Both the position numbers and the translations under genes were made by a program. The notes beneath the pieces are model-generated. The model was given only the letters and a program-made list of their open reading frames with translations. It was not told the DNA's origin and did no database searches. Positions 1 to 64,000 of a DNA stretch of 64,000 nucleotides are shown here, in pieces; the first letter of the stretch is position 1, and the number at the start of each line of letters is the position of its first letter. Origin of the DNA: an uncultured Erysipelotrichaceae bacterium (GTDB lineage Bacteria > Bacillota_I > Bacilli_A > RF39 > UBA660). The DNA lies in the NCBI GenBank assembly GCA_902764545.1, contig CACWWC010000008.1, positions 9,191 through 73,190 on the forward strand, read 5' to 3'.

Positions 1-620
1 GGTCGTTCAGTAAGAACAATTACTCTGTCAGACATACTTATAGCCTCACCAATATCATGTGTTACCATTATTGCTGTTTTTCCTTCATTTTTAATAATTT
101 TGAAAATATCTTCTCCTATATTTAATCGTGTTTGATAATCTAATGATGACATTGCTTCATCTAACAGTAATATATCTGGTTTCAATGCTAATGTTCTAAT
201 TAAAGCACATCTTTGCCTCATACCCCCGGAAAGATTACTGGGATATTTATTCATAAAATCGTATAAACCATATTTTCTTAAAAGTTCAATAACATATTCT
301 TTTGATTCTTCAGTCAAATTATTATTAACTCTAAGACCAATTAGACAATTTTCCATAACAGTTTTAAAAGGAAGCAAACAATCATCCTGCAACATATAAG
401 CAAGTTTATACCCATTTAAAATTGAAATACTACCCTCTGATTTATCAATTATGTTGTTAAGAATTGATAAAATTGTACTCTTTCCACAACCACTTGGACC
501 AACAATAGAAACAAATTCACCTTCATAAATATCAAAAGATATATCATTTAAAGCACAAACTTCTTCATTATTTGTATGATAATTTTTTTTAAGATTAGAA
601 ATCTCTAAAATCTTTTTCAT
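1..620 (-). CDS. ABC transporter ATP-binding protein (NitT/TauT-like), C-terminal end cut by window edge
   Basis: Own translation of minus strand from ATG at 620-618 with GGAGG RBS upstream: MKKILEISNLKKNYH...VGPSGCGKST (Walker A), LSGGMRQR (ABC signature), LLLDEA (Walker B). Absent from the ORF track because it runs off the window. Confidence 0.9.
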   Translation of the reverse strand, partial: MKKILEISNLKKNYHTNNEEVCALNDISFDIYEGEFVSIVGPSGCGKSTILSILNNIIDKSEGSISILNGYKLAYMLQDDCLLPFKTVMENCLIGLRVNNNLTEESKEYVIELLRKYGLYDFMNKYPSNLSGGMRQRCALIRTLALKPDILLLDEAMSSLDYQTRLNIGEDIFKIIKNEGKTAIMVTHDIGEAISMSDRVIVLTER

Positions 621-693
621 AAAACCTCCATATATTAATTTATGAAATTAAAAAGATATTGTTAGTTATAAAAAAGAAAAGAAGAAAATATTT

Positions 694-1686
694 TTATTTA
701 TTTTCTTGCTTATAAATTAAGTCTTTATATGCTACTTTTTTATCTAACTCACCATAAGTTATCATTATATCCTGAAGATGGTCAAATGAACTTTTTTTAA
801 AGGTTGTGGTTTCAGGCCATACCTTTGACTTTCTATATCTTTTTACAGCGGCAGTTATATCAGACAGACTTGAATCTGGAAATTGAGGTAAAATAACTTT
901 TGCCACTTCTTCATCTGTATGTGTATGTACAAAATCAAGTCCTTTTTTTATAGCTTTATTAAATGCACTAATCTTTAGAGGATTATTATCTATATATTTT
1001 TTTCTCGCAGAGAAAGAAGTATATGGAACAATTCCACCAAGCTCACCAACACTCGCCACTACATATCCATAACCACTTTTTTCAACTTGACTCGCTGTTG
1101 GCTCAAATAAAGTAACAAAATCACCGTATCCACCTATAAATGTTCCACTCATTGCTGGAAAGGCGATGGATGTGTCAATATTTACATCATTCTTTGGATC
1201 TATTCCATTTTGTAGTAATGCATACTCCAATGTCATCTCTGGCATTCCAGCAGCCCTACCACCTATAATAGTTTTTCCTTTCAAATCATCTAATGTAAAA
1301 TCCTTGATTTTTTTTCTTGAAACAATAAAAGTACCATCCTTCTGTGTTAATTGTGCAAAAGTTTTTAAATAATTCTTTTCTCCACCATTATATACATATA
1401 TTGTAGCCTCTGCACCACATAGTCCTATGTCAGCATCACCTGATAGTAAAGCCGATGAGACTTTGTCAGCACCACTAGTAAGAATTAATTCAATATCAAG
1501 ATTATTATCAATAAAGTAACCATTTTCAATTGCAACATATAATGGTGCATAAAAAACCGTATGTGCAACTTCTGCCAGGGTAATATTTTCCTTCTTTTTC
1601 TCAGTGTTGAAATTAAATATTACTGAACCCAATACTATAAATATCGTGATAATACACAATAAATATACAAATAATTTCTTTTTCAT
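694..1686 (-). CDS. ABC transporter substrate-binding protein, NMT1/THI5-like (SsuA/TauA-type), N-terminal membrane anchor or signal
   Basis: 330-aa ORF with AGGAG RBS, hydrophobic N-terminus, and YAPLYVA / GDADIG / GGRAAGMPE motifs typical of NMT1-like periplasmic binding proteins. Same strand and adjacent to the ABC ATPase. Confidence 0.75.
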   Translation of the reverse strand: MKKKLFVYLLCIITIFIVLGSVIFNFNTEKKKENITLAEVAHTVFYAPLYVAIENGYFIDNNLDIELILTSGADKVSSALLSGDADIGLCGAEATIYVYNGGEKNYLKTFAQLTQKDGTFIVSRKKIKDFTLDDLKGKTIIGGRAAGMPEMTLEYALLQNGIDPKNDVNIDTSIAFPAMSGTFIGGYGDFVTLFEPTASQVEKSGYGYVVASVGELGGIVPYTSFSARKKYIDNNPLKISAFNKAIKKGLDFVHTHTDEEVAKVILPQFPDSSLSDITAAVKRYRKSKVWPETTTFKKSSFDHLQDIMITYGELDKKVAYKDLIYKQENK

Positions 1687-1790
1687 AAATCTCTCCTAAC
1701 AATATATAATATGAAGAAAATAGAAAAGTGCTATTAAACATAATCATAAATAAATAATTGAAAAATAACTGAAAAAAATAACTGAAAAAC

Positions 1791-1819
1791 TTGCAAATAA
1801 TAAAAAGTTATGTTATAAT
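1791..1819 (+). promoter_or_regulatory. sigma-A type promoter for the adhesin-sortase operon
   Basis: TTGCAA (1791-1796), 17-nt spacer, TGTTATAAT extended -10 (TATAAT 1814-1819), about 30 nt upstream of the RBS GAGGGGGAAAG. Confidence 0.65.
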
Positions 1820-1848
1820 ATAGCCACATTGAGTGAGGGGGAAAGAAA

Positions 1849-3141
1849 ATGAAAAACAAAATTAATATTGCAAAAAAAATGCTAATTACTATTGTCACAT
1901 TAGTAATATCATTAGCATCAACAACAAAAGTTTATGCAGCAGCAGATTCTATTCAACTTGGATCAGCTTCATACGCAGGGAACTATATTGCAGGAGTATA
2001 TTTTAGTGATAAAAAGACAACTGATGGAAAGTATCTATATTGCTTAGATATGCCAAAGACAACAGCCCAAAATGTGAAAGCAACATTAGTAAGTAACAGT
2101 AAATATACAGATGGAGGACTAGTATACATACTAAAAAATGGTTATCCAAATAAATCAATAACTGGAGATAATCAAAAAGATTATTATATTACCCAAACAG
2201 CAGTTTGGTGGTATCTAGATGAAGTTCACGGTACAACAAACTTAGGTGACCAATTTAAAAATAGCGGTTCTGATTCATATGGATTAAGAAAGTATGTAAA
2301 GAACTTGGTTACAGAAGGAGTAAAGCATAAAGGTGACTCAACATCTTTAGCTAATACAAAATTAAAATTATCAACTAGTGATATAACAATGAAATTAAAA
2401 GATAATTATTATGTATCAGATGCTATTAAAGCAAGTGTTGCCGAAAATGTAAGTACATATAAGGTTACTTTGTCAGGGGCACCAGCAGGTACTATCATCG
2501 AGAAAAATGACACTAAGTCTAACTACAATGGAGAGTTTTCAGTAAATAAAGATGAATCGTTTAAAATAATGGTTTCAAAGGATAAAATGACTGAAAAATC
2601 ACTATCAATAAAAATAAATGCAACTGCAGTTGGTACAGCACAATATAAAGCCTATGAATATCAACCAGTTGACAAATCAATGCAAAATGTTGCCTTATTA
2701 GAAAAAACAGCAGTGAGTGTTACATCAGCATTAACATTACAGATTACTAAGGAAGAAAAGCCAGTAATAAGCATAATAAAAGTTGATCAAGAAACACAAC
2801 AACCATTAGCAAATGCAACTTTAGTAATCAAGAATTCAAAAGGGGAAAATGTATATAAATTTAACACAACTACAAATCCAGAAATTATAACTGAGATAAC
2901 TGAGTATGGAACATATACTATTGAAGAGGTAAGTGCACCTGAAGGATATATCAAAAGTGATAGAAAAATTTCATTCACAATTGATGAAAATCACCTATCA
3001 CATCAAATTACCTTTGAGAATGCAAAAGAAGTCTACGTTCCAAATACTGCAAATACTTCATCAATAATAATGATAATTTTAGGTATTGTTATGTTAGGAG
3101 CAGGAATTGAAGTTGTATACAAAAACAGAAAAAAAGCATAA
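1849..3141 (+). CDS. Cell-wall-anchored thioester-domain (TQXA) adhesin with CnaB/SpaA-type stalk domain and LPNTA-like sorting signal
   Basis: Signal peptide ending VYAAAD. Cys65 in YLYCLDMPK (TGC 2041-2043) and TQTAVWWY (2191-2202) match the Cys plus TQxA(I/V)W thioester signature. GTYTIEEVSAPEGY is CnaB-like. C-terminus has VPNTA (3037-3051), a hydrophobic helix and KNRKKA. Confidence 0.8.
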   Translation: MKNKINIAKKMLITIVTLVISLASTTKVYAAADSIQLGSASYAGNYIAGVYFSDKKTTDGKYLYCLDMPKTTAQNVKATLVSNSKYTDGGLVYILKNGYPNKSITGDNQKDYYITQTAVWWYLDEVHGTTNLGDQFKNSGSDSYGLRKYVKNLVTEGVKHKGDSTSLANTKLKLSTSDITMKLKDNYYVSDAIKASVAENVSTYKVTLSGAPAGTIIEKNDTKSNYNGEFSVNKDESFKIMVSKDKMTEKSLSIKINATAVGTAQYKAYEYQPVDKSMQNVALLEKTAVSVTSALTLQITKEEKPVISIIKVDQETQQPLANATLVIKNSKGENVYKFNTTTNPEIITEITEYGTYTIEEVSAPEGYIKSDRKISFTIDENHLSHQITFENAKEVYVPNTANTSSIIMIILGIVMLGAGIEVVYKNRKKA

Positions 3142-3760
3142 TAAAAATAATAATAGAAACTCTCCTAGTTTAATAGCTTTTATTGGAGCTATATTGACAC
3201 TAATAGGAGGTTTCTTTATTTCTTATAACTATATTCAATCTGAAAAGTTATTAGCATATGATTATATGTCTAATACCTTTTACAATAATTCAGATGTTGT
3301 TATTGTATCTGAGAATAGTATTTCAAACGAGGAAGAACTGCCGGACGAAGTAACAGATGAATATATTGGATATTTAACAATACCAAAAATTAATTTAACC
3401 AAAGGTTTTCTGGATAAAAGATCATCAGAGAATAATGTTGATAAAAACCTACTTGTGGTTGAAGGTTCAAATTATCCAGACCATGAAGCAGGGAATTTAA
3501 TTATTGCAGGTCATTCAGGCACAGGTTGGAATTCATTTTTTAATGATTTATATCAACTTAATATAAATGATACTGCATATGTTAATTATAAACAAAAAAA
3601 ATATATATATAAAATTGTTAACATATATAAACAACCTAAAATAGGCAAATTAGCAATATACAGAGATTATACAAAAACGACTTTAACACTAATTACGTGT
3701 ACAAATGATGATGATACTACACAAACTGTATACATTGCTGAATTGGTAAACATTGAATAA
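3107..3760 (+). CDS. Sortase (class D/A-like transpeptidase)
   Basis: TTG start 6 nt after AGGAG, overlapping the adhesin 3' end. N-terminal TM helix, catalytic His in LIIAGHSG, catalytic Cys in TLTLITCT (TLxTC motif). Confidence 0.85.
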   Translation: MKLYTKTEKKHNKNNNRNSPSLIAFIGAILTLIGGFFISYNYIQSEKLLAYDYMSNTFYNNSDVVIVSENSISNEEELPDEVTDEYIGYLTIPKINLTKGFLDKRSSENNVDKNLLVVEGSNYPDHEAGNLIIAGHSGTGWNSFFNDLYQLNINDTAYVNYKQKKYIYKIVNIYKQPKIGKLAIYRDYTKTTLTLITCTNDDDTTQTVYIAELVNIE

Positions 3761-3787
3761 AAAAGAATATAAGGGGGAGGTATAGAG

Positions 3788-4645
3788 ATGAGTAAGCTAT
3801 CTTTTATGGATAAAATTGGCATTTTAGTCAATGAATCTAAAAACAGTAAAATTTATTTGATATTAATAGTAGTATTACTAATCACAGGGGTAATTCTTAT
3901 AAAAACAAATAAATCTAATGAAAAGAAAAATAAAATTATTTTTATTAGTATAGCAATTATTTCATTATTATCTATTATCTTATCTTTTTATAATTCACTT
4001 GGGAAATTAATGAATTACATGATGAATCATTTCTTTATTGGTATTTTTTTCCCAAATATTGCAATGTATTTTGCGGCAATCATAGTAACAAATATTATAC
4101 TATGGATAAGTCTATTCAACTATAAGTCGTCAAAACAAATAAAATTATTAAATATAATAGTATATATGATAATTAATTATCTTATGTTTTTATTACTAAA
4201 AATAATAAAAGTTGGAAACATAGATATATATAGTCAAAGCTCAATTTACGAAAATGAATCAGCAAATGCTATTATCTCTCTCACGAGTACTGTTTTTATT
4301 ATTTGGATAGTATTTTTAATAATATATAAAATTTTATTAATATATTTAAAAAAAGATTATAAAGAAAAAATAAAAAAAGTGGTTATTAAAAAAAGCGTAA
4401 AAAAGCTCCCTGATAATTACGAATCAATAGAAATTCCGAAGATGGTATACAAAAAAAGTAATAGTAATTTATATTTGAATGATATTCAAATGAAAAAACA
4501 ACTAGAAAATATGCTTACATTAGAAGATTATAAAACACTAATAAAAATATTAAATGAACATAAAAAAACAAAAAGAAAGAAAGAGCAAGAAGAAAAAGAA
4601 TTAAAAAAATATAAAGAATTACTAGAATTATATGAATTACACTAA
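3788..4645 (+). CDS. Polytopic membrane protein with K/E-rich cytoplasmic tail, unknown function
   Basis: GGGGGAGG RBS. About 5 hydrophobic segments followed by a lysine/glutamate-rich C-terminus. No recognisable family motif. Confidence 0.6.
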   Translation: MSKLSFMDKIGILVNESKNSKIYLILIVVLLITGVILIKTNKSNEKKNKIIFISIAIISLLSIILSFYNSLGKLMNYMMNHFFIGIFFPNIAMYFAAIIVTNIILWISLFNYKSSKQIKLLNIIVYMIINYLMFLLLKIIKVGNIDIYSQSSIYENESANAIISLTSTVFIIWIVFLIIYKILLIYLKKDYKEKIKKVVIKKSVKKLPDNYESIEIPKMVYKKSNSNLYLNDIQMKKQLENMLTLEDYKTLIKILNEHKKTKRKKEQEEKELKKYKELLELYELH

Positions 4646-4646
4646 T

Positions 4647-4677
4647 AAATCAAATTTAATTATTTGATTTTTTTTTG
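4647..4677 (+). terminator. Rho-independent terminator (AT-rich stem)
   Basis: AAATCAAAT / ATTTGATTT 9-bp stem with 6-nt loop, followed by a T-run at 4671-4676. Confidence 0.5.
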
Positions 4678-4721
4678 ATAAAAATTTATATTTATAATTT
4701 AACTAAATTTCTAATAACCTC

Positions 4722-4750
4722 TTGAAAAGACAAGAAATAATTGCTATACT
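4722..4750 (+). promoter_or_regulatory. sigma-A type promoter heading the TasA-like locus
   Basis: TTGAAA (4722-4727), exact 17-nt spacer, TATACT (4745-4750). About 65-nt leader to the GTG start at 4818. Confidence 0.65.
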
Positions 4751-4817
4751 TTTAATGATACAATGTATAGTCACAAGATGCGAAAGGCTAGGTGGAGCTG
4801 AATGGTGGTGAGATGAG

Positions 4818-6035
4818 GTGGATAATTCTTCTCAGAATGAACAAGCAGAAAAAAGAAGAATTCGCAAAATATGTTTATTAATTGTAATTATAGTCATCAC
4901 TACTGTTGTATTGATTACAGAAACATATGCATGGTTTGTTGGAATTACAACCGTAAATGTTGATCAGTTCACAGTGAGCGTATCAGGAGGAGAAGGATTA
5001 GAGTTCTCACTAAATGCAAGTTCTTGGACAAGTGGAACACTGGCTGTGACACAAAGTGGGGTAAAAAGCGCATATACAAACAATAAAAATAAATGGGAGA
5101 CAACCACAACATTAGATCCAATATCTACAAGTGGAGAAATAAAAAACCCAGGTGCATTAAAACTATTTGGAAAAGGCTCATTAGCATCAACTATGGGAGG
5201 TTATAAATTAATATCATCAGAACTTCCAAATGTCAGCAGCTCGACAATCTCGGAATTAGATGGTTATATTGCCTTTGATTTATTTATTAGAAATGGTAAT
5301 AAAGCTGCCTACATTACAGATTATAACGCAAATGACGATGAAGCAATATATTTAAGCAGAAATTCTAAGGTAGTAATAACTCCGTCAGGAACAAGTGGAG
5401 CAGGAAGCCCGGATTACGGTTTGGAAAATTCAGTTAGAGTTGCATTTGCTCAAATTGGAAGAATTGCAGCAAATGGTGCTACGGCAACAACAGCACAAGG
5501 CATTGTATGTAACCCTGGAACATCAAGTGGTGTGACAAGTTTATGCACAAACGTTGGAACGACGATATGGGAACCAAATGACACAGCTCATAAAGCAAAA
5601 CTCATAAATTATTATAATACAGCATGTAAAAACAAAACAGGTGCTACGAGCTATGGAAGTGGTGCATGTACAACAATTGGAACAGTAAATAATGGTACGG
5701 TAAGCAACTCCGTTTTTGTTCAAACTAACACAGTTCGTACTACAATAGCAGCAACAAATAATGTTGATATATATGATGGCTTGAATGGATATACCTCATC
5801 AATAGGTGATAACAAATTTCTAAAAGCAACAGATACATTTACAGATACAGACAAAAATGCTACGGGAGATGCAAGGCCAGAATTTTTCAAATTAGCAGCA
5901 AATAGTGTTACAAAAGTAAGAGTATATATATACCTAGAGGGACAAGACGTTGATAATTATGATTTAATTACAAAGGGGAAAAAAATAAATATTAAATTTG
6001 GATTTACAAAAGATAAATATGAAATTGGCAGTTGA
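4818..6035 (+). CDS. Expanded TasA/camelysin-like secreted protein with SipW-type signal peptide (paralog A1)
   Basis: GTG start after GGTGGTGAG, with no in-frame ATG before the TM helix. K/R-rich N-terminus and TM helix ending in TYAWF (compare G-T-x-A-Y/W-F in TasA/CalY signals). Paralog motifs YIAFDLFIRN, NSVRVAF, IWEPNDTAH, RVYIYLEGQDVDNYDL, KFGFTKDKYE. Confidence 0.65.
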   Translation: MDNSSQNEQAEKRRIRKICLLIVIIVITTVVLITETYAWFVGITTVNVDQFTVSVSGGEGLEFSLNASSWTSGTLAVTQSGVKSAYTNNKNKWETTTTLDPISTSGEIKNPGALKLFGKGSLASTMGGYKLISSELPNVSSSTISELDGYIAFDLFIRNGNKAAYITDYNANDDEAIYLSRNSKVVITPSGTSGAGSPDYGLENSVRVAFAQIGRIAANGATATTAQGIVCNPGTSSGVTSLCTNVGTTIWEPNDTAHKAKLINYYNTACKNKTGATSYGSGACTTIGTVNNGTVSNSVFVQTNTVRTTIAATNNVDIYDGLNGYTSSIGDNKFLKATDTFTDTDKNATGDARPEFFKLAANSVTKVRVYIYLEGQDVDNYDLITKGKKINIKFGFTKDKYEIGS

Positions 6036-6073
6036 AATATATAGCACAATATTATTATTAAGGTGGTGTAAAA

Positions 6074-7450
6074 ATGGAAAAGAAGGAAGTAACTAAAAAA
6101 AGGTATAATAGAAAGAAACGAAAAAGAGCAATTAAAAAAAGTAAAAAAGTTGTAATAGCAATGGGGCTAACAGCAATAGTACTTGTTGTTGCAACATATG
6201 CATGGTTCATTGGTATAACAACAGTAAATGTTAATCAATTTGAAGTTAATATAGTTACAACAGAAGGTTTGTCAATTTCGTTAGATGGTAAGCACTGGGA
6301 AACAGTTTTAAATGTTACAAAGGGAATTATTGAAGGAACAGACCCAATGGTAATTAATGGGTCAACTTCAGCAAATAAACATCTAAAAGCTGATGGTACA
6401 GACGGTGATTATGGTGAATATCCAGTTGCAAATGGAAACAATGACCATTGGGCAACTGCAGGTGATGATTCATCACATACAGGACTTGAGCCAGTTTCCT
6501 CATCAGGACAGTTAGATTCAACTTCATCACAAGCTAAATTCTATTCAAAAAGTACAATGACAGCTGAAAGAGGCGGATATAAGTTGGCTGCAGGTGATAT
6601 AACATCACCAACTGCAACAGGTTATATTGCTTTTGACATATTCATTAGAAATGCAACAGGATCTGCATATGAAGCGGCCTACAATAAAGACAATGATGAA
6701 GCATTATTTTTAACAGGTGGTTCAAACGTTACATATAATACATCAGGATCAAGTGCAGGAGATGGTATTCAAAATTCAGTACGTGTAGGTTTTTATTCTT
6801 TAGGCAGAGTTGCTGCAACTGGAACAACTGATGCCACAATACAAGGAATTAGTTGTTCAGCATCAACAGGAGTCACAAGTCTATGTAATCTTCAAGAAGG
6901 TGAAGCAGGATCACAAACAGCAGTACCAAGAGGATACAACTGGAATATCTGGGAGCCAAATGATACTGCTCATACAGATAAAGCGATAACTAGATTCAAC
7001 AATGCATGTATAAAAAGAAGTTCAACAGGAGAATATCAACTAACTGGGGATGACAATAAGTGTAAACCTATAGGAGAAGGTGCAAGTGCACAACAGCTTT
7101 CAGATAACACCTATATTAAAACGTTTACAATAAATGATACAATTTCAGCATCTGCAAACCCACCAGCTAATATATATGATGGACTAAATGGATATACAAA
7201 TCCAAAAATGTCATATATTCAAACTTTGACTGATACTGAAAATAGCGCTGAAGATACTAGAAACCCTCTTTTATATATCGCACCATCTAGTATTACAAAA
7301 ATTAGAGTATATATTTATTTAGAAGGACAAGATGTAGACAATTTTGATTTGGCAACGGTTTATCAAACATTGAGATTTGAATTTGGATTTACTAAGGATA
7401 GATATGAAGCAGCTGAAGAAGAAACACCAACCCCTACAACAGGAGAGTAA
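6074..7450 (+). CDS. Expanded TasA/camelysin-like secreted protein with SipW-type signal peptide (paralog A2)
   Basis: AAGGTGGTG RBS. ATYAWFIGITTVNVNQFEV, YIAFDIFIRN, NSVRVGF, IWEPNDTAH, RVYIYLEGQDVDNFDL, FEFGFTKDRYE. Acidic/Pro-Thr tail. Confidence 0.65.
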   Translation: MEKKEVTKKRYNRKKRKRAIKKSKKVVIAMGLTAIVLVVATYAWFIGITTVNVNQFEVNIVTTEGLSISLDGKHWETVLNVTKGIIEGTDPMVINGSTSANKHLKADGTDGDYGEYPVANGNNDHWATAGDDSSHTGLEPVSSSGQLDSTSSQAKFYSKSTMTAERGGYKLAAGDITSPTATGYIAFDIFIRNATGSAYEAAYNKDNDEALFLTGGSNVTYNTSGSSAGDGIQNSVRVGFYSLGRVAATGTTDATIQGISCSASTGVTSLCNLQEGEAGSQTAVPRGYNWNIWEPNDTAHTDKAITRFNNACIKRSSTGEYQLTGDDNKCKPIGEGASAQQLSDNTYIKTFTINDTISASANPPANIYDGLNGYTNPKMSYIQTLTDTENSAEDTRNPLLYIAPSSITKIRVYIYLEGQDVDNFDLATVYQTLRFEFGFTKDRYEAAEEETPTPTTGE

Positions 7451-7469
7451 GAGGAACATTATAATTTAG

Positions 7470-8501
7470 ATGACAAAGAAAAATAAAAAGAAAAAAGAAA
7501 GAAACAGTGTAAAATTCTACTTTATATTGTTTCTTATCCTTATTACAGGAGTAATACTTGTATATTCTACTTATGCTTGGTTTTCTTCTTCACTAAATGT
7601 TCAAATATACGGATTTAATGTAAGAGTAGATCACGACTCAGATTTGGCAATATCACTCGACGGATCTGATTGGCAACAAAGTATTAACATTACACAAAAT
7701 ACATTGGTTAATGAACTAAGCAAAGTATATCCAAATCACACAAATCGATGGTCAGAATATATGTCTACAGTATCTTCAATAGGTTTGTTAGATCAAGGAT
7801 ATAAATTTTCAATGTTTGAAAACAAAAGACCTTTAACAAAAAAGGGAGGACTGGCAAATAATAATTATATATATCCTAAATTAACTGAAGAAAACAAACC
7901 AGAATTAAATTCAACGTATTTTGCATTTGATATTTTTATAAGAAATAATACAAATTCACCGTATAGTGACAATCTATACATTAGAAACGAAAAAAAACTC
8001 TTTGTTCCAGAAAGCGAAGATGATTTATTTATATTAAACTCATTACGATTTGGAATGGTTTACGTAGGAACAGTAGGTAAAAATGCACCACTGAATGAAA
8101 TACAAAATATGGACTGTCTTTCAAATGGATGCAAGCAATTTATCTATGAACCAAGTACTACTCATACAGATGGAACAGTTGAATTATTAAAAACAAGAAA
8201 AATAGAAATTACAAACGATATGGAAGTACCAACATATGCTGTATACCATGAAGGAGATAAAATTAATCTATGGTCAGGAGTACATAATTCAAGAGTTCAA
8301 TTTGATGAAAATATTTTCGCATATCAAAATACTATAACAAACTTAGAACAACCAATATTTGAACTTCCATCTGGCATTTCAAAATATAGAATATATCTTT
8401 GGGTTGAAGGCTCAGATATTGATGTTATAAAAACAGAGTCTCCAGGATATAGATTAATATTTGGAATTGACTTTGAAAAAGACACAGCAGGATATAATTA
8501 A
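7470..8501 (+). CDS. Divergent TasA-like secreted protein with SipW-type signal peptide (paralog A3)
   Basis: STYAWFSSSLNVQIYGFNV, YFAFDIFIRNNTN, IYEPSTTHTDG, RIYLWVEGSDIDV, FGIDFEKD. Shorter and more divergent than A1/A2. Confidence 0.6.
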   Translation: MTKKNKKKKERNSVKFYFILFLILITGVILVYSTYAWFSSSLNVQIYGFNVRVDHDSDLAISLDGSDWQQSINITQNTLVNELSKVYPNHTNRWSEYMSTVSSIGLLDQGYKFSMFENKRPLTKKGGLANNNYIYPKLTEENKPELNSTYFAFDIFIRNNTNSPYSDNLYIRNEKKLFVPESEDDLFILNSLRFGMVYVGTVGKNAPLNEIQNMDCLSNGCKQFIYEPSTTHTDGTVELLKTRKIEITNDMEVPTYAVYHEGDKINLWSGVHNSRVQFDENIFAYQNTITNLEQPIFELPSGISKYRIYLWVEGSDIDVIKTESPGYRLIFGIDFEKDTAGYN

Positions 8502-8515
8502 GGATGTGAATATAA

Positions 8516-8674
8516 ATGGATAATAAGGGGAAAGTAACATATAAATTTGAATTAAAAGATCTTACATATTTAGAATTATATGAAGTATATAAAGAAATGA
8601 TTGAGTTTGTATCTTTTTTAACAAAGACAAGAGACACAGCGGAAGTTGTAAAAGAAGAAAAAGAGGGGTCTTAA
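8516..8674 (+). CDS. Possible 52-aa cytoplasmic mini-protein (below ORF-track threshold)
   Basis: Own reading: ATG 8516, MDNKGKVTYKFELKDLTYLELYEVYKEMIEFVSFLTKTRDTAEVVKEEKEGS, stop 8672-8674. AAGGA lies 11 nt upstream. Fills the only gap between A3 and the next gene and ends 3 nt before its ATG. Confidence 0.35.
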   Translation: MDNKGKVTYKFELKDLTYLELYEVYKEMIEFVSFLTKTRDTAEVVKEEKEGS

Positions 8675-8677
8675 TTC

Positions 8678-10291
8678 ATGAATTTTAAGGAATATATAGA
8701 TAAAGATATTGAAGACAAAAAAAATTTATTAGAACTTCTTCCGATGAATACAGAAGCAAGAGTAAAAAAATATAAGGATACTATTGATAACATTATAAGA
8801 GTTTATCAGCCATCAATTGAAAGTACAAAAAAATATATAGATTATAAGTATAACAAACTTTATCCAACAAAAATAGATAGAACTCAGCAAATAGAACAAA
8901 TAAAAAGTAAAATAACTGTCTATAAAGAAAATTTGATTTCAACAAATCCAAATACAAGTTACTATGAAAGACTTGGCTTTGATATGCTAATATTTGAACT
9001 AGAACATTATTATAATTACACACTTCATGAAAATAATGATATAATTGTCAAAATTATTTCCAAATTCGAATTAGCATCAGTGAAAATATCTGCTGAAGAC
9101 TTTAAACTTAATATTTTTTCATATAATTATATGATTTATATATTTAAAAGCATAAGAGGAGAATTAATTAATACTGAAACTCTAAAGAAAATCTTTTGGA
9201 AATGCCCAAATGTATATGAAAATATAATTATTAGTTTTAGAATCTTAATAATAAAAAATCAAAAAAGATTTGAAAGTTATTTAAAAATATTTGAATCAAA
9301 AATATTAAGTCAATATAACTATAAAAGTAGAAATGAATTAATTCAAGCCTTATATAATGAAGAAATAAATAAAGAACAATTAGAAGAACAAGATGAAGCT
9401 GATATAGTATCTGATTTTATAAGTGGTGAATTAGACTTTAGTATTTATCAAAATACTATGAATAATCTATATGGCGAATTAGATTACTTTCTAATTAATC
9501 CAATAGATGTAAGCAATCAAGATTTACTTGCACAAACTCTAATAATTATAGATAACTTTTATCAAAACATTATGGAGTATCAAAAATATTCCACTAATGA
9601 AGTATTATTTGAAAATCTTAAAAATACATATAATAAAAATATATTTAACCTACAAGAAAAACAAATGAAAAAAGACTATAAAGCACAACTAAATAAAATT
9701 AATAAACTTCAGGCAAAGGCAAAAAAACAGTTTATAAATAAAATAATTAACGGAGAAAATATAGACCAAATACTAAACAAAGACGAATTCAATAAATGTA
9801 TTGAACAACAAAAAATGCTAAATGAAATATATATTGAATATTCAAATTACGACAAAATGTATTTTAATTTAATTCTAAAACAAAATATACATGAGAACTC
9901 TTTTATATCCAGTATTGTTGAGCTCATAGTGTCGTATCCGTTTTTCTCTAGATCAATTATAAAAAGTGTTTTTGAATTAGAAAATAATGAAGAAGTTACT
10001 GATAAATATAATGAAATATTTGATTTACAGTACAACAGGCATAGAAAATTGATAGATATGAAATCTATTTTTTCAAAGGAGAATTTTGAAAGACGATTGA
10101 TGGACTCCTATAGATTTGACAATCTTAATATTAATGAAACTACTTTTGAAGAAGATAATCAAACACTTGCGATTACAAATTATATAAAACTCAAAAATAA
10201 GCTAAAAATTTCAAAATTCCAACGTAGTCTTGATGAAATAGAATTTTTAATAAATATAAAGAAACTAAAGGACGAAGAAGAAAAAGTATAA
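8678..10291 (+). CDS. Cytoplasmic helical protein of unknown function (locus protein B)
   Basis: 537 aa, no signal peptide or TM helix, K/E/N-rich helical composition, no family motif recognised. Tightly packed between secreted-protein genes. Confidence 0.6.
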   Translation: MNFKEYIDKDIEDKKNLLELLPMNTEARVKKYKDTIDNIIRVYQPSIESTKKYIDYKYNKLYPTKIDRTQQIEQIKSKITVYKENLISTNPNTSYYERLGFDMLIFELEHYYNYTLHENNDIIVKIISKFELASVKISAEDFKLNIFSYNYMIYIFKSIRGELINTETLKKIFWKCPNVYENIIISFRILIIKNQKRFESYLKIFESKILSQYNYKSRNELIQALYNEEINKEQLEEQDEADIVSDFISGELDFSIYQNTMNNLYGELDYFLINPIDVSNQDLLAQTLIIIDNFYQNIMEYQKYSTNEVLFENLKNTYNKNIFNLQEKQMKKDYKAQLNKINKLQAKAKKQFINKIINGENIDQILNKDEFNKCIEQQKMLNEIYIEYSNYDKMYFNLILKQNIHENSFISSIVELIVSYPFFSRSIIKSVFELENNEEVTDKYNEIFDLQYNRHRKLIDMKSIFSKENFERRLMDSYRFDNLNINETTFEEDNQTLAITNYIKLKNKLKISKFQRSLDEIEFLINIKKLKDEEEKV

Positions 10292-10305
10292 TAAAGGAAT
10301 TACAT

Positions 10306-13300
10306 ATGATGAGTAAAAATATTAAAAGGTTAACGATTTTTAATATAATTATTATAAGCATAATCAGTGTATTAGGCATTGTTATGCTTTTTAACCCATC
10401 ATATGCAAGAAACCTAGCCAATGAATATTATAGCACTTGGGATGGAGAAACAGTATCCACGACTTTATCAGGCTCTGGAACATCATCAGACCCATACGTT
10501 ATAAGTAATGGAGCAGATTTAGCCTTTTTCTATAAAAATTGTACAAATAGTAACTGGAACGATAGATATTACGTACTTGATAATGATATATACTTGAATG
10601 AAGGATATTTCGACTATATTGATGATGGCAATTTTAAGTATCATCTAAATAATAAAACTTACTATATCGCAAAAGACAAATATTACACAACAAAAGATGA
10701 TCTAAATAGTGAAACAAATGGTCAAAACATACACGTATTAAAAAATAGAAAATATGACCCATTCTATGGGACATTTGATGGCAATGGACATGCCATAATA
10801 GGCATGTTTTTTAACGACTCTAATGCAGATAGCAATCATTTTATAAGTCATAATTATGGTGTAATTCAAAATGTTAAGTTTTTTAATTCAATAATTATAT
10901 CAAAGAAAAATAGTTCATTGATAGGTGATATCTATGAATCAGGCACAACAAAAAATATTGTTTTTAATGGAACAATAAAAAATTATGCTGTAGGTAATGC
11001 AGGCATTATAGGTACTGTTGTTAATAAAGGCAATATTTCAAATATTGCTATGCACGGTAGAGTTGAAGGATATGGAAATATAGGAGGCATAGTTGGAAGA
11101 TATGTAACACCAAATTCAGGTTTAAGTAGTATATTAAATATCAGCAATAGTTATAACACTGCAGAAGTTATATCTGATAATGTAGCTGGCGGAATTATTG
11201 GAAAAAGTGAAAATACAAACTATTTAAATTTAACAAACGTCTTTAATACGGGAAACATTTTGGGAGAATACTCTGGAGGAGTTTTAGGATATCTAACATC
11301 AACATCAGTTGCTAATAGCATAAATTTTACAAACTCATTTTCAAGTAATGCAGATAATTTTATTGGATATATTCCAATTAGTGCTACAATACATGCAAGC
11401 AATAATTACTACACTAATGCGAATACTAAAGCCGTAGGAAATTATAGTACAGCAGTTTCAGGAATTGAATATAAACACTACATGAATTTATTTGCTACAA
11501 ATAACCTTTCATCCATGGGATATTTACAATATGATGAAAATCAAGTATCTAGTGGTTATATATGGAAATATAGACTTTATCAATCTCCATATTTGTATTT
11601 TGATGATGTAACAAAACCAGATGTCACAATAAACTACAATACCAATACATGGACACCAAGCAATAACAGTAGGACAATCTCAATAATTACTGCTAACTCC
11701 ACAGGAAATATAAGTGTATCAGTAAGTGACGATAGTGATATAGCAAAGATAGAATATTACATCAAAAATAAATATGATACTACAACAGAAAATATAGAAA
11801 ACCTTGATTTAAAGTTGTACACAGATGATACGACATTTACCGTAGAACCCAATACTTGTCAAACAATATATATAAAGGCAACAGATATTTATGGAAACAG
11901 TAGTTACGCCTTTTCTGATATGATATTTTATGATGCTTATGTACTAGATTTTAGTGAAGGAATAAATCACAATTCGTTAGGAATAAAAAGTAATACAATT
12001 TTTAAATATTTTACAAAAAATTCAGAAATAAACATAAGAGGAAAACACTCAGTTAATACTGACTCCTATATTTATAACGCAGACAATAAAGAATATATGT
12101 ATTTTTATTATATTCCACCAACTGGAACAGTAATGACATTATATGATTATACCAAGAACAAAATATATAAATATACTGTCAACAATACCAGTGACTTTTC
12201 ATACAATTATTCAGGAGTTTCACTTTATAGGTTAGATTTATCAGTATTTAAGTCAATTTATGATAGCAGTATCGCTTATGATAATACTGTATATGGGCAT
12301 TACGACTCAGTAAAAAAGAAAATAGATGAAGATTTTGAAATATCATTTGACTTTTCAAAATGCTCCTTCCCAAATTCATATGTATTAAAAGGATATATAA
12401 GATCGTATTCAACAACAAATCAAACTGTAGTAATGTCATATAGAAGTTCAATTTTTGAATTTGAATTAATGACTGATCAAGAGGCAGAATATTCATTAGA
12501 AATAATTCCTGATTCTACAAATGCGATTGATAATATATCAAATACAATTAGCATGGACTTAGTACTAACAAAACAGTTAATGAATACCCAAAATTCAACA
12601 TATACACATGAAGATACTTTTATATATGATCCTTCATTTTTTAATGCAGACTATACTATTGTTCTTAAAGTAGTTGATGAAAATAATAACGTTATAAAAA
12701 GTACTTCCGGTAATAATATTTCTTACCAAATAAAAAATGGTGCATCATTCAATAATAAAACTGATAACAATGCTTATATGAAAGTAAACATTCCAGCTCG
12801 GAGCTATAGCTGGTATAATATGTTTGGATACCGAGGCATGGTATCATTTAAAATAAAAGTTCTAAACAATAGATATATTGATATTGCAAATGGAACATAT
12901 CAACTAAATGTATATCTTCAAGACTTAAGTGGTACAACTATAGCAACAGCACAAACTCCTTTGACAGTAAGTAAAGCCATACAAATAAATAATGCAAGTT
13001 ATAACTTCGCTATTACAGATAAAAATGATAGAATAATAGAGGCAGGAGAAACAGCAGCGGGCAATAACTATATGGGATTTAACTATACACTTTCACTTAA
13101 TAATCCAACCAGTTCCTCCTTACTTGTTAAAACATATAAAATAGAAGAAGTAGATGATGAAGTAGTAAAAACCGAGGTTAATCCATCAACAATTTTTAAT
13201 TCTACATATAATTTTCCGGTTTTAGATAACTACTATTTACTTCAAATAAATCATCACAATCTTGATAATGTTTTAAATATTAAAAGTGACACTCCTAGCG

Positions 13301-13380
13301 GAGTTTATGACGTTGAGATATTTTTTCAGAATAATGGAAAAATACAAACAAGTGAAAACTTTAACATTTTAGTCAAATAA
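10306..13380 (+). CDS. 1024-aa secreted protein with SipW-type-like signal and GLUG-motif (beta-helix-like) repeat region
   Basis: N-terminal TM helix ending PSYARN. Repeats NAGIIGTVVN / NIGGIVGRY / NVAGGIIGKS / SGGVLGYL (about 10.98-11.34 kb) resemble GLUG motifs. Long Ig-like/beta-rich remainder. Confidence 0.6.
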   Translation: MMSKNIKRLTIFNIIIISIISVLGIVMLFNPSYARNLANEYYSTWDGETVSTTLSGSGTSSDPYVISNGADLAFFYKNCTNSNWNDRYYVLDNDIYLNEGYFDYIDDGNFKYHLNNKTYYIAKDKYYTTKDDLNSETNGQNIHVLKNRKYDPFYGTFDGNGHAIIGMFFNDSNADSNHFISHNYGVIQNVKFFNSIIISKKNSSLIGDIYESGTTKNIVFNGTIKNYAVGNAGIIGTVVNKGNISNIAMHGRVEGYGNIGGIVGRYVTPNSGLSSILNISNSYNTAEVISDNVAGGIIGKSENTNYLNLTNVFNTGNILGEYSGGVLGYLTSTSVANSINFTNSFSSNADNFIGYIPISATIHASNNYYTNANTKAVGNYSTAVSGIEYKHYMNLFATNNLSSMGYLQYDENQVSSGYIWKYRLYQSPYLYFDDVTKPDVTINYNTNTWTPSNNSRTISIITANSTGNISVSVSDDSDIAKIEYYIKNKYDTTTENIENLDLKLYTDDTTFTVEPNTCQTIYIKATDIYGNSSYAFSDMIFYDAYVLDFSEGINHNSLGIKSNTIFKYFTKNSEINIRGKHSVNTDSYIYNADNKEYMYFYYIPPTGTVMTLYDYTKNKIYKYTVNNTSDFSYNYSGVSLYRLDLSVFKSIYDSSIAYDNTVYGHYDSVKKKIDEDFEISFDFSKCSFPNSYVLKGYIRSYSTTNQTVVMSYRSSIFEFELMTDQEAEYSLEIIPDSTNAIDNISNTISMDLVLTKQLMNTQNSTYTHEDTFIYDPSFFNADYTIVLKVVDENNNVIKSTSGNNISYQIKNGASFNNKTDNNAYMKVNIPARSYSWYNMFGYRGMVSFKIKVLNNRYIDIANGTYQLNVYLQDLSGTTIATAQTPLTVSKAIQINNASYNFAITDKNDRIIEAGETAAGNNYMGFNYTLSLNNPTSSSLLVKTYKIEEVDDEVVKTEVNPSTIFNSTYNFPVLDNYYLLQINHHNLDNVLNIKSDTPSGVYDVEIFFQNNGKIQTSENFNILVK

Positions 13381-13394
13381 TGAAAGGAGTAAAA

Positions 13395-13946
13395 ATGAAA
13401 AACAAAATAAAATATGCACTACTCCTATTAATTGTTTTACTTTTATTTTATACTATTAAAGGAAGTTATGCCTTATACAACAGCATAGCTAATGGCAAAA
13501 TAAAAGACGAAAATAATTCTCAAGAAATAATAGCAAAATTTATTGTAAATAATCAATTGTCGGATAGCATTAATTTCGAAATAAGCGATTTATCTCCGGG
13601 AGACACAAAAACTTTTAATTTCAGTGTATCAAATACCATTAATACCACTCATTCAGATGTTTCTATAAAATATAAAATCAATATACACTCATATAGTTTG
13701 CCACTAACATATATTTTGACTCAAGACCAAAATACTAACAATTTACTAACATGTTCTGGAGAAGTAGATATTTCATGTGAAAGTAGTGAGCTAATCATGA
13801 ATTATAATGACAATACAATTAAAAACTTCACACTAAAAGTTACACTGCCAGAAGCAAATACAAATGAAGAGGCATTTGACTACACATATGCAAATAATAT
13901 TGATATTGTAACATTAACAATTGATTCATGGCAGATTATTAGCTAA
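13395..13946 (+). CDS. Small TasA/camelysin-size secreted protein with SipW-type-like signal (protein D)
   Basis: ATG 13395 lies 5 nt after AAGGAG. The track ORF starts at 13380, overlapping the upstream stop. TM helix ends GSYALYN. ISDLSPGDTKTFNFSVSN and C-terminal TLTIDSWQ resemble TasA strands (LKPGD...N, ...FEATQ; recalled from memory). Confidence 0.6.
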   Translation: MKNKIKYALLLLIVLLLFYTIKGSYALYNSIANGKIKDENNSQEIIAKFIVNNQLSDSINFEISDLSPGDTKTFNFSVSNTINTTHSDVSIKYKINIHSYSLPLTYILTQDQNTNNLLTCSGEVDISCESSELIMNYNDNTIKNFTLKVTLPEANTNEEAFDYTYANNIDIVTLTIDSWQIIS

Positions 13947-13960
13947 AGGATGTGATAGAA

Positions 13961-15019
13961 ATGAAGAAAGGAAGCTATATTATATTTATATCTATTTTTT
14001 TCCTGATAATTATAGCGATAATTTTAACAATCTTTAAATATAGTCAGGCAAAATACCGGAAGTCTGATACATGGGACTATAACTATGATACATCAGGATT
14101 TTATATATCAAGTAACTTTCTACAAGATACCAATTATGACGTATATAACAGTAATAATAATTTGGATTATACATATATTACATATCTAAACTTTGATACT
14201 AATGCATTAAGCTTTAAAGTCTATAATTATCAATCTGATACCCAAATAAGCAAAGAAAATATTAAATATAATATCTCATGCGAAATACAAGGTGAAGAAG
14301 CTCATACATGTTTTATAGATGGTTCACCAAGTAGTAAAGGAAATATAAGTCTAAATAAAGCATACACTTGTTCCGTAAGTGGATTAACTGAAGAAGAATG
14401 TAAAAACAATCAAAATGCAACCCTTACATACAATAAACAAATTAATACTCATGATATCTCAATACAAAGAGCTTCATCATCAAATTCAGATACATTAATC
14501 GTAAATATAATCTTAACAGTCACATATCCATACAAAAAAGTTTTAAAAGGAAATTTAATGTTAAAATACAATGAGGATGAGCAGGGAATAAACATTGCAA
14601 ATATATCTAGCAGTGACTATCAATGCGAATACATAGTTACAAATTATGGTGGAGCGACTTACCCCAGTGTTACTCTAAAAGGAATAGAAAGTAGCGTACT
14701 TTTTCAATCAAATAACTTGACTGAAGTAACAAGATATATGAACAAATATGATAGGTGGAAAGTAAAAGTTAATAAAAGCAAATATATCCCATGTTCAAAA
14801 GCTATATACCAATATACAGGAACAAACTACCTTTTTGGTGATGCCAACAACGATGGCAGAACCGATACATTGGATGTAAACAGAATAGATAAACATATTT
14901 CAGGTAATGAGCTTTTAACTGGAGTAGGCTTTATAAATGCAGATCTTAATAATGATGGAGCAGTAAATGATTACGATAAATTATTACTTCAAAGATATAT
15001 ATCTAACCCAACTATGTAA
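13961..15019 (+). CDS. Secreted protein with C-terminal type-I dockerin module (protein E)
   Basis: ATG 13961 lies 10 nt after AAAGGA (track GTG 13952). N-terminal TM helix ending YSQAKY. C-terminus (14837-15016) has two Ca-binding loops, GDANNDGRTDTLDVNRI and ADLNNDGAVNDYDKLLL. Confidence 0.65.
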   Translation: MKKGSYIIFISIFFLIIIAIILTIFKYSQAKYRKSDTWDYNYDTSGFYISSNFLQDTNYDVYNSNNNLDYTYITYLNFDTNALSFKVYNYQSDTQISKENIKYNISCEIQGEEAHTCFIDGSPSSKGNISLNKAYTCSVSGLTEEECKNNQNATLTYNKQINTHDISIQRASSSNSDTLIVNIILTVTYPYKKVLKGNLMLKYNEDEQGINIANISSSDYQCEYIVTNYGGATYPSVTLKGIESSVLFQSNNLTEVTRYMNKYDRWKVKVNKSKYIPCSKAIYQYTGTNYLFGDANNDGRTDTLDVNRIDKHISGNELLTGVGFINADLNNDGAVNDYDKLLLQRYISNPTM

Positions 15020-15026
15020 ACTATAA

Positions 15027-15076
15027 AAAATGTATCGGAAGAAATTATACAATATATTCTCGATACATTTTTATTT
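15027..15076 (+). terminator. Rho-independent terminator
   Basis: AAAATGTATCG / CGATACATTTT stem around a long loop, followed by TTTTATTTT. Confidence 0.65.
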
Positions 15077-15134
15077 TATACCAAATTACATATTTTGATA
15101 TATGAGTACATTAATAAACCATCTATTATAATTA

Positions 15135-15163
15135 TTGAATTGGTCTTTTTTTTGATGTATAAT
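15135..15163 (+). promoter_or_regulatory. sigma-A type promoter
   Basis: TTGAAT (15135-15140), 17-nt spacer ending in TG, TATAAT (15158-15163). Confidence 0.6.
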
Positions 15164-15180
15164 TATGATAGGGTGATAAG

Positions 15181-15813
15181 ATGGAGAGGATAGAGTTAAA
15201 AATATTTGCATTAATAATATCTATATTTGTCTTATTGTCAAATATCAACTCAAGTTACGCAAGATATTTATCAGAATCAACAGGAACGGCAGACATTGAT
15301 TTTAGTACCTGGAAAGTACTTGTAAATAACACTGATATCACAAACAGTACAGTTACAAATATGATTATAACACCTACTATTATTTCAAATAGTAATGTAA
15401 GAAACGGTACACTAGCACCAGGATCTATAGGATATTTTGATCTTATGATTGACTGTTCTAATGTTGAAACTTCATTTAACTATCAGATTAGCATTAATAA
15501 AACCGGCGAAATTTCAAATTTAAAGGTCATTGGTTATTCTCCAAATAATACATCTACAACGCCATCAGTATCATATAAAAATACAACTAATCATACATAC
15601 CCAGATACAAACACAATATCAGTTAATAAAACATTGCCAACAAGTGGAACATTTTCCACATTTTATGTAAGAATCTTTTTTCAATGGATTGATAATTACA
15701 ATAATTTAAATACTGATATAAATGACACATCAATTGGTTTGAAATCTGCAAATAATCAAACAATTAACTATAATATAAGTGTGACACTTCAATTCAGACA
15801 AATTTCTTCATAG
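15181..15813 (+). CDS. Small TasA/camelysin-size secreted protein with SipW-type-like signal (protein F)
   Basis: TM helix ending SSYARYLSE, DIDFSTWKVLVNN first strand, LAPGSIGYFDLMIDCSN, C-terminal ISVTLQFRQ (TasA-like terminal strand). Confidence 0.6.
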   Translation: MERIELKIFALIISIFVLLSNINSSYARYLSESTGTADIDFSTWKVLVNNTDITNSTVTNMIITPTIISNSNVRNGTLAPGSIGYFDLMIDCSNVETSFNYQISINKTGEISNLKVIGYSPNNTSTTPSVSYKNTTNHTYPDTNTISVNKTLPTSGTFSTFYVRIFFQWIDNYNNLNTDINDTSIGLKSANNQTINYNISVTLQFRQISS

Positions 15814-15907
15814 TTGGTAAAAATGAATAATACGTTTGTTGTATTTTGACATGAATATGTGATATAATTTTTATGATTGGATTAAGGTAAGATAGGAAGG
15901 GATTAAT

Positions 15908-17863
15908 ATGAAAAAAATACTATTTTCAAAACAAAGTATTATTATATCTATGACTATTTACCTAATGATGATATGTTTTTTTTCAATACTAGTTATTAGC
16001 AAAAATAACTATGGTGTAACACAATTTGGAAATAGATTTTTTATAAGTGCATCATCTAATAATAAGCTATATGGATATAAAGAAGGAGATCTAATTGAAA
16101 TAGAAAAAAAGAACATTAGTGAACTGCATGATGGTGATAATGTTTATATCTATAAAATGCAAGAAAATGAAAAAAAAATAGATATAATCAATTCCCAGGT
16201 ACAACAAGTACATGCTGAATATCCAAACAGTTATGTAATATTAAAAAATGACAACTACCGCTGGGAAGAAAAGTATATTGTTGGGATATCAAGAAATATA
16301 TACCCTAAAATGGGATACGTAATGACGGCTCTAACATCAAGTTGGGTATTTTTTATATTATTTTTTATCCCTGCAGTAATCATTTTTATATATGAAATCT
16401 ACACTCTATTTAATGAATTAAAAAAACTTAAAAAAAACAATATTAGTATAGAAAAGGAAGATGAAAAAAAAGAAATCAATCAACAAGAAAACAAAATACT
16501 AAATAATAACACTCAACCTATTAACCAACGGTTTAATATTGAGTCTCAAAAGTTAATAAGTGAAAAAGAAAACAATATTGGTGATAATATCATGGACGAA
16601 CCAATTATTATTATCCCCAATATAAAAGAAAAAGGTGACTATATAACAGATGAAAACATTGAAGATGAGCTAAGTACTATTACAATTAGTGATGAATTAA
16701 ATAAAGAAAATGAAAGTGAACCAGAAGAAAAAACTAATAATAATAAAACTGATAATGAAGATAGTCAAGAAGTGAATTCAGATGAATCTAGTAATAACAT
16801 AAAAACAGAAAATGAGCCAATAGTTATAGGAAAAGGTATTAAAAATTTTATTTTAAAAATACTAGAATTAAAAAAGTATGAAATATTTGATATTTTATCA
16901 ATTATTAATAATGCGAAAAATCAAACGTTTCCACAATCGGTATTAAAAAATATTATTTCAACATATGTAATGGATAAATATATTCAGCCAATTGATTATA
17001 ATGAAGAAGATTTTAAAAATAAAAATAAAATTCTTATAGAAAAAATAGAAAAATATGCATCTAAAAAAAGAAATCTCGATTCAACTCAAAAAAAAGAGCT
17101 CACAGAAACGTTATTATTCTATAATAAACTAAAAGAGGATTATAGTAACTTAAATAAAGAAATTACATCATTTATTACATTTGAATCAGAAGATGATAAA
17201 AAAATAATTGTAGACTGTATAACAGAAAAAGGTAAAAGCTACATAAAATTAAGAAAAGCGTTTACAGAAAGAATTTCAGCATCAAAAATGTTTCAACTTA
17301 TCGTAAGTGACACGATAATAAAAAAAGTCTATAATACACAGTTAAAGTCAAATATTAAATTTAGTAAAATATTTAGTGAATATGTTATTGATAAATCGTA
17401 TAGCCAATCAGTTGTACTAGAAAATTTAGAAGAAGTTCTTTTGAAATTGGTAGGATCTATGCTTATAAAGGAATTATTTAATGGTGATTATGAAAAACAG
17501 TACATTATTCACTTTAATGAAACACTATATAAGAAGGAAAGAAAAATTAACAATTTTATAGATAATTTCAATGATCCTTTTTCTCAGAAAAAAATATTAA
17601 TATTAATTAATGCTGATAATATAAAAAAGAATAAAAATATTTTGGATAAATTAAAAAATCAAGGATTTAATTTTGTCATTCAGCTACCAAAGAAGGATCT
17701 TATGAATGTTGAATTTGACAGAAAAATTCTAAACATAGCAGAATACATAATAATTATTGGTAATTTAACCGAAGGAGAAAAAAAGACATTAATACCCGTA
17801 AGTATGATTCCAAAGGTATATTGTATTAATGAGGCCATTGACAGTGAGGTGATTAAAGCATGA
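15908..17863 (+). CDS. Bitopic membrane protein: SipW-like ectodomain lacking the canonical catalytic motifs, plus ~470-aa cytoplasmic domain (protein G)
   Basis: TM1, then FGNRFF...EGDLIEIEKK...GDNVYIY...NDNYRWEEKYIVG aligns by eye to the SipW-like J/M proteins but lacks the GSM and THR contexts. TM2, acidic linker, then a large domain of unknown function. Stop overlaps the next start (ATGA). Confidence 0.6.
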   Translation: MKKILFSKQSIIISMTIYLMMICFFSILVISKNNYGVTQFGNRFFISASSNNKLYGYKEGDLIEIEKKNISELHDGDNVYIYKMQENEKKIDIINSQVQQVHAEYPNSYVILKNDNYRWEEKYIVGISRNIYPKMGYVMTALTSSWVFFILFFIPAVIIFIYEIYTLFNELKKLKKNNISIEKEDEKKEINQQENKILNNNTQPINQRFNIESQKLISEKENNIGDNIMDEPIIIIPNIKEKGDYITDENIEDELSTITISDELNKENESEPEEKTNNNKTDNEDSQEVNSDESSNNIKTENEPIVIGKGIKNFILKILELKKYEIFDILSIINNAKNQTFPQSVLKNIISTYVMDKYIQPIDYNEEDFKNKNKILIEKIEKYASKKRNLDSTQKKELTETLLFYNKLKEDYSNLNKEITSFITFESEDDKKIIVDCITEKGKSYIKLRKAFTERISASKMFQLIVSDTIIKKVYNTQLKSNIKFSKIFSEYVIDKSYSQSVVLENLEEVLLKLVGSMLIKELFNGDYEKQYIIHFNETLYKKERKINNFIDNFNDPFSQKKILILINADNIKKNKNILDKLKNQGFNFVIQLPKKDLMNVEFDRKILNIAEYIIIIGNLTEGEKKTLIPVSMIPKVYCINEAIDSEVIKA

Positions 17864-19419
17864 CAATTTTTAGGTTTCTATATGAAATATTATCTGTACT
17901 CTTTCAAGGTGTAATATACATATTTAAAGGATTATTTAATGGAATAAAAACAATTTTTTCTTTTGGAGACTATAAGAAAATCATTGATTTCTATTCAAAA
18001 GAATTAAATATAAGCGAATGGATACTAGTAACAATCTTAATTGTGGTATTAATTTTGATAGTAGGTTTAATTGCTTATATATTATATTACTTATTAAGAA
18101 AGTATATAATATTGAAAAAGAAATTGGTAAACCAAGAGTCACTGCTTGAAGAAATAAATACATTAAATGATCAGGTTGAAGGACTAGTTAAAGAAAATGA
18201 AAAAATAGCAGAAATATATTCTGGAATTACACCAAATTCTAATAATGGAAAGATAGGAGGCGCTAATGTTAATCCTATAAATCCAAATGAGCCACAAGTT
18301 GAAGGAGAAGAAGTAGAACAAGAAGAAGAGGTTGCAGATGAAAACATAAGATTCCCACAATTGTATAGAATTGATAAATTAAATAAAAAGACAAAAATAG
18401 TAAACTACAACAATACACAAACGTTGCCAGAATTGGTAGACGACTTTAGATGCTTTTCTGCAAGTCAATTACATCTATACTATAATGTAGAAATGATTCG
18501 TGTATTCTTCGGTGGACTAGCATGTGGTAAAATGTTAATATTCCAAGGTATTTCTGGTACAGGAAAAACATCCCTTGCATATGCATGGAGCAAATTTAAT
18601 AAATCGGACCCATGTATAGCATCAGTGCAACCTTCATGGCGTGATAGAACCGATTTCTTTGGCTACATGAACGAATTTACGAAAAGATTTAATGAAACAG
18701 GGGCTTTAGTTGAATTATATAGTGCATTATACGATGATAGATGTCACACAATTGTACTAGATGAAATGAATCTGGCACGTGTTGAGTACTATTTCGCAGA
18801 AGTACTATCAATACTTGAAATGCCAAATAGAGCAGAATGGATTGTTAGCCTTGTAACTAACACTGTTGAAAATGATCCAGTTAAACTAAATAATGGTAAA
18901 ATACGATTAAATGGAAATGTATGGTACATAGGAACAATCAATAACGATGATTCAACATTTGCAGTTACTGATAAAGTTTATGATAGAGCAATGCCTATTG
19001 ATATTAATACCAAAATCGATCCATTTGATTGTAGAAACCAAGAGGCCCTAGATTTAAATTCGGTTTATCTTGAATCATTATTTCACAAGGCATGTGAAGA
19101 TTTTCCAATATCTGAAAAAAGTCTTAAAAGCTTAAGTACAGTCGATAGTTTTATGATAACCAACTTTAAAATATCTTTTGGTAATCGTATCATGAAACAA
19201 TTAAACATATTTGTACCGGTATATGTTGCATGTGGAGGAGATGAAGTTGGAGGAATTGACTATTTCGTTGCAAAAAAAATATTACGTAAACTGGAACAAC
19301 AGAATATAGCATATATTCGTGACGCAATTGATCCATTCATAGAAGAATTGAATAGATTATTTGGAAAAGACAAAATGAAAGAATGTATTGAATACGTTAG
19401 TATGTTAAAGAAAGGTTAA
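17860..19419 (+). CDS. Membrane-anchored McrB-like (AAA_5/dynein-related) AAA+ ATPase (protein H)
   Basis: Hydrophobic N-terminus plus TM helix WILVTILIVVLILIVGLIAYILYYLL, coiled coil, acidic linker. Walker A GISGTGKTS (18547-18573). Walker B and downstream IVLDEMNLARVEYYFAEVLSILE (from 18751), a signature I recall from McrB-family ATPases. Confidence 0.7.
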   Translation: MTIFRFLYEILSVLFQGVIYIFKGLFNGIKTIFSFGDYKKIIDFYSKELNISEWILVTILIVVLILIVGLIAYILYYLLRKYIILKKKLVNQESLLEEINTLNDQVEGLVKENEKIAEIYSGITPNSNNGKIGGANVNPINPNEPQVEGEEVEQEEEVADENIRFPQLYRIDKLNKKTKIVNYNNTQTLPELVDDFRCFSASQLHLYYNVEMIRVFFGGLACGKMLIFQGISGTGKTSLAYAWSKFNKSDPCIASVQPSWRDRTDFFGYMNEFTKRFNETGALVELYSALYDDRCHTIVLDEMNLARVEYYFAEVLSILEMPNRAEWIVSLVTNTVENDPVKLNNGKIRLNGNVWYIGTINNDDSTFAVTDKVYDRAMPIDINTKIDPFDCRNQEALDLNSVYLESLFHKACEDFPISEKSLKSLSTVDSFMITNFKISFGNRIMKQLNIFVPVYVACGGDEVGGIDYFVAKKILRKLEQQNIAYIRDAIDPFIEELNRLFGKDKMKECIEYVSMLKKG

Positions 19420-19433
19420 AATAGGTAAATAAT

Positions 19434-20672
19434 ATGGAAAACTATTCATTAAAATATGAAAATCAATCTGATTTGTTTAATGATAAGTTCTTTAAAAATA
19501 TAAATCAAAGAGAACTTCTATCATCAGATTATACAGGATTAATAGTTAGCTTTGATTGGTTTGATTTAATCTTTGGAACTATACCATATGTAAACAATAT
19601 ATTTAATGATTTAAAATCATTCCTAAAGGAAGAAGAAGAAATACTTAAAATAGAAAAGGTTCGTAAAGTTGGACCGCCAACGTTCAAACATCTAGCTAAA
19701 CATACAAACTTTATTCAAGAATATGATGAAGAAAAAAATAAAATAACACCATCTAAACTTCTAAACACGTATAAGGAAGATACATTCAATACCTATGAAA
19801 ATCGTTTTATTTGTACTCTTGTTGATGAGCTGGCAATATTTTTGGAAGATATAAAGAATCAATTAACAGCACATGATACACATAATGAAGATTCATTTAC
19901 GTTTAATAGTAAAACCAAAGCAGATGGTGAGGAGATTTCATTCAATTTTATGCTAGATGCAAAAACAGACAGGTCGTCAGGCCTTGAAGAATTTGAGGCA
20001 AAATCAGAAATTGTAATGAATAATGTTAAGTCTTGGAGAGACAGTTTACTATATAAAACTCTAAAAAAAGAAAAAGCACCTGCAGTATCAGATCCAATTA
20101 AAAGAACTAATGTAATTTTAAAAAATCCAAACTTTCAAATGGCAGCTAATTTATGGGACTTTATTCACAACTTTAGTATAGATGCACATACCATAGAAAA
20201 CAATAGAGATGTATACAATCAATTACCAACAGTTTTCAATGATAAAGTTAATAATACTTTTTTATGTTTTTACTACATTATGAAATATACATGTGCAAAG
20301 AATAATTATCAAAAAGATATATATAACAAAGAATTAAATAAACTATTTTTGAAAGATATAAAAGAGAATATAAGATCACTTGCTAATGGAGATGATGCGT
20401 TAACAAAAGAAGATCTTGTAAATTTAGTAACATCAGAATATGATATCGTTAAAAAAGAAAAAGTAGTAGATTATTCAATGGTTGCAAATAAAATTAACAG
20501 TAGCTCAAAGAAATTTATGGATAAAATGGATTCAAGTTTCTTCCAAATAGGTGGAGATGGAGCAACACTTAATATGACACTCGACGAAGAAGAAGATAAT
20601 AAAGAAGAGAAAATCATAGTTGATGATATTGATAAAACATCAAGCAACTCAGGAGATGAAGAAAATGATTAA
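19434..20672 (+). CDS. Cytoplasmic partner protein, possibly DUF2357/McrC-like (protein I)
   Basis: No TM helix. NTYENRFICTLVDEL resembles the conserved core of DUF2357 McrC-like partners (memory-based). ADGEEISFNFMLDAK (LDAK at 19953-19964) could be a D...D-x-K nuclease remnant. Acidic tail. 14 nt after H, and overlaps J by 8 nt. Confidence 0.45.
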   Translation: MENYSLKYENQSDLFNDKFFKNINQRELLSSDYTGLIVSFDWFDLIFGTIPYVNNIFNDLKSFLKEEEEILKIEKVRKVGPPTFKHLAKHTNFIQEYDEEKNKITPSKLLNTYKEDTFNTYENRFICTLVDELAIFLEDIKNQLTAHDTHNEDSFTFNSKTKADGEEISFNFMLDAKTDRSSGLEEFEAKSEIVMNNVKSWRDSLLYKTLKKEKAPAVSDPIKRTNVILKNPNFQMAANLWDFIHNFSIDAHTIENNRDVYNQLPTVFNDKVNNTFLCFYYIMKYTCAKNNYQKDIYNKELNKLFLKDIKENIRSLANGDDALTKEDLVNLVTSEYDIVKKEKVVDYSMVANKINSSSKKFMDKMDSSFFQIGGDGATLNMTLDEEEDNKEEKIIVDDIDKTSSNSGDEEND

Positions 20673-21444
20673 AAATATTTTAAAAATAATAATGAAAATA
20701 TTAAAAATAGCATTAATTATAATAATTGTTTTATTCGCATCATTTGTATTACTACAACGTTTTTCCAACAATAACACATCCATATTTGGATATAGAATGT
20801 TTGCAGTTGTAACAGGTTCAATGGAACCAGTATATAGTGTTGGCGATGTTATACTATGTAAGGAAGTTGATACTAATAAATTAAAAGTTGGAGATGATGT
20901 TACATATTTAGGTAAAGAAGGCACTTTTAAAGATAAAGTCATTACACATAGATTAAAAAACATCACAGAAAAAGATGGAAAAAAGATATTTTACACACAG
21001 GGAGTTGCAACTAACAATATCGATCCACCTATAGAAGCAAGTCAGATATATGGTAAGGTATCAAGAAAATTATTAATTTTATCAGCATTTCACAGTTATT
21101 CTAGTACTAGCATTGGTTTTTTCCTATGTGTAATAATACCTATAATGTTATTAGTTGGAACCGAAGTAGTACAAACGATGCTTGAAAAACATGAAGAACA
21201 GCATGAAAAACATAATGAAATACAACAAAACAGCCAACAAAACAATTATACAACAGAGCAATTAAAACAAGAATTAGAATCGCTACAACAAATGGTAGAT
21301 GTTCAAAATGAACAATATGAAGCGAGGATAGCAAATAATGCACAAATGCAACCTCAAACTGTAGGAGTAAATAATATGAATGTGCAAGCACAGCCTCAAG
21401 CAGTAGGAGTAAATAGCACAGCCTCAAGCAGTAGGAGTAAATAA
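20665..21444 (+). CDS. SipW-like (ER/archaeal-type, S26B) signal peptidase I with frameshift-truncated Q/P-rich repeat tail (protein J)
   Basis: ATG 20665 lies 9 nt after AGGAG (track start 20620 sits inside the upstream gene). TM helix, VVTGSMEPVYSVGD (Ser box), ITHRL (His box), TQGVATNNID, second TM helix. Tail of 14-aa QPQxxGVNN repeats ends prematurely at a 28-bp duplication. Confidence 0.75.
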   Translation: MIKNILKIIMKILKIALIIIIVLFASFVLLQRFSNNNTSIFGYRMFAVVTGSMEPVYSVGDVILCKEVDTNKLKVGDDVTYLGKEGTFKDKVITHRLKNITEKDGKKIFYTQGVATNNIDPPIEASQIYGKVSRKLLILSAFHSYSSTSIGFFLCVIIPIMLLVGTEVVQTMLEKHEEQHEKHNEIQQNSQQNNYTTEQLKQELESLQQMVDVQNEQYEARIANNAQMQPQTVGVNNMNVQAQPQAVGVNSTASSSRSK

Positions 21445-21619
21445 TATAAGTGCACAAGTGCAACCTCAAACTGTAGGAGTAAATGGTATAAATGCACAAA
21501 TGCAACCTCAAACTGTAGGAGTATATAATATAAATGCACAGGTGCAACCCCAAGCAGTAGGAGTAAATAATATAAGTGCACAAGAGCAACCCCAAGCAGA
21601 AATAGACAGTAGTAAATAA
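21340..21619 (+). repeat. 42-bp (14-codon) tandem coding repeat array, about 6 units, interrupted by a 28-bp duplication
   Basis: Units such as GCACAAATGCAACCTCAAACTGTAGGAGTAAATAATATGAAT. After 21416 the array continues in the +1 frame to a TAA at 21617-21619. Confidence 0.9.
21388..21443 (+). repeat. Perfect 28-bp tandem duplication causing a frameshift
   Basis: GCACAGCCTCAAGCAGTAGGAGTAAATA occurs at 21388-21415 and again at 21416-21443. 28 is not a multiple of 3, and the stop appears at 21442-21444. Confidence 0.9.
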
Positions 21620-21676
21620 AATAGAGATAATCATTTACAGGGATTATAAACTTTGGTGGTAAAAGGAAGTGATAGT

Positions 21677-23002
21677 ATGAAACTGACTGAAAGAATGAAG
21701 TCTAAGTTAAGAAAAGTCAACTTTACATCAGTTGCATTTTTTGCTGTTTCCGTAATTTCTATCACTTTCGCATGGTTAGCATACAGTAATACTATTGCAA
21801 CCAATTTGGATGTTGATATTAAAAGATGGGATATCAATATAACAACTGGAAACACTGAAATAACCAATGAGTATGATATTAATGTTGACTCATTTTATCC
21901 AGGAATGGATGATTATAGTGACTCATTTACAATAAGAAATAACGGTGATTTAGCAGCCAAGATAGATTATAATATTTCATATTTCAGATTATTTGATCAA
22001 GAAATACCAACAAATAATTTAACATTTTATGAATTGCAAAGAGACTACCCATTTAAAATATCACTAGATTATGATACAAGATATTTAGGAATTAATGATA
22101 CAGCAACATTTAGCATTTCATGTGAATGGCCATTGGACTCCGGTGATGATGCAGCAGATACTTTATATGGAAATATGGCATCAGAGTTTTATGCTCAAGA
22201 ACAACAGATAAAAGCAAATAACCCATCATATGAAATAAGAAAAGGCCTAGAATTGAAAATCGAAATTGTAGTAAGTCAATATATTGATGAGACAAACTCA
22301 TTTGCGACTGACTCTTGGGACACTATTCAACTGGCAGTAGAAAAAGGAGATACAAGCAAATATAGTGTTGGAGCCACAAAAAATGTAAGAGTGGGAAACA
22401 AAAACCTTAAAGTAAAAATTGTAAATAAATCAGCACCAACATCATGTAATGGGGATTCATTTTCACAAACAGCATGTGGCTTTGTTTTAGAATTTGAAAA
22501 TGTTATTGAAGAAAAAAAGATGAATTCTTCAAATACAACTAACGGAGGATGGCCAAATAGTGAATTATATGAGTATTTGCACGGTGACTTTTTCTCAACC
22601 AAATTACCATATGAACTGAGAAAAGTAGTAGCAACAACACGTGTTGTTTCTGGGCATAACTCAAATGAAACAACAAATTATGTAACTTATGATAAATTAT
22701 ATTTGTTTTCCAAAAAAGAATATTATGGAGTAAGTGCACAAGATACCGCAGCAAACTCCACTAGGCAGATTGATTGGTATGTTGGTATGTCATCTACACC
22801 AATATATAATAGTGGAAGCCTTGTTGGACATGCCTACTTAAAAATGAAAAAGCTCGATTCATTAAACAACCCAAAAACATATTGGTTTCGTTCGGTAAAT
22901 GGTACACAATTGTTTGATGCGGTATATAGTAGTTCAATTTATTCTCCAAGAGCGGCAAATGAACCAAATGTTTGGTTTGCTCCTGCTTTTAGAATCACAT
23001 AA
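21677..23002 (+). CDS. Secreted fusion: TasA-like N-terminal domain with SipW-type signal plus DUF6273-like C-terminal domain (protein K)
   Basis: ATG 21677 after AAAGGAAGTGA. TM helix ending ITFAWLAYS. FYPGMDDYSDSFTIRNNGDLAAKIDY (TasA-like strand). The C-terminal half from about 22310 (GGWPNSELYEYLHGDFFSTKLPYELRKVV) resembles the W..S.lR.wLN-type DUF6273 domain. Confidence 0.6.
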   Translation: MKLTERMKSKLRKVNFTSVAFFAVSVISITFAWLAYSNTIATNLDVDIKRWDINITTGNTEITNEYDINVDSFYPGMDDYSDSFTIRNNGDLAAKIDYNISYFRLFDQEIPTNNLTFYELQRDYPFKISLDYDTRYLGINDTATFSISCEWPLDSGDDAADTLYGNMASEFYAQEQQIKANNPSYEIRKGLELKIEIVVSQYIDETNSFATDSWDTIQLAVEKGDTSKYSVGATKNVRVGNKNLKVKIVNKSAPTSCNGDSFSQTACGFVLEFENVIEEKKMNSSNTTNGGWPNSELYEYLHGDFFSTKLPYELRKVVATTRVVSGHNSNETTNYVTYDKLYLFSKKEYYGVSAQDTAANSTRQIDWYVGMSSTPIYNSGSLVGHAYLKMKKLDSLNNPKTYWFRSVNGTQLFDAVYSSSIYSPRAANEPNVWFAPAFRIT

Positions 23003-23011
23003 TTAAAGCTA

Positions 23012-23044
23012 AAAGTTAGACACCAAAGGTGTTTAACTTTTTAT
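23012..23044 (+). terminator. Rho-independent terminator
   Basis: AAAGTTAGACACC-AAA-GGTGTTTAACTTT 13-bp stem (one G-U pair) followed by TTTTTAT. Confidence 0.8.
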
Positions 23045-23100
23045 ATGTCATGACTTAAACTGATATTAAAACTATCATTATAAATTATAAATACCAGCTA

Positions 23101-23130
23101 TTTACAATTTGATTTCGAGTGTGCTATAAT
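23101..23130 (+). promoter_or_regulatory. sigma-A type promoter
   Basis: TTTACA (23101-23106), 18-nt spacer, TATAAT (23125-23130). It covers the track ATG at 23129, which supports the downstream start at 23162. Confidence 0.55.
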
Positions 23131-23161
23131 GATAATTGATAAAAAGGATAGAGGTATAACT

Positions 23162-24196
23162 ATGAAGAAGGTATTACGAATCATTCGAAATATTATTTTT
23201 GGCGTTATTTTTGTTGTGTATCTCTCAATAATCATTTGCGTAAGTACTTTGGTTTTAAATCGTAATGATTATGGATATACAGAGTTTGGAAATAAAGCAT
23301 TAATAGATATTAAAGAAAATACAGGAAATTATTTAAAAGGACAACTAGTAATAGTTGAAAAAAAGATTATTGATAACTTGAAAGCGGGCGATGAAGTCTT
23401 TGTATATGAGACAAACCAACAAGAAAAAACAGTAAAAGTGGTTTCTTCAACTATAAAAGAAATTAATAAGGAAGAAACTACCCCATATATAACATTAGAT
23501 GTAGATAATACAGCCTGGGGACAGGATTATATTGCTGGACAAAGCACAAAAATGTATGAATCTATAGGGGGCATACTAACATTTGTTGAGTCTAAATGGA
23601 TATTCTTTGTAATATTTATTATTCCTTGCTTTTTTATCTTATTATATGAGATTTATTCTGTAATTATTGTCATAAAATTCGATGGTGATGAAGCAATACT
23701 AGAAAATCCTAATGTTATCAGTGGTGATCAAAAAGATAAGGTGGATGATATTTCTGTATTGATGAGTGAAATAACTAATTTGAAATCTCAGCTAAATCAA
23801 AATGCCCAGCCTATTATGAATCAAAACTTAACTCAGCAATCAATGCAACCACAAACTATAGGAATTAATAGTGCGAATGCACAAGTACAACCACAAGCAG
23901 CAGGAGTAAATAATATAAATGCACAGGTGCAACCACAAGCAGCAGGAGTAAATAATATAAATGCACAGGTGCAACCCCAAGCAGCAGGAGTGAATAATAT
24001 AAATGCACAAGCGCAGCCCCAAGTTGGAGGAGTAAATAATATAAATGCACAAATGCAGCCCCAAGTTGGAGGAGTAGATAATATAAATGCACAGGTGCAA
24101 ACATCACAGAATACAAATATTGCTAATTCAAATTCAGAACAGCCACAAATTATTCAGACATCAGCCCAAACACTTGATTCACAAAATAATCAATAG
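23162..24196 (+). CDS. Bitopic membrane protein: SipW-like ectodomain lacking catalytic Ser and His, plus Q/P-rich 14-aa repeat tail (protein L)
   Basis: ATG 23162 after AAGGATAGAGG. FGNKALIDIKENTGNYLKGQLVIVEKK...AGDEVFVY...VDNTAWGQDYIAG aligns to the SipW fold, but GSM and THR are absent. Second TM helix. Tail AQVQPQAAGVNNIN x ~6. Confidence 0.65.
   Translation: MKKVLRIIRNIIFGVIFVVYLSIIICVSTLVLNRNDYGYTEFGNKALIDIKENTGNYLKGQLVIVEKKIIDNLKAGDEVFVYETNQQEKTVKVVSSTIKEINKEETTPYITLDVDNTAWGQDYIAGQSTKMYESIGGILTFVESKWIFFVIFIIPCFFILLYEIYSVIIVIKFDGDEAILENPNVISGDQKDKVDDISVLMSEITNLKSQLNQNAQPIMNQNLTQQSMQPQTIGINSANAQVQPQAAGVNNINAQVQPQAAGVNNINAQVQPQAAGVNNINAQAQPQVGGVNNINAQMQPQVGGVDNINAQVQTSQNTNIANSNSEQPQIIQTSAQTLDSQNNQ
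23837..24100 (+). repeat. 42-bp tandem coding repeat array (~6.3 units), homologous to the array at 21340-21619
   Basis: Units at 23879-23920, 23921-23962, 23963-24004, 24005-24046 and 24047-24088, e.g. GCACAGGTGCAACCACAAGCAGCAGGAGTAAATAATATAAAT. Confidence 0.9.
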
Positions 24197-24248
24197 AATA
24201 ATCAATTTAGCTGGTAAATAATACTATAAATAATAAGAAGGTGGTTTG

Positions 24249-24959
24249 ATGGCAAAGAAAATAGTTAATCTGATATTGAACATTTCAATTGTTTGCGCTT
24301 CAATAATTTTATTTGTTACCATCTTTTTAGATATTCAAACGACAGTATTAAAAAAAACATATAAATCATTTTTTGGATATTCTCTTTTTGAAATAAAAAC
24401 AGGAAGCATGAGCAAAACGATTAAAATAGGAGACTGGATATTAGTAAAAAATACCAAAGATGTTGACCTAAATGATATCATAACATATGAACAAAATGGT
24501 AATTTTATAACACATAGAGTTATACAAAAATATCAAGGAAACATTACTACGAAGGGGGATTCCAATAATACTATAGATAAACCTATAACTAATACGCAGG
24601 TTGTTGGCAAAGTAATCAAGGTATTACCAAAATTTGGTATAATAAAAAGTGTACTTTTAAATAGTGAAGTATTGATTCCATTTATTATTACAATATTTAT
24701 TATTTGTTTAATAATTGATGATAAAAATAATAAAAATGAATCATATATAAATAGATTTAAATCTTTATTTAAAAAAAGAGATAAAAATATAAATAATAGA
24801 ATTAAGGACATACCAATTCCTCAGAAAAATGATGAATCAATGACAACTATTTTAAGTAAAGTAGAAATTGATAATAATAATGAGGTTTATAGCAGATTGA
24901 AGGAAACAAAAAATGAAGAAGAGGATGATGATATTCCAAAAATAATCAAAATCATATGA
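24249..24959 (+). CDS. SipW-like (ER/archaeal-type, S26B) signal peptidase I, canonical motifs (protein M)
   Basis: ATG 24249 after GAAGGTGG (track TTG 24246). TM helix, IKTGSMSKTIKIGD (Ser box), ITHRVI (His box), TTKGDSNNTIDKP (GDxN..D box), C-terminal TM helix and K/N/E-rich tail. Confidence 0.8.
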   Translation: MAKKIVNLILNISIVCASIILFVTIFLDIQTTVLKKTYKSFFGYSLFEIKTGSMSKTIKIGDWILVKNTKDVDLNDIITYEQNGNFITHRVIQKYQGNITTKGDSNNTIDKPITNTQVVGKVIKVLPKFGIIKSVLLNSEVLIPFIITIFIICLIIDDKNNKNESYINRFKSLFKKRDKNINNRIKDIPIPQKNDESMTTILSKVEIDNNNEVYSRLKETKNEEEDDDIPKIIKII

Positions 24960-24978
24960 AACAGAGAGGGATTATTTC

Positions 24979-26175
24979 ATGAATAAAAAAGGAAAAAAAA
25001 GAATGCGAAGATTAATGATTTTATTCATAATGATTCTACTCACTTTATCTATATTGTTAGTTGGAACATATGCATGGTTTATTGGATTAAGAACAGTAGA
25101 TGTTTCAGAATTTAGCGTTACCATAACAGGAGTTGATGGGTTAGAAATATCTCTAGATGGTGAAAATTGGAAGATAGAAGGTGAGCCTTTACATATCAAT
25201 TCAAGTACAATCATTAATACAACATCCACAACGGATGATCATGCATATTCAGGGCATAAAAATATATGGCCAAGTGATGGGTTAGTACCGTTATCAACCA
25301 ATGGATTAATGGATGCGACAAACAGTAGATTAATACTATATGAAAAGACCGGATTGCCACCATCACCAGGAGGCTATGGAATAATATCAAACAGACTAGA
25401 TAACACTGGAACAGACGAAGCAGACGGATATGTCGCATTTGACTTGTTTCTTAAAAATGGAAAAGGTTCATCATACAATGAAACGTATGATCCAAATGCA
25501 GATGAAGATATTTATTTGACAAGCAACTCATATGCTAACAGTACACCAAGTGGTAGTAGTGAAGAAGCTTATGGAATTGCTAACTCAATAAGGATAGGTT
25601 TTTTCCAGATAGGACGAATAAAATCAAGCGGATATAGTTCATCAATATTAACTGGAATAACATGTAGTGGAGGGGAACATATTACAACAACTTGTACCAA
25701 TAGTACAAATTTAGACGAAAGAAGGGCCAAAACATGGAACATATGGGAGCCAAATGATTCAACACACGAAAGTAATTTAGTTCAACTTTTCAATAGAATA
25801 TGTAAGAAAAGAAGTGCAACGGGAGCCTACCTAGAAACCTCTTGTGATACTCTGACAGCTACAAGTAGTAATTTAACCTATGCAATAAATCAACCAATTA
25901 CTTCAACAGATCAAGTAGATGTTTATGATGGAAATAATGGGTACACTTCAGCAAAACTCACAGAAATGAATACATATAAAACAAATGACGCTGCAAATTA
26001 TGCAAGTGATAAAAAACAACTATTAAAAATTGCTGGAAATAGTGTAACAAAAATTAGAGTATACATATGGTTAGAAGGGCAAGACGTTGATAACTATGAT
26101 TTAATTGTCAATGATGCAAATGTGGCAATTAAATTTGGCTTTACAAAAGATAAATATGGTATTTCAACTACGTAA
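24979..26175 (+). CDS. Expanded TasA/camelysin-like secreted protein with SipW-type signal peptide (paralog A4)
   Basis: GTYAWFIGLRTVDVSEFSV, YVAFDLFLKNGKG, NSIRIGF, IWEPNDSTH, RVYIWLEGQDVDNYDL, KFGFTKDKYG. Confidence 0.65.
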   Translation: MNKKGKKRMRRLMILFIMILLTLSILLVGTYAWFIGLRTVDVSEFSVTITGVDGLEISLDGENWKIEGEPLHINSSTIINTTSTTDDHAYSGHKNIWPSDGLVPLSTNGLMDATNSRLILYEKTGLPPSPGGYGIISNRLDNTGTDEADGYVAFDLFLKNGKGSSYNETYDPNADEDIYLTSNSYANSTPSGSSEEAYGIANSIRIGFFQIGRIKSSGYSSSILTGITCSGGEHITTTCTNSTNLDERRAKTWNIWEPNDSTHESNLVQLFNRICKKRSATGAYLETSCDTLTATSSNLTYAINQPITSTDQVDVYDGNNGYTSAKLTEMNTYKTNDAANYASDKKQLLKIAGNSVTKIRVYIWLEGQDVDNYDLIVNDANVAIKFGFTKDKYGISTT

Positions 26176-26191
26176 ATAGGATGTGTATAAT

Positions 26192-26890
26192 ATGAATGGT
26201 GATATAAAAACGACTGCGGCGAAGTTACGGAAAAGGAAAAGAAACTTTAAAATAGCCTGTGTCTTACTAGTTATACTTATTATATTAATAGTTGCAGTAT
26301 ATGCAGCAGTTAGTTTTATATATAATGGATACTATTTTTCTATAACATTAGACAAAAATTTATATCTTAAGAATAAAGTTGTTATATATGATGATCCAAA
26401 ATACAAGGTATATAGAAGTGTTATGCAGGTTGAGTCATTAGACTTTTTTGATAATATATCAGAAAAGTGGCTGCCTGATAGTTTAGATAATGCAGGAGGT
26501 AGTCATAATGGGGAAAGTTATCTTGCATACACGTTCTTTATTGAGAATATGGGAGATGATGTTGTTGACTATTATGATGAATTAATTATCGATGATGTTG
26601 TAAAAAATGTAGACGAAGCGATACGTTTTAAGGTATACTATGATGGGAAGGATAAATTATATGCAAAAAAAAGCATTGATGGTACCCCAGAAAAAGGAAC
26701 AATTGCCTTTAAAGATGAAAATACTGTTTTAAGGCAGAAAGTAACAAATTTTGCTCCAGGTGAAATACATAGATATACAGTAGTAATGTGGGTTGAAGGA
26801 AATGATCTTGAATGTACTAATAATATTTTAGGTGGGGAATTAAAAGTACATTACGATTTTAAATCATATCATAAAGAAGGTAGGAAGTGA
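26192..26890 (+). CDS. Small membrane-anchored or secreted TasA-like accessory protein (protein O)
   Basis: ATG 26192 lies 10 nt after TAGGA (track GTG 26183). TM helix with VYAAVSF. YTFFIENMGDDVVDYY and RYTVVMWVEGNDLEC share the paralog strands. The stop overlaps the track GTG of the next gene. Confidence 0.55.
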   Translation: MNGDIKTTAAKLRKRKRNFKIACVLLVILIILIVAVYAAVSFIYNGYYFSITLDKNLYLKNKVVIYDDPKYKVYRSVMQVESLDFFDNISEKWLPDSLDNAGGSHNGESYLAYTFFIENMGDDVVDYYDELIIDDVVKNVDEAIRFKVYYDGKDKLYAKKSIDGTPEKGTIAFKDENTVLRQKVTNFAPGEIHRYTVVMWVEGNDLECTNNILGGELKVHYDFKSYHKEGRK

Positions 26891-26895
26891 TTAAT

Positions 26896-28296
26896 ATGTA
26901 TAATAATAATGATGAAGATATAGTAGAAGTGGAATATACTGAAGAAGATATTAAAAGAAAAAATAGAAGAGTATTTAAGATGATTACAGTTTCAGGACTT
27001 ACGTTAGTCGTACTTATAGTCGCAACATATGCATGGTTTATAGGTATAACAACAGTTAAAGTAAATGCATTTCAGGTTAATGTAGAGACATTTAAAGGAT
27101 TACAAATTTCATTTGACGCATCATCTTGGAGTGATAGTGTATCAATAACTGGAGATACAACATCTGATAATGCATATAATGCAACAAATAGAAGTGTTAA
27201 TAACCATTGGTTAGATTATAAAAACCCAAGTGATACAACAGAGGGATATAAAGGACTAGTACCAATATCTAGTGCAGGAGAATTTTCAACAACAGGGCAT
27301 TTAAAATTATTTTCTAATGCAAGTATCAACGCTATCACAGGTGGATATAGAATAAGAACCGAAAAAATATTAAATGAAGCATCTGAACAAGCTCAAGGAT
27401 TTGATGGAACAACAACATCACCAGAAAAAGGGCAATATATAACTTTTGACTTATATTTAAAAAATACTACTAACACTCAGGGAACATTACCAAATGCATC
27501 AGCGTATACGCCAGACGAAACAGAAGCAGTATATTTAACTACGAACTCATCAGTTACACTTCATGCAGAAGAAGGTAAAAATGATGACGACGGGTTAGAA
27601 AATTCTTTAAGAGTTGGATTTTATCAGGTTGCGTATGCTCCATTGGGGACTACTGAAGCTAAACTTAGAACAATGAACTGTACATCAGTTGCAGCTGATA
27701 GTATTGTAGGAACATGTACAACATCTGGAACAACAGGTAATAGAGGTTCCGCATGGAATATCTGGGAACCAAATGATATGACTCATGCTGATAAAGCAAT
27801 AAGTAACTTTAATCGTCTATGTAGATTGAGAACAGGAGCGGATACATATACTGCACCTGTTGCAGATGATTTATCAACAAAATGTAAAGCAGATGGAACA
27901 AATTTATTTGCTAATAATCAATATGTAACTACATATGGAGTAAGAGCAGCAATTGGAAATTCAGATAAAGTTAATATGTATGATGGAATCAATACATATA
28001 TGACAACAGTAGGAACTGATAAATTCCTTAACGCAGTTACAACATTAAGAGAATCACAAAATGTAATAAATACATCAGATCTATATGCAACAGATAGGTC
28101 ATCATTAATTAAGCTAGAGCCAAATAGTATTACAAAAATTAGAGTTTATGTATGGTTAGAAGGACAAGATCTTGATAACCTAGACTATGTTGGAGAAACA
28201 CAAAACTTACTTATTAATATGGGATTCACTAAAGATATATATGAAGAAGATGTTAACGCAACACCATCTCCTACAACAACTACAGAAGAGCCATAA
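26896..28296 (+). CDS. Expanded TasA/camelysin-like secreted protein with SipW-type signal peptide (paralog A5)
   Basis: ATG 26896 lies 8 nt after AGGAAG (track GTG 26887). ATYAWFIGITTVKVNAFQV, YITFDLYLKNTTN, NSLRVGF, IWEPNDMTH, RVYVWLEGQDLDNLDY, MGFTKDIYE. Pro/Thr tail. Confidence 0.65.
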   Translation: MYNNNDEDIVEVEYTEEDIKRKNRRVFKMITVSGLTLVVLIVATYAWFIGITTVKVNAFQVNVETFKGLQISFDASSWSDSVSITGDTTSDNAYNATNRSVNNHWLDYKNPSDTTEGYKGLVPISSAGEFSTTGHLKLFSNASINAITGGYRIRTEKILNEASEQAQGFDGTTTSPEKGQYITFDLYLKNTTNTQGTLPNASAYTPDETEAVYLTTNSSVTLHAEEGKNDDDGLENSLRVGFYQVAYAPLGTTEAKLRTMNCTSVAADSIVGTCTTSGTTGNRGSAWNIWEPNDMTHADKAISNFNRLCRLRTGADTYTAPVADDLSTKCKADGTNLFANNQYVTTYGVRAAIGNSDKVNMYDGINTYMTTVGTDKFLNAVTTLRESQNVINTSDLYATDRSSLIKLEPNSITKIRVYVWLEGQDLDNLDYVGETQNLLINMGFTKDIYEEDVNATPSPTTTTEEP

Positions 28297-28308
28297 TTAT
28301 AAGATAGC

Positions 28309-28346
28309 AAATATCATTTCAATTAGAAGTGATATTTTTCTTTTAT
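28309..28346 (+). terminator. Rho-independent terminator closing the TasA-like locus
   Basis: AAATATCATTTC-AATTA-GAAGTGATATTT 12-bp stem (one G-U pair) followed by a TTCTTTTATT tail. Confidence 0.7.
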
Positions 28347-28394
28347 TGATATCTAAAATAATGTATAATGTAAAAAGACAGGAAGTGTAAAAAT

Positions 28395-30494
28395 ATGAAT
28401 TTAGATGAGTTAAATGATAAGCAAAGAGAAGCAGTGCTATATAATGAAGGACCATTATTAATTATTGCCGGAGCTGGAGCAGGAAAAACGAAAACATTAA
28501 CTACCAAGATAGCATTTTTAATCGAAGAAAAAGAGGTAAGCCCATATAACATTTTAGCAATTACATTTACAAACAAAGCTGCCAAAGAAATGAAAGACAG
28601 AATTTTTATGCAAATAGGTAATGTTGCTAAAAAACTTCAAGTATCAACATTTCACAGTTTTGGTTTAAAATTGTTACGCGAAAACTATAACATACTAGGA
28701 TACGATAAAAACTTTGTAATTATGGACAGTGATGATTCATTAACTGTAGTAAAAAAGATTATTAAAGATATGGGATATGACCCTAAAATATATAATCCAA
28801 GAGCTATAAGAAATAAAATAAGTAGTTGTAAAAATGAAATGATGTCTCCAAAAGACTATGAAAGACTTGCGGTAAGTGATTATGAAAAAGTAGTAAAAGA
28901 GGTTTATGAAAAATATAATACTAAATTACAACGAAATAATTCCGTGGACTTTGATGACTTACTATTATTACCAATAGAACTTTTTAAAAAGAATCCTGAC
29001 ATATTAGCTAAATATCAAGACTTATATAAGTATATATTAATTGATGAATATCAAGATACTAATGAGGCACAATATATATTAACAAAATTACTTAGTGAAA
29101 AAAATAGGCTTATTACATGTGTTGGTGATGATTCACAAAGTATATATAGCTTTAGAGGAGCAAATTATAAAAATATTTTAAATTTTGAAAAAGATTACAA
29201 GGATGCAAAAACTATCCTTTTAGAGCAAAACTATCGTTCCACAAGTACTATTCTTGATGCTGCAAACCAAGTAATAAAAAATAATAAAATGAGAAAAGAT
29301 AAGAATCTATGGACATCACGAGGAATAGGAGAAAAAATAAAATATTATAGAGCTTATAATGAAAGAGACGAAGCACAATACGTTATTAGAAAAATAAAAG
29401 AACTAATAAATAGAAATATTGAATATAAAGATATAGCTATTTTGTATAGAACAAACGCCCAATCACGCGTACTTGAAGAAGAAATGTTAAAAGAAAATAT
29501 GCCATATAGAGTAATCGGTTCATTCTATTTCTATTCGAGAAAAGAGATAAAAGATTTAATTGCATATTTAAGATTAATACACAATTCAAAAGACAATGTT
29601 TCATTACTAAGAGTAATCAACACTCCTAAAAGAGGAATAGGATTAAAAACAATTGAAAACTTAACAACAAAAGCTGATCTAGAAGGCATAAGTATATATG
29701 AAGCGATTTCTTCAGGAAAAGAATTAGAATTTAAAAATCTAATAGAAAGACTTAAAGAAGTATCCGAAAATTTAACCCTAACAGAGTTAATTGACAAAGT
29801 ACTTGATGCCTCAGGAATAAGACAAGATTTAGAAAGTGAAAAATCATTAGAAGCAGAAGTAAGATTAGAAAACCTAGAAGAATTTAAGTCTATTACAAAA
29901 TCATTTGAAGAAAGAGAAGGACTGATATCACTAGAAGACTTTTTATTAGAAATCAGCCTCATCAGTGATGTTGAAGAATATAAGGATGACCCAAATAGAA
30001 TAAGTTTAATGACTGTTCATTCTGTAAAAGGTCTTGAATTTGACCATGTTTTTGTAGTAGGAATGGAAGAAGGCATATTTCCACATATGAATTCTTTGAT
30101 GGAAAATTCAGAAGTAGAAGAAGAAAGAAGACTATGTTATGTTGCAATAACGAGAGCAAAAGAAGAGCTTCATTTAGTAAATGCAAGAAGAAGAACTTTA
30201 TTTGGTAATGAACAAATAAATCCAGTAAGTAGATTCATTGGAGAAATAAATAAAGAGTTAATAGAAACAAATGTTAAAGAAGACGAGCTACCTAAAAAAC
30301 AAGAAAAAATAAAAGTAGGAGAAATGTTTAGAGAGGAAGAAGTAGAATACCAAGTAGGAGACTTTGTATATCACGAAACATTTGGTACTGGAAAAGTTGT
30401 TGAAGTCACAAATACATTAGTTAGTGTAGCATTTAAACATCCTCATGGAATAAAAAAATTAATGAAAAACCACAAGAAACTATCAAAAGTATAG
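28395..30494 (+). CDS. pcrA: ATP-dependent DNA helicase PcrA (UvrD/Rep superfamily 1)
   Basis: LNDKQREAV, AGAGAGKTKTLT (Walker A), ILIDEYQDTN, VGDDSQSIYSFRGA, QNYRST, TVHSVKGLEFDHVF, RRLCYVAITRA. Located upstream of ligA as in many Bacillota. Confidence 0.95.
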   Translation: MNLDELNDKQREAVLYNEGPLLIIAGAGAGKTKTLTTKIAFLIEEKEVSPYNILAITFTNKAAKEMKDRIFMQIGNVAKKLQVSTFHSFGLKLLRENYNILGYDKNFVIMDSDDSLTVVKKIIKDMGYDPKIYNPRAIRNKISSCKNEMMSPKDYERLAVSDYEKVVKEVYEKYNTKLQRNNSVDFDDLLLLPIELFKKNPDILAKYQDLYKYILIDEYQDTNEAQYILTKLLSEKNRLITCVGDDSQSIYSFRGANYKNILNFEKDYKDAKTILLEQNYRSTSTILDAANQVIKNNKMRKDKNLWTSRGIGEKIKYYRAYNERDEAQYVIRKIKELINRNIEYKDIAILYRTNAQSRVLEEEMLKENMPYRVIGSFYFYSRKEIKDLIAYLRLIHNSKDNVSLLRVINTPKRGIGLKTIENLTTKADLEGISIYEAISSGKELEFKNLIERLKEVSENLTLTELIDKVLDASGIRQDLESEKSLEAEVRLENLEEFKSITKSFEEREGLISLEDFLLEISLISDVEEYKDDPNRISLMTVHSVKGLEFDHVFVVGMEEGIFPHMNSLMENSEVEEERRLCYVAITRAKEELHLVNARRRTLFGNEQINPVSRFIGEINKELIETNVKEDELPKKQEKIKVGEMFREEEVEYQVGDFVYHETFGTGKVVEVTNTLVSVAFKHPHGIKKLMKNHKKLSKV

Positions 30495-30567
30495 TTTCTT
30501 TTATATTATATTGGAAACTTTAATATAAAAATGTTATAATAAAGAAAACAAACAGAGGAGAAATAAG

Positions 30568-31509
30568 ATGAATAAAGACATAACGCTTGTTATATTAGCA
30601 GCTGGAATGGGAAGTAGATTTGGTGGGTTAAAGCAACTTGAACCGATGGGACCTAATGGAGAATTATTAATTGATTACTCTATCTACGATGCCATTAATG
30701 CTGGATTTACAAAAGTAGTTTTTTTAATAAAAGAAGAAAACTATGAGATATTCAAAGAGACAATTGGTTCAAGAGTTGAGCCGCATATTCATGTAGAATA
30801 TGCATTTCAAAAAATGGATAATGTTCCTCTTTACTATGATGAATTAAAAGATAGACAAAAACCTTTAGGAACAGCCCACGCAATACTTTGCTGTAAAGAA
30901 AAGGTAGCAGAACCATTTATGATAATCAATGCAGATGACTTTTATGGCAGAGATGCGTTTAAAAAGGGTGCAGAATTTCTAAGAAACACAAATATTGAAG
31001 AAATACCACATAAATATGGATTGGTGGGATATTTAGTAAAAAACACAATTACAGAAAATGGTGCAGTTAAAAGAGGAGTATGTAAAGTCAAAGAAGATGG
31101 AACACTAATAAGCTTAATAGAATGCTCAGTAGGCAGAGTTAAATCAGGAAATATTATAGCCACTCCACTAGATAAAACATTAGAAGCCTTTGAAGTAGCA
31201 GAAGATGATACTGTTTCCATGAACATGTTATTGTTTGATAAAAGTATATTCAAATATATTGAAGAGCATTTCGAAGCATTCTTAGAAAAGAATAAAAATG
31301 AAAATAATTTAGATAAATGTGAATATTTAATACCAGATGTATTATTTGATTCAATAAATAATGGTTATTCAATGTGTAATGTAATTTCAACTGATGCTAC
31401 GTGGTATGGCGTAACATACAAAGAAGACACGCCAGCTGTAAAAGAATCTATCAAAAAGCTAGTAAAAAATAAGGATAGTGATAATAAAGATTATCCACTA
31501 CATTTATGG

Positions 31510-31518
<9 letters not shown>
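30568..31518 (+). CDS. Sugar-phosphate nucleotidyltransferase family protein
   Basis: LAAGMGSRFGGLKQ N-terminal NTP-transferase G-loop and INADDFYG. AGGAG RBS. Confidence 0.7.
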
Positions 31519-33567
<2,049 letters not shown>

Positions 33568-33581
33568 GTGGAAGTGATAAA

Positions 33582-34577
33582 ATGCAAAATTTAGAAAATA
33601 ACGATATATATCAAATGGGATATAAATTGATGATACAAGCTTTAGAAAGTGATAGTATTTATGATGTCTTGACGGATATACTTGATACAATAAAACAAAC
33701 ACTAGAATCGGATGATATATATTTATATAGAAGAGAAAAAGATGAGTTATATCATCTTTTTAAAAAATCAAGTTATGTTAAATTTAAAAAATCATTCATA
33801 GATAACTTTATTAATCATTATTATGAAAAGAAAATAGATTCTAATTACATGGATATAGATGTAAATGGAACTAAGCTAAAAAAAATGACTATCATAAACA
33901 TAAATAACAATCAATCTTTTTTATTACTAATAATTAATAGTGAAATTAATGGCAAAAATAATAAAAAACAGATATATTCCATATTAAAGAAATCGATGGA
34001 GATTATATTAAAGAGAATGGAATTATATCATCAAATAAAAAAGAAGAGTGAGTCAGATGGACTTACTGGGCTAAAAAATAGAACATCATTTCAAGAAAAA
34101 ATTTACTATTTGAATCAAAATAAACATATCCCGGTAACATTATCAGTATTAGATTTATTCAGATTAAAATATATAAACGATAATTTAAGCCATTTAATGG
34201 GAGATTATTACATAAGAAAAACAGCAGAAATACTAAATAAATATTTTCCAGATTATATTTATGCAACAAATGAGTGCGGTGATAATATTAAACAAAGTAC
34301 AGGGGATAATATTTATAGAACTGGTGGAGATGAATTTATCATAATATCAGAAAATAAATCAAGCGCATTAGTAGAAGCATTATTAAAATTTGTTACAGCT
34401 GAAGTTGAAAAATTAGAATTTAAAGGCAGTGACACATTTATTAAAGGAATTAATTATGGTATTGCTCACAGAAGAGATGGGGAAAGTATAGAAGAGTTAT
34501 ATTACATAGCAGATAATAATCTCTCAAACGACAAAAGAAAAACATATCAAAAATTTGGTATAAATAGAAGACAATAA
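33582..34577 (+). CDS. Diguanylate cyclase (GGDEF domain, intact active site) with N-terminal GAF-like sensor region
   Basis: DGLTGLKNRTSF and YRTGGDEFIII motifs. Confidence 0.8.
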   Translation: MQNLENNDIYQMGYKLMIQALESDSIYDVLTDILDTIKQTLESDDIYLYRREKDELYHLFKKSSYVKFKKSFIDNFINHYYEKKIDSNYMDIDVNGTKLKKMTIININNNQSFLLLIINSEINGKNNKKQIYSILKKSMEIILKRMELYHQIKKKSESDGLTGLKNRTSFQEKIYYLNQNKHIPVTLSVLDLFRLKYINDNLSHLMGDYYIRKTAEILNKYFPDYIYATNECGDNIKQSTGDNIYRTGGDEFIIISENKSSALVEALLKFVTAEVEKLEFKGSDTFIKGINYGIAHRRDGESIEELYYIADNNLSNDKRKTYQKFGINRRQ

Positions 34578-34604
34578 AATGATTACATAAAATGATAGTC
34601 TTTC

Positions 34605-34633
34605 TTTACAAATACTCTCAAAAGATGTATAAT
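34605..34633 (+). promoter_or_regulatory. sigma-A type promoter
   Basis: TTTACA (34605-34610), 17-nt spacer ending TG, TATAAT (34628-34633). Confidence 0.6.
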
Positions 34634-34657
34634 ATGTGCCGAATGAGGTGACAGTAT

Positions 34658-35482
34658 ATGAAAAAGGCGAAGAATAAAAAAGTGACTGAAGAAATAAACT
34701 TATCTAATAAAGAACAAGAAATAATTAATTTATATAATAATGATATTATAAAGATATCTGATGATAAGTCTGAAGTAATAGAAGAATTCGAACTAGTCTC
34801 AGATGATGATTTAGAATATGATGAATATTATATAAACAATGATAATACAAATGATGAAAATGATGAGTTTGAAATAGTTGCCAAGACGAATAATACCTCA
34901 ACAAAGTATAAGAGAACAAAGAAAATTATAAATATAGTATTTGTGATAGTAATCATGTTAATAATAATGGTTAGCACAGATATCATATGTGTATCAAAAT
35001 ATAATATAGGGCCTTTTTTTGCAATTCCAGTAAAAAAATATAATGATGGTGGAACAAAAGAGTATTATGGAATTGGATACAAAGTAATAAAATATAAACA
35101 AATACAAGGAAGAAGAGACAAAGAAATTGGAGGATATAAACTTAAATACAATACTAATCCAATTGATATAGACATAATAGATTTGGCAATAGAATTTAAG
35201 ACAGATGCAAATAGCGCATATAAAAAGTATTATAAGAAATTTGTAAGAGTAACAGGAAACCTAAAGAGTGTTAATAAGAATGAAAATACAATAACAATGT
35301 CATATGAAGATGATGGATTAAAATATTCAATAAACATAAAGTGCAATATGGAAACATTAAAAAAAGAACTTAATAGTCTAAATATAGGAAATGAAATTGT
35401 TGTTATTGGAACAGTCAATAATTATAAAGAAAATACGAGCCCAGCAACAATATATTTAACTAATTGTTTTGCTGAACAATAA
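34658..35482 (+). CDS. Membrane-anchored protein with acidic N-terminus and OB-fold (tRNA_anti-like) C-terminal domain
   Basis: D/E/N-rich N-terminus and a single TM helix. ANSAYKKYYKKFVRVTGNLKSV resembles the start of the tRNA_anti-like OB-fold family. Confidence 0.55.
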   Translation: MKKAKNKKVTEEINLSNKEQEIINLYNNDIIKISDDKSEVIEEFELVSDDDLEYDEYYINNDNTNDENDEFEIVAKTNNTSTKYKRTKKIINIVFVIVIMLIIMVSTDIICVSKYNIGPFFAIPVKKYNDGGTKEYYGIGYKVIKYKQIQGRRDKEIGGYKLKYNTNPIDIDIIDLAIEFKTDANSAYKKYYKKFVRVTGNLKSVNKNENTITMSYEDDGLKYSINIKCNMETLKKELNSLNIGNEIVVIGTVNNYKENTSPATIYLTNCFAEQ

Positions 35483-35546
35483 AAGAATAGGCAATGTCTA
35501 TTTTTTTCTTTTAGAAAAAATGTGTTAAAATGATATTGGTGATAGA

Positions 35547-36416
35547 ATGCAAGAATCATTAAATATTTTAATTAACATTGACGAAAACTATATTGATAGA
35601 GCAAAAGACTTAATATATACAATAAAGAAGTATAACGATGTATATATTGCCTTATACTTAATTTATAACAACATCAACAAAAAGCATATAGACGACTTAT
35701 CAAAATATATGACGGATAATAATTACGGAGAATTACATTGTATATACTGTAATATAAATGATGAGATTTTTCCACAAAAGTTTGAATATATTTCTAAAGT
35801 AACTTATTTAAGATTATTTGCTCCTTTTTACTTGAAGGACAAAGTTGATAAAATATTATATTTAGACTGTGATATTTTATGTAATGGTAATATTGTTGAT
35901 TTATACAACACAGATTTTGAAGATAATATTTTTATTGCATGTGAAAACATGTTAAAAGAAGAACTCAAATTATGGGGTATAGTAAATAATAGAAGACTTC
36001 GTGTAAAAGATGATTACAAATACATAAATGCAGGAGTATTACTTATAAATGTAAATAAATACGTAGAAGTAACAACCCAAGAACTAATTATTAAGTTTAT
36101 AAAAGATAATTATGAAGCACTAATATTTCAAGATCAGGATGTGATAAATAAAGTTTTTCATAAAAAAATAAAAATTGTAAGTAATATATATAATTATCAA
36201 ATTAATAGTGTAGTGAAAGACTATATGAATGATGTTAGATTAGTTCATTATTCTGAAAATCAAAAGCCATGGAATGATGACTATAAAAGCCCAAAAAAAG
36301 CACTATATTATTATAAGTTATTGAGGGAGCAAAATAAAATCGATAGACTAAGAAAGTTAATAAAAACTCACTGTCAGAATATGGCGGACAATATCTTTGA
36401 AATGATAATGAAGTAA
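35547..36416 (+). CDS. Glycosyltransferase family 8
   Basis: LYLDCDILCNG (DxD), INAGVLLINV, FQDQDVINKVF, YSENQKPW. These are typical GT8 blocks. Confidence 0.8.
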   Translation: MQESLNILINIDENYIDRAKDLIYTIKKYNDVYIALYLIYNNINKKHIDDLSKYMTDNNYGELHCIYCNINDEIFPQKFEYISKVTYLRLFAPFYLKDKVDKILYLDCDILCNGNIVDLYNTDFEDNIFIACENMLKEELKLWGIVNNRRLRVKDDYKYINAGVLLINVNKYVEVTTQELIIKFIKDNYEALIFQDQDVINKVFHKKIKIVSNIYNYQINSVVKDYMNDVRLVHYSENQKPWNDDYKSPKKALYYYKLLREQNKIDRLRKLIKTHCQNMADNIFEMIMK

Positions 36417-36440
36417 ATATATATAATGATGGATTTGAAC

Positions 36441-36469
36441 TTGTTTCAGATCTTTTGTTTTGGTATAAT
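36441..36469 (+). promoter_or_regulatory. Candidate sigma-A promoter for gatCAB
   Basis: TTGTTT (36441-36446), 17-nt spacer, TGGTATAAT extended -10 (TATAAT 36464-36469). Confidence 0.5.
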
Positions 36470-36492
36470 AGATTAGTTAAGGAGGCCTTAAT

Positions 36493-36801
36493 ATGAAAGA
36501 AAAATTAACAGAAGAAGAGGTATTACATGTTGCAAAATTAGCTCGTATTAAATTATCGAAAGAAGAGATAGAAAAATATCAGATTGAATTAAAAGAATTA
36601 TTAAACGATGTTGAAAAAATTAATGAAGTGGAAAACTTTGACGATGATATTCTTATTGCATGCTGGGAAGAAAATACAGAATTAAGAAAAGATAAACCAG
36701 GACAAATGTTAGAACCGAAAGAAGTATTAGAAAATGCTCCAAGACATAGTGGGAATTATATTTCAGTACCAGTAGTAATTAGTGGTGGAGAAGGTGCTTA
36801 A
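36493..36801 (+). CDS. gatC: Asp/Glu-tRNA amidotransferase subunit C
   Basis: AAGGAGG RBS. Sequence LTEEEVLHVAKLARIKLSKEEIEKY. About 100 aa, immediately upstream of gatA and gatB. Confidence 0.9.
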   Translation: MKEKLTEEEVLHVAKLARIKLSKEEIEKYQIELKELLNDVEKINEVENFDDDILIACWEENTELRKDKPGQMLEPKEVLENAPRHSGNYISVPVVISGGEGA

Positions 36802-36802
36802 A

Positions 36803-38254
36803 ATGAAGTATTTAAATAAAAGTATTAAGGAAATAAACGAGTTATTAAAACAACAAAGAATAAAGCCAATAGATTTAGTTAATGAAGCATTTGAAAATAT
36901 AGAAAATAATAACGATTTAAATGCATATATTACTCTTAACAAAGAAGAAGCAATAAAAAAAGCAAAAGAATTAGAAAATCAAGAAGTAGACAATATTTTA
37001 TTTGGACTACCAATTGCCATAAAGGATAATATTGTTACATCAGGATTAAGAACAACCTGTGCATCACATATATTAGAAAATTTTATTCCAATATATGATG
37101 CTTTTGTAATAAAAAAAATAAAAGAAAAAAATATGATAATTATTGGAAAAACTAATATGGATGAATTTGCTATGGGATCGTCTTCAAGAACATCATATTT
37201 TGGTCCACCACGTAATCCATGGAACAAAGAAAAAATATCAGGAGGTTCATCTGGAGGTTCGGCAACAACAATATCTGCAGGAGATGTTCTATTTGCATTA
37301 GGAAGTGACACAGGAGGATCAATAAGACAACCAGCTAGCTACACAGGAATAGTAGGAATGAAACCAACATATGGTAGAGTATCACGATTTGGGTTAGTAG
37401 CATTTGCCTCTAGTCTAGATCAAATAGGTCCAATGACAAAAAAAGTAGAAGATAATGCCATATTACTTAATGCTATAGTTGGAAAGGATGAAAAAGATCT
37501 AACATCTGCTCGAGTAGAAGAAGAAGACTTTACAAGGCTAATTGGCAAAGAAATAAACGGAGTTAAAATAGCTGTACCGAATTATTTCATGAGTGATATT
37601 GTTAATAATGAAATAAAAGAAAGTATTAAAGCTACAATAAAAATATTAGAAAAGAATGGTGCTATAGTAGATTATATTGATATTAAATATATAGAAAATG
37701 CAGTAACACTATATCAAATAATAGCCATGGGAGAAGCAAGTTCAAATCTTGCTAGATACGATGGAATAAGATATGGAACATCTGAAGAAAACCCAAAAGA
37801 TATAGAGGATTTATATTTATCCACAAGAGCAAAAGGATTTGGAGAAGAAGTAAAAAGAAGAATCATGGTTGGCTCATATTTATTAAGTGGCGAAAATGCC
37901 AAGATATACTATAATAAAGCTCTATCAATAAGAGATGATATGAGAAAAGAGTTTAAAAAAATCTTTAAGAAATACGACTTTATTATAGGACCAACAACAA
38001 CTACTACAGCCTATAATCTATCAGATCCTATGGATGATCCAAGAAAAAGTTTTATGGATGATGTACTAGTAATCCCTGTAAATATGGCGGGTTTACCAGG
38101 ATTAAGCATGCCAGTTGGATTTGATTCAGAATCTATGCCAATAGGAATGCAAATAATTGCAAATTCATTTGAGGAAGCAAAAATTTATCAATTAGCAAGT
38201 TTAATTGAAAAAGAATTAAAATTAAATCTTAATCCAAATGGGGGTGAAGAATAA
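36803..38254 (+). CDS. gatA: Asp/Glu-tRNA amidotransferase subunit A (amidase signature)
   Basis: ATG 36803 lies 1 nt after the gatC stop (track start 36782 overlaps gatC). KDNI, GGSSGGSA, GSDTGGSIRQPA amidase signature. Confidence 0.95.
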   Translation: MKYLNKSIKEINELLKQQRIKPIDLVNEAFENIENNNDLNAYITLNKEEAIKKAKELENQEVDNILFGLPIAIKDNIVTSGLRTTCASHILENFIPIYDAFVIKKIKEKNMIIIGKTNMDEFAMGSSSRTSYFGPPRNPWNKEKISGGSSGGSATTISAGDVLFALGSDTGGSIRQPASYTGIVGMKPTYGRVSRFGLVAFASSLDQIGPMTKKVEDNAILLNAIVGKDEKDLTSARVEEEDFTRLIGKEINGVKIAVPNYFMSDIVNNEIKESIKATIKILEKNGAIVDYIDIKYIENAVTLYQIIAMGEASSNLARYDGIRYGTSEENPKDIEDLYLSTRAKGFGEEVKRRIMVGSYLLSGENAKIYYNKALSIRDDMRKEFKKIFKKYDFIIGPTTTTTAYNLSDPMDDPRKSFMDDVLVIPVNMAGLPGLSMPVGFDSESMPIGMQIIANSFEEAKIYQLASLIEKELKLNLNPNGGEE

Positions 38255-39675
38255 TGTCAGAATATATACCTACAATAGGTGTAGAAGTACATTTGGAGTT
38301 AAAAACAAATACCAAAATATTTTCAGACTCAATAAATGGTTATGGTGAAATGGCAAATTCACTAACTAACGTTATTGATTTGGGTTACCCAGGGACATTA
38401 CCAACTTTAAATGAAGAAGTAATTAATTTAGCAATTAGAGCAGCTACGGTATTAAATTGTAAAATAAGAAAAACTATGCACTTTGATAGGAAAAATTACT
38501 TTTATCCCGATATCCCAAAGAATTATCAAATTACCCAAGCAAGAACCCCAATTGGATATGACGGATATGTAGAAATAGAAGTAGGTGGAGAAAAGAAAAA
38601 AGTATTTATTGAAGAAATGCATATAGAGGAAGATACATGTAAAAGTGCACATAGAGGAACAAAAACACTTCTTGACTTTAATAGAGCAGGTGTTCCACTA
38701 ATTGAAATAGTAACAAAACCTTGTATGAAAAGTGGCGAAGAAGCAAAAGCATATTTAGAAAAACTAAAGGAAATTATGTACTACTGTGATATAAGTGATT
38801 GTAAAATCGAAGAAGGATCAATGAGAGCAGATACAAATGTTTCAATAAGAAAGAATGAAAGTGATCCTTTTGGTACAAAAGCAGAAATAAAAAATATTGG
38901 ATCGATTTCAAATGTTGGAAAAGCAATTGAGAAAGAAATCGAAAGACAGGCAAAATTATATGATAACAACGAAACTTTTAAGCCACAAACAAGAAGATTT
39001 GATGATAAATTACAAGATACTGTATTAATGCGAATAAAAGAAACAGGCAACGACTATAGATATTTTCCAGAACCTGATATTCCATATGTCATATTAACAG
39101 ATGAGATAATTGAAGAAGCAAGAAAAAAAATACCAATGTTACCAGATGAAAGGAAAAAAATCTATGTTGAAAAAGGAGTATCAGAGTTAAACGCAAAAAA
39201 ATTGATTCAAAACAGATCGCTAAGTGATTATTTTAATACATTATTAGAAGAATCAATTAATTTTAAAATTGCAAGCAATATGCTATTAGGTGATATTTCC
39301 GCTTATTTGAATAAATATGAGAAAACGATTTCAGAGACAACACTAACACAAGAAAGATTTATCGAATTAGTAAAGTCATATGAGGATAATATTATAACTA
39401 GTAAAAATCTAAAAGATATCTTAGAAATAGTTTTAGAAAGTGATAAATCCATAAAAGAAATAATTAAGGAACAAGGTATAGAAAATATTAGCGATGATAA
39501 AGAAATAAGGCAACTAATAAAAAGGATAATTGAAGAAAACAAGGAGAGTGTAGAGGACTATAAAGCAGGGCATGATAGAGCAATAAAATATTTAATGGGA
39601 CAAGTAATGAAAGAGACAAAAGGAAAAGCTAATCCTCGAATTGCAAACGAAATATTGGTAAGTGAATTAAAATAA
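38254..39675 (+). CDS. gatB: Asp/Glu-tRNA amidotransferase subunit B
   Basis: ATGA overlap with gatA. IGVEVHLELKT, FDRKNYFYPD, HIEEDTCKS, RADTNVS, C-terminal GatB/YqeY domain. Confidence 0.95.
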   Translation: MSEYIPTIGVEVHLELKTNTKIFSDSINGYGEMANSLTNVIDLGYPGTLPTLNEEVINLAIRAATVLNCKIRKTMHFDRKNYFYPDIPKNYQITQARTPIGYDGYVEIEVGGEKKKVFIEEMHIEEDTCKSAHRGTKTLLDFNRAGVPLIEIVTKPCMKSGEEAKAYLEKLKEIMYYCDISDCKIEEGSMRADTNVSIRKNESDPFGTKAEIKNIGSISNVGKAIEKEIERQAKLYDNNETFKPQTRRFDDKLQDTVLMRIKETGNDYRYFPEPDIPYVILTDEIIEEARKKIPMLPDERKKIYVEKGVSELNAKKLIQNRSLSDYFNTLLEESINFKIASNMLLGDISAYLNKYEKTISETTLTQERFIELVKSYEDNIITSKNLKDILEIVLESDKSIKEIIKEQGIENISDDKEIRQLIKRIIEENKESVEDYKAGHDRAIKYLMGQVMKETKGKANPRIANEILVSELK

Positions 39676-39681
39676 TCAAAG

Positions 39682-39710
39682 TTGAAAATAGACAACATAT
39701 AGTGTATAAT
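39682..39710 (+). promoter_or_regulatory. sigma-A type promoter
   Basis: TTGAAA (39682-39687), 17-nt spacer ending TG, TATAAT (39705-39710). Confidence 0.6.
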
Positions 39711-39739
39711 AAATTATATTAGGATGTGAGGATATAATT

Positions 39740-40204
39740 ATGAAGTTTATTAAATATGCAAAGAAAAATTCAAGTGCAGTTATAGGAATATCAGTTTTTG
39801 TTCTAGTTATAGTTGCATTATTATTAATAAAAAACTTATTTATGTTTGATGAATCTCAAGCAATATATGGAACCAGACTAGAAGGAATAGACAAAGTTAA
39901 AGTTATGGATAATCAAAAAAAGGACGTTCAAGAAAAGCTTCGCGATTCGACAAAAAAAGTAAGTGTAAGAGTCGCTGGAAAAACTATTCAAATAAATATA
40001 ACAACCAATGAAGATGTATCTATTGATACCGCAAAAGAATTGGGAAATAAATCATTAGAAGCATTTACTGAAGAACAAAAAAAATATTATGATATACAAA
40101 TTTTTATTCAAAATAAAGGTAATGAAGAACAATTCCCAATAATAGGATATAAACAACATACACGAGATGGAATAACATGGACAAAGGATAGAGCGGGGAA
40201 TTAG
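39740..40204 (+). CDS. Membrane-anchored extracytoplasmic protein, unknown function
   Basis: GTGAGGA RBS, single N-terminal TM helix, 154 aa, 2 nt before the next gene. Confidence 0.55.
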   Translation: MKFIKYAKKNSSAVIGISVFVLVIVALLLIKNLFMFDESQAIYGTRLEGIDKVKVMDNQKKDVQEKLRDSTKKVSVRVAGKTIQINITTNEDVSIDTAKELGNKSLEAFTEEQKKYYDIQIFIQNKGNEEQFPIIGYKQHTRDGITWTKDRAGN

Positions 40205-40206
40205 AC

Positions 40207-42249
40207 ATGAAAAGAAGATTATTAATATCATTACCAATAATTATCGCAATAGTTGCTTTTATCTTTGTTTATAAATATTATAATAAAGAAGATAAAACCA
40301 CGACATTAACAGTAACAGAAAAAAGATGGGTAGAGGATAATAAAGACAAAGAATTTGATTTTGAAGTAGTTAATGACTATCCATTGTATGGATTAAATGG
40401 AACAGGAGTAATTTTTGACTTTATTGATGACTTTGAAAAAAATATAGGTATTGAATTTAACAAAATATCATATCTTAAAACACAAGACTCTACATCAACA
40501 AGTTATAGAATAAGAATATTAAATAATGATGAAAGACTAACATCAAAAGACTTATTTTTATTTAATGATAATTATGTCGCAATAGGTAAAACACATGAAA
40601 GAATTAATCACATCAAAGATATGAAAAATATTAAATTTGGAGTTTTAACAGAAGATGAACAAGAAGTAAGTTTCTACCTAAAGAGTGGCACTAATATATC
40701 ATTTACGACATATGAGGATATTACAAAACTATATAGCGCTTTAGATAATTCCGAAGTAAATATGATTATTGTTCCAAACATAATGTATTTAGACTATACA
40801 ATAAAAAAAGACACATATTTTATAAATTATTATTTTACAGAAATTAACAAACAAATAGTCTTAACATTAAGTGATGGAGATAAGGAGTTAAATAAAATTG
40901 TTGAGAAATATTATAATAAATGGAAACTAACTAAATACATAGAAGAGTACAATAATGAATATTTGAATTATTATTTGGAAAATAATACTTTAAGCGCAAA
41001 GCAAAAAGCACGACTAATATCAAAGAATTATGTATATGGATATATAGAAAATGAACCTTATGAAAAAAAGGTTAATGGAAAAGTTGTAGGTATAGCAGGA
41101 GAATATATTAACAGAATTTCAAGACTTACAGATATTAATTTTAAGTATAAAAAATATAGCAACATAAAAGAATTTGAAAAGGCAATTGATAAAGGTGAGA
41201 TTGATTTATATTTTGATTATTATAATTATTCTAGTGATAATTATTTAGCAACCGTATCAACTTTTATTGAAGATTATTCAGTATTAGGCAGACAAAAAGA
41301 TAATCATATTATAACTTCATTTGAGAGTTTAAAAGGAAAAAAGATTGCCATGCTAGCAAATGACTCACTATATAATTATTTTAAAAACAATTCAAGAGCA
41401 AACATTAAAACATACAATAATCTAGATGAGCTGGTAAAAAAAGCCAAAGAAAGATTAATTGTAGTTGACAGTGAAATATATTCTCACTATCAAAATAATA
41501 AATTTGCCAAATTAAAATTATTGTATAAAGATAATATGATGAATGATTATAAATTCATGATTAAAAATAATAACCAAGCATTCTATGATTTATTTAATTA
41601 CATAATAAATACAAATTCATATTATAATTATAGAAACTCAGGTATTGCAAATTTACATGCATCAATAGTAGAAGACTCAACATTAGAACAGGTATATATA
41701 ATAGTGTTAATAATTATATTTACACCATTGATACTAATTGGAATCTTCTATCTATTTATAAAGAAAAAGAAACAAAAAAAGAAAGTAAAAATAACAGATA
41801 GACATAAATATACAGACATGTTAACTTCTCTAAAGAATAGAAATTATCTTAATCTTAAAATGCCAGAATGGGAAGATTGTGAAGTATTCCCACAGGCAAT
41901 AGTAATGGTAGATTTAAATAATATAAAATATGTTAATGATAATTATGGACACGAAGAGGGAGACCAACTAATCATTAAAGCTGCAGGTATACTTGTAAAT
42001 ACTCAACTAGAAAATAGTGAAATAATTAGAACTGACGGAAATGAATTCTTAATATACCTAGTAGGGTATAGTAATAGACAATTAAATACATACACTAAGA
42101 AACTTTCTAAAGAGATGAAAAATCTGCCACATCAATTTGGCGCAGCAATAGGGTATAGTATGATAATGGATGAAATAAAAACCTTAGATGATGCAATAAA
42201 TGAAGCAACATTGGAAATGTTGACGAATAAAGAGGAGTATAAAAAATAG
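40207..42249 (+). CDS. Membrane sensor with two extracytoplasmic solute-binding-like domains and a degenerate GGDEF domain
   Basis: N-terminal TM helix, about 480-aa ectodomain, second TM helix. DMLTSLKNRNYL, and RTDGNEFLIY in place of GG(D/E)EF. Confidence 0.7.
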   Translation: MKRRLLISLPIIIAIVAFIFVYKYYNKEDKTTTLTVTEKRWVEDNKDKEFDFEVVNDYPLYGLNGTGVIFDFIDDFEKNIGIEFNKISYLKTQDSTSTSYRIRILNNDERLTSKDLFLFNDNYVAIGKTHERINHIKDMKNIKFGVLTEDEQEVSFYLKSGTNISFTTYEDITKLYSALDNSEVNMIIVPNIMYLDYTIKKDTYFINYYFTEINKQIVLTLSDGDKELNKIVEKYYNKWKLTKYIEEYNNEYLNYYLENNTLSAKQKARLISKNYVYGYIENEPYEKKVNGKVVGIAGEYINRISRLTDINFKYKKYSNIKEFEKAIDKGEIDLYFDYYNYSSDNYLATVSTFIEDYSVLGRQKDNHIITSFESLKGKKIAMLANDSLYNYFKNNSRANIKTYNNLDELVKKAKERLIVVDSEIYSHYQNNKFAKLKLLYKDNMMNDYKFMIKNNNQAFYDLFNYIINTNSYYNYRNSGIANLHASIVEDSTLEQVYIIVLIIIFTPLILIGIFYLFIKKKKQKKKVKITDRHKYTDMLTSLKNRNYLNLKMPEWEDCEVFPQAIVMVDLNNIKYVNDNYGHEEGDQLIIKAAGILVNTQLENSEIIRTDGNEFLIYLVGYSNRQLNTYTKKLSKEMKNLPHQFGAAIGYSMIMDEIKTLDDAINEATLEMLTNKEEYKK

Positions 42250-42256
42250 GTGAAAT

Positions 42257-43087
42257 ATGGAAAAGGCAAGAAAAGTATTATTAAAAATAATGAAATATTT
42301 AATGAAACCAGAAATGCGAATACTACCAGGACAACTTGCCTTTTTTTTAGTAATGTCAATGATACCATTATTAGCAATGATTGCTACAATGGCTGCGGCA
42401 CTATCAATATCAACAGATTCTATTAGAATAGCTATAAGTCAATCAATTCCAAAAGAAATTGCTGAATTATTAAATGGAATTGTACAACGAGGAGGAATTA
42501 ACTTTAATATTGTAATTTTCTATTTTTCCGCATTTTTACTAGCAAGTAATGGTACATTTTCTATGATCAATACATCAAACGAGATTTACAAAGTAAAACC
42601 AAGAAACATTCTTAGTAGAAGAATAAAAGCCATAGTTATGATTTTTATATTGATGTGCTTATTTTTATTCTTAATAGTAGTACCAGTTTTTGGAACAACA
42701 ATTTCAGATATTATTATTCAAGCGACGGGAGATACTAAAGCAGTATTATTAGTAGGTAAGATATTATCAATTTTAAAGTATCCATTAATAATAATTGTAT
42801 TATTTATAAATATTAAATTAATGTACATTATAGCTCCAGATGAAGTAATCCCATCAAAAACAACGAATAAAGGAGCCGTTTTTACGACAGTTCTCTGGGT
42901 ATTATCTACAGAAATATTTGCGTTTTATATTGGGAAATTTGCATCATATGATATATTTTATGGAAGTATTTCTAATATTTTAGTATTACTATTATGGGTT
43001 TATCTATTGTCATATATATTTGTACTAGGAATGATAATAAATGCAAGTTCATATAAAGGAGATAATAATGAAGAACTAACTCAATAG
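42257..43087 (+). CDS. YihY/BrkB (ribonuclease BN-like) family membrane protein
   Basis: MRILPGQLAFFLVMSMIPLL N-terminal signature and about 6 TM helices. Confidence 0.7.
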   Translation: MEKARKVLLKIMKYLMKPEMRILPGQLAFFLVMSMIPLLAMIATMAAALSISTDSIRIAISQSIPKEIAELLNGIVQRGGINFNIVIFYFSAFLLASNGTFSMINTSNEIYKVKPRNILSRRIKAIVMIFILMCLFLFLIVVPVFGTTISDIIIQATGDTKAVLLVGKILSILKYPLIIIVLFINIKLMYIIAPDEVIPSKTTNKGAVFTTVLWVLSTEIFAFYIGKFASYDIFYGSISNILVLLLWVYLLSYIFVLGMIINASSYKGDNNEELTQ

Positions 43088-43163
43088 TTCTTTTTTTGTG
43101 GTCATAGAATCATCTTAAGAAGAAAAGTACCAAGTCAAATATAATTACCAATCACTACACTGG

Positions 43164-43192
43164 TTGAAAATATGTACATAAAATGATATAAT
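43164..43192 (+). promoter_or_regulatory. sigma-A type promoter
   Basis: TTGAAA (43164-43169), 17-nt spacer, TATAAT (43187-43192). Confidence 0.6.
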
Positions 43193-43212
43193 CTAACAAG
43201 TGAGGTATAAAA

Positions 43213-45279
43213 ATGAAAATAATAAAAAATACGTTTCAGAAGCAAGTAAAAAAGATTAAAAAACAGCTTAAGATAATAAAAGAAGAACATATAATAAGCC
43301 AATTTTGTCAAAATAATCTTTTATTACTAACATTCATAATAACGAGTGTAATAAATTCAACAATATTACGATTCTTTTGTATGAACTCTATAGAAAATTA
43401 TTTATCAATAAAAGCGATATTAGCCGACTTAATTGTTACCACTTTTATTGGATCATTTTCATTTCTTTTTAAACCAAAAAATCGTTTTACATATTTATTA
43501 TCTTTTAATATATTTTTAACACTAATATGTATTATTAATTCAGTTTACTATACATTTTATACATCCTTTGCCTCAGTATCAATGTTATCACTAACGCAGT
43601 ACATAAGTGACGTAGGAGACGCTGTTGTAGAAAACGTTATTCAATTAAAAGATATGATCTATATAATCGGACCAATTGCTCTTATAATAGTTTACTTACG
43701 TCTAAAGAAAAAGAATCATAGAAAAATTGATATTAAATCTGAGAGAAAGAGAAAAACACTAAAAAGTTTAGGATTTACAGGGATATTATTATTGATTTAT
43801 TTAGTAACAATGAATTCATTAGATGTATCTCGATTTATGAAACAATGGAATAAAGAATATATAGTAATGAGATTTGGAATTTATGTATATCAGGCAAACG
43901 ATGTAGTAACATCACTTCAACCAAAGATAAGTTCAATGTTTGGTTATGATAAGGCAAATAAGGAATTCAATGATTATTTTGCAAATATATCAAATGAGCC
44001 AGAAACAAATGAATATACAGATTTATTTAAAGATAAGAATGTTATAGTTATTCATGCAGAAAGCATGATGGAAAATGCTATGAGATTATCATTTAATAAT
44101 CAAGAAGTTACACCAAATTTAAATAAACTAGCTAGTGAGGGAATGTTTTTTTCAAACTTTTACTCACAGGTAAGTGTTGGAACAAGTAGTGATTCAGAAT
44201 TAACATCAACAACATCTCTTTTACCAACAAAATCAGGAACAGCATTTGTATCATATTCAAATAGAACATATATTTCTATACCAAAATTATTAAAGGAAAA
44301 AGGATATTATACATTTAGTATGCACGCCAATAACGCAGATTTCTGGAATAGAAGAAAAATGTATGAAAGTATAGGATATGATAGATTCTATAGTAAAGTA
44401 GACTATAAAATTGATAAAGAAAACATAATCGGTCTAGGACTATCCGATAAGGAATTCTTTGCACAATCAGTCGAAAAATTAGAGAAAATTAATAAGGAAC
44501 ATGATAAATGGTATGGATTGTTTATTATGCTATCAAATCACACCCCATTTTCTGATGTTGAAAAATATGGCGAATTTCCAACTGATATAAAAGAGACGAT
44601 AGTAGAAGAAGACGGAACAGAAAAAGAAGTTGTTTATCCATATATGGAAGGAACAAAACTTGGTAATTATTTTAAATCACTACACTACGCAGATAGTGCT
44701 TTAGGTGAATTTATAGATGAATTAAACGAAGCAGGATTATTAGATAATAGTATTGTAGTATTATATGGAGACCATGATGCAAGATTACCAAGAAAGGATT
44801 ATAATAGACTATATAATTATGATAAAGAAAATGACACAATTTTAGATGAAACTCATGAAAATTATAAAGAATATGATTCTTACCAATATGAGTTAGGCAG
44901 AAAAGTACCATTCCTAATTTGGACAAAAGACATGGCTGGAACAAAATTAAATATGAAGATAGAAGATACTATGGGAATGTATGATGTAATGCCTACATTG
45001 GGGAATATGTTAGGATTTTATAATAAATACGCACTAGGACATGATATTTTCAATACAAGAGAAAATAATATTGTAGTCTTTCCTAATGGTAATTGGGTTA
45101 ATAATAAAATGTATTATAATAGTCAAAAATCGGCATACTTATCTTTAGTAGAAGAGCCAATAACAGAAGAAGAAATATCTAATAATACAGAATATGCTAA
45201 TAAGCTATTGGATGTTTCAAATAATATAATTACATTTGATTTATTTAATCCAGAAAAAAATTTAACATTAAATAAATAG
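43213..45279 (+). CDS. Lipoteichoic acid synthase family protein (LtaS/YfnI-like; 5 TM helices plus sulfatase-fold ectodomain)
   Basis: Five N-terminal TM helices. VIVIHAESM, GTSSDSE, SNHTPF, LYGDHD are sulfatase/phosphoglycerol-transferase motifs. Confidence 0.8.
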   Translation: MKIIKNTFQKQVKKIKKQLKIIKEEHIISQFCQNNLLLLTFIITSVINSTILRFFCMNSIENYLSIKAILADLIVTTFIGSFSFLFKPKNRFTYLLSFNIFLTLICIINSVYYTFYTSFASVSMLSLTQYISDVGDAVVENVIQLKDMIYIIGPIALIIVYLRLKKKNHRKIDIKSERKRKTLKSLGFTGILLLIYLVTMNSLDVSRFMKQWNKEYIVMRFGIYVYQANDVVTSLQPKISSMFGYDKANKEFNDYFANISNEPETNEYTDLFKDKNVIVIHAESMMENAMRLSFNNQEVTPNLNKLASEGMFFSNFYSQVSVGTSSDSELTSTTSLLPTKSGTAFVSYSNRTYISIPKLLKEKGYYTFSMHANNADFWNRRKMYESIGYDRFYSKVDYKIDKENIIGLGLSDKEFFAQSVEKLEKINKEHDKWYGLFIMLSNHTPFSDVEKYGEFPTDIKETIVEEDGTEKEVVYPYMEGTKLGNYFKSLHYADSALGEFIDELNEAGLLDNSIVVLYGDHDARLPRKDYNRLYNYDKENDTILDETHENYKEYDSYQYELGRKVPFLIWTKDMAGTKLNMKIEDTMGMYDVMPTLGNMLGFYNKYALGHDIFNTRENNIVVFPNGNWVNNKMYYNSQKSAYLSLVEEPITEEEISNNTEYANKLLDVSNNIITFDLFNPEKNLTLNK

Positions 45280-45291
45280 AAAGGAGTTTAA

Positions 45292-45918
45292 ATGAAACTA
45301 AAAAAGAAAGTAAAAAGAAGACTAATAATATTGATAATGTTGTTATTAGTAGCAGTAGGTGGTTTTTTAGCATATAAATATTTATACAATAAGAATGATA
45401 CAAAAGAAGTAAAAGTTGTGGACAACATAAAAAAATATGGTTATACCCTAAAAGAAACAAAACCTGAAAAATATAAAAAAATGTTTGCTGAACTAAAAGA
45501 GATTTTAAATCAAGATAAAGTAGATGAAGAAGCTTATGCCAAACAAATATCTAAAATGTTTATATATGATTTTTATTCATTAAATGACAAAGCAGCAAAA
45601 ACAGATATTGGAGGAGTTGACTTTGTATACTCGGAAACTCTAGAAAACTTCTTAGAAAATGCTCAAAATACATACTATAAATATGTAGAAAGTAATATTT
45701 ATGAAAACAGAAAACAGAAATTACCGGTAGTATCTAATATTGAAGTTAAATCAATAGAACAAAAAACATTTACATATAACGACAAGACAGATGAGAAAGC
45801 ATATTACGTAGAAGTAGAGTGGTCATATTCAGATGAGAGTTATTCAGATTATCAAACAACAGCAACCTTGATATTTATTCATGATGATATAAAATTATGT
45901 TTAGTTGAGTTAGATTAA
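45292..45918 (+). CDS. Membrane-anchored extracytoplasmic protein, unknown function
   Basis: GAAAGGAG RBS, single TM helix, 208 aa, directly downstream of the LtaS-like gene. Confidence 0.55.
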   Translation: MKLKKKVKRRLIILIMLLLVAVGGFLAYKYLYNKNDTKEVKVVDNIKKYGYTLKETKPEKYKKMFAELKEILNQDKVDEEAYAKQISKMFIYDFYSLNDKAAKTDIGGVDFVYSETLENFLENAQNTYYKYVESNIYENRKQKLPVVSNIEVKSIEQKTFTYNDKTDEKAYYVEVEWSYSDESYSDYQTTATLIFIHDDIKLCLVELD

Positions 45919-45934
45919 TGCTAACTCTTTTTTA
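45907..45934 (+). terminator. Rho-independent terminator
   Basis: GAGTTAG-ATTAATG-CTAACTC stem followed by T6. Confidence 0.6.
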
Positions 45935-45977
45935 TTACAATTAGTTTGTGTTATACTAAAACAGTAGGAGAAAAGTT

Positions 45978-47408
45978 ATGGATAATAAAAAAATAAAAAT
46001 AATTGATACCAATAATAAAGAAAAGCATGGATCAAACAGATGTCCACAATGTGGGGCAAGTGATATTACATATAATATTAAAAAAGGGAAATTAATATGT
46101 AATTATTGTTTTACCGAATTTGATAGCCATGAAGTAGCAGGAATAGAAAAAAACATTAACAATTTAAAAGGAGAAACAAGAACAACAGGCACTAAGGATA
46201 TTACTAGTGATAATGATATAGTTACACTAAAATGTAGTGGCTGCGGGGCAGAAGTAGTAATAAATACAAAAGAAGCTGTTAATGCAAGATGTCATTGGTG
46301 TAGGAGTATATTATCAATTAATTCACAAATAGATAATGGAGCTGTACCGGACGTTGTTCTTCCTTTCAAACTAGAAAAAAAACAAGCAGAAGAAAAAATA
46401 GAGGCATTTGTAAAAAAAAGAAGATTTTATTCAAATAATAAATTTAAAAAAGAATTTAAATCAGAAAATGTTATGGGAGTATACTTTCCATATATGTTAG
46501 TCGATGCAAATTGTCATGGAGAGTATACCGGAAGAGCCGGACATGTAGCCAGAGAATATGAAATAGTGACTGGAAAAGATTCAGATGGTAAAGAGAAAAA
46601 AGAAACAGTATATGACATTGATCTATATCAAATAGAAAGAAATTTTGACATAACTATAAATAATTTGTCTATAGAATCTAATAAAGACAAACTAAATAAA
46701 ACAAATAAAGATAAAACAACAAATGTAATTAATGCTATAATGCCATTCGACACAGAAAATTGTATTAAATACGAAGCAAATTACCTTGTTGGTTATACAT
46801 CAGAAAAAAGAGATATTAACATAGGTGACATAGAAGAAAAAGTTGATGCTCAAATAAAGGATATTACTAGATATTCCTTAAATGATGATTTAAAATATTA
46901 TGATAGTGGAGTGGACTGGCAAGACGAAAGACTCGAAATAAAAGGAAAACAGTGGATTTCGGCTTATTTTCCAGTATGGCTATATTCATACCAGGACGAA
47001 AAAAACATTCTACATTACGTAGTTGTTAACGCAAGAACAGGAGAAACCATGGGAAGTATCCCATTAAATAAAACAAAACTAGGAATAATATCAATAATTA
47101 TAGACTTAATAATATTTGCCATAATATTTGCCTTATCATATAATTCAAGTAGTAAAGAAATAATGTTCTTATATTTATTATTAATAGTAGGTCCAATTTA
47201 TTTTTGCACAAAAAGCAATAAATATAGAAACAAACATGCAAGACATGCTTATGAGTTAGAAACAAAAAATACCCTAAAAATTAATAATAGAAAAGACGAC
47301 AAGATAAGAACTTTAAGAGAAGAATCGTTCAGAACATTGACAGGTGCTAATAATTACATTATTAATGGTGAAAAAATAAGTATAAAGGAAAAAATACCAA
47401 AAGAGTAG
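45978..47408 (+). CDS. Double zinc-ribbon protein with C-terminal TM helices, unknown function
   Basis: CPQCG...CNYC and CSGCG...CHWC Cys4 pairs. Two hydrophobic helices near the C-terminus. Confidence 0.55.
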   Translation: MDNKKIKIIDTNNKEKHGSNRCPQCGASDITYNIKKGKLICNYCFTEFDSHEVAGIEKNINNLKGETRTTGTKDITSDNDIVTLKCSGCGAEVVINTKEAVNARCHWCRSILSINSQIDNGAVPDVVLPFKLEKKQAEEKIEAFVKKRRFYSNNKFKKEFKSENVMGVYFPYMLVDANCHGEYTGRAGHVAREYEIVTGKDSDGKEKKETVYDIDLYQIERNFDITINNLSIESNKDKLNKTNKDKTTNVINAIMPFDTENCIKYEANYLVGYTSEKRDINIGDIEEKVDAQIKDITRYSLNDDLKYYDSGVDWQDERLEIKGKQWISAYFPVWLYSYQDEKNILHYVVVNARTGETMGSIPLNKTKLGIISIIIDLIIFAIIFALSYNSSSKEIMFLYLLLIVGPIYFCTKSNKYRNKHARHAYELETKNTLKINNRKDDKIRTLREESFRTLTGANNYIINGEKISIKEKIPKE

Positions 47409-47447
47409 GCATATATAACTAGAATCAGACTATCCAGATTATAATAT

Positions 47448-47476
47448 TTGAAAAAGAAATAATAATATGATATAAT
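47448..47476 (+). promoter_or_regulatory. sigma-A type promoter
   Basis: TTGAAA (47448-47453), 17-nt spacer, TATAAT (47471-47476). Confidence 0.6.
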
Positions 47477-47501
47477 AACTGCTAAATTTGAGGGGGATAA
47501 T

Positions 47502-48362
47502 ATGTACATTTATAGAGTTGTTCCTAATAGTGCAGTAAGTCATGTTACATCAAATATTGCATTAACAGATAGAGCATTTGTTGGGGCGGAAGATATTTAT
47601 TATAACTTGGGATATACATCTTTCATCAAAGAAAAAAATTGTAAAAATAAAAATTGGAATAGCACAATAAATACATTAAATACAAGTGGAAGTGGAAAAT
47701 ATTTCTTTTTATTTCCTGAGGACGCCATTATACATTCACATGACATTATAAATTCATTTGGTCAAAAAAGAGGATGCACCTTCTCTCTTTTAGTGTATGA
47801 CGTTCCAGTTGATATTGTTTTAAGCAATATTGGGTATGGGATTTATGGAGAAGATGGAGACCAGAAACTAGTAGAGACTTTTATAAGTATAGACAAGTTT
47901 GGTAATAGTATACTTGATAGTTCAATTATTGATGAAAAAACAAAACTAAAAGAACTTATAAAAGTATTTAAGACTATTTTTCATAAAGAGCGATTATATA
48001 TGGAATATAATTCTCCAACACTTTGTGATTACATGTTTGAATTAAATGATTTTGATTTACCATCACACATAGATGATGATGAATATATGGAAAGTTTAAT
48101 AAAACATAGTAGGTTATACAATAACTTACAAATATGTAATGGAAGAATAGTAAAAAGCGGTTATATTATAAATAAAAATATGCCTATTAATTCATATGAA
48201 AATGTTCACTATTTATGTAAAGACGAATTAGATATAACAGATATTTTAAGTGAAAATAATTTTAGGCCTACTTTATATAGTGAAATAGAAAAAAGAGAAA
48301 TATTAGAATTACTTAATAAGTCTGATATTGAAAGGAATAAAATTAAGTCACTATTAAAATAA
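47502..48362 (+). CDS. Hypothetical cytoplasmic protein
   Basis: GAGGGGGA RBS, 286 aa, no recognisable motif. Confidence 0.5.
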   Translation: MYIYRVVPNSAVSHVTSNIALTDRAFVGAEDIYYNLGYTSFIKEKNCKNKNWNSTINTLNTSGSGKYFFLFPEDAIIHSHDIINSFGQKRGCTFSLLVYDVPVDIVLSNIGYGIYGEDGDQKLVETFISIDKFGNSILDSSIIDEKTKLKELIKVFKTIFHKERLYMEYNSPTLCDYMFELNDFDLPSHIDDDEYMESLIKHSRLYNNLQICNGRIVKSGYIINKNMPINSYENVHYLCKDELDITDILSENNFRPTLYSEIEKREILELLNKSDIERNKIKSLLK

Positions 48363-48363
48363 C

Positions 48364-48409
48364 TTAAAAAAAACATATATGTCAAAATACAGACATATAT
48401 GTTTTTTTA
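48364..48409. terminator. Bidirectional rho-independent terminator between convergent genes
   Basis: ACATATATGTC-AAAATACA-GACATATATGT 11-bp stem, flanked by an A-run upstream and a T-run downstream. Confidence 0.85.
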
Positions 48410-50386
48410 ACTTTTTTCATCATCTTTCTCTTCATCATTTAATGGAGATTTTTCCTCATCATCAGTAGAAGGAGAGGAAACAGGTTTTACATCATCATCA
48501 TCTTCATCATCATCCTTAGCTGTCTTTTTATTTTTATCATTTTTATCATCAGTAGTCTTTTCATCCGTTTTCTTATTGCCAGATAATGTTAATTTTACAC
48601 TTCCTCTTATTAAATCCGTACGTCTATTTGCAGGTTCACTTTGTGAAACCACTGTACCACTTGTACCTTCAAATGTAACTGATATTCCAAGTCTTGATGC
48701 AGTTGCTCTTGCTTGAGCTTCAGTATCACCAGTAAAATCAGGCAAAAGAGTATACGTTCCAGTGCTTGAATAAGGACCCTCACCAATTATTTCTTTTTCG
48801 TATGGTTCGTTGATAGAGAAATGGAACTCCTTAATATCCTCATGCTGAACAAGTTCTAAGTTAACCTTCATGGCATTAATAATATCTTTTCTGCTTGACT
48901 TATTCGGAACATAATCCCATAACACCATTCTCGCTCTTTCATCATAAATCATTTGTCCAGAACCCTGTAAAAATAACTGCTGTATATTTACAAGATCAGC
49001 ATCATCACTACTTAAACTTCTTTTAATAATATCTTTTCCAATATCATAGAAAGATAATATTTGCTTAGTAGTTAAATTTGTATCCAAACTATTAGAAACC
49101 GTATCAAGAATACTCATAAAAGTTTTTATATCCTTAATCTCCTTCATTTTATTTACAAGTGCCATTATTATTTCTTGCTGATGTTGTGCACGACCAAAGT
49201 CACCATTGGCTAAAGATTTTCTATTTCTGGCAAATACTAAAGCCTCTTCACCATTTAGAACTCTTCTTCCTGGTTGAATACATACCTCTCCACCACGAGA
49301 TGAATCATCAGTACATAATTCTTTTGGAACATCAACCTCAACGCCACCAACAGCATCAACAAGTTTTACAAGTCCCTTAAAATTAATCTTAGCATAATAA
49401 TCAATATTGGTATCAAAATAATCCTCTATTGTATTTATCATACAGTCATTACCATATGCAGCAGCATGCGTAATTTTATTCTCAGGTTTTCCACTCCAAC
49501 AAGAAATAGGAACATAACTATCTCTTGGTATAGATAGCATTGTTGCATTTAACGTTTTAGGGTTAAATGTGATAAGAATTAAAGTATCACCATTAGCGAT
49601 AGCATTCTTAGTTAAAACTTCGTCTGTAGAGTCAATACCCATTAAAAGTATTGTAAAAGGTTCTGTAATACTCTTTCCAGTAGATGCAGCCTCAACTTTA
49701 GAAGTATCAGTCTTTTTCATAGTTTTACTTTTTTTAGTAATTACTTTAGTATCACTCTCAATATTTTCATATCCAGAAATTCCACTAAACATAGACGTAT
49801 AGTTACTAGTTATAAAAATAGCATCAACATCTCCAGCATATAAGTCAACCAGCATAGAAGTATAATCATCATAATTAATAATTTCATTATCATCTTGCAA
49901 ATTATTCTCTTTAATGATTAACTGTGGAATAATATAACCATCAGGACTCTTCTTATCATTTAACAAACCAATCTTTAAATCTGAAACATCACTAATATTA
50001 CTATATTTACTATCCTTCATCGCAATTAAATAAGATGTATAAGTAACATTAGTCTTATTAACCCCACTTATCTTACCATATACACTAAGTAGTGAATAAC
50101 CAACAACACCACAAATAATTGAGTATAGTAATAAGTCAAATATAAACAATTTTTTCTTAGGCTTTTTCTTAGTCTTGCCCTTTATATACTTTCTACATTT
50201 AAATATCAACCTTATATCATTAATCACCAAAAGACCAATAATAATGTATCGGATCAGTGTTTCAACACCATCATATAAAAATATTCCATATATTAATAAT
50301 CCACTACATATTAATGAAATTATTAAAAACAAAATAAGTAGTAAATTAATTCCTTTTTGTTTACTGTCTGAGCTATCTCTTGCCAT
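48407..50386 (-). CDS. LytR-CpsA-Psr (LCP) family cell-wall polymer ligase with extra N-terminal ectodomain and C-terminal PASTA domain
   Basis: ATG 50386 lies 5 nt after GGAGGG (track GTG 50404). TM helices. LCP core TILLMGIDS...LSIPRDSYVPI...INFKGLVKLVDAVGGVEVDVP. PASTA-like LPDFTGDTEAQARATASRLGISVTFEGTSGTVVSQSEP. Acidic tail. Confidence 0.8.
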   Translation of the reverse strand: MARDSSDSKQKGINLLLILFLIISLICSGLLIYGIFLYDGVETLIRYIIIGLLVINDIRLIFKCRKYIKGKTKKKPKKKLFIFDLLLYSIICGVVGYSLLSVYGKISGVNKTNVTYTSYLIAMKDSKYSNISDVSDLKIGLLNDKKSPDGYIIPQLIIKENNLQDDNEIINYDDYTSMLVDLYAGDVDAIFITSNYTSMFSGISGYENIESDTKVITKKSKTMKKTDTSKVEAASTGKSITEPFTILLMGIDSTDEVLTKNAIANGDTLILITFNPKTLNATMLSIPRDSYVPISCWSGKPENKITHAAAYGNDCMINTIEDYFDTNIDYYAKINFKGLVKLVDAVGGVEVDVPKELCTDDSSRGGEVCIQPGRRVLNGEEALVFARNRKSLANGDFGRAQHQQEIIMALVNKMKEIKDIKTFMSILDTVSNSLDTNLTTKQILSFYDIGKDIIKRSLSSDDADLVNIQQLFLQGSGQMIYDERARMVLWDYVPNKSSRKDIINAMKVNLELVQHEDIKEFHFSINEPYEKEIIGEGPYSSTGTYTLLPDFTGDTEAQARATASRLGISVTFEGTSGTVVSQSEPANRRTDLIRGSVKLTLSGNKKTDEKTTDDKNDKNKKTAKDDDEDDDDVKPVSSPSTDDEEKSPLNDEEKDDEKS

Positions 50387-50596
50387 ACATTCCCTCCATA
50401 TCACATCTTATTATAAAATTATATCTAAAAAAACGATTTTTATCAAGTTTGATAAAACTATATTTCAATCACATAGAAATAGATTTATAATTTTACAGTA
50501 AAAAAATGTAAACAAGTTAGTATTTTTTTCTAATTTCTTTCTTTACAAATATATAACTGATATAATAAGTATAGAAAAGTATAAGGAGGTATATAC

Positions 50597-53500
50597 ATGA
50601 AAAAAAATAAGTTATTAATTATGACATTTTTATTATCAAGTCTAATTACACTAAAACAAGTATATGCCTATGATGTAAATAACTATAAAGATAGAAATTT
50701 ATGTGGAAATTATGAAGTTGCGGGATTTCACACAGATGGATATATAGATAAAGTTGCCTGTTTTTCAAGTTTTAATGAAGCTAAAAGTTATATGAAGAAT
50801 AATGGGGCAGCCGATTTAGCTGTTATGACAAAGGTTAATGGTCAAACTAAAATAGTTGATGCTAATCAGGCATTACTAGATTTAAGTGTCAACCCAACAA
50901 CACTAACATACTTCTACGAAAATAGTGAATTAACAAGCAGACAATATACATATATGGATACTGGTTCCCTATATGGAGGGGTGGATGGAGGATTGCTTGA
51001 TACAAGCTACTCTAACTCAAAAGGAGTATTTACTGCAAAAGTTAGAACTGGAAATTTTACAGGATGGATATCACAAGAAGCATATGAGATGGTTCCAATA
51101 ACATGGTTAAAGTCATACAGTAGTTATACAGTAACAGCAGATTATATTAGACATAATTATGTTACAAAAATACAAAATGAATATAAATCATCAGGAGGTT
51201 CAACTATAGGACCTAAACCAGATATGCTCCCACAAGGAACATATTACAGTTTTGATGGTCATTATTTTTATACATCAATTGAAAAATTAATTAAAGATTA
51301 TAAAAATAATACATTTAACAGTTCTATAAACAAAGATAAGCCATATTATAATTATTATATGTATTTATCTAATCATACCAAAACAGCATACTCTAGTATA
51401 AACATAGATGAATATATAAGAAATAATTTAGGATATAGCAAGAATGTATATGGCCACACAGCAAGTAGCGGAACATCACGATTATATGGTTCGGGAACAT
51501 TCTTCTATTACGCTCAAGAAAAATATGGTGTAAATGCACTTTTAGCCTTAAGTTTAAGTAGAAATGAAACTGGAAATGGAAGAAGTAATCTTGCAATTAA
51601 CAAAAACAATGGATTTGGTCTAAATGCAGTTGATTCAAATCCAACACAAGCAGCAAATTGGTATTCAACATTCCAAAGTAGTATTTTAGGATATGCAAAT
51701 AAATGGATTACATATGGTTACGCACATCCAAGAGACTGGAGATACTTTGGACCACAATTTGGTGACAAATGGATTGGAATGAATGTAAAATACGCATCAG
51801 ATACATATTGGTCAGAGAAGATGGCAGCAAATTACTATAGTATGGATAAAGCACTAGGATTACAGGATTATAACTATTATCAATTAGGAGTGTTAAAAAA
51901 TCCAGCTAATGCATATCAGAATGCATCGACATCATCTAAATTTATATATCAATATCCAGAAGCAGAAGATGCCGTTGTAATCGTAGGAGAAACAACAGTT
52001 AATAATGAAAAATGGTATAAAGTAGTAAGTGATTTAAATATTGACTCTAATTATAATGAAGTAACCTCAGGAGCATACAATTGGAACTATGTATATGTCA
52101 AAGCAAGTGATATTAAAAAGATAAATACAGGAAAGAATGGTTATGTCAGTCCAACAGAAGTGATTGAATATACAAATAAAAACTATGAATATGATTTGTA
52201 TGACTCAAATAACACATACAATCCTAGAGTAGGAATAAGTACAAAAGATACAGATTATTATTATGATTCATCATTACAATCTAGAAAAAATCAAACACTA
52301 TTGAAAGACAGATATATAATAGTTTATGCAGTTGCAAAGCTAAATAATAGACCAGTGTCATATTTGGTTACAAGTGATTATTTCTATGATCAAAAACACT
52401 GGGTATCAGCAGATGCAATTAAGCTTACTGATACACCATATGGAAAAGTTACAGTGGATACGAATGATAATCAATATACATGGGTTAACTATAATACAGT
52501 AGATGAAGCATACTCAAAAATTGGAGGACTATATACCTACAGTTATGTTCCAGTTTTATCAAGCCAAGTAGTAGGAAATGATACATGGTATAAAGTACCA
52601 GTATCTCTATCTTCAAATGATAATGTATATGGTTATACACTAGCTAAATATAGTAACTATATAAGAATAGATTTATCCACACCAATTGTGGAAAAAAATC
52701 CTCCAGTAATAGAAGCTGTGGATAAAACAATATATGAAGGAGAAAAGTTTGATTCTAAAAAAGACATAAAAGCATATGACAACGAAGATGGTGATTTAAC
52801 TAACAAAATAGAAGTTATATCAAACAAAGTAGATATAAACACAATCGGTACATATGATGTTATATATAAAGTAGTAGATTCAACTAATGAAATAACAACA
52901 AAAACCATAAAAGTAACTGTAAAAGAAAACAAAGCACCAGAAATAATTGCAGAAGACACAGAAATATATGTAGGTGAAAAATTTGATGAATTAAAAAACA
53001 TTAAGGCATATGATAACGAAGATGGAGATCTAACAGCAAAAATTAAAATCAAAGAAAACACAGTGAATGAAGGAAAAGAAGGAACATATAAGGTTATTTA
53101 TGAAGTAAGTGACTCTAAAGAAAAAAGTACAATGAAAGAAATAAAAGTTGTAGTTAAAATTAAACCAGAAGAAGAAGATAATCAACCATCTAAAGAAGAT
53201 GAACTTGAAGAGAAGAAAGAAAACTATAACTTAGAAGAACTACTTGAAATGCAAGAAGAAGGAGAGTTTAACTTAGAAAGCATAGAGTTCAATAATACAA
53301 CAAAGAAATTTTCAATTAGTGGATACTTAATTATTAATGAAGTTAATAACGTTGATAAAGAATATGGTCTAATACTAGTTAATAAAAGTGATGATGAAGA
53401 CATCCATTTAATCGAAATAGATAAATGGACAAAAGATGTTCCATATAATTTAGGAACAGTTGATGGACATGACTATAGTGATATATGGTTTAGGGGTGAT

Positions 53501-54163
53501 ATTGACTTCTCAGACATACAAAATGGAGACTATGATCTATACATGATAGGTGCAACAGAAGATAGTTTTACAATTCAACCAGTAGAAAATTATTTTAATC
53601 AAAGTATAGATAGACGAGGAGAAGATACACAACACGGTTATAATTTTAAAGTCAATCAAAAATCAAAAAATAAAGAAATTTCATTATCAATAAGAGATGA
53701 ATTATATACAATTAGTGAAGCTCCAACCGATAGAAATATGGTCAATGGATATGAAGATATAACATTTAAAGACAATAAACTATATTTATATGGATATTCA
53801 TATGATTATGAAGGCATTTATAATAATGAACTATCAGTAACAAGAAAATTATTACTAGAAAATCAAACAACCTATAAAAATGAAGTTTATGAATTAGGTT
53901 GCAAAAAAGGTCCATTTACAATACAAACATTGGATAACAAAGATAAAACATATGCATGGTATGAAAAAGAAATAGAATTATCTAATTTAGATAAAGGTAA
54001 ATATAGTTTATATATTTACACAAAGACTAGCAACGCTACAAACTATGATGAAATAACTGATATGTTCAGAAGTATCAATGAAACAATGACTATTAACAAT
54101 AAAAAATATAGACTATACTATAATAGTAGCAGAGGAAACAGAATAGAAATAGAAGTTTCATAA
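50597..54163 (+). CDS. Secreted 1188-aa cell-wall hydrolase: N-acetylglucosaminidase (LytD-type) domain, SH3-like regions, two DUF5011 Ig-like repeats
   Basis: AAGGAGG RBS and signal peptide. GVNALLALSLSRNETGNGRSNLAINKNNGFGLNAVD matches glucosaminidase family blocks. Two copies of KAYDNEDGDLT...GTY.VIY.V.DS (about 52.69-53.16 kb). Confidence 0.75.
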   Translation: MKKNKLLIMTFLLSSLITLKQVYAYDVNNYKDRNLCGNYEVAGFHTDGYIDKVACFSSFNEAKSYMKNNGAADLAVMTKVNGQTKIVDANQALLDLSVNPTTLTYFYENSELTSRQYTYMDTGSLYGGVDGGLLDTSYSNSKGVFTAKVRTGNFTGWISQEAYEMVPITWLKSYSSYTVTADYIRHNYVTKIQNEYKSSGGSTIGPKPDMLPQGTYYSFDGHYFYTSIEKLIKDYKNNTFNSSINKDKPYYNYYMYLSNHTKTAYSSINIDEYIRNNLGYSKNVYGHTASSGTSRLYGSGTFFYYAQEKYGVNALLALSLSRNETGNGRSNLAINKNNGFGLNAVDSNPTQAANWYSTFQSSILGYANKWITYGYAHPRDWRYFGPQFGDKWIGMNVKYASDTYWSEKMAANYYSMDKALGLQDYNYYQLGVLKNPANAYQNASTSSKFIYQYPEAEDAVVIVGETTVNNEKWYKVVSDLNIDSNYNEVTSGAYNWNYVYVKASDIKKINTGKNGYVSPTEVIEYTNKNYEYDLYDSNNTYNPRVGISTKDTDYYYDSSLQSRKNQTLLKDRYIIVYAVAKLNNRPVSYLVTSDYFYDQKHWVSADAIKLTDTPYGKVTVDTNDNQYTWVNYNTVDEAYSKIGGLYTYSYVPVLSSQVVGNDTWYKVPVSLSSNDNVYGYTLAKYSNYIRIDLSTPIVEKNPPVIEAVDKTIYEGEKFDSKKDIKAYDNEDGDLTNKIEVISNKVDINTIGTYDVIYKVVDSTNEITTKTIKVTVKENKAPEIIAEDTEIYVGEKFDELKNIKAYDNEDGDLTAKIKIKENTVNEGKEGTYKVIYEVSDSKEKSTMKEIKVVVKIKPEEEDNQPSKEDELEEKKENYNLEELLEMQEEGEFNLESIEFNNTTKKFSISGYLIINEVNNVDKEYGLILVNKSDDEDIHLIEIDKWTKDVPYNLGTVDGHDYSDIWFRGDIDFSDIQNGDYDLYMIGATEDSFTIQPVENYFNQSIDRRGEDTQHGYNFKVNQKSKNKEISLSIRDELYTISEAPTDRNMVNGYEDITFKDNKLYLYGYSYDYEGIYNNELSVTRKLLLENQTTYKNEVYELGCKKGPFTIQTLDNKDKTYAWYEKEIELSNLDKGKYSLYIYTKTSNATNYDEITDMFRSINETMTINNKKYRLYYNSSRGNRIEIEVS

Positions 54164-54192
54164 AAAGCCAACAAATATTTGTTGGCTTTTTT
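54164..54192 (+). terminator. Rho-independent terminator
   Basis: AGCCAACAAA / TTTGTTGGCT stem followed by T6. Confidence 0.85.
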
Positions 54193-54234
54193 ACATAATA
54201 TCTCATCATATAGGTAAAATATTTACATATATTT

Positions 54235-54262
54235 TGTATTTCCTTTTAAAAAATGTTATAAT
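54235..54262 (+). promoter_or_regulatory. Candidate sigma-A promoter for the WXG/hydrolase operon
   Basis: TTGTAT (54235-54240), 16-nt spacer, TGTTATAAT extended -10 (TATAAT 54257-54262). Confidence 0.5.
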
Positions 54263-54299
54263 TAATTTAGTAAAAATAAAATGAAAGTATGGTGATTAT

Positions 54300-55250
54300 A
54301 TGGTAAGCAGTGGAACAGTTAATAGTGATGCAACAACATTAAATGGATACTTAACAAGTTATCAATCATATATAAGTGAATTGAGTGGTTCTTGGAAAGG
54401 AACATCATTTGATAGTATTAATTCGCAAGCTGAGTCCTTTGTATCAGAATATAAAGCAATAGTAACTCAGATGAATAGTTTTGCAAATGCATGTGCTGCA
54501 TATGAAAAATATATAAAGTTAAAAAATGAAATTGCTCAGACAGAAGCAGATAGAGCAAATGCAGCCGATCAATATAAGTCTACTTATGATGAGCCATTAT
54601 CAGCAATGAATAGTGACCTACAAACATTAAAAACTAGTATTCAAACCTATCTCTCAGAAGCATCATCACCAAGCCTGACGGCAACAGCAGTATCAGCTTT
54701 AGCTACTGCGACATCCTCAAAATCTTCATCAAGTTCAGGAAATTCAGATATTGCGGCACAAAATAAAGCTTTTGTTGAATCAATACTATCTGAAAAAGGA
54801 AAGACAATTGATGATTACCCAGGATTTTATGGAGAATGGTGTGCTCAATTTGTATCAGAAATGTTAAATAGAAATGGATATGATATACAGCCATCTGCAA
54901 TTGCAGGATATATTGATGATGGCTCAATATTTAAATCATTAAGAAGTGCAGGAGCTACTGTTCACTTAGATCTTGCATCTCAATACCATGATGGTGGAGG
55001 AGAAGGTAATTCAGAATATGATCCAAACTATTCTCCACAACCAGGTGACGTAGTACTATTTGATTTTGGTTATAATGGAATGGGTGTAACTGATCACGTT
55101 GGAATTGTTGTTCAAGATAATGGCGATGGTACAATTAGAACCATCGAAGGAAATACTACCGGTGATGCCGGGGACAGTTGTGTAGAAATAAAAGATAGAG
55201 ATCGAGACGAAGTATTTGGATATGCAACCCCAGTAAAGAAGAGCAATTAA
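54300..55250 (+). CDS. WXG100-like N-terminal domain fused to CHAP peptidoglycan amidase/peptidase domain, no signal peptide
   Basis: ELSGSWKGTSFDS (W-x-G) in a ~100-aa helical N-terminus, then a Ser-rich linker. CHAP: GEWCAQFVS (Cys), TDHVGIVV (His), TIEGNT. Confidence 0.7.
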   Translation: MVSSGTVNSDATTLNGYLTSYQSYISELSGSWKGTSFDSINSQAESFVSEYKAIVTQMNSFANACAAYEKYIKLKNEIAQTEADRANAADQYKSTYDEPLSAMNSDLQTLKTSIQTYLSEASSPSLTATAVSALATATSSKSSSSSGNSDIAAQNKAFVESILSEKGKTIDDYPGFYGEWCAQFVSEMLNRNGYDIQPSAIAGYIDDGSIFKSLRSAGATVHLDLASQYHDGGGEGNSEYDPNYSPQPGDVVLFDFGYNGMGVTDHVGIVVQDNGDGTIRTIEGNTTGDAGDSCVEIKDRDRDEVFGYATPVKKSN

Positions 55251-55269
55251 TAGTGCGGGAGGTATTCTA

Positions 55270-56619
55270 GTGAGCGTATTTATGATAGAAACCAGTAATC
55301 TAGATTCAGCATCTTCTTCTATCGGGAAAATTGCATCACAAATGTCTGATTTAGCAAGCAGTGTAGGCGGATATGATACAAGTTGTGATGATGGGTTTGA
55401 TTTTGCATCAGTAAAAGGGTTAATTGAATCTAACATCGAAGCATGCATTACTAAAGTTCAGAATACAGCGACAATATTAAATACAGTATCACAATCCCAC
55501 ACCGAATTACAAAGTAGTTTGAAGTTTGAAGATCCAGCAGAAACAACAAAGAAAAGCAGTAGTTCAGAAGGCACAAATTCAGAAAATAGTAATTCTAGAG
55601 GAAATACTTCAAGTGGTGGATACTCTGGAGGAGGTTCATCAGATGGAGGTTCTTATTCTGGTGGATACTCATCATCAGCAGTTCCAACTGCAGCAGCTGC
55701 ACTACAAAAAGTATCAACAACAAAAGAAACAAAACAAGATGAAGTTGTAGAAATAACAAACTCATTTAAAGAAGTTGGATATGTATATATAGACAAAGAT
55801 AAAATAAATGATGAAGCTAAAAAAGTGTTTGAAAATGAAGAATTTGAATATGATGAAAATGGTTATGCAAAAATTGGCAACAGGTATGTTGTAATGGTTG
55901 ACTCCTCAATTGCTAAAGAAGGAGATGTTCTTAAATTTACACAAGAAGACGGAACAGAAATAGAAGCAATTGTAGGGTTAACAACAACAGATAACAAATA
56001 TGCAGATAAAATAAACTTTGTTCTTTCACCTGATAAAGAATTTACGGAGGAAACAAAGAAGATATCTGAAAGTATATTAAAAAATAATAAAAAGATTGAA
56101 ATAATTGAGAACATATTAAAATCAAGTATTACGGGAGAAAATAGCGTGTTAATTGAATCAACAATGGACGAAGTAGGTAACACTATCAGTGATTATTCAG
56201 GATTAGGATTTAATGATGGAAACTGGTGTGCAGATTTTGTTTCTCATACATTACAAAAGAATGGATATGATGTAGACTGGTCATCAGTAGCTGGCGATGG
56301 AGATGGAGAAATATTTGGATGTCTTAGAGATAGTGGCGCCACAGTACATCTTGATTTAGGCGCACAGGCCAAAGGATTACAAGAATCTTCTGAATATGAT
56401 CCAAGTTACATACCACAACCGGGAGATGTAGTTATATTTGATTTTGAACAAGATGGATTAAACGATCATGTTGGTTTTGTTGTAAAAGATAATGGAGACG
56501 GAACCATAACCACACTTGAAGGTAATACAAGTGGAGAAGCTGGTGGAAGCTGCGTTGCAATACATACTGATAGACAAAGAAGTATTGTATATGGCTACGC
56601 AACCCCAGTAAAAAAATAA
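55270..56619 (+). CDS. Helical N-terminal domain (type ii) + G/S linker + small beta domain + CHAP domain, no signal peptide
   Basis: GTG start at the position equivalent to the ATG of paralog 56639. N-terminal 95 aa are about 80% identical to 56639. CHAP: GNWCADFVS, NDHVGFVV, TLEGNTSG. Confidence 0.7.
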   Translation: MSVFMIETSNLDSASSSIGKIASQMSDLASSVGGYDTSCDDGFDFASVKGLIESNIEACITKVQNTATILNTVSQSHTELQSSLKFEDPAETTKKSSSSEGTNSENSNSRGNTSSGGYSGGGSSDGGSYSGGYSSSAVPTAAAALQKVSTTKETKQDEVVEITNSFKEVGYVYIDKDKINDEAKKVFENEEFEYDENGYAKIGNRYVVMVDSSIAKEGDVLKFTQEDGTEIEAIVGLTTTDNKYADKINFVLSPDKEFTEETKKISESILKNNKKIEIIENILKSSITGENSVLIESTMDEVGNTISDYSGLGFNDGNWCADFVSHTLQKNGYDVDWSSVAGDGDGEIFGCLRDSGATVHLDLGAQAKGLQESSEYDPSYIPQPGDVVIFDFEQDGLNDHVGFVVKDNGDGTITTLEGNTSGEAGGSCVAIHTDRQRSIVYGYATPVKK

Positions 56620-56638
56620 GTAAGAAGGAGATATGTAA

Positions 56639-58057
56639 ATGAGCTTATTTATGATAGAAACTGGAATTTTAGATTCAGCATCATCTTCTATTGGTCAAAT
56701 TGCATCACAAGTATCTAACCTAGCAAGCAGCGTCAGCGGATATGATACAAGTTGTGATGATGGGTTTGATTTTGCATCAGCAAAAAATATTATTGCATCA
56801 AATCTAGAAGCATGTGTTACAAAGGTTCAAAATACAGCAAGCATTCTAAACGCAGTTTCACAGTCACATACAGAATTACAAAACAGCCTAAAGTTTGAAG
56901 ATCCTGCAGAAGCTGCAAAGAAGAATAGTAGTACAAAAAGTACGAGTTCACAAAGTAGCTATTCCGGAGGCAGTTCATCAAGTGGTGGATATTCCGGAGG
57001 TAGTGGATATTCAAGCGGTGGAGGCTACTCAGGAGGATATTATTCAGGAGAGTCTCCATCAAGTATAACCACAACAACCACCACGACAACTACTACAACT
57101 ACAGACGAAACACCAACATTAATCACAGAAAAGCCAGAAAAAGTTGACTATGACGTTGTAGAAAAAGATGATATGAATGAAGAACAAAAAGCGGTATTAA
57201 ATAATGAAGAATTTGAGTATATTGAAAATTACGCAATGCTTGGAGAAAGATATGTAGTAAAATGTGATTCATCCCTTGGAAAAATTGGAGATATTTTACG
57301 CTTCACTCAAAATGACGGAACAGTTGTAGAATGTGTTATTGGAGCAACAACAGTAGGAGCAGCTTCAAAAGGAATTCTACACTTCATAGTCAAAGATAAG
57401 GACAATATTAAAGAAAAAGATATCTGCAAAAATATACTTACGAACAATAATAAAATTGAAAATATTGGAAATATAACTGATGAGAAAAAGTCTGATACCA
57501 GTACAACTGGAGTTATGAGTAATGGTTTAGGAACAAGTACAGCAAAAACTACAGGTACATATGTCTTAAATGGTAATGTACTTGATACTACTAATCCTGT
57601 AACAACAGGGGAAAAGTATGAATTGTCAGATGACGATCTAGCATTCCTAGGATATGTAGCATCATCAGAACAAGGTAGTGTTGATGGTGCAAAATTAGAA
57701 CTATCCCTTATGGCAAATCTATATGAAGAAAATAAAAATAATTTTAGTAGTGTAAGAGATTATGTAGAAAATAGTGGATGGTTTGGAAGTTCCTATGGAA
57801 GCGAATATAGTTACCCAGGCGATGAGTATATCGCTGTAGCAAAAGATATACTTGTTAATGGAAATCGTTATTTAAACTCAAATGTTGTTGAACATGATTA
57901 CTTAGGCGATATTGTATATTGTAGTACAGGTGATGTATATGATACAGACAGCTATGTTCCGGGAGAAACAGTGCTAGAAAATCAATGGGGAGCAAAATAT
58001 GTCTTTGTAGGATTTGCTCCAAACGGTGGAGACCCATTCGGTTATCTTATTAACTAA
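56639..58057 (+). CDS. Helical N-terminal domain (type ii) + Thr-run linker + small beta domain + C-terminal domain X (possibly SleB/CwlJ-like cell-wall hydrolase)
   Basis: AAGGAG RBS. MSLFMIETGILDSASSSIG... and a T11 run. C-terminal LSDDDLAFLGYVASSEQGSVDGAKLELSLMANLYEEN resembles the start of SleB-type Hydrolase_2 domains (weak, motif only). Confidence 0.55.
   Translation: MSLFMIETGILDSASSSIGQIASQVSNLASSVSGYDTSCDDGFDFASAKNIIASNLEACVTKVQNTASILNAVSQSHTELQNSLKFEDPAEAAKKNSSTKSTSSQSSYSGGSSSSGGYSGGSGYSSGGGYSGGYYSGESPSSITTTTTTTTTTTTDETPTLITEKPEKVDYDVVEKDDMNEEQKAVLNNEEFEYIENYAMLGERYVVKCDSSLGKIGDILRFTQNDGTVVECVIGATTVGAASKGILHFIVKDKDNIKEKDICKNILTNNNKIENIGNITDEKKSDTSTTGVMSNGLGTSTAKTTGTYVLNGNVLDTTNPVTTGEKYELSDDDLAFLGYVASSEQGSVDGAKLELSLMANLYEENKNNFSSVRDYVENSGWFGSSYGSEYSYPGDEYIAVAKDILVNGNRYLNSNVVEHDYLGDIVYCSTGDVYDTDSYVPGETVLENQWGAKYVFVGFAPNGGDPFGYLIN
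57566..58057 (+). repeat. 492-bp module (domain X coding) duplicated at 59463-59954, roughly 85-90% identical by eye
   Basis: Collinear, equal-length match read directly, e.g. TCATCAGAACAAGGTAGTGTTGATGG and GAAAATCAATGGGGAGCAAAATATGTCTTTGT are shared. Confidence 0.85.
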
Positions 58058-58092
58058 TAATAAAAATATGAATATGTAAGGAGAAAATGAAT

Positions 58093-58380
58093 ATGGCAAA
58101 ATATGTATGTGATACAGATACAGTCAAATCTATTGGTGAAAAATTATGCCAAACAGCATCAGATATTAGTAATGGAGTACAAAGCTACTCATCATCAATT
58201 GAAAGTGATTTATCAACATGGACGGGAACAGCTAAAGAATCATTTAACAGCTCAAATGCGACTTATGTTACAACAGCAAAAACAGATGCGACATATATAA
58301 ATGCTCTAGGTGAATTTGTAAAAAATGCTGCTGAAAGCATCCAATCTCTAGAAGATGAATTAGCAGGATTACAAATTTAG
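58093..58380 (+). CDS. WXG100 (ESAT-6-like) family protein
   Basis: ATG 58093 lies 9 nt after AAGGAG (track ATG 58087 is only 3 nt after it). 95 aa, helical, DLSTWTGTAKESF (W-x-G). Confidence 0.75.
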   Translation: MAKYVCDTDTVKSIGEKLCQTASDISNGVQSYSSSIESDLSTWTGTAKESFNSSNATYVTTAKTDATYINALGEFVKNAAESIQSLEDELAGLQI

Positions 58381-58456
58381 GTGTAAAGATACTGCCAATT
58401 ATATTGTGTTAATGAAAAATATGTTTTATAATGAATTTAGATAGGAGGAATAGATT

Positions 58457-58753
58457 ATGTCAGGATTACATGCTGATACAAGCGCAATGAATACAAATGG
58501 TAAGGATACTGTAGCAAATGCTGAATATTTTTCAAACGAATTAGCAAATTTAAGAAATAATGTCGATGGACTAATGACTATTTGGAGAGGATTATCAGCT
58601 AATGAATTTAATAAATCTTATGAAGAACAGGCTCAAAATTTACAAGCCTTTCAACAATTATTAAATGAATTAGGTGAAAATATCAGCAAAAGTGCAAGTA
58701 TTCTTAATCAAACTGAAGAAGAGAATGCCCAAGCTGGAGCAAACTTATTTTAA
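58457..58753 (+). CDS. WXG100 (ESAT-6-like) family protein
   Basis: AGGAGG RBS. 98 aa, LMTIWRGLSANEF (W-x-G) in the centre of a predicted helical hairpin. Confidence 0.8.
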   Translation: MSGLHADTSAMNTNGKDTVANAEYFSNELANLRNNVDGLMTIWRGLSANEFNKSYEEQAQNLQAFQQLLNELGENISKSASILNQTEEENAQAGANLF

Positions 58754-58769
58754 GGAGGTTTATTAAATC

Positions 58770-59069
58770 ATGAATGAATTTGAAGAGAAAGATTATGCAG
58801 GAGCAAGAAGTTATGCAGATGCAGTAAAAACAAATGCAGATAATATCATGGGTATTTTCAATGATATTGATGGTGTTATGAATAACTTATACGGAGCAAA
58901 TTGGCAAAGTACAGGTGCAGATAGTGCCAGAGATAGATATAATCAAATTCGTAAAAATTATGAAGTTTTTTATGAAAAAGTTGTTGCAATGAAAACTCAT
59001 ATATATAATGTTACAGCTGCTAATGAAGAAGCAGATGCAGCTGCAAGTCAAACAATTTCAAGTATATAA
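58770..59069 (+). CDS. WXG100-like small helical protein (variant W-Q-S-T-G loop)
   Basis: AAGGAGG RBS. 99 aa, YGANWQSTGADSARDRY. Adjacent to a canonical WXG100 gene, as in EsxA/EsxB-type pairs. Confidence 0.65.
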   Translation: MNEFEEKDYAGARSYADAVKTNADNIMGIFNDIDGVMNNLYGANWQSTGADSARDRYNQIRKNYEVFYEKVVAMKTHIYNVTAANEEADAAASQTISSI

Positions 59070-59080
59070 TATTGAATCTT

Positions 59081-59107
59081 AAAGACTATGAGAATAGTCT
59101 TTTTTTA
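59081..59107 (+). terminator. Rho-independent terminator
   Basis: AAAGACTAT-GAGA-ATAGTCTTT stem followed by a T-run. Confidence 0.8.
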
Positions 59108-59141
59108 GAATAGATAAATAAAATAATTGGAGAAAAAAACT

Positions 59142-59954
59142 ATGAATGAATACAGTGTTTCAAACTATGATATTTTTAATAATGCTACTGAAACAGCTGA
59201 TAGCTTAAGTAAAACGTTAACTACTGCAAAAAGTGAAATTGAAAGTTGCTCAACTCAATTAAAAAATGAATCAATATTTTTTGGCCCAGTAAGTGATCAG
59301 GCAACAGAAGGTTGTGAAAAGGCCCTGTCAAAGGCAGAAGTATTAAATAATAATTCGGGAATTATAAAGAATTATTTACAACAAACATCTACAAATTATC
59401 AATTGGGAGATAATAAGGCAGAACAAGAAATACTATCTACTTCAACTGATGGCAAAATGATTTTAGATGGAAATGTAATTGACACAACAAAACCAGTGAC
59501 GACAGGAGCGAAATACAATTTGTCAGATGATGATCTAGCTTTTCTAGGATACGTTGCCTCATCAGAACAAGGTAGTGTTGATGGAGCAAAACTAGAGCTA
59601 TCTCTTATGGCAAATCTATATGAGGAAAATAAGGATCATTATAGCAGTGTAAGAGATTATGTAGAAAACAGTGGATGGTTTGGAAGTTCCTACGGAAGCG
59701 AATATAACTACCCAGGAGATGAGTATATAGATGTTACAAAAGACGTACTTGTAAATGGTAATCGTTATCTAAATTCCAATGTTGTTGAACATGATTATTT
59801 AGGAGACATCGTATCTTGCAGTACGGGAGATGTATATGATAAGAGTTGTTATGTACCAGAAGAAACAGTACTGGAAAATCAATGGGGAGCAAAATATGTC
59901 TTTGTTGGGTTTGCTCCAAACGATGGGGATCCATTTGGTTATTTAGTAGATTAG
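59142..59954 (+). CDS. LXG/WXG-like N-terminal domain (type iii, F-x-G loop) fused to domain X (same as 56639 C-terminus)
   Basis: ATG 59142 lies 9 nt after GGAG (track TTG 59127). MNEYSVSNYDIFNNA...ESIFFGPVSDQA parallels the 60046 N-terminus. The C-terminal 163 aa are nearly identical to the 56639 C-terminus. Confidence 0.65.
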   Translation: MNEYSVSNYDIFNNATETADSLSKTLTTAKSEIESCSTQLKNESIFFGPVSDQATEGCEKALSKAEVLNNNSGIIKNYLQQTSTNYQLGDNKAEQEILSTSTDGKMILDGNVIDTTKPVTTGAKYNLSDDDLAFLGYVASSEQGSVDGAKLELSLMANLYEENKDHYSSVRDYVENSGWFGSSYGSEYNYPGDEYIDVTKDVLVNGNRYLNSNVVEHDYLGDIVSCSTGDVYDKSCYVPEETVLENQWGAKYVFVGFAPNDGDPFGYLVD

Positions 59955-60045
59955 GAAAGGACAATAATTCGACATCCAGAATAATCAAATTATTGTATAT
60001 TAATCTTAAATATGATAGAATTAGATTATCATAGGGAGTGATTTT

Positions 60046-60831
60046 ATGAACGAATATAATGTTTCTGATTATGGTATATTTAATAACGCAGTAGGGACTG
60101 TAGACGGATTAAGCAAGGTTTTAAGCACTGTAAAAGATGAAATAAGTACTTGCTCACAACAATTAGGCAACGAATCAATATTCATGGGTCCTATAAGCGA
60201 GCAGGCTGTTGAAGGATGTACAACTGCATCATTAAGAGCTGACTCATTATCAACCAACTGCAGTACTATAAAAAGTTATTTAGTAGAAACCTCAACAAAT
60301 TATCAATCTGGAGATAGTAAAGCACAACTAAAAGTATTATCTACCGGAGCAAATGGAGAATTAGGTACATCAACTTCAAGTGCAAACTTTAGTGGAGATA
60401 CTAATCAAGATAAACTATATAGTTATTTATCATCTCAAGGTTTCAATAATGCAGCAATATGTGGTATTCTAGCTAATATTGAGAGTGAATCTGGATTTAG
60501 CACTACCGCACTTGGAGATGGTGGAACATCATATGGAATATGTCAATGGCACGAAGGAAGATGGGATAGTCTGAAAGATTATTGCAGTGAAAATAATCTT
60601 GATTCAGATTCTCTTGAAGGACAAGCTCAATATTTAGTAAGTGAATTAAAAAATAGTTATCCTGATGTATATGAGACATTACAAAATGTACCAAATACAG
60701 CAGAAGGAGCATATCAAGCAGCATATAAATGGACAACTGATTTTGAAATCCCTGAAGATAAATACAGTGAAGGAGAAAATAGAGGAGATAATGCTCAAAC
60801 AACATATTGGGAAAAGTATGGAAGCAAATAA
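60046..60831 (+). CDS. LXG/WXG-like N-terminal domain (type iii) fused to phage-tail-lysozyme-type muramidase domain
   Basis: MNEYNVSDYGIFNNA...ESIFMGPISEQA. C-terminal AICGILANIESESGFSTTALGDGGTSYGICQWHEGRW...LEGQAQYLVSEL matches the phage tail lysozyme family pattern. Confidence 0.7.
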   Translation: MNEYNVSDYGIFNNAVGTVDGLSKVLSTVKDEISTCSQQLGNESIFMGPISEQAVEGCTTASLRADSLSTNCSTIKSYLVETSTNYQSGDSKAQLKVLSTGANGELGTSTSSANFSGDTNQDKLYSYLSSQGFNNAAICGILANIESESGFSTTALGDGGTSYGICQWHEGRWDSLKDYCSENNLDSDSLEGQAQYLVSELKNSYPDVYETLQNVPNTAEGAYQAAYKWTTDFEIPEDKYSEGENRGDNAQTTYWEKYGSK

Positions 60832-60858
60832 AAAAGATGAAAAATTTCATCTTTTTTT
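60831..60858. terminator. Bidirectional terminator between convergent genes
   Basis: AAAAAGATGAAA / TTTCATCTTTTT hairpin, A-run on one side and T-run on the other. Overlaps the stop of the minus-strand gene. Confidence 0.7.
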
Positions 60859-62863
60859 ATTCTGCTAAAACAATTGAAATTGTACTACAAGAAGTAGTAG
60901 TACCACTTCTAAAACCGTCTATAAAATCATTTGTATTAAATCCATCTGCCTTTCTACATGAAACATTAACTGTTAATCCAGGATAACTAGATTCAAGTTG
61001 TTTTTTAACATTAGCTGCAGCATCACTACAACTATTAAAACCATCTGTAGCCGAAGAGATACGTGACTTTAATATTGTGTATTGTTCACAAGTTTTTACA
61101 GGAGCAGCAGGCTCTGGTGTTTTAGAACTACTATTATTTGAAGAGTTATTGGAACTACTACCATTACTATTATTGGTGTTGGAATTATTGCTTTTAGAAC
61201 CGCTATCTTTATTATTGTTAGCACTTTCAGAATTATTACTATTCTTTCTTTTATTAACTGTACTTTCATCACTCTTACCATTACTTAAATTAACAGTAAT
61301 AGTAGTAGTACAACTAACCTCACTTCCTGAACTGATAGATTGATTAACAACTTTATCTTTTGCTTTATCACTAGATACATAAACAAAACTATATTCCAAA
61401 TTTGCTTTTTTTAATTTAGATATCGCATCAGCCTTACTTAAGCCTTTTAAATCAGGTACCTTACAATTCTCACCATCACTTATTGTAACAACAATTGCTT
61501 CATCATTTTTTATAGTTTGTCCTTTTTTAATAGAATAACTAATAACCTCCCCAGCCTTAACAGACTGACTAAACTCATGTCTCACTTCATATTTAATTTC
61601 ATACTTATCAGCCCAGTTATAAAAATCATCAATTGTCTTAAAGCTAGGCATTTTTAATTTCCCACGAGATAGTGTAACTTTAATAACTGTCCCTTGTTCA
61701 ACAATCTCACCTTTTTCTCTATCAACATTAATAACATTACCAGACTTAACACTATCATCATATTTATCTATAAATTCTAGCTTTAATCTGTTTTTAACAG
61801 CCCATTCAGTAAGTTTAGTAATAGACATATTTTTAAGGCTAGGAATTTTAACTTTAGGACCTTTGCTTATGGTAACAACAATTTCCTTATCATCAACTTG
61901 AACAACCTCTCCAGCTGGAATACTTTGACTACAAGCAAATCCTTTTTTTATTTTATTAGAAAAGTCATATTCGAATTTGTATCGTAAATGATGCTGTTTC
62001 ATATAAAATTCAATCTCAAATTTACTTTTATTGGTAAAATCAATTAGTTTAACATCATTAGAGTTACCCTCATCACCATAAGAAAAAGTTAATTTTAATT
62101 CTTCATCTCTTTTTAAATTGCCACTTTTGCTTTGCTCAATAACGGTATCTTTTAACTTATCAGATTCAATAAAATCTATAACTACGTTATTTAAATAATT
62201 CTTTTTAACATAATTAATAACTCTTTCACTATCCCAAGTTAGCATACTAGGAATAATTATCTCTTTGTATGGACTTGGACCATCACTAACAGAAACCTTA
62301 ATACTATTAACATTTTTAAGACTAGAATCAAAATCTTTATCTTGACTGATTATTTTATACTCTTCAACCATATCACTATATTCAAAATCAGTATCTAAAT
62401 TAATATTATTCTTATTTGCCCATTTAATAGCCTCTGTTAAAGACTTACCCCTAAGATCCTCAACAGTATTAATAGGTGAGTTAAAAATATTAAGATTATT
62501 ATTAATATCATAAGAATAATATGCCAATAAAAGTATCATTAAAAACAAACTAGATATTTTATTTTTATTATTAGTAGTAAGACCAACAATAACAAAAATA
62601 AAAGTAAATATAATAAGAATAGAACAATTAATAATAGAATTAATTGAAGAAGAATTATCAACAATATTTAAATAAAAATAAATACCAGCAAAGATTAGTA
62701 CAATGCAACTAAAAATAATATTAAGAATAGATTTATTACAATTATTATTTTTAGTAGTCTTTTTATCTAAAACTTTATCTTTAGAAATAATCCTATCCGT
62801 GTCTTCTTTTTTAATCGTGTTTTTCTTTTCCATTTTATCATCACTATTTATGTTCTTGGCCAT
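60857..62863 (-). CDS. Multi-PASTA-repeat membrane protein without kinase or PBP domain
   Basis: AGGAGG RBS. Short K-rich cytoplasmic N-terminus, 3 TM helices, about 6 PASTA-like repeats (e.g. VPDLKGLSKADAISKLKKANLEYSFVY...VVNQSISSGSEV), S/N-rich low-complexity linker, Cys-containing C-terminal domain. Confidence 0.7.
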   Translation of the reverse strand: MAKNINSDDKMEKKNTIKKEDTDRIISKDKVLDKKTTKNNNCNKSILNIIFSCIVLIFAGIYFYLNIVDNSSSINSIINCSILIIFTFIFVIVGLTTNNKNKISSLFLMILLLAYYSYDINNNLNIFNSPINTVEDLRGKSLTEAIKWANKNNINLDTDFEYSDMVEEYKIISQDKDFDSSLKNVNSIKVSVSDGPSPYKEIIIPSMLTWDSERVINYVKKNYLNNVVIDFIESDKLKDTVIEQSKSGNLKRDEELKLTFSYGDEGNSNDVKLIDFTNKSKFEIEFYMKQHHLRYKFEYDFSNKIKKGFACSQSIPAGEVVQVDDKEIVVTISKGPKVKIPSLKNMSITKLTEWAVKNRLKLEFIDKYDDSVKSGNVINVDREKGEIVEQGTVIKVTLSRGKLKMPSFKTIDDFYNWADKYEIKYEVRHEFSQSVKAGEVISYSIKKGQTIKNDEAIVVTISDGENCKVPDLKGLSKADAISKLKKANLEYSFVYVSSDKAKDKVVNQSISSGSEVSCTTTITVNLSNGKSDESTVNKRKNSNNSESANNNKDSGSKSNNSNTNNSNGSSSNNSSNNSSSKTPEPAAPVKTCEQYTILKSRISSATDGFNSCSDAAANVKKQLESSYPGLTVNVSCRKADGFNTNDFIDGFRSGTTTSCSTISIVLAE

Positions 62864-62954
62864 ATTCCAACCTCCTATCTTTATATATATTTTACTAGAA
62901 TAGAAAAGAAAAGTCTATTTCTAGCAATAAAGTTGACATTTTATCTATATTTAC

Positions 62955-62983
62955 TTGACAAGCGTAAAAAATACACATAGAAT
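62955..62983 (+). promoter_or_regulatory. sigma-A type promoter
   Basis: TTGACA (62955-62960), 17-nt spacer, TAGAAT (62978-62983). Confidence 0.6.
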
Positions 62984-63002
62984 ATAGTTAGAGGTGATAA
63001 CA

Positions 63003-63593
63003 ATGCAACAAAAAGTAGGAGTTTTCTTAGCACGAATGCAACCAGTACATAATGCTCATTTGTTTTTAGTAGAAAAAGCATTAGAAGAAAATGATAAAGT
63101 ACTAATTGTACTAGGTAGTGAAAATAAGGTTGATATGTTAAGAAATCCATATGATATAAAACTAAGAGAATTAATGTTAAGGGAATGCTTAAGTGATGAG
63201 GAAAATGAGAAATTAGAAATAGTCACATTACCGGATTGGTCAATGGAGTCAGACATAGATAATGACAAGATTTGGGGAAGATATTTCTATTACAATGTCG
63301 TTTCAAGAATAGGTCAAAAGAGATTTTCGCTTTACTATTCAGACGATCCTAAAATATTAGATAGTTGGTTTAATGACACTGAAGTAAGAGATTTTATAAC
63401 ATATCGGAATTTTGAAAGAAGTGAATTATTTGAAGGATTATCTTCAACAAAGATTAGAGATGCTTTTATAGAAGGTAACAAACAATATATAAAAAGGTAC
63501 TGTCCTAAATCTGTCCAAGATAGATTTGATTATTTAAGAGGACATTATCAAGATGTGAAAAAAAATCCAAAAAGTGATTTTTCAATGGAGTAA
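63003..63593 (+). CDS. Nicotinamide-nucleotide adenylyltransferase, NadM-like (cytidylyltransferase fold)
   Basis: ATG 63003 lies 6 nt after GAGGTGA (track GTG 62994). GVFLARMQPVHNAH corresponds to the G-x-F-x-G-R-F-Q-P-x-H-x-G-H nucleotidyltransferase motif (partly diverged). Confidence 0.65.
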   Translation: MQQKVGVFLARMQPVHNAHLFLVEKALEENDKVLIVLGSENKVDMLRNPYDIKLRELMLRECLSDEENEKLEIVTLPDWSMESDIDNDKIWGRYFYYNVVSRIGQKRFSLYYSDDPKILDSWFNDTEVRDFITYRNFERSELFEGLSSTKIRDAFIEGNKQYIKRYCPKSVQDRFDYLRGHYQDVKKNPKSDFSME

Positions 63594-63596
63594 GAT

Positions 63597-64000
63597 ATGA
63601 GAGTAGGATATGAATTGTATAAAAACCAAGGAATCCATGTCATTACATCACTATTTACAGTAGAACAAGGAGTAGTAAAAGTATTACTAATAAAAAGAAA
63701 AAACGAACCTTTTTTTGGAGATTGGGTACTAACTGGTGGAGCTCTTTATAATAATGAGTCTCTAGAAGAAGGTGCATATAGAGAATTAAAAGAAAAAACA
63801 GGAATTGAAAATATTCCAATCAAACAATTTAAAGCATTTGGAAGAGTAGATAGATCACCCGTCATGAGAATGGTGGCCATAGCCTATATTGGAATCATTG
63901 ACTCTAAAAGAGTAAATATAATAAGAAAATCACGAAATACATCTGGTGCCGACTGGGTACCAATTGATAAAATACCACATTTAGGATATGATCATAACGA
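63597..64000 (+). CDS. Nudix-domain protein, NrtR-like (NAD-metabolism regulator candidate), 3' end cut by window edge
   Basis: Own translation from ATG 63597: MRVGYELYKNQGIHV...GDWVLTGGALYNNESLEEGAYRELKEKTGIE (Nudix box)...RVDRSPVMRMVAIAY...LGYDHN. Absent from the track because it runs off the window. Confidence 0.6.
   Translation, partial: MRVGYELYKNQGIHVITSLFTVEQGVVKVLLIKRKNEPFFGDWVLTGGALYNNESLEEGAYRELKEKTGIENIPIKQFKAFGRVDRSPVMRMVAIAYIGIIDSKRVNIIRKSRNTSGADWVPIDKIPHLGYDHN

Follow-up and report, generated by a model that had tools for sequence, protein, structure and literature searches.

The 64,000-nucleotide stretch analyzed here, referred to as the window, raises the question of why a McrB-like AAA+ protein with a membrane-spanning N-terminus (H) should be encoded, together with a DUF2357-like protein (I), in the middle of an operon for secreted surface proteins. 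The preliminary description of the locus offered two readings, a McrBC-type motor exapted for envelope or fiber biogenesis and a membrane-tethered defense module nested inside a surface-structure operon, and considered that either would be unusual. The last remark was overstated, since the architecture has already been named CoCoPALM by Bell et al. in 2024 (PMC11090510), who linked the class to pilus assembly in one paragraph that gives neither its members, its mechanism nor a list of its partners. We favor the first reading, based on the near-universal synteny of H, I and SipW, the conservation of H and the lack of a nuclease. In our view, H and I probably form a GTPase machine that derives from McrBC, has given up the restriction of nucleic acids and is a dedicated part, on the cytoplasmic face, of SipW-dependent secretion or assembly of surface proteins or fibers. 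All features below lie on the + strand and are numbered by their position in the window.

Architecture and topology of H

The open reading frame of H (17860-19419) encodes a membrane-anchored AAA+ protein of 519 residues, a predicted GTPase from the NxD branch of the McrB family. Its first segment (residues 3-79; 17866..18096) is composed of a hydrophobic or amphipathic helix (residues 3-21), a short loop, the main transmembrane helix (approximately residues 54-79) and a basic stretch, RKYIILKKK. A short conserved coiled coil (residues 80-117) and a disordered acidic linker (residues 118-160) follow at 18097..18339, and the remainder (residues 161-519; 18340..19416) is the AAA+ GTPase core with a C-terminal helical domain. 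By hydropathy the main transmembrane helix is strong (Kyte-Doolittle maximum 3.29) and the helix at residues 3-21 is weaker. The AlphaFold2 model places helices at residues 2-23, 25-32, 35-49 and 53-117, the last being one continuous helix, with pLDDT below 50 for residues 88-156. The coiled coil shows a heptad-like pattern (L95/I99/L102/V106/L109), and R5, E9, G17 and G28 of the N-terminus are invariant in the family alignment of 30 close homologs. No DNA-binding family of Pfam or NCBIfam matches H, and both hydropathy and the AlphaFold2 model agree with the earlier view of the N-terminus as a hydrophobic helix and a coiled coil rather than a DNA reader.

Because the basic stretch RKYIILKKK follows the main transmembrane helix, the C-terminal part of H is predicted to lie in the cytoplasm. 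One relative of H (P0247) carries an extracellular domain of ~280 residues on the other side of the transmembrane helix, which is consistent with coupling across the membrane.

The same N-terminal region has been called FtsB-homologous by Bell et al. (PMC11090510), and H shares the layout of a transmembrane helix and a short coiled coil, from which one could propose that H and I serve cell division or the building of the envelope and do so without the secreted proteins. Both elements of this "FtsB-like" region are indeed present in H, but the homology itself was not reproduced: there is no Pfam DivIC/FtsB match at E ≤ 0.1, and in hhalign E. coli FtsB aligns over 18 columns with a probability of 0.8%. 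The predicted topology of H, with a cytoplasmic coiled coil, is also opposite to that of FtsB, and the conserved neighborhood of the locus contains no division genes. We regard a division role as highly improbable.

Family identity and conservation of H

The motifs quoted for H and I in the preliminary description are all present in the translations. In H, GISGTGKTS occupies residues 230-238 and residues 298-320 read IVLDEMNLARVEYYFAEVLSILE. Walker A is formed by G230-S238 and Walker B by D301-E302, together with N304. N361-x-D363-D364-S-T makes up the signature, and a single arginine, R376 (D-R-A), is found where EcMcrB has R347-R349.

The assignment of H to McrB, rather than to another AAA+ clade, holds by sequence and profile and fails to be reproduced by fold. 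H matches the NCBIfam McrB model (E = 1.4e-6), and its only PDB sequence matches are McrB chains, with H alone (E = 4e-5) as well as with the family profile (E = 1.6e-5). In hhalign, the family profile aligns with E. coli McrB over 225 columns (probability 96.9%, E = 1.8e-10), as opposed to 3.3%, over the P-loop only, with the MoxR ATPase RavA. Foldseek, on the other hand, puts MCM and MoxR chains slightly above McrB, with every TM-score ≤0.56, and thus does not single out McrB among the MCM, MoxR and dynein-type AAA+ folds; identity in this list is at most 13% for the MoxR and MCM chains versus 17% for McrB. A MoxR-type identity was rejected, given the RavA result and the absence from the locus of a VWA protein, the partner expected for a MoxR-type AAA+.

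All of these residues of H, R376 included, are invariant in the 30 close homologs and recur in 143 or more of the 147 cluster representatives, and they align with D279/E280/N282 and N333/D336 of EcMcrB. The pattern T-x-N-x-D-[D/E]-S-T is kept unchanged by 143 of these representatives; counted singly, N361, D363 and [D/E]364 are kept in 143, 143 and 139, respectively, and position x is variable. H has kept every cis catalytic residue of McrB, and a membrane anchor with a coiled coil has taken the place of its DNA reader. Since one arginine (R376) stands in place of the R348/R349 pair of McrB (PMC7680126), its hydrolysis chemistry may differ.

The family is large, with at least 8000 members in a protein database clustered at 90% identity and 670 clusters of 50% identity at E ≤ 1e-30. 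Relatives without a transmembrane helix score E ~1e-70 against H, and the closest of these have long K/E-rich, CnuB-like coiled coils. H is ~50-57% identical across species and is the best-conserved and slowest-evolving gene of the locus, as compared with ~26-35% for I and ~35-50% for SipW in the same loci; PcrA is 63% identical in the comparison made for locus L041. Judged by these identities, H is conserved at the level of a housekeeping gene.

The partner protein I

I (19434-20672), which starts 14 nucleotides downstream of H, encodes a McrC-like partner of 412 residues that has no nuclease and, by hydropathy, no transmembrane helix. It is made up of a DUF2357 core (residues 53-150), a long β-hairpin (residues 150-178) with the invariant E166, a conserved block P221-W241 (PIKRTNVILKNPNFQxAxxLW), four long helices (residues 266-367) and a disordered acidic tail (residues 368-412). 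Residues 119-133 read NTYENRFICTLVDEL. The proposed DUF2357 likeness is borne out by Pfam (E = 2.3e-13; 50.4 bits at a cut-off of 23.3). PDB profile search, hhalign against EcMcrC and Foldseek return nothing among solved McrC structures, and the putative link to McrC therefore rests on the DUF2357 match and on the literature.

Residues 163-177, ADGEEISFNFMLDAK, contain the D-x11-D-A-K pattern that had been put forward as a possible PD-(D/E)xK remnant. This suggestion does not survive comparison of 36 family members, in which D164, D175 and K177 all vary and E166 is the sole invariant residue among these positions. The AlphaFold2 model of I (pLDDT 74.8) consists of hairpins and a four-helix C-terminal region with an all-helical end; it contains no α/β nuclease domain, and no nuclease family of Pfam matches I, in agreement with the earlier remark that a full nuclease domain is not obvious.

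Signal peptidases and secreted proteins of the operon

Four SipW paralogs are encoded in the window. G (15908..17863) is a SipW-like pseudo-peptidase fused to a cytoplasmic G-domain of ~350 residues, arranged as a transmembrane helix (approximately residues 9-33), an extracellular S26-like domain, a second transmembrane helix (approximately residues 135-169) and the G-domain. Its match to NCBIfam SipW is weak (E = 5e-6), and alignment with the active paralogs shows that TGSM and THR are replaced, removing the catalytic Ser and His. The G-domain family itself has no Pfam or PDB match. J (20665..21444) is predicted to be an active signal peptidase I of the SipW (archaeal/ER) type with a Q-rich repeat tail; it matches TIGR02228 (E = 3.5e-25) and keeps both TGSM and THR. 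L (23129..24196) is a second SipW-like pseudo-peptidase in which the catalytic Ser and His are missing from the alignment, and it holds 5.4 copies of a 14-residue Q-rich repeat, the same as in the tail of J. M (24246..24959), a second putatively active SipW-type peptidase, matches TIGR02228 (E = 4e-17) and Peptidase_S24 (E = 2.6e-6) with its catalytic motifs present. As two of the four paralogs (G and L) are catalytically dead in the alignment, scaffold or regulatory roles are suggested for them.

Secreted proteins, the likely substrates, are encoded around and between these genes. A1, A2 and A3 (4818..8501) are three paralogous secreted proteins of 343-458 residues, presumed to be the major fiber subunits, with an N-terminal pattern of basic residues, a transmembrane segment and TYAWF, the last being invariant in the alignment of A-type paralogs. 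Two further paralogs, N and P, lie at 24979..28296 together with O, a small secreted protein; the A, N and P subunits span 343-469 residues and match nothing in Pfam or among PDB sequences, with no detectable similarity to TasA or camelysin. Of the genes at 8678..15813, C to F encode secreted accessory proteins with S/T-Y-A-(R/L/K)-type signal motifs: C has 1024 residues, D (188 residues) is borderline camelysin-like (Peptidase_M73 E = 0.011, under the cut-off), and E bears a dockerin (Pfam Dockerin_1 E = 5.5e-10). B belongs to no assigned family, and no transmembrane segment is seen by eye in its translation. K (21653..23002) is a secreted protein whose signal motif, TFAWLAYS, is of the SipW type and which has a DUF6273 domain (Pfam E = 9e-11).

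Gene order across genomes and the defense reading

A search for H in GTDB contigs, one genome per species, gave at least 587 confirmed matches, and synteny was counted in 84 loci, 82 of them untruncated. I directly follows H in all 82 untruncated loci. Among the 84, SipW comes after I in 81, K after J in 66, and F is present in 61; A-type genes lie within 10 kb of H in about 36-38. The gene upstream of H always carries a G-domain in related loci. In 65 loci this domain is encoded immediately before H; at least 21 of them have it joined to an active SipW, and 38 have it as a separate protein (304-394 residues, mostly 325-365). The order is unchanged in more divergent metagenomic loci (38-42% identity), and the core of G-domain, H, I and SipW does not vary among several hundred genomes of species level. 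Overlapping frames point to translational coupling, with the stop of G overlapping the start of H (ATGA) and the start of J overlapping the stop of I by 8 nucleotides.

This constancy bears on the reading of H and I as a membrane-tethered anti-phage or anti-plasmid module, related to Type IV restriction systems of the McrBC/CoCoNuT type and acting via an unrecognized effector. H does descend from the restriction GTPase McrB, its relatives lacking a transmembrane helix resemble CoCoNuT CnuB in their long K/E-rich coiled coils, and co-location with defense genes is conceivable for surface structures, which are phage receptors. The best PADLOC match of H is moreover a defense-candidate model, PDC-M26A (E = 1.1e-30). 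Defense islands, however, are typically patchy and shuffled, as opposed to a fixed order with overlapping frames in several hundred species, and H is the slowest-evolving gene of its locus. The PDC-M26A match, over residues 205-328 of H and positions 314-438 of the 724 in the profile, covers only the part from the P-loop to Walker B. No other gene of the locus, including I, G and B, matches a PADLOC model, and we found no literature on the PDC-M26 candidate; assignment of H to a PDC-M26 system was rejected on the partial match and the lack of matched partner genes. Lastly, I lacks a nuclease domain and the residues proposed as catalytic vary, and the 18 operon proteins contain no HEPN domain, other nuclease or DNA/RNA-binding domain detectable by Pfam, while nuclease-less McrC homologs in CoCoNuTs are always accompanied by such a protein (Bell et al., PMC11090510). 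The second reading of the preliminary description thus lacks support, with no nuclease in I or its neighbors, and we consider it improbable.

Comparison with known systems

The locus is a CoCoPALM, and no feature contradicts its membership. It has the NxD-type McrB GTPase with an N-terminal transmembrane helix and coiled coil, the adjoining DUF2357 protein with coiled-coil-like helices, and genes of the signal peptidase family; in the branch containing CoCoPALM, the residue after NxD is mostly E or another D (PMC11090510). To this description our analysis adds the conserved G-domain partner, which is often joined to an active SipW, the complete lack of a nuclease, the pseudo-peptidase paralogs and the housekeeping-level conservation of H.

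With canonical McrBC (E. coli EcoKMcrBC; 6HZ4, 6UT6, 7VSR), H and I have in common the AAA+ core, Walker A, Walker B D-E with Asn, the Asn/Asp loop at sensor-1 and a DUF2357-type partner encoded immediately downstream. They differ in that residues 1-160 of H hold a transmembrane helix and coiled coil and no DNA-binding domain, in the signature (N-x-D-D in H, N-x-x-D in McrBC), in the single arginine, in a partner that has no PD-(D/E)xK nuclease, and in a context of secretion and fiber genes instead of defense or R-M genes. CoCoNuTs (CnuB/CnuC) share the NxD branch, coiled coils on both subunits and McrC homologs that often have no active nuclease (PMC11090510). They are, however, cytoplasmic, with very long coiled coils and a HEPN domain or other nuclease always nearby, whereas H is anchored in the membrane, its coiled coil has only ~40 residues and the operon has no nuclease.

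The tapA-sipW-tasA operon of B. subtilis, like camelysin/CalY and C. perfringens BsaA-C, also encodes a dedicated archaeal/ER-type SipW with its secreted substrates, and an (S/T)-x-A-aromatic motif right after the signal transmembrane segment (GTWAAF in TasA) corresponds to TYAWF or S/T-Y-A-x here. In contrast, the present subunits are larger (343-469 residues) and resemble neither TasA nor Peptidase_M73 in the Pfam and PDB sequence searches, and there are several SipW paralogs, dead ones included. We know of no NTPase that is part of the Bacillus system.

Type IV pili and type II secretion may be compared by functional analogy only, as a cytoplasmic hexameric NTPase, a membrane platform and a dedicated signal peptidase build a filament. 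PilB/GspE belong to the secretion-type ATPases and are unrelated to the McrB-like AAA+ proteins, and the signal class and cleavage side differ. For C. perfringens, a biofilm matrix protein associated with SipW has been reported to depend for its secretion on type IV pilus genes or to be linked with them (PMC11580942); such NTPase-assisted export of a SipW-processed matrix protein would be a precedent for our reading of H and I.

Proposed mechanism

For H and I themselves we infer ring formation, insertion of I, use of GTP and the link to fiber assembly. Six H subunits would form a ring as in McrBC, pinned under the membrane by their transmembrane helices and coiled coils, and one I would insert its β-hairpin into this ring and trigger sequential GTP hydrolysis, by analogy with the rotary, sequential hydrolysis model and the Lys/Arg inserted by McrC (PMC7680126). 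The motion might then be passed, via the coiled coils and transmembrane helices of H and the SipW-attached G-domain, to the outer face of the membrane, where SipW would cut the TYA|WF-type signal anchors of the A, N and P subunits. Cleavage would free an N-terminal strand for polymerization by donor-strand exchange, by analogy with TasA and the jelly-roll fold of TasA/Peptidase_M73 subunits. With ring motion and SipW cleavage so combined, GTP hydrolysis would gate or drive the cleavage-coupled growth of a cell-anchored fiber, a functional counterpart of the ATPase, platform protein and prepilin peptidase of type IV pili.

A bolder form of this proposal, which we put forward tentatively and hold to be possible rather than probable, is that the H6-I ring and the SipW-fused G-domain are the engine of a hitherto unrecognized route of pilus biogenesis in gut Bacilli with cell walls and small genomes, in which the effect of GTP hydrolysis crosses the membrane and couples signal-peptide cleavage to base-driven polymerization, or retraction, of donor-strand-type filaments.

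TasA of B. subtilis is known to need no more than SipW and TapA for its assembly, and it is not obvious that such a fiber calls for a motor. H and I could instead be a GTP-dependent switch or checkpoint that does no mechanical work on the fiber, for example by licensing SipW activity or operon expression on nucleotide status or envelope signals. Besides the motor-free fibers elsewhere, the single arginine of H in the SII/RF position, the two dead SipW paralogs out of four in the window and the NxD motif, whose shortening is expected to tune the rate of hydrolysis (PMC11090510), would fit a switch. On the other hand, the Walker A Lys, Walker B D-E, N304, N361 and D363 are all invariant, an activator-type partner (I) is kept, and a hexameric AAA+ fold with membrane-spanning coiled-coil geometry is typical of mechanical transducers. 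The present sequence data are compatible with both a switch and a motor; we consider the switch rather unlikely.

Biological meaning

The locus type has thus been named before, in Bell et al. 2024, but without analysis. If the McrBC-derived machine acts as we propose, the motor of a defense system has been recruited for a housekeeping function at the cell surface, losing its DNA reader and nuclease and gaining a membrane anchor and a signal-peptidase-linked partner. Defense-prediction tools can flag such loci as defense, as the match of H to PADLOC PDC-M26A illustrates. Residues K236, E302, N361, D363 and R376 of H, E166 and the P221-W241 block of I, and the G-domain are targets for experiments. 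Should the pilus-engine proposal be correct, the locus would encode a new class of filament assembly machine, beside the chaperone-usher, type IV, sortase and curli pathways. Several hundred species of small-genome, uncultured Bacilli from the gut and rumen share the H-I module as a conserved set of core genes, and the fiber that it would build is therefore probably central to the way in which these abundant bacteria attach or interact.

Gene layout of the H-I locus

The window is AT-rich (24-35% GC), and one long array of genes on the same strand spans ~4.8-28.3 kb of it. Within this array, the gene H (17860-19419), which encodes a McrB-like AAA+ GTPase, is an ORF of 519 aa, and its DUF2357 partner gene I (19434-20672) is one of 412 aa. 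The four peptides quoted in the preliminary description are found in their products, at aa 230-238 and 298-320 of H and at aa 119-133 and 163-177 of I. The stop codon of the SipW-family gene G and the start codon of H share an ATGA overlap, the gap between H and I is 14 nt, and the start of J, a further SipW-family gene, precedes the stop of I by 8 nt and is itself preceded by AGGAG. A scan of the operon for promoters and terminators gave no terminator-like site on the + strand in between the genes G-H-I-J. In this AT-rich DNA the scan was uninformative, with fewer promoter-like sites than the shuffle expectation.

H is a membrane-anchored GTPase of the McrB family

H had been called McrB-like from its motifs, and sequence and profile matches point to McrB and nothing else. 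It matches NCBIfam McrB over aa 195-411 (E = 1.4e-6), and the only significant sequence matches in the PDB are McrB chains (E = 4e-5 for H alone, E = 1.6e-5 for a 30-sequence family profile). The H-family profile aligns with E. coli McrB (EcMcrB) in hhalign over 225 columns, with a probability of 96.9% and E = 1.8e-10. A MoxR-type AAA+ was considered and rejected, as the hhalign probability against the MoxR ATPase RavA is 3.3%, the alignment is confined to the P-loop and the MoxR features are lacking. In Foldseek, the AlphaFold2 model of H (pLDDT 72) retrieves MCM, MoxR, dynein and McrB, all of the helix-2-insert AAA+ clade, with uniformly weak TM-scores; McrB is at rank 11, yet top in identity. 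The comparison with known structures envisaged in the preliminary description thus succeeded at the level of sequence profiles and failed to discriminate at the level of fold, so that the family of H is decided by sequence.

The catalytic residues of H are complete and invariant across 30 close homologs and 147 representatives of 50%-identity clusters. Walker A reads G-[ILM]-S-G-T-G-K-[TS], and Walker B reads L-D301-E302-M-N304, equivalent to D279, E280, and N282 described in EcMcrB (PMC7680126). The sensor-1 signature is T-x-N361-x-D363-[D/E]364-S-T, with a variable residue after N361, an invariant D363, and D or E at 364. This is an exact fit to "NxD, usually followed by E or a second D", the pattern by which Bell et al. 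describe the NxD branch among McrB GTPases (PMC11090510). The position of R347-R348-R349 in EcMcrB, which provides a sensor II-like residue and an arginine finger by analogy with R425/R426 of TgMcrB (PMC7680126), is occupied by D-R376-A in the H family; judging from the sequence, a single trans-acting arginine remains in H.

The DNA reader is absent from H. In its place, residues 3-21 form a weakly hydrophobic, conserved helix and residues 54-79 or so a strong TM helix, with RKYIILKKK right after it. A conserved coiled coil with a heptad-like pattern then extends to about aa 117, and an acidic, disordered linker to about aa 160. This arrangement bears out the hydrophobic and coiled-coil N-terminus reported at first reading. 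By the positive-inside rule, the GTPase is predicted to lie on the cytoplasmic side. Neither Pfam nor hhalign against E. coli FtsB reproduced the FtsB homology that Bell et al. state for this N-terminal segment.

The H-type GTPase domain also occurs with other N-terminal architectures. In P0247 it is preceded by a signal peptide, an extracellular region of ~280 aa, a PT linker and a TM, in P0322-type proteins it is joined to four TM helices, and P0289 and P0313 carry a K/E-rich coiled coil of ~430 aa without TM and are CoCoNuT-like. The extracellular domain of P0247 ahead of its TM fits a role in trans-membrane coupling; a metagenome scan for this variant gave ordinary H-type loci only.

I is a DUF2357 protein without a nuclease

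Residues 53-150 of I match Pfam DUF2357 with E = 2.3e-13 and 50 bits (cut-off 23), in agreement with the DUF2357-like core first noted by eye, and Bell et al. equate DUF2357 with the N-terminal domain of McrC (PMC11090510). A PDB profile search gave no match to solved McrC, hhalign gave none to E. coli McrC, and Foldseek of the I model against the PDB returned noise only (TM <=0.11); the McrC relationship of I therefore rests on DUF2357.

Conserved features in an alignment of 36 I-family sequences (28-83% identity) are the motif Y121-E122-N123-R124, a strongly conserved block, P221-W241, and E166, which is invariant and sits where a long beta-hairpin (aa 150-178) is predicted to turn. In the AlphaFold2 model (pLDDT 75), four long helices (aa 266-367) are followed by a disordered acidic tail; the model contains no nuclease-type alpha/beta domain, and no TM was found in I. 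The D-x11-D-A-K motif of I, proposed earlier as a possible PD-(D/E)xK remnant, is refuted as such: D164, D175, and K177 vary among homologs, and a nuclease fold is missing from the model.

Conservation and synteny of the locus

Relatives of H number at least 8000 in a protein database clustered at 90% identity; those among the matches listed are full-length (505-531 aa, at least 55% identity), and their source MAGs bear labels such as Bacilli or Mollicutes. An exhaustive search yielded 670 50%-identity clusters at E <= 1e-30, and a scan in which each GTDB species was represented by one genome gave at least 587 confirmed matches, all of which, among those listed, are uncultured Bacilli, "Tenericutes" or Erysipelotrichaceae-type MAGs, with one closed genome of 1.26 Mb.

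Among 84 related loci, I follows H in 82, the remaining two contigs ending early, and a SipW-type peptidase gene comes next in 81. K, which encodes a secreted protein, follows in 66 loci, an F-type gene follows in 61, and A-type genes for presumed fibre subunits lie within 10 kb of H in about 36-38. The H-I-SipW order is retained in divergent human-gut loci, where H identity is 38-42%. Among the genes of the locus, H has the highest conservation, with about 50-57% identity, compared with about 26-35% for I and about 35-50% for SipW; PcrA has 63% in the one locus where it is within reach. L080 is an exception, a variant locus (9989-21148) with no SipW gene within 10 kb and a 2761-aa homolog of the secreted protein C, bearing the same kind of signal anchor, directly after H-I; this locus also keeps the link of H-I to a secreted protein. 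A HerA/FtsK-type ATPase (DUF87) adjoins the H-I locus on the - strand in two distant genomes (L003, 14530-16026; L080, 8091-9863) and may be a coincidence or an optional partner; the window itself has none.

Two readings of H-I had been put forward, one as a McrBC-type motor exapted for envelope or fibre biogenesis and the other as a membrane-tethered defence module nested in a surface-structure operon. The latter is disfavoured, mainly because an effector is missing and the synteny is invariant; none of the 18 operon proteins matches nuclease, HEPN or nucleic-acid-binding families. Exaptation is the favoured reading.

The G-domain and the SipW paralogs

Immediately upstream of H there is invariably a gene for a ~330-aa domain of no known family, the G-domain. 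In at least 21 loci this domain is attached to an active SipW, at the cytoplasmic end of the peptidase; elsewhere it makes up a protein of its own (304-394 aa, mostly 325-365). In the window, the peptidase fused to it in G is without the catalytic Ser and His, as is L, and J and M retain TGSM and THR.

By eye, the G-domain alignment suggested a degenerate EAL (c-di-GMP) domain, an idea that PDB profile search, hhalign against PdeH and Pfam do not support; the first two of these gave no c-di-GMP link via the G-domain. The Ras/Roc Pfam annotation on the homolog P0403 looks like the product of a chimeric 1.5-kb contig, since the G-domain of the window has no such match. Two proteins with GGDEF-like motifs, seen by eye, are encoded downstream of the operon, at 33582-34577 (RTGGDEF) and 40207-42249 (RTDGNEF).

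A tandem repeat of 42 nt per unit (14 aa, NAQVQPQAAGVNNI-like), at 21352-21599 and 23876-24100, forms the cytoplasmic tails of J and L, and the array at J runs on beyond the stop codon at 21444. J products measure 270, 293, 294, and 336 aa in strains with an identical I protein, so the tail length of J is strain-variable.

Secreted proteins and other surface genes

SipW cuts the TasA/CalY signal (GTWAAF/GTFAYF), which the N-terminal motifs of the window's secreted proteins resemble. The presumed fibre subunits A1-A3, N, and P are paralogs with a common N-terminus (basic-TM-T-Y-A-W-F), and related motifs, S/T-Y-A-x or F-A-W, are present in C, D, E, F, K, and O. Sequence searches with A/N/P gave no TasA or camelysin match; D gives a sub-threshold camelysin match, the sole one among the secreted proteins of the window. 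We infer that the secreted proteins may form a TasA-like, donor-strand fibre.

At its C-terminal end, the secreted protein E (13952-15019) has a type I dockerin domain (Pfam E = 5.5e-10). Such a domain is unexpected in a fibre operon and hints that accessory proteins dock in a cohesin-type manner. At 1849-3760, ahead of the SipW-type array, a Cna-B/pilin-like surface protein with a sorting-signal-like C-terminus (VPNTA, then a TM, then KNRKK) and a sortase-like ORF were recognized by eye, so that the organism may possess a second pilus, one that depends on sortase. A cluster of paralogous proteins, secreted or toxin-like, is encoded at 54300-60831 (ORFs 55270-56619, 56639-58057, 59127-59954, and 60046-60831). 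Their N-terminal helical regions are nearly identical and their C-terminal modules shuffled, and by eye the cluster resembles an LXG/WXG-type polymorphic toxin array.

Class membership and proposed mechanism

This architecture was given the name CoCoPALM by Bell, Sahakyan, Makarova, Wolf, and Koonin (eLife 2024; preprint 2023), who devote a single paragraph to it and leave its analysis to a "forthcoming publication" (PMC11090510). Our searches found no CoCoPALM follow-up paper, no CoCoPALM entries in the supplementary files examined and no literature on the PADLOC defence candidate PDC-M26. The window locus has the defining features of CoCoPALM that were tested, FtsB homology aside. The DNA reader, nuclease and NxxD of canonical McrBC are absent from it, as is the nuclease that accompanies CoCoNuT. 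With the CoCoPALM features present and those of McrBC, CoCoNuT, and MoxR lacking, the locus is a member of a known, uncharacterised class, and a typical one. New relative to the published description are a fourth core component, the G-domain, and its fusion to SipW; the lack of any conserved nuclease remnant; an active site with a single arginine; dead peptidase paralogs; and the breadth and conservation of the module.

The locus pairs a membrane-anchored McrB-type GTPase, its cis active site complete, with a McrC-N-type partner that lacks a nuclease. It also encodes a conserved cytoplasmic G-domain, often covalently joined to the signal peptidase, and the order of these genes together with SipW and its substrates is fixed and translationally coupled. 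By analogy with McrBC structures (PMC7680126, PMC6624300), H would form a hexamer, one I would enter the ring pore and, by setting a basic residue against the N/D signature, would trigger hydrolysis, which would travel round the ring; the authors of those structures liken such hydrolysis to rotary F/V-ATPases. The CoCoPALM ring would be pinned beneath the membrane by the TM helices and coiled coils, and motion of I relative to the ring could be passed to the G-domain/SipW complex and via the TM helices of H. Through this coupling, the cleavage step would be timed or driven, and with it the release of each subunit's N-terminal strand for polymerisation at a fixed, cell-anchored site. In C. perfringens, a type IV pilus gene set is reported to be linked with the secretion of a biofilm matrix protein (PMC11580942), which may be taken as a precedent for NTPase-assisted export. 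Besides the defence module, rival readings are that H-I is a pure GTP switch or has a division-type role. The exaptation of a McrBC-type motor for envelope or fibre biogenesis is striking and, experimentally, untouched.

Follow-up and report, generated by a model that had tools for sequence, protein, structure and literature searches.

Organisation of the cluster

The 64-kb stretch of DNA analysed here (the window) comes from an uncultured Erysipelotrichaceae-like bacterium of the gut or rumen. At positions 54300-60831 of the plus strand lie eight open reading frames (ORFs), encoding five large proteins (A, B, C, G, and H) and three small ESAT-6-like (WXG100) proteins (D, E, and F), all of which had been recognised with the same coordinates in an earlier sequence-only reading of this DNA. 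The features are as follows:

Upstream control region, 54164..54299, + strand: hairpin terminator of the upstream glucosaminidase gene, followed by TGTTATAAT, an extended -10-like element before A
Effector A, 54300..55250, + strand: 316 aa; type-1 WXG100-like hairpin, S/T-rich linker, C-terminal CHAP amidase/endopeptidase
Effector B, 55270..56619, + strand: 449 aa; type-2 hairpin, disordered S/G-rich linker, middle double-psi-barrel-like beta domain, CHAP
Effector C, 56639..58057, + strand: 472 aa; type-2 hairpin, linker and middle domain as in B, C-terminal domain X
WXG100 protein D, 58087..58380, + strand: 97 aa, or 95 aa from 58093; W-T-G motif
WXG100 protein E, 58457..58753, + strand: 98 aa; W-R-G motif
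WXG100 protein F, 58770..59069, + strand: 99 aa; start 16 nt after E
Effector G, 59142..59954, + strand: 270 aa; type-3 WXG100-like hairpin, F-F-G at the turn, short linker, domain X
Effector H, 60046..60831, + strand: 261 aa; type-3 hairpin, F-M-G at the turn, CwlT/phage-tail-type lysozyme (muramidase) domain
Hairpin and T-run AAAAGATGAAAAATTTCATCTTTTTTT, 60832..60870, unstranded: directly after H, at the cluster end; common to the convergent PASTA gene

The -10-like element was read by eye from the sequence; a consensus scan was non-discriminating in this AT-rich DNA. [quoted passage not shown] The G+C content is 0.32-0.35 within the cluster and 0.27-0.30 in its flanks. LCP+PASTA, glucosaminidase, and PASTA-protein genes were identified as neighbours, the envelope-gene surroundings that the sequence-only reading had described.

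Helical N-termini and small WXG100 proteins

A hydropathy scan detected no signal-like or transmembrane segment in any of A-H (maximum 19-residue Kyte-Doolittle mean 1.45), and the five large proteins accordingly lack a Sec signal, as first read. In the same scan, a segment is clearly present in the neighbouring LCP (maximum 2.89) and PASTA (2.79) proteins, and the neighbouring glucosaminidase has a hydrophobic, signal-like stretch at its N-terminus (12-residue maximum 2.53).

The N-termini of A, B, C, G, and H are predicted helix-turn-helix hairpins of ~95 aa belonging to three sequence types, with type 1 found in A, type 2 in B and C, and type 3 in G and H. Residues 4-64 of A match the Pfam WXG100 family at 25.3 bits (1.9e-5), under the cut-off of 27.3, and include W-K-G at residues 32-34. 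Using hhalign, in single pairwise runs with small alignments of helical proteins, WXG100 was matched by type 1 with 94.8% probability and by type 3 with 92.7% over its full length, while no sequence relation was detected for type 2, which thereby serves as an internal negative control for the other two. The 'TW'-type N-termini of relatives also fit the WXG100-like class in hhalign. A label of LXG-like was rejected, as none of the five proteins matched PF04740 at E<=1 in a Pfam search. The WXG/LXG-like N-termini originally proposed are therefore WXG100-like in types 1 and 3, but not in type 2, and LXG-like in none. AlphaFold modelled G with a pLDDT of 87.9, placing helices at residues 10-42 and 49-98 (hairpin pLDDT about 90) and domain X at 105-270. 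In the model of B, helices 9-33 and 45-84 form a hairpin with a pLDDT of about 75-80, followed by a disordered stretch at 91-157; the type-2 hairpin of B contains the conserved loop GYDTSC-DGFDF.

Three WXG100 genes had been called among the large ones. E (38.4 bits) and F (32.9 bits) exceed the Pfam cut-off of 27.3, whereas D, at 26.3 bits, falls just below it; E also passes NCBIfam TIGR03930 (45.5 bits versus a cut-off of 44.85). In the relative L027, an orthologue of D (47% identical) directly precedes three type-3 effector genes, and D is probably a candidate partner of this effector type. E has an 87% identical counterpart in the syntenic cluster L010, and F is 24-28% identical to the second WXG100 protein of the EssC-adjoining pair in L021, L030, and L035; E and F are probably partners in a pair of the EsxA/EsxB kind.

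Predicted peptidoglycan-directed cargo

The C-terminal domains are predicted to act on the cell wall, as had been read from the sequence. Pfam assigns CHAP domains to A (44.3 bits, 2.5e-11), where the catalytic motifs WCAQF and TDHVG are visible, and to B (46.8 bits, 4.2e-12), and Phage_lysozyme2 to residues 120-254 of H (116.7 bits, 1.2e-33). B and C contain an extra middle beta domain at about residues 160-285, missed by the earlier reading and modelled in B with a pLDDT of 85-91. In B, this domain has three near-invariant aspartates (D211, D219, and D227), and weak Foldseek matches of the B domain to MltA, cerato-platanin, expansin, and p97-N suggest a double-psi-barrel-like fold. The paralogy noted before, comprising shared CHAP, shared domain X, and N-terminal types, is mirrored in pairwise identities of 57% between the CHAP domains of A and B, 54% between B and C across residues 1-309, 71% between the domains X of C and G, and 38% between G and H, chiefly in their N-termini. 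Nucleases and NADases were not seen among the cargo fused to these N-termini, all recognisable cargo being murein-related.

C and G have no Pfam match, apart from a sub-threshold low-complexity glycine-rich hit (GRP) in C, and all 291 homologues of C are metagenomic. Domain X carries an early conserved acidic motif, A-x-x-E-Q-G, and matches only DUF7017, weakly, in sequence. In fold, the domain of G resembles SleB 4fet (Foldseek probability 0.92, TM 0.65), and domain X also matches 'Cell Wall Hydrolase'/SleB entries in BFVD (E 9.7e-4 to 3e-2). The SleB likeness suggested earlier thus stands at the level of fold, where the predicted structure matches a SleB-type cell-wall hydrolase, but not at that of sequence, as neither PF07486 nor SleB chains in PDB were matched. 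The identity of domain X across lineages is 64-86%. Distant relatives carry it fused to CHAP, PG_binding_1, lysozyme2, M23, Amidase_2, or Hydrolase_2, or behind Sec signals, an indication of wall chemistry outside the cell.

Could the cluster instead be a phage lysis or virion-lysin remnant, or a conjugative-element wall-hydrolase module (CwlT/VirB1-like), unrelated to T7SS? The Phage_lysozyme2 domain of H is also present in CwlT, some giant proteins of 3,800-5,100 aa with domain X look phage- or ICE-like, the best BFVD fold matches of domain X are phage proteins, and the raised G+C would fit. Yet, tblastn of domain X against 50,697 phage records gave no match, and H shares only about 25% identity with phage tail lysins. 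Around the cluster, the window lacks genes for capsid, tail, integrase, relaxase, or T4SS, and homologues are linked to an ATPase that belongs to the EssC equivalogs rather than to conjugative coupling proteins. Such an origin is very improbable.

Proposed export route and target

As previously reported for the 64 kb, neither a profile search for FtsK_SpoIIIE/EssC among ORFs of at least 120 aa nor tblastn with five EssC queries found EssC in the window; it was also not found in 10 kb upstream or about 7 kb downstream. In related genomes, homologues of the effectors are linked to EssC. An uncultured Erysipelotrichaceae MAG (L021) encodes, in order, EssC (TIGR03928, 924 bits versus an NCBIfam equivalog cut-off of 778), an 87-aa ORF, a 238-aa ORF, a 556-aa protein sharing 71% identity with C in domain X, and two WXG100 proteins. 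In L037, EssC is followed by a WXG100 pair and a 476-aa effector with the middle domain and domain X, while one JGI contig (L026/L027) carries EssC and, ~40 kb away, the D orthologue and its three type-3 effectors. EsaA, EssB, and EssA were not recognisable at the EssC loci of the relatives examined, and the machinery itself thus appears atypical. A larger homologous arsenal (L009) adjoins WXG100 pairs and a gene for DUF4176, a T7SSb-associated chaperone family (PMC10765036, PMC13492133).

The closest syntenic cluster (L010-12) keeps the gene order in a different, non-envelope neighbourhood, beside gpr and spoIIP, and spoIID lies nearby in L037. Together with the SleB/CwlJ-like fold of domain X, this could suggest cytoplasmic spore-former hydrolases with access to their substrate on the same side of the membrane, the helical N-termini serving as assembly or localisation domains. 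Signal-less hydrolases of this kind exist in B. subtilis, where CwlJ, CwlC, and CwlH act in mother-cell lysis and cortex hydrolysis. However, the cluster includes three WXG100 genes, the N-termini of types 1 and 3 resemble WXG100 in profile comparison, homologous fusions occur at EssC loci (L021, L037), domain X is also found behind Sec signals and in non-sporulation architectures, and the window does not share the gpr/spoIIP adjacency; a role in sporulation is therefore improbable.

As types 1 and 3 resemble WXG100, WXG100 genes lie among the effectors, and relatives have EssC-linked domain-X fusions, the evidence supports the T7SSb arsenal of murein hydrolases proposed from the sequence. With a probability of about 0.7, this chromosomal cluster encodes substrates of type VIIb secretion (T7SSb) that form pairs with the small WXG100 proteins and, once outside the membrane, cleave peptidoglycan, EssC being encoded elsewhere in the genome. 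Each of the five large proteins consists of a ~95-aa hairpin, a flexible linker, and one or two putative peptidoglycan-cleaving domains: CHAP, which would cut peptide stems or cross-bridges, the CwlT-type lysozyme, the SleB-like domain X, which would cleave glycan strands, and a 3D/MltA-like barrel present in B and C. In the cytoplasm, each hairpin may form a four-helix bundle with one of the three WXG100 proteins, the probable combinations being D with type 3 and, as a classical pair, E with F. The EssC ATPase would recognise the bundle and export it independently of Sec, and the enzymes would then cut murein outside the membrane. Against a T7SSb reading stand the lack of EssC in the window and flanks, the type-2 hairpins with no detected sequence relation to WXG100, the lack of LXG, the sub-threshold score of D, the missing immunity genes, and the atypical machinery at the relatives' EssC loci.

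LXG toxins of T7SSb (S. intermedius TelA-D; S. aureus EsaD with EsxB/C/D) likewise combine a helical N-terminal export domain with a C-terminal effector domain, have small WXG100-like or Lap partners encoded alongside, as D-F are here, and are in some cases encoded away from the core locus, as the window cluster would be; DUF4176 recurs in a related cluster. In contrast, the N-domains here are ~95-aa hairpins without an LXG match, immunity genes are lacking, and the cargo is conserved and the N-termini variable. The latter pattern, opposite to that of classical polymorphic toxins, speaks against a T7SSb toxin. Export of LXG toxins is EssC-dependent (PMC10765036, PMC13492133), and the toxin table of a 2026 T7SSb review lists no murein hydrolase, the only cargo found here. 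Routing of toxins through T7SS by a WXG100-like N-terminus is a bioinformatic prediction (Zhang, Iyer, Aravind 2012; PMC3482391); types 1 and 3 and the relatives' 'TW' type fit these trafficking domains, while type 2 is not recognisably WXG. The same catalogue places an NlpC/P60 peptidase toxin under T6SS, PVC, and TcdB routes only, not T7SS (PMC3482391). TelC, a T7SSb lipid II phosphatase effector, targets the cell-wall pathway from the outer side of the membrane (PMC5555719, PMC6193138), as proposed for the cluster, yet degrades the precursor rather than the polymer and has an LXG domain and the immunity protein TipC. Among the SleB/CwlJ (Hydrolase_2) spore-cortex lytic enzymes, SleB has a catalytic domain on which the model of domain X superposes, although the context of domain X has no relation to germination. 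T6SS peptidoglycan effectors (Tae amidases and Tge muramidases; P. aeruginosa Tse1/Tse3) also form a secreted peptide- and glycan-cutting cocktail; unlike the cluster, they are, to our knowledge, Gram-negative, injected into the periplasm, and always accompanied by periplasmic immunity proteins.

S. aureus EssH carries a Sec signal peptide and functions in assembly of the machine, whereas the cluster effectors have T7-type N-domains and no signal peptide. EssH, a CHAP murein hydrolase required for T7SSb, and the CHAP proteins encoded at T7SS loci of streptococci and enterococci tie this activity to the system functionally or genomically (PMC13059805, PMC9900821), though for the streptococcal ones a functional T7SS link is not established (PMC13492133). 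It is possible, if on balance doubtful, that the exported enzymes act on the producer's own wall, a reading differing only in target, either as autolysins for growth or cell separation or as wall-openers that help the secretion machine and its other substrates through the thick murein; the latter would be functional analogues of EssH delivered by T7SS itself. The missing immunity genes, the strong conservation of the cargo domains, their uniformly murein-related nature, the flanking envelope genes, and the lack of an EsaA-like conduit protein at the relatives' EssC loci are consistent with this, wall crossing by T7SSb substrates being an acknowledged open question (PMC13492133). Conversely, L010-12 lies in a non-envelope neighbourhood, gene content differs from strain to strain and between species (L010 lacks G; L003 has broken copies of C and D) as would not be expected of housekeeping autolysins, the wall anchors typical of autolysins (LysM, SH3b, CWB) were not detected in the cluster proteins by Pfam search, and five paralogues with shuffled modules resemble an arsenal. 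At roughly even odds, we lean slightly towards a bacteriolytic cocktail aimed at neighbouring Gram-positive cells. If the enzymes are T7SS cargo, they would constitute an unusual effector set, without immunity genes and made up of murein hydrolases throughout.

Modular architecture and distribution of the cluster

Five large proteins (A, B, C, G and H) and three small WXG100 proteins (D, E and F) are encoded by eight consecutive open reading frames (ORFs) next to a glucosaminidase gene.

50597-54163, gene for a glucosaminidase with a Sec signal; a terminator hairpin precedes the cluster
54300-60831, + strand, eight-gene cluster A-H of tightly spaced ORFs

In gene order, the proteins A to H comprise 316, 449, 472, 97, 98, 99, 270 and 261 amino acids (aa), and their genes are separated by gaps of 19, 19, 29, 76, 16, 72 and 91 nucleotides (nt). 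The 3' end of the cluster is formed by a hairpin common to a convergent gene encoding a PASTA-domain protein. Because the DNA is AT-rich, little could be learned from a consensus scan for promoters and terminators, which gave 27 sites where 36 were expected.

All-against-all BLAST bears out the mosaic of modules that the sequence-only reading had described among the large proteins. Identity amounts to 57% between the CHAP domains of A and B, 54% between B and C in residues 1-309, 71% between C and G across ~210 C-terminal residues, here called domain X, and 38% between G and H, chiefly in their N-termini. A Kyte-Doolittle scan finds no signal-like or transmembrane (TM) stretch in any of A-H, in agreement with the earlier claim that the five large proteins lack a Sec signal; the flanking LCP and PASTA proteins display clear TM-grade segments, and the glucosaminidase has an N-terminal hydrophobic signal-like segment. 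Together with the domain matches described below, the mosaic and the lack of signal or TM stretches confirm the observation of a cluster of signal-less putative hydrolases. Sporulation-type hydrolases that remain in the cell would be a less likely identity for these proteins, and an improbable one. No immunity ORF lies within the 16-91-nt gaps, and no downstream gene conserved between the window and the related rumen locus L010 was found, so that the cluster indeed has no immunity genes in view. Within window positions 54001-60000, the G+C content is 0.32-0.35 in the cluster versus 0.27-0.30 in the flanks, which may be due to Gly/Ser/Ala-rich linkers or to a foreign origin.

All homologues come from metagenomes or metagenome-assembled genomes (MAGs), which are labelled as uncultured Erysipelotrichaceae, Bacilli or Firmicutes and in many cases derive from rumen or gut; a search of GTDB representatives gave only six related loci, and the species of the window is apparently missing from these representatives. 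At least 13 contigs, of up to 194.7 kb, carry near-identical copies of the cluster. Three rumen MAG contigs (L010-12) display the same gene order, i.e., type 1-CHAP, type 2-CHAP, type 2-X, three WXG100 genes and type 3-lysozyme, where the types refer to the N-terminal hairpins; the encoded proteins are 63-91% identical to those of the window. Here, the cluster is flanked by gpr/spoIIP and znuA/rnc, and this different neighbourhood indicates that it is self-contained and not part of the envelope genes surrounding it in the window. Gene content varies, as L010 lacks G, and C and D are both broken in L003. In the latter, a near-identical strain (6674-8276 of L003; ENA ERZ913641 scaffold_5121), C is split into ORFs of 166 and 294 aa, D is shortened to 56 aa, and the glucosaminidase gene upstream is likewise split, which points to an accessory cluster in decay or to an assembly error.

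That the cluster is a remnant of a phage or an integrative element (ICE) is very improbable. Phage origin was rejected, as domain X has no match in 50,697 phage records, the lysozyme of H is only ~25% identical to tail lysins and there are no phage or conjugation genes near the cluster.

Elsewhere in the window, a gene for a surface adhesin with a thioester domain (TED) and SpaA fold is followed by a sortase gene (1849-3760). The region 3788-15019 holds large ORFs without a Pfam match (285, 405, 458, 343, 537, 1024 and 188 aa), and a dockerin-I protein closes the run. In another strain (L040), a transposase and unrelated genes take the place of most of the block, starting with the 405-aa ORF, so that the region represents a variable island. 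Three consecutive ORFs of 651, 519 and 412 aa (15908-20672), the last with a restriction-enzyme-like DUF2357, may form a defence locus.

N-terminal hairpins and small WXG100 proteins

The large proteins begin with helical domains of three types: type 1 in A, type 2 in B and C, and type 3 in G and H. Small alignments from the window and its relatives were used in profile-profile runs with hhalign. Type 1 matches WXG100 with 94.8% probability, and residues 4-64 of A give a sub-threshold Pfam match to WXG100 (25.3 bits). Type 3 matches WXG100 over its whole length (92.7%) and a fourth type known from relatives only (96.5%), which provides moderate support for type 3 being WXG100-like, while the 'TW' type of relatives, with an obvious W-x-G, reaches 96.9%. 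Type 2 matches nothing in these runs, displaying no sequence or profile signal to WXG100; this limits the claims that can be made for B and C and shows that hhalign does not simply pair every helical segment. WXG100/PPE matches of homologues resembling P0017 were rejected as type 2, as they belong to the 'TW' type, whose similarity to C is confined to the middle domain and domain X. A homologue search using the type-3 N-terminus of H alone gave one match, too few to survey the diversity of cargo carried by this hairpin.

AlphaFold2 models with homologue alignments were made for the N-termini of G and B only. For G, a two-helix hairpin is predicted (helices 10-42 and 49-98, pLDDT 85-92), with F46-F47-G48 at the turn, where WXG100 proteins have their W-x-G. 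The model of B is likewise a hairpin (helices 9-33 and 45-84, pLDDT 74-80), followed by a disordered Ser/Gly-rich linker (residues 91-157). At the position of the W-x-G, both type-2 proteins carry the loop G-Y-D-T-x-C-x-D-G-F-D-F (residues 34-45 of B and C), which is invariant across all type-2 homologues examined and for which known families offer no match.

55270-55560, + strand, N-terminal region of B with the type-2 loop
56639-56930, + strand, N-terminal region of C with the type-2 loop

The sequence-only reading had called the fusion proteins WXG/LXG-like and suggested comparison with LXG and SACOL2603-type models. None of the five large proteins matches LXG (PF04740) at E<=1 in Pfam, and their N-domains of ~95 aa are shorter than the ~200-aa LXG domain; SACOL2603-type and EspC models likewise give no convincing match on these five proteins. 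The LXG identity was therefore rejected, whereas the WXG part of the claim finds support in hhalign for types 1 and 3 and none for type 2. Given that no LXG match was obtained, the five large proteins are best described as WXG100-like hairpin fusions.

The three WXG100 genes inside the cluster provide co-encoded candidates for small helical partners. In Pfam, E (38.4 bits) and F (32.9 bits) pass the WXG100 cut-off (PF06013, 27.3 bits), while D is marginally below it at 26.3 bits, leaving two of the three proposed WXG100 proteins above threshold; E also exceeds the NCBIfam cut-off of TIGR03930 (45.5 versus 44.85 bits). The motifs at the hairpin turn, read from sequence, are W-T-G in D, W-R-G in E and a non-canonical W-Q-S-T-G in F.

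Wall-acting cargo domains

The proposed wall-acting C-terminal domains are clear-cut by Pfam for A, B and H. The CHAP domains of A and B score 44.3 and 46.8 bits (PF05257, cut-off 26 bits), and both carry the catalytic Cys and His motifs, WCA(Q/D)F and (T/N)DHVG, as read from sequence. The Phage_lysozyme2 or CwlT-type muramidase domain of H scores 116.7 bits across 136 of 140 profile positions (PF18013, cut-off 28.2 bits).

A middle beta domain without a Pfam match (~residues 160-285, pLDDT 85-91) is likewise present in B and C. Its top Foldseek matches, all weak (E>=0.037), are MltA, cerato-platanin, expansin, kiwellin and the p97 N-domain. All of these are double-psi beta-barrels, and the middle domain is a candidate for this fold on moderate evidence. 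Three near-invariant residues, D211, D219 and D227, recall the '3D' domain. Some relatives consist of a type-2 hairpin and the middle domain only.

C and G, which share the C-terminal domain X, match no family in Pfam or NCBIfam. Domain X is very highly conserved, at 64-86% identity across lineages with unalignable N-termini; E-Q-G, E-H-D and several other Glu are among its invariant residues. A SleB-like opening motif had been noted in the sequence-only reading, and the resemblance holds at the level of fold and fails at the level of sequence: 12 domain-X sequences give no match to SleB/CwlJ Hydrolase_2 (PF07486) at E<=10, and a domain-X profile search of PDB sequences does not find SleB. DUF7017 is weakly matched by 8 of the 12 (best E 0.0038); otherwise, sequence searches of PDB and Pfam yield no useful match to domain X. 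Among PDB folds, the domain-X model meaningfully matches the SleB catalytic domain 4fet alone, at a Foldseek probability of 0.92 and a TM score of 0.65 on the target, though at a non-significant E of 0.68 with a two-domain query. The top matches in BFVD are phage proteins annotated as 'Cell Wall Hydrolase' or 'SleB' (E 9.7e-4 to 3e-2, probability 0.99-1.0). Overall, Foldseek moderately supports a SleB-like structure for the modelled domain.

Domain X has 639 cluster representatives at E<=1e-3 in an exhaustive profile search (~640 clusters at 50% identity). In distant members, it is fused with CHAP, PG_binding_1, Phage_lysozyme2, Peptidase_M23, Amidase_2, Hydrolase_2 or Big_2/dockerin, and of 219 domain-X proteins, 53 start with a signal- or TM-like segment and ~63 with one of the hairpin types. 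The SleB-like fold, the fusions to murein hydrolases and the signal- or TM-like starts suggest that domain X is an extracellular SleB-like module, probably cleaving glycan strands. It thus appears as a widespread, previously uncharacterised wall-hydrolase module, weakly related to DUF7017. Three giant proteins of 3,835-5,140 aa (P0390, P0435 and P0443), with N-termini resembling each other, carry domain X near the C-terminus and may be 'polyvalent' or tape-measure-like proteins of phages or ICEs.

Probable link to type VII secretion and possible roles

We consider it fairly probable (about 0.7) that the five large proteins are substrates of a type VII secretion system (T7SSb). Their hairpins would pair with the small WXG100 proteins into a helical bundle recognised by the ATPase EssC, and the exported enzymes would cut murein at complementary bonds outside the membrane; we infer the pairing, the export, the activity and an EssC encoded in the same genome. 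LXG toxins use Lap or EsxB/C/D partners in the same manner (PMC10765036).

As the sequence-only reading had stated, no EssC core gene is found in the 64 kb, either by Pfam on ORFs of at least 120 aa or by tblastn with five EssC queries, and none lies in the 10 kb upstream or ~7 kb downstream on the contig. A comparison of EssC clusters with the window's contigs by contig and sample gave no overlap for the window's species; the same procedure exposed shared contigs for P0089/P0193 and P0041/P0477. The link is seen in relatives. The uncultured Erysipelotrichaceae MAG RUG12438 (L021) encodes, in this order, tilS, ftsH, ORFs of 1,500, 87, 238 and 556 aa, and two WXG100 genes, where the 1,500-aa protein is an EssC equivalog (TIGR03928, 924 bits versus a cut-off of 778) and the 556-aa protein ends in a domain X 71% identical to C. 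Locus L037 begins with ftsH, EssC, an 84-aa ORF, ORFs of 245 and 483 aa and a WXG100 pair, and continues with a second 84-aa ORF, a 242-aa ORF and the gene for an effector of 476 aa, which combines the middle domain with domain X and shares 49% identity with C. On JGI contig Ga0318466_10003715 (113.9 kb; L026 and L027), EssC lies ~40 kb from an orthologue of D (47% identity) followed by three type-3 effectors, one with domain X and one with lysozyme2. This distance indicates that such clusters can be 'orphans', as in the window, and the position of the D orthologue 5' of type-3 effectors suggests D as the partner of type-3 hairpins.

Finally, a larger arsenal in L009 adjoins several WXG100 pairs and a DUF4176 gene, encoding a family of T7SSb-associated toxin chaperones (PMC10765036, PMC13492133). 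This locus (positions 1-21467; ENA ERZ27257205 k141_4322913) contains DUF4176, at least five WXG100 genes, 'TW' and type-4 hairpin fusions and a lysozyme2 protein, as well as a GH25 muramidase with a Sec signal, a NAGPA-domain protein and a 137-aa helical protein.

The EssC cassettes of relatives (L021:3333-8809, L030:7001-15541, L035:8001-15961, L037:683-11431 and L026:10001-15272) are compact and inserted between housekeeping genes (tilS-ftsH, era-recO/glyS, rplM-rpsI). Each holds EssC, a conserved 84-87-aa ORF and soluble helical proteins, with a WXG100 pair in all except L026. None of these five loci contains a recognisable EsaA, EssB or EssA, and EssC is the sole protein with a TM segment. 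Such a cassette may represent a T7SSb in reduced form, or else the absent components could be encoded at other genomic sites. The 84-87-aa ORF after EssC is EsaB/YukD-like by eye and matches nothing in Pfam or NCBIfam, and its assignment as EsaB was not adopted. Convergent to the end of the cassette, a 399-aa FemAB-family gene is confirmed by Pfam in L030 (15545-16744, - strand) and L037 (12594-13793, - strand), in both cases followed by a MurJ/MatE-like flippase gene, and an ORF of the same size in L021 (14379-15578, - strand) is probably of this family. FemABX enzymes set the peptidoglycan cross-bridge and confer immunity against some bacteriolysins; the gene could offer intrinsic protection or simply be housekeeping.

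If exported, the enzymes may attack the walls of neighbours, for which we see roughly even odds. A role of T7SSb in competition is established, and the shuffled multi-copy arsenal without wall anchors, varying between strains and species (G missing in L010; C and D broken in L003), is consistent with antagonism. Alternatively, they may act on the producer's own wall, a possibility that we hold tentatively. This would agree with the lack of immunity genes, the conserved cargo behind variable N-termini, the murein-related nature of all recognisable cargo and EssC loci of relatives that lack recognisable EsaA, EssB, EssA or any other membrane protein. On a wider scale, it could be speculated, with some doubt, that a stripped-down T7SSb of this uncultured Erysipelotrichaceae-like clade is mainly a Sec-independent export route for murein hydrolases. 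In that case, the fusions would represent either the organism's own autolysins or the first bacteriolytic T7SS toxins without immunity genes, and dozens of interchangeable hairpin types would serve as address labels matched to WXG100 partners.

LXG toxins are well studied, and the characterised T7SSb effectors are mainly of this kind, including nucleases, NADases, toxins that depolarise membranes and a single phosphatase acting on lipid II. EssH of Staphylococcus aureus serves assembly of the T7SSb machine and has a Sec signal peptide, whereas A-H display no signal-like stretch. WXG- and LXG-type N-terminal trafficking domains of T7SS toxins were predicted in 2012, in a catalogue that did not assign its peptidoglycan peptidase toxin to T7SS (PMC3482391). 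The table of characterised toxins in a 2026 review includes no murein hydrolase, and the review mentions CHAP proteins in T7SS loci without an established link to secretion and raises the passage of T7SSb substrates through the thick Gram-positive wall as an open question (PMC13492133). No description of hairpin-hydrolase fusions was found in the open-access literature. Export route and architecture are thus already known, and the present proteins are apparently set apart by an unusual cargo class, a lack of immunity genes, the uncharacterised domain X and apparently reduced machinery.

With uncultured organisms and functional steps that are all inferred, the findings are of limited practical use. 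Yet, murein hydrolases with a T7-type export hairpin would give a handle on how substrates cross the wall and on the link between CHAP proteins and secretion. As effectors, they would add a bacteriolysin-like class of weapons to T7SS biology, and the loci of relatives suggest that Erysipelotrichaceae of gut and rumen possess a T7SS locus of unusual compactness.
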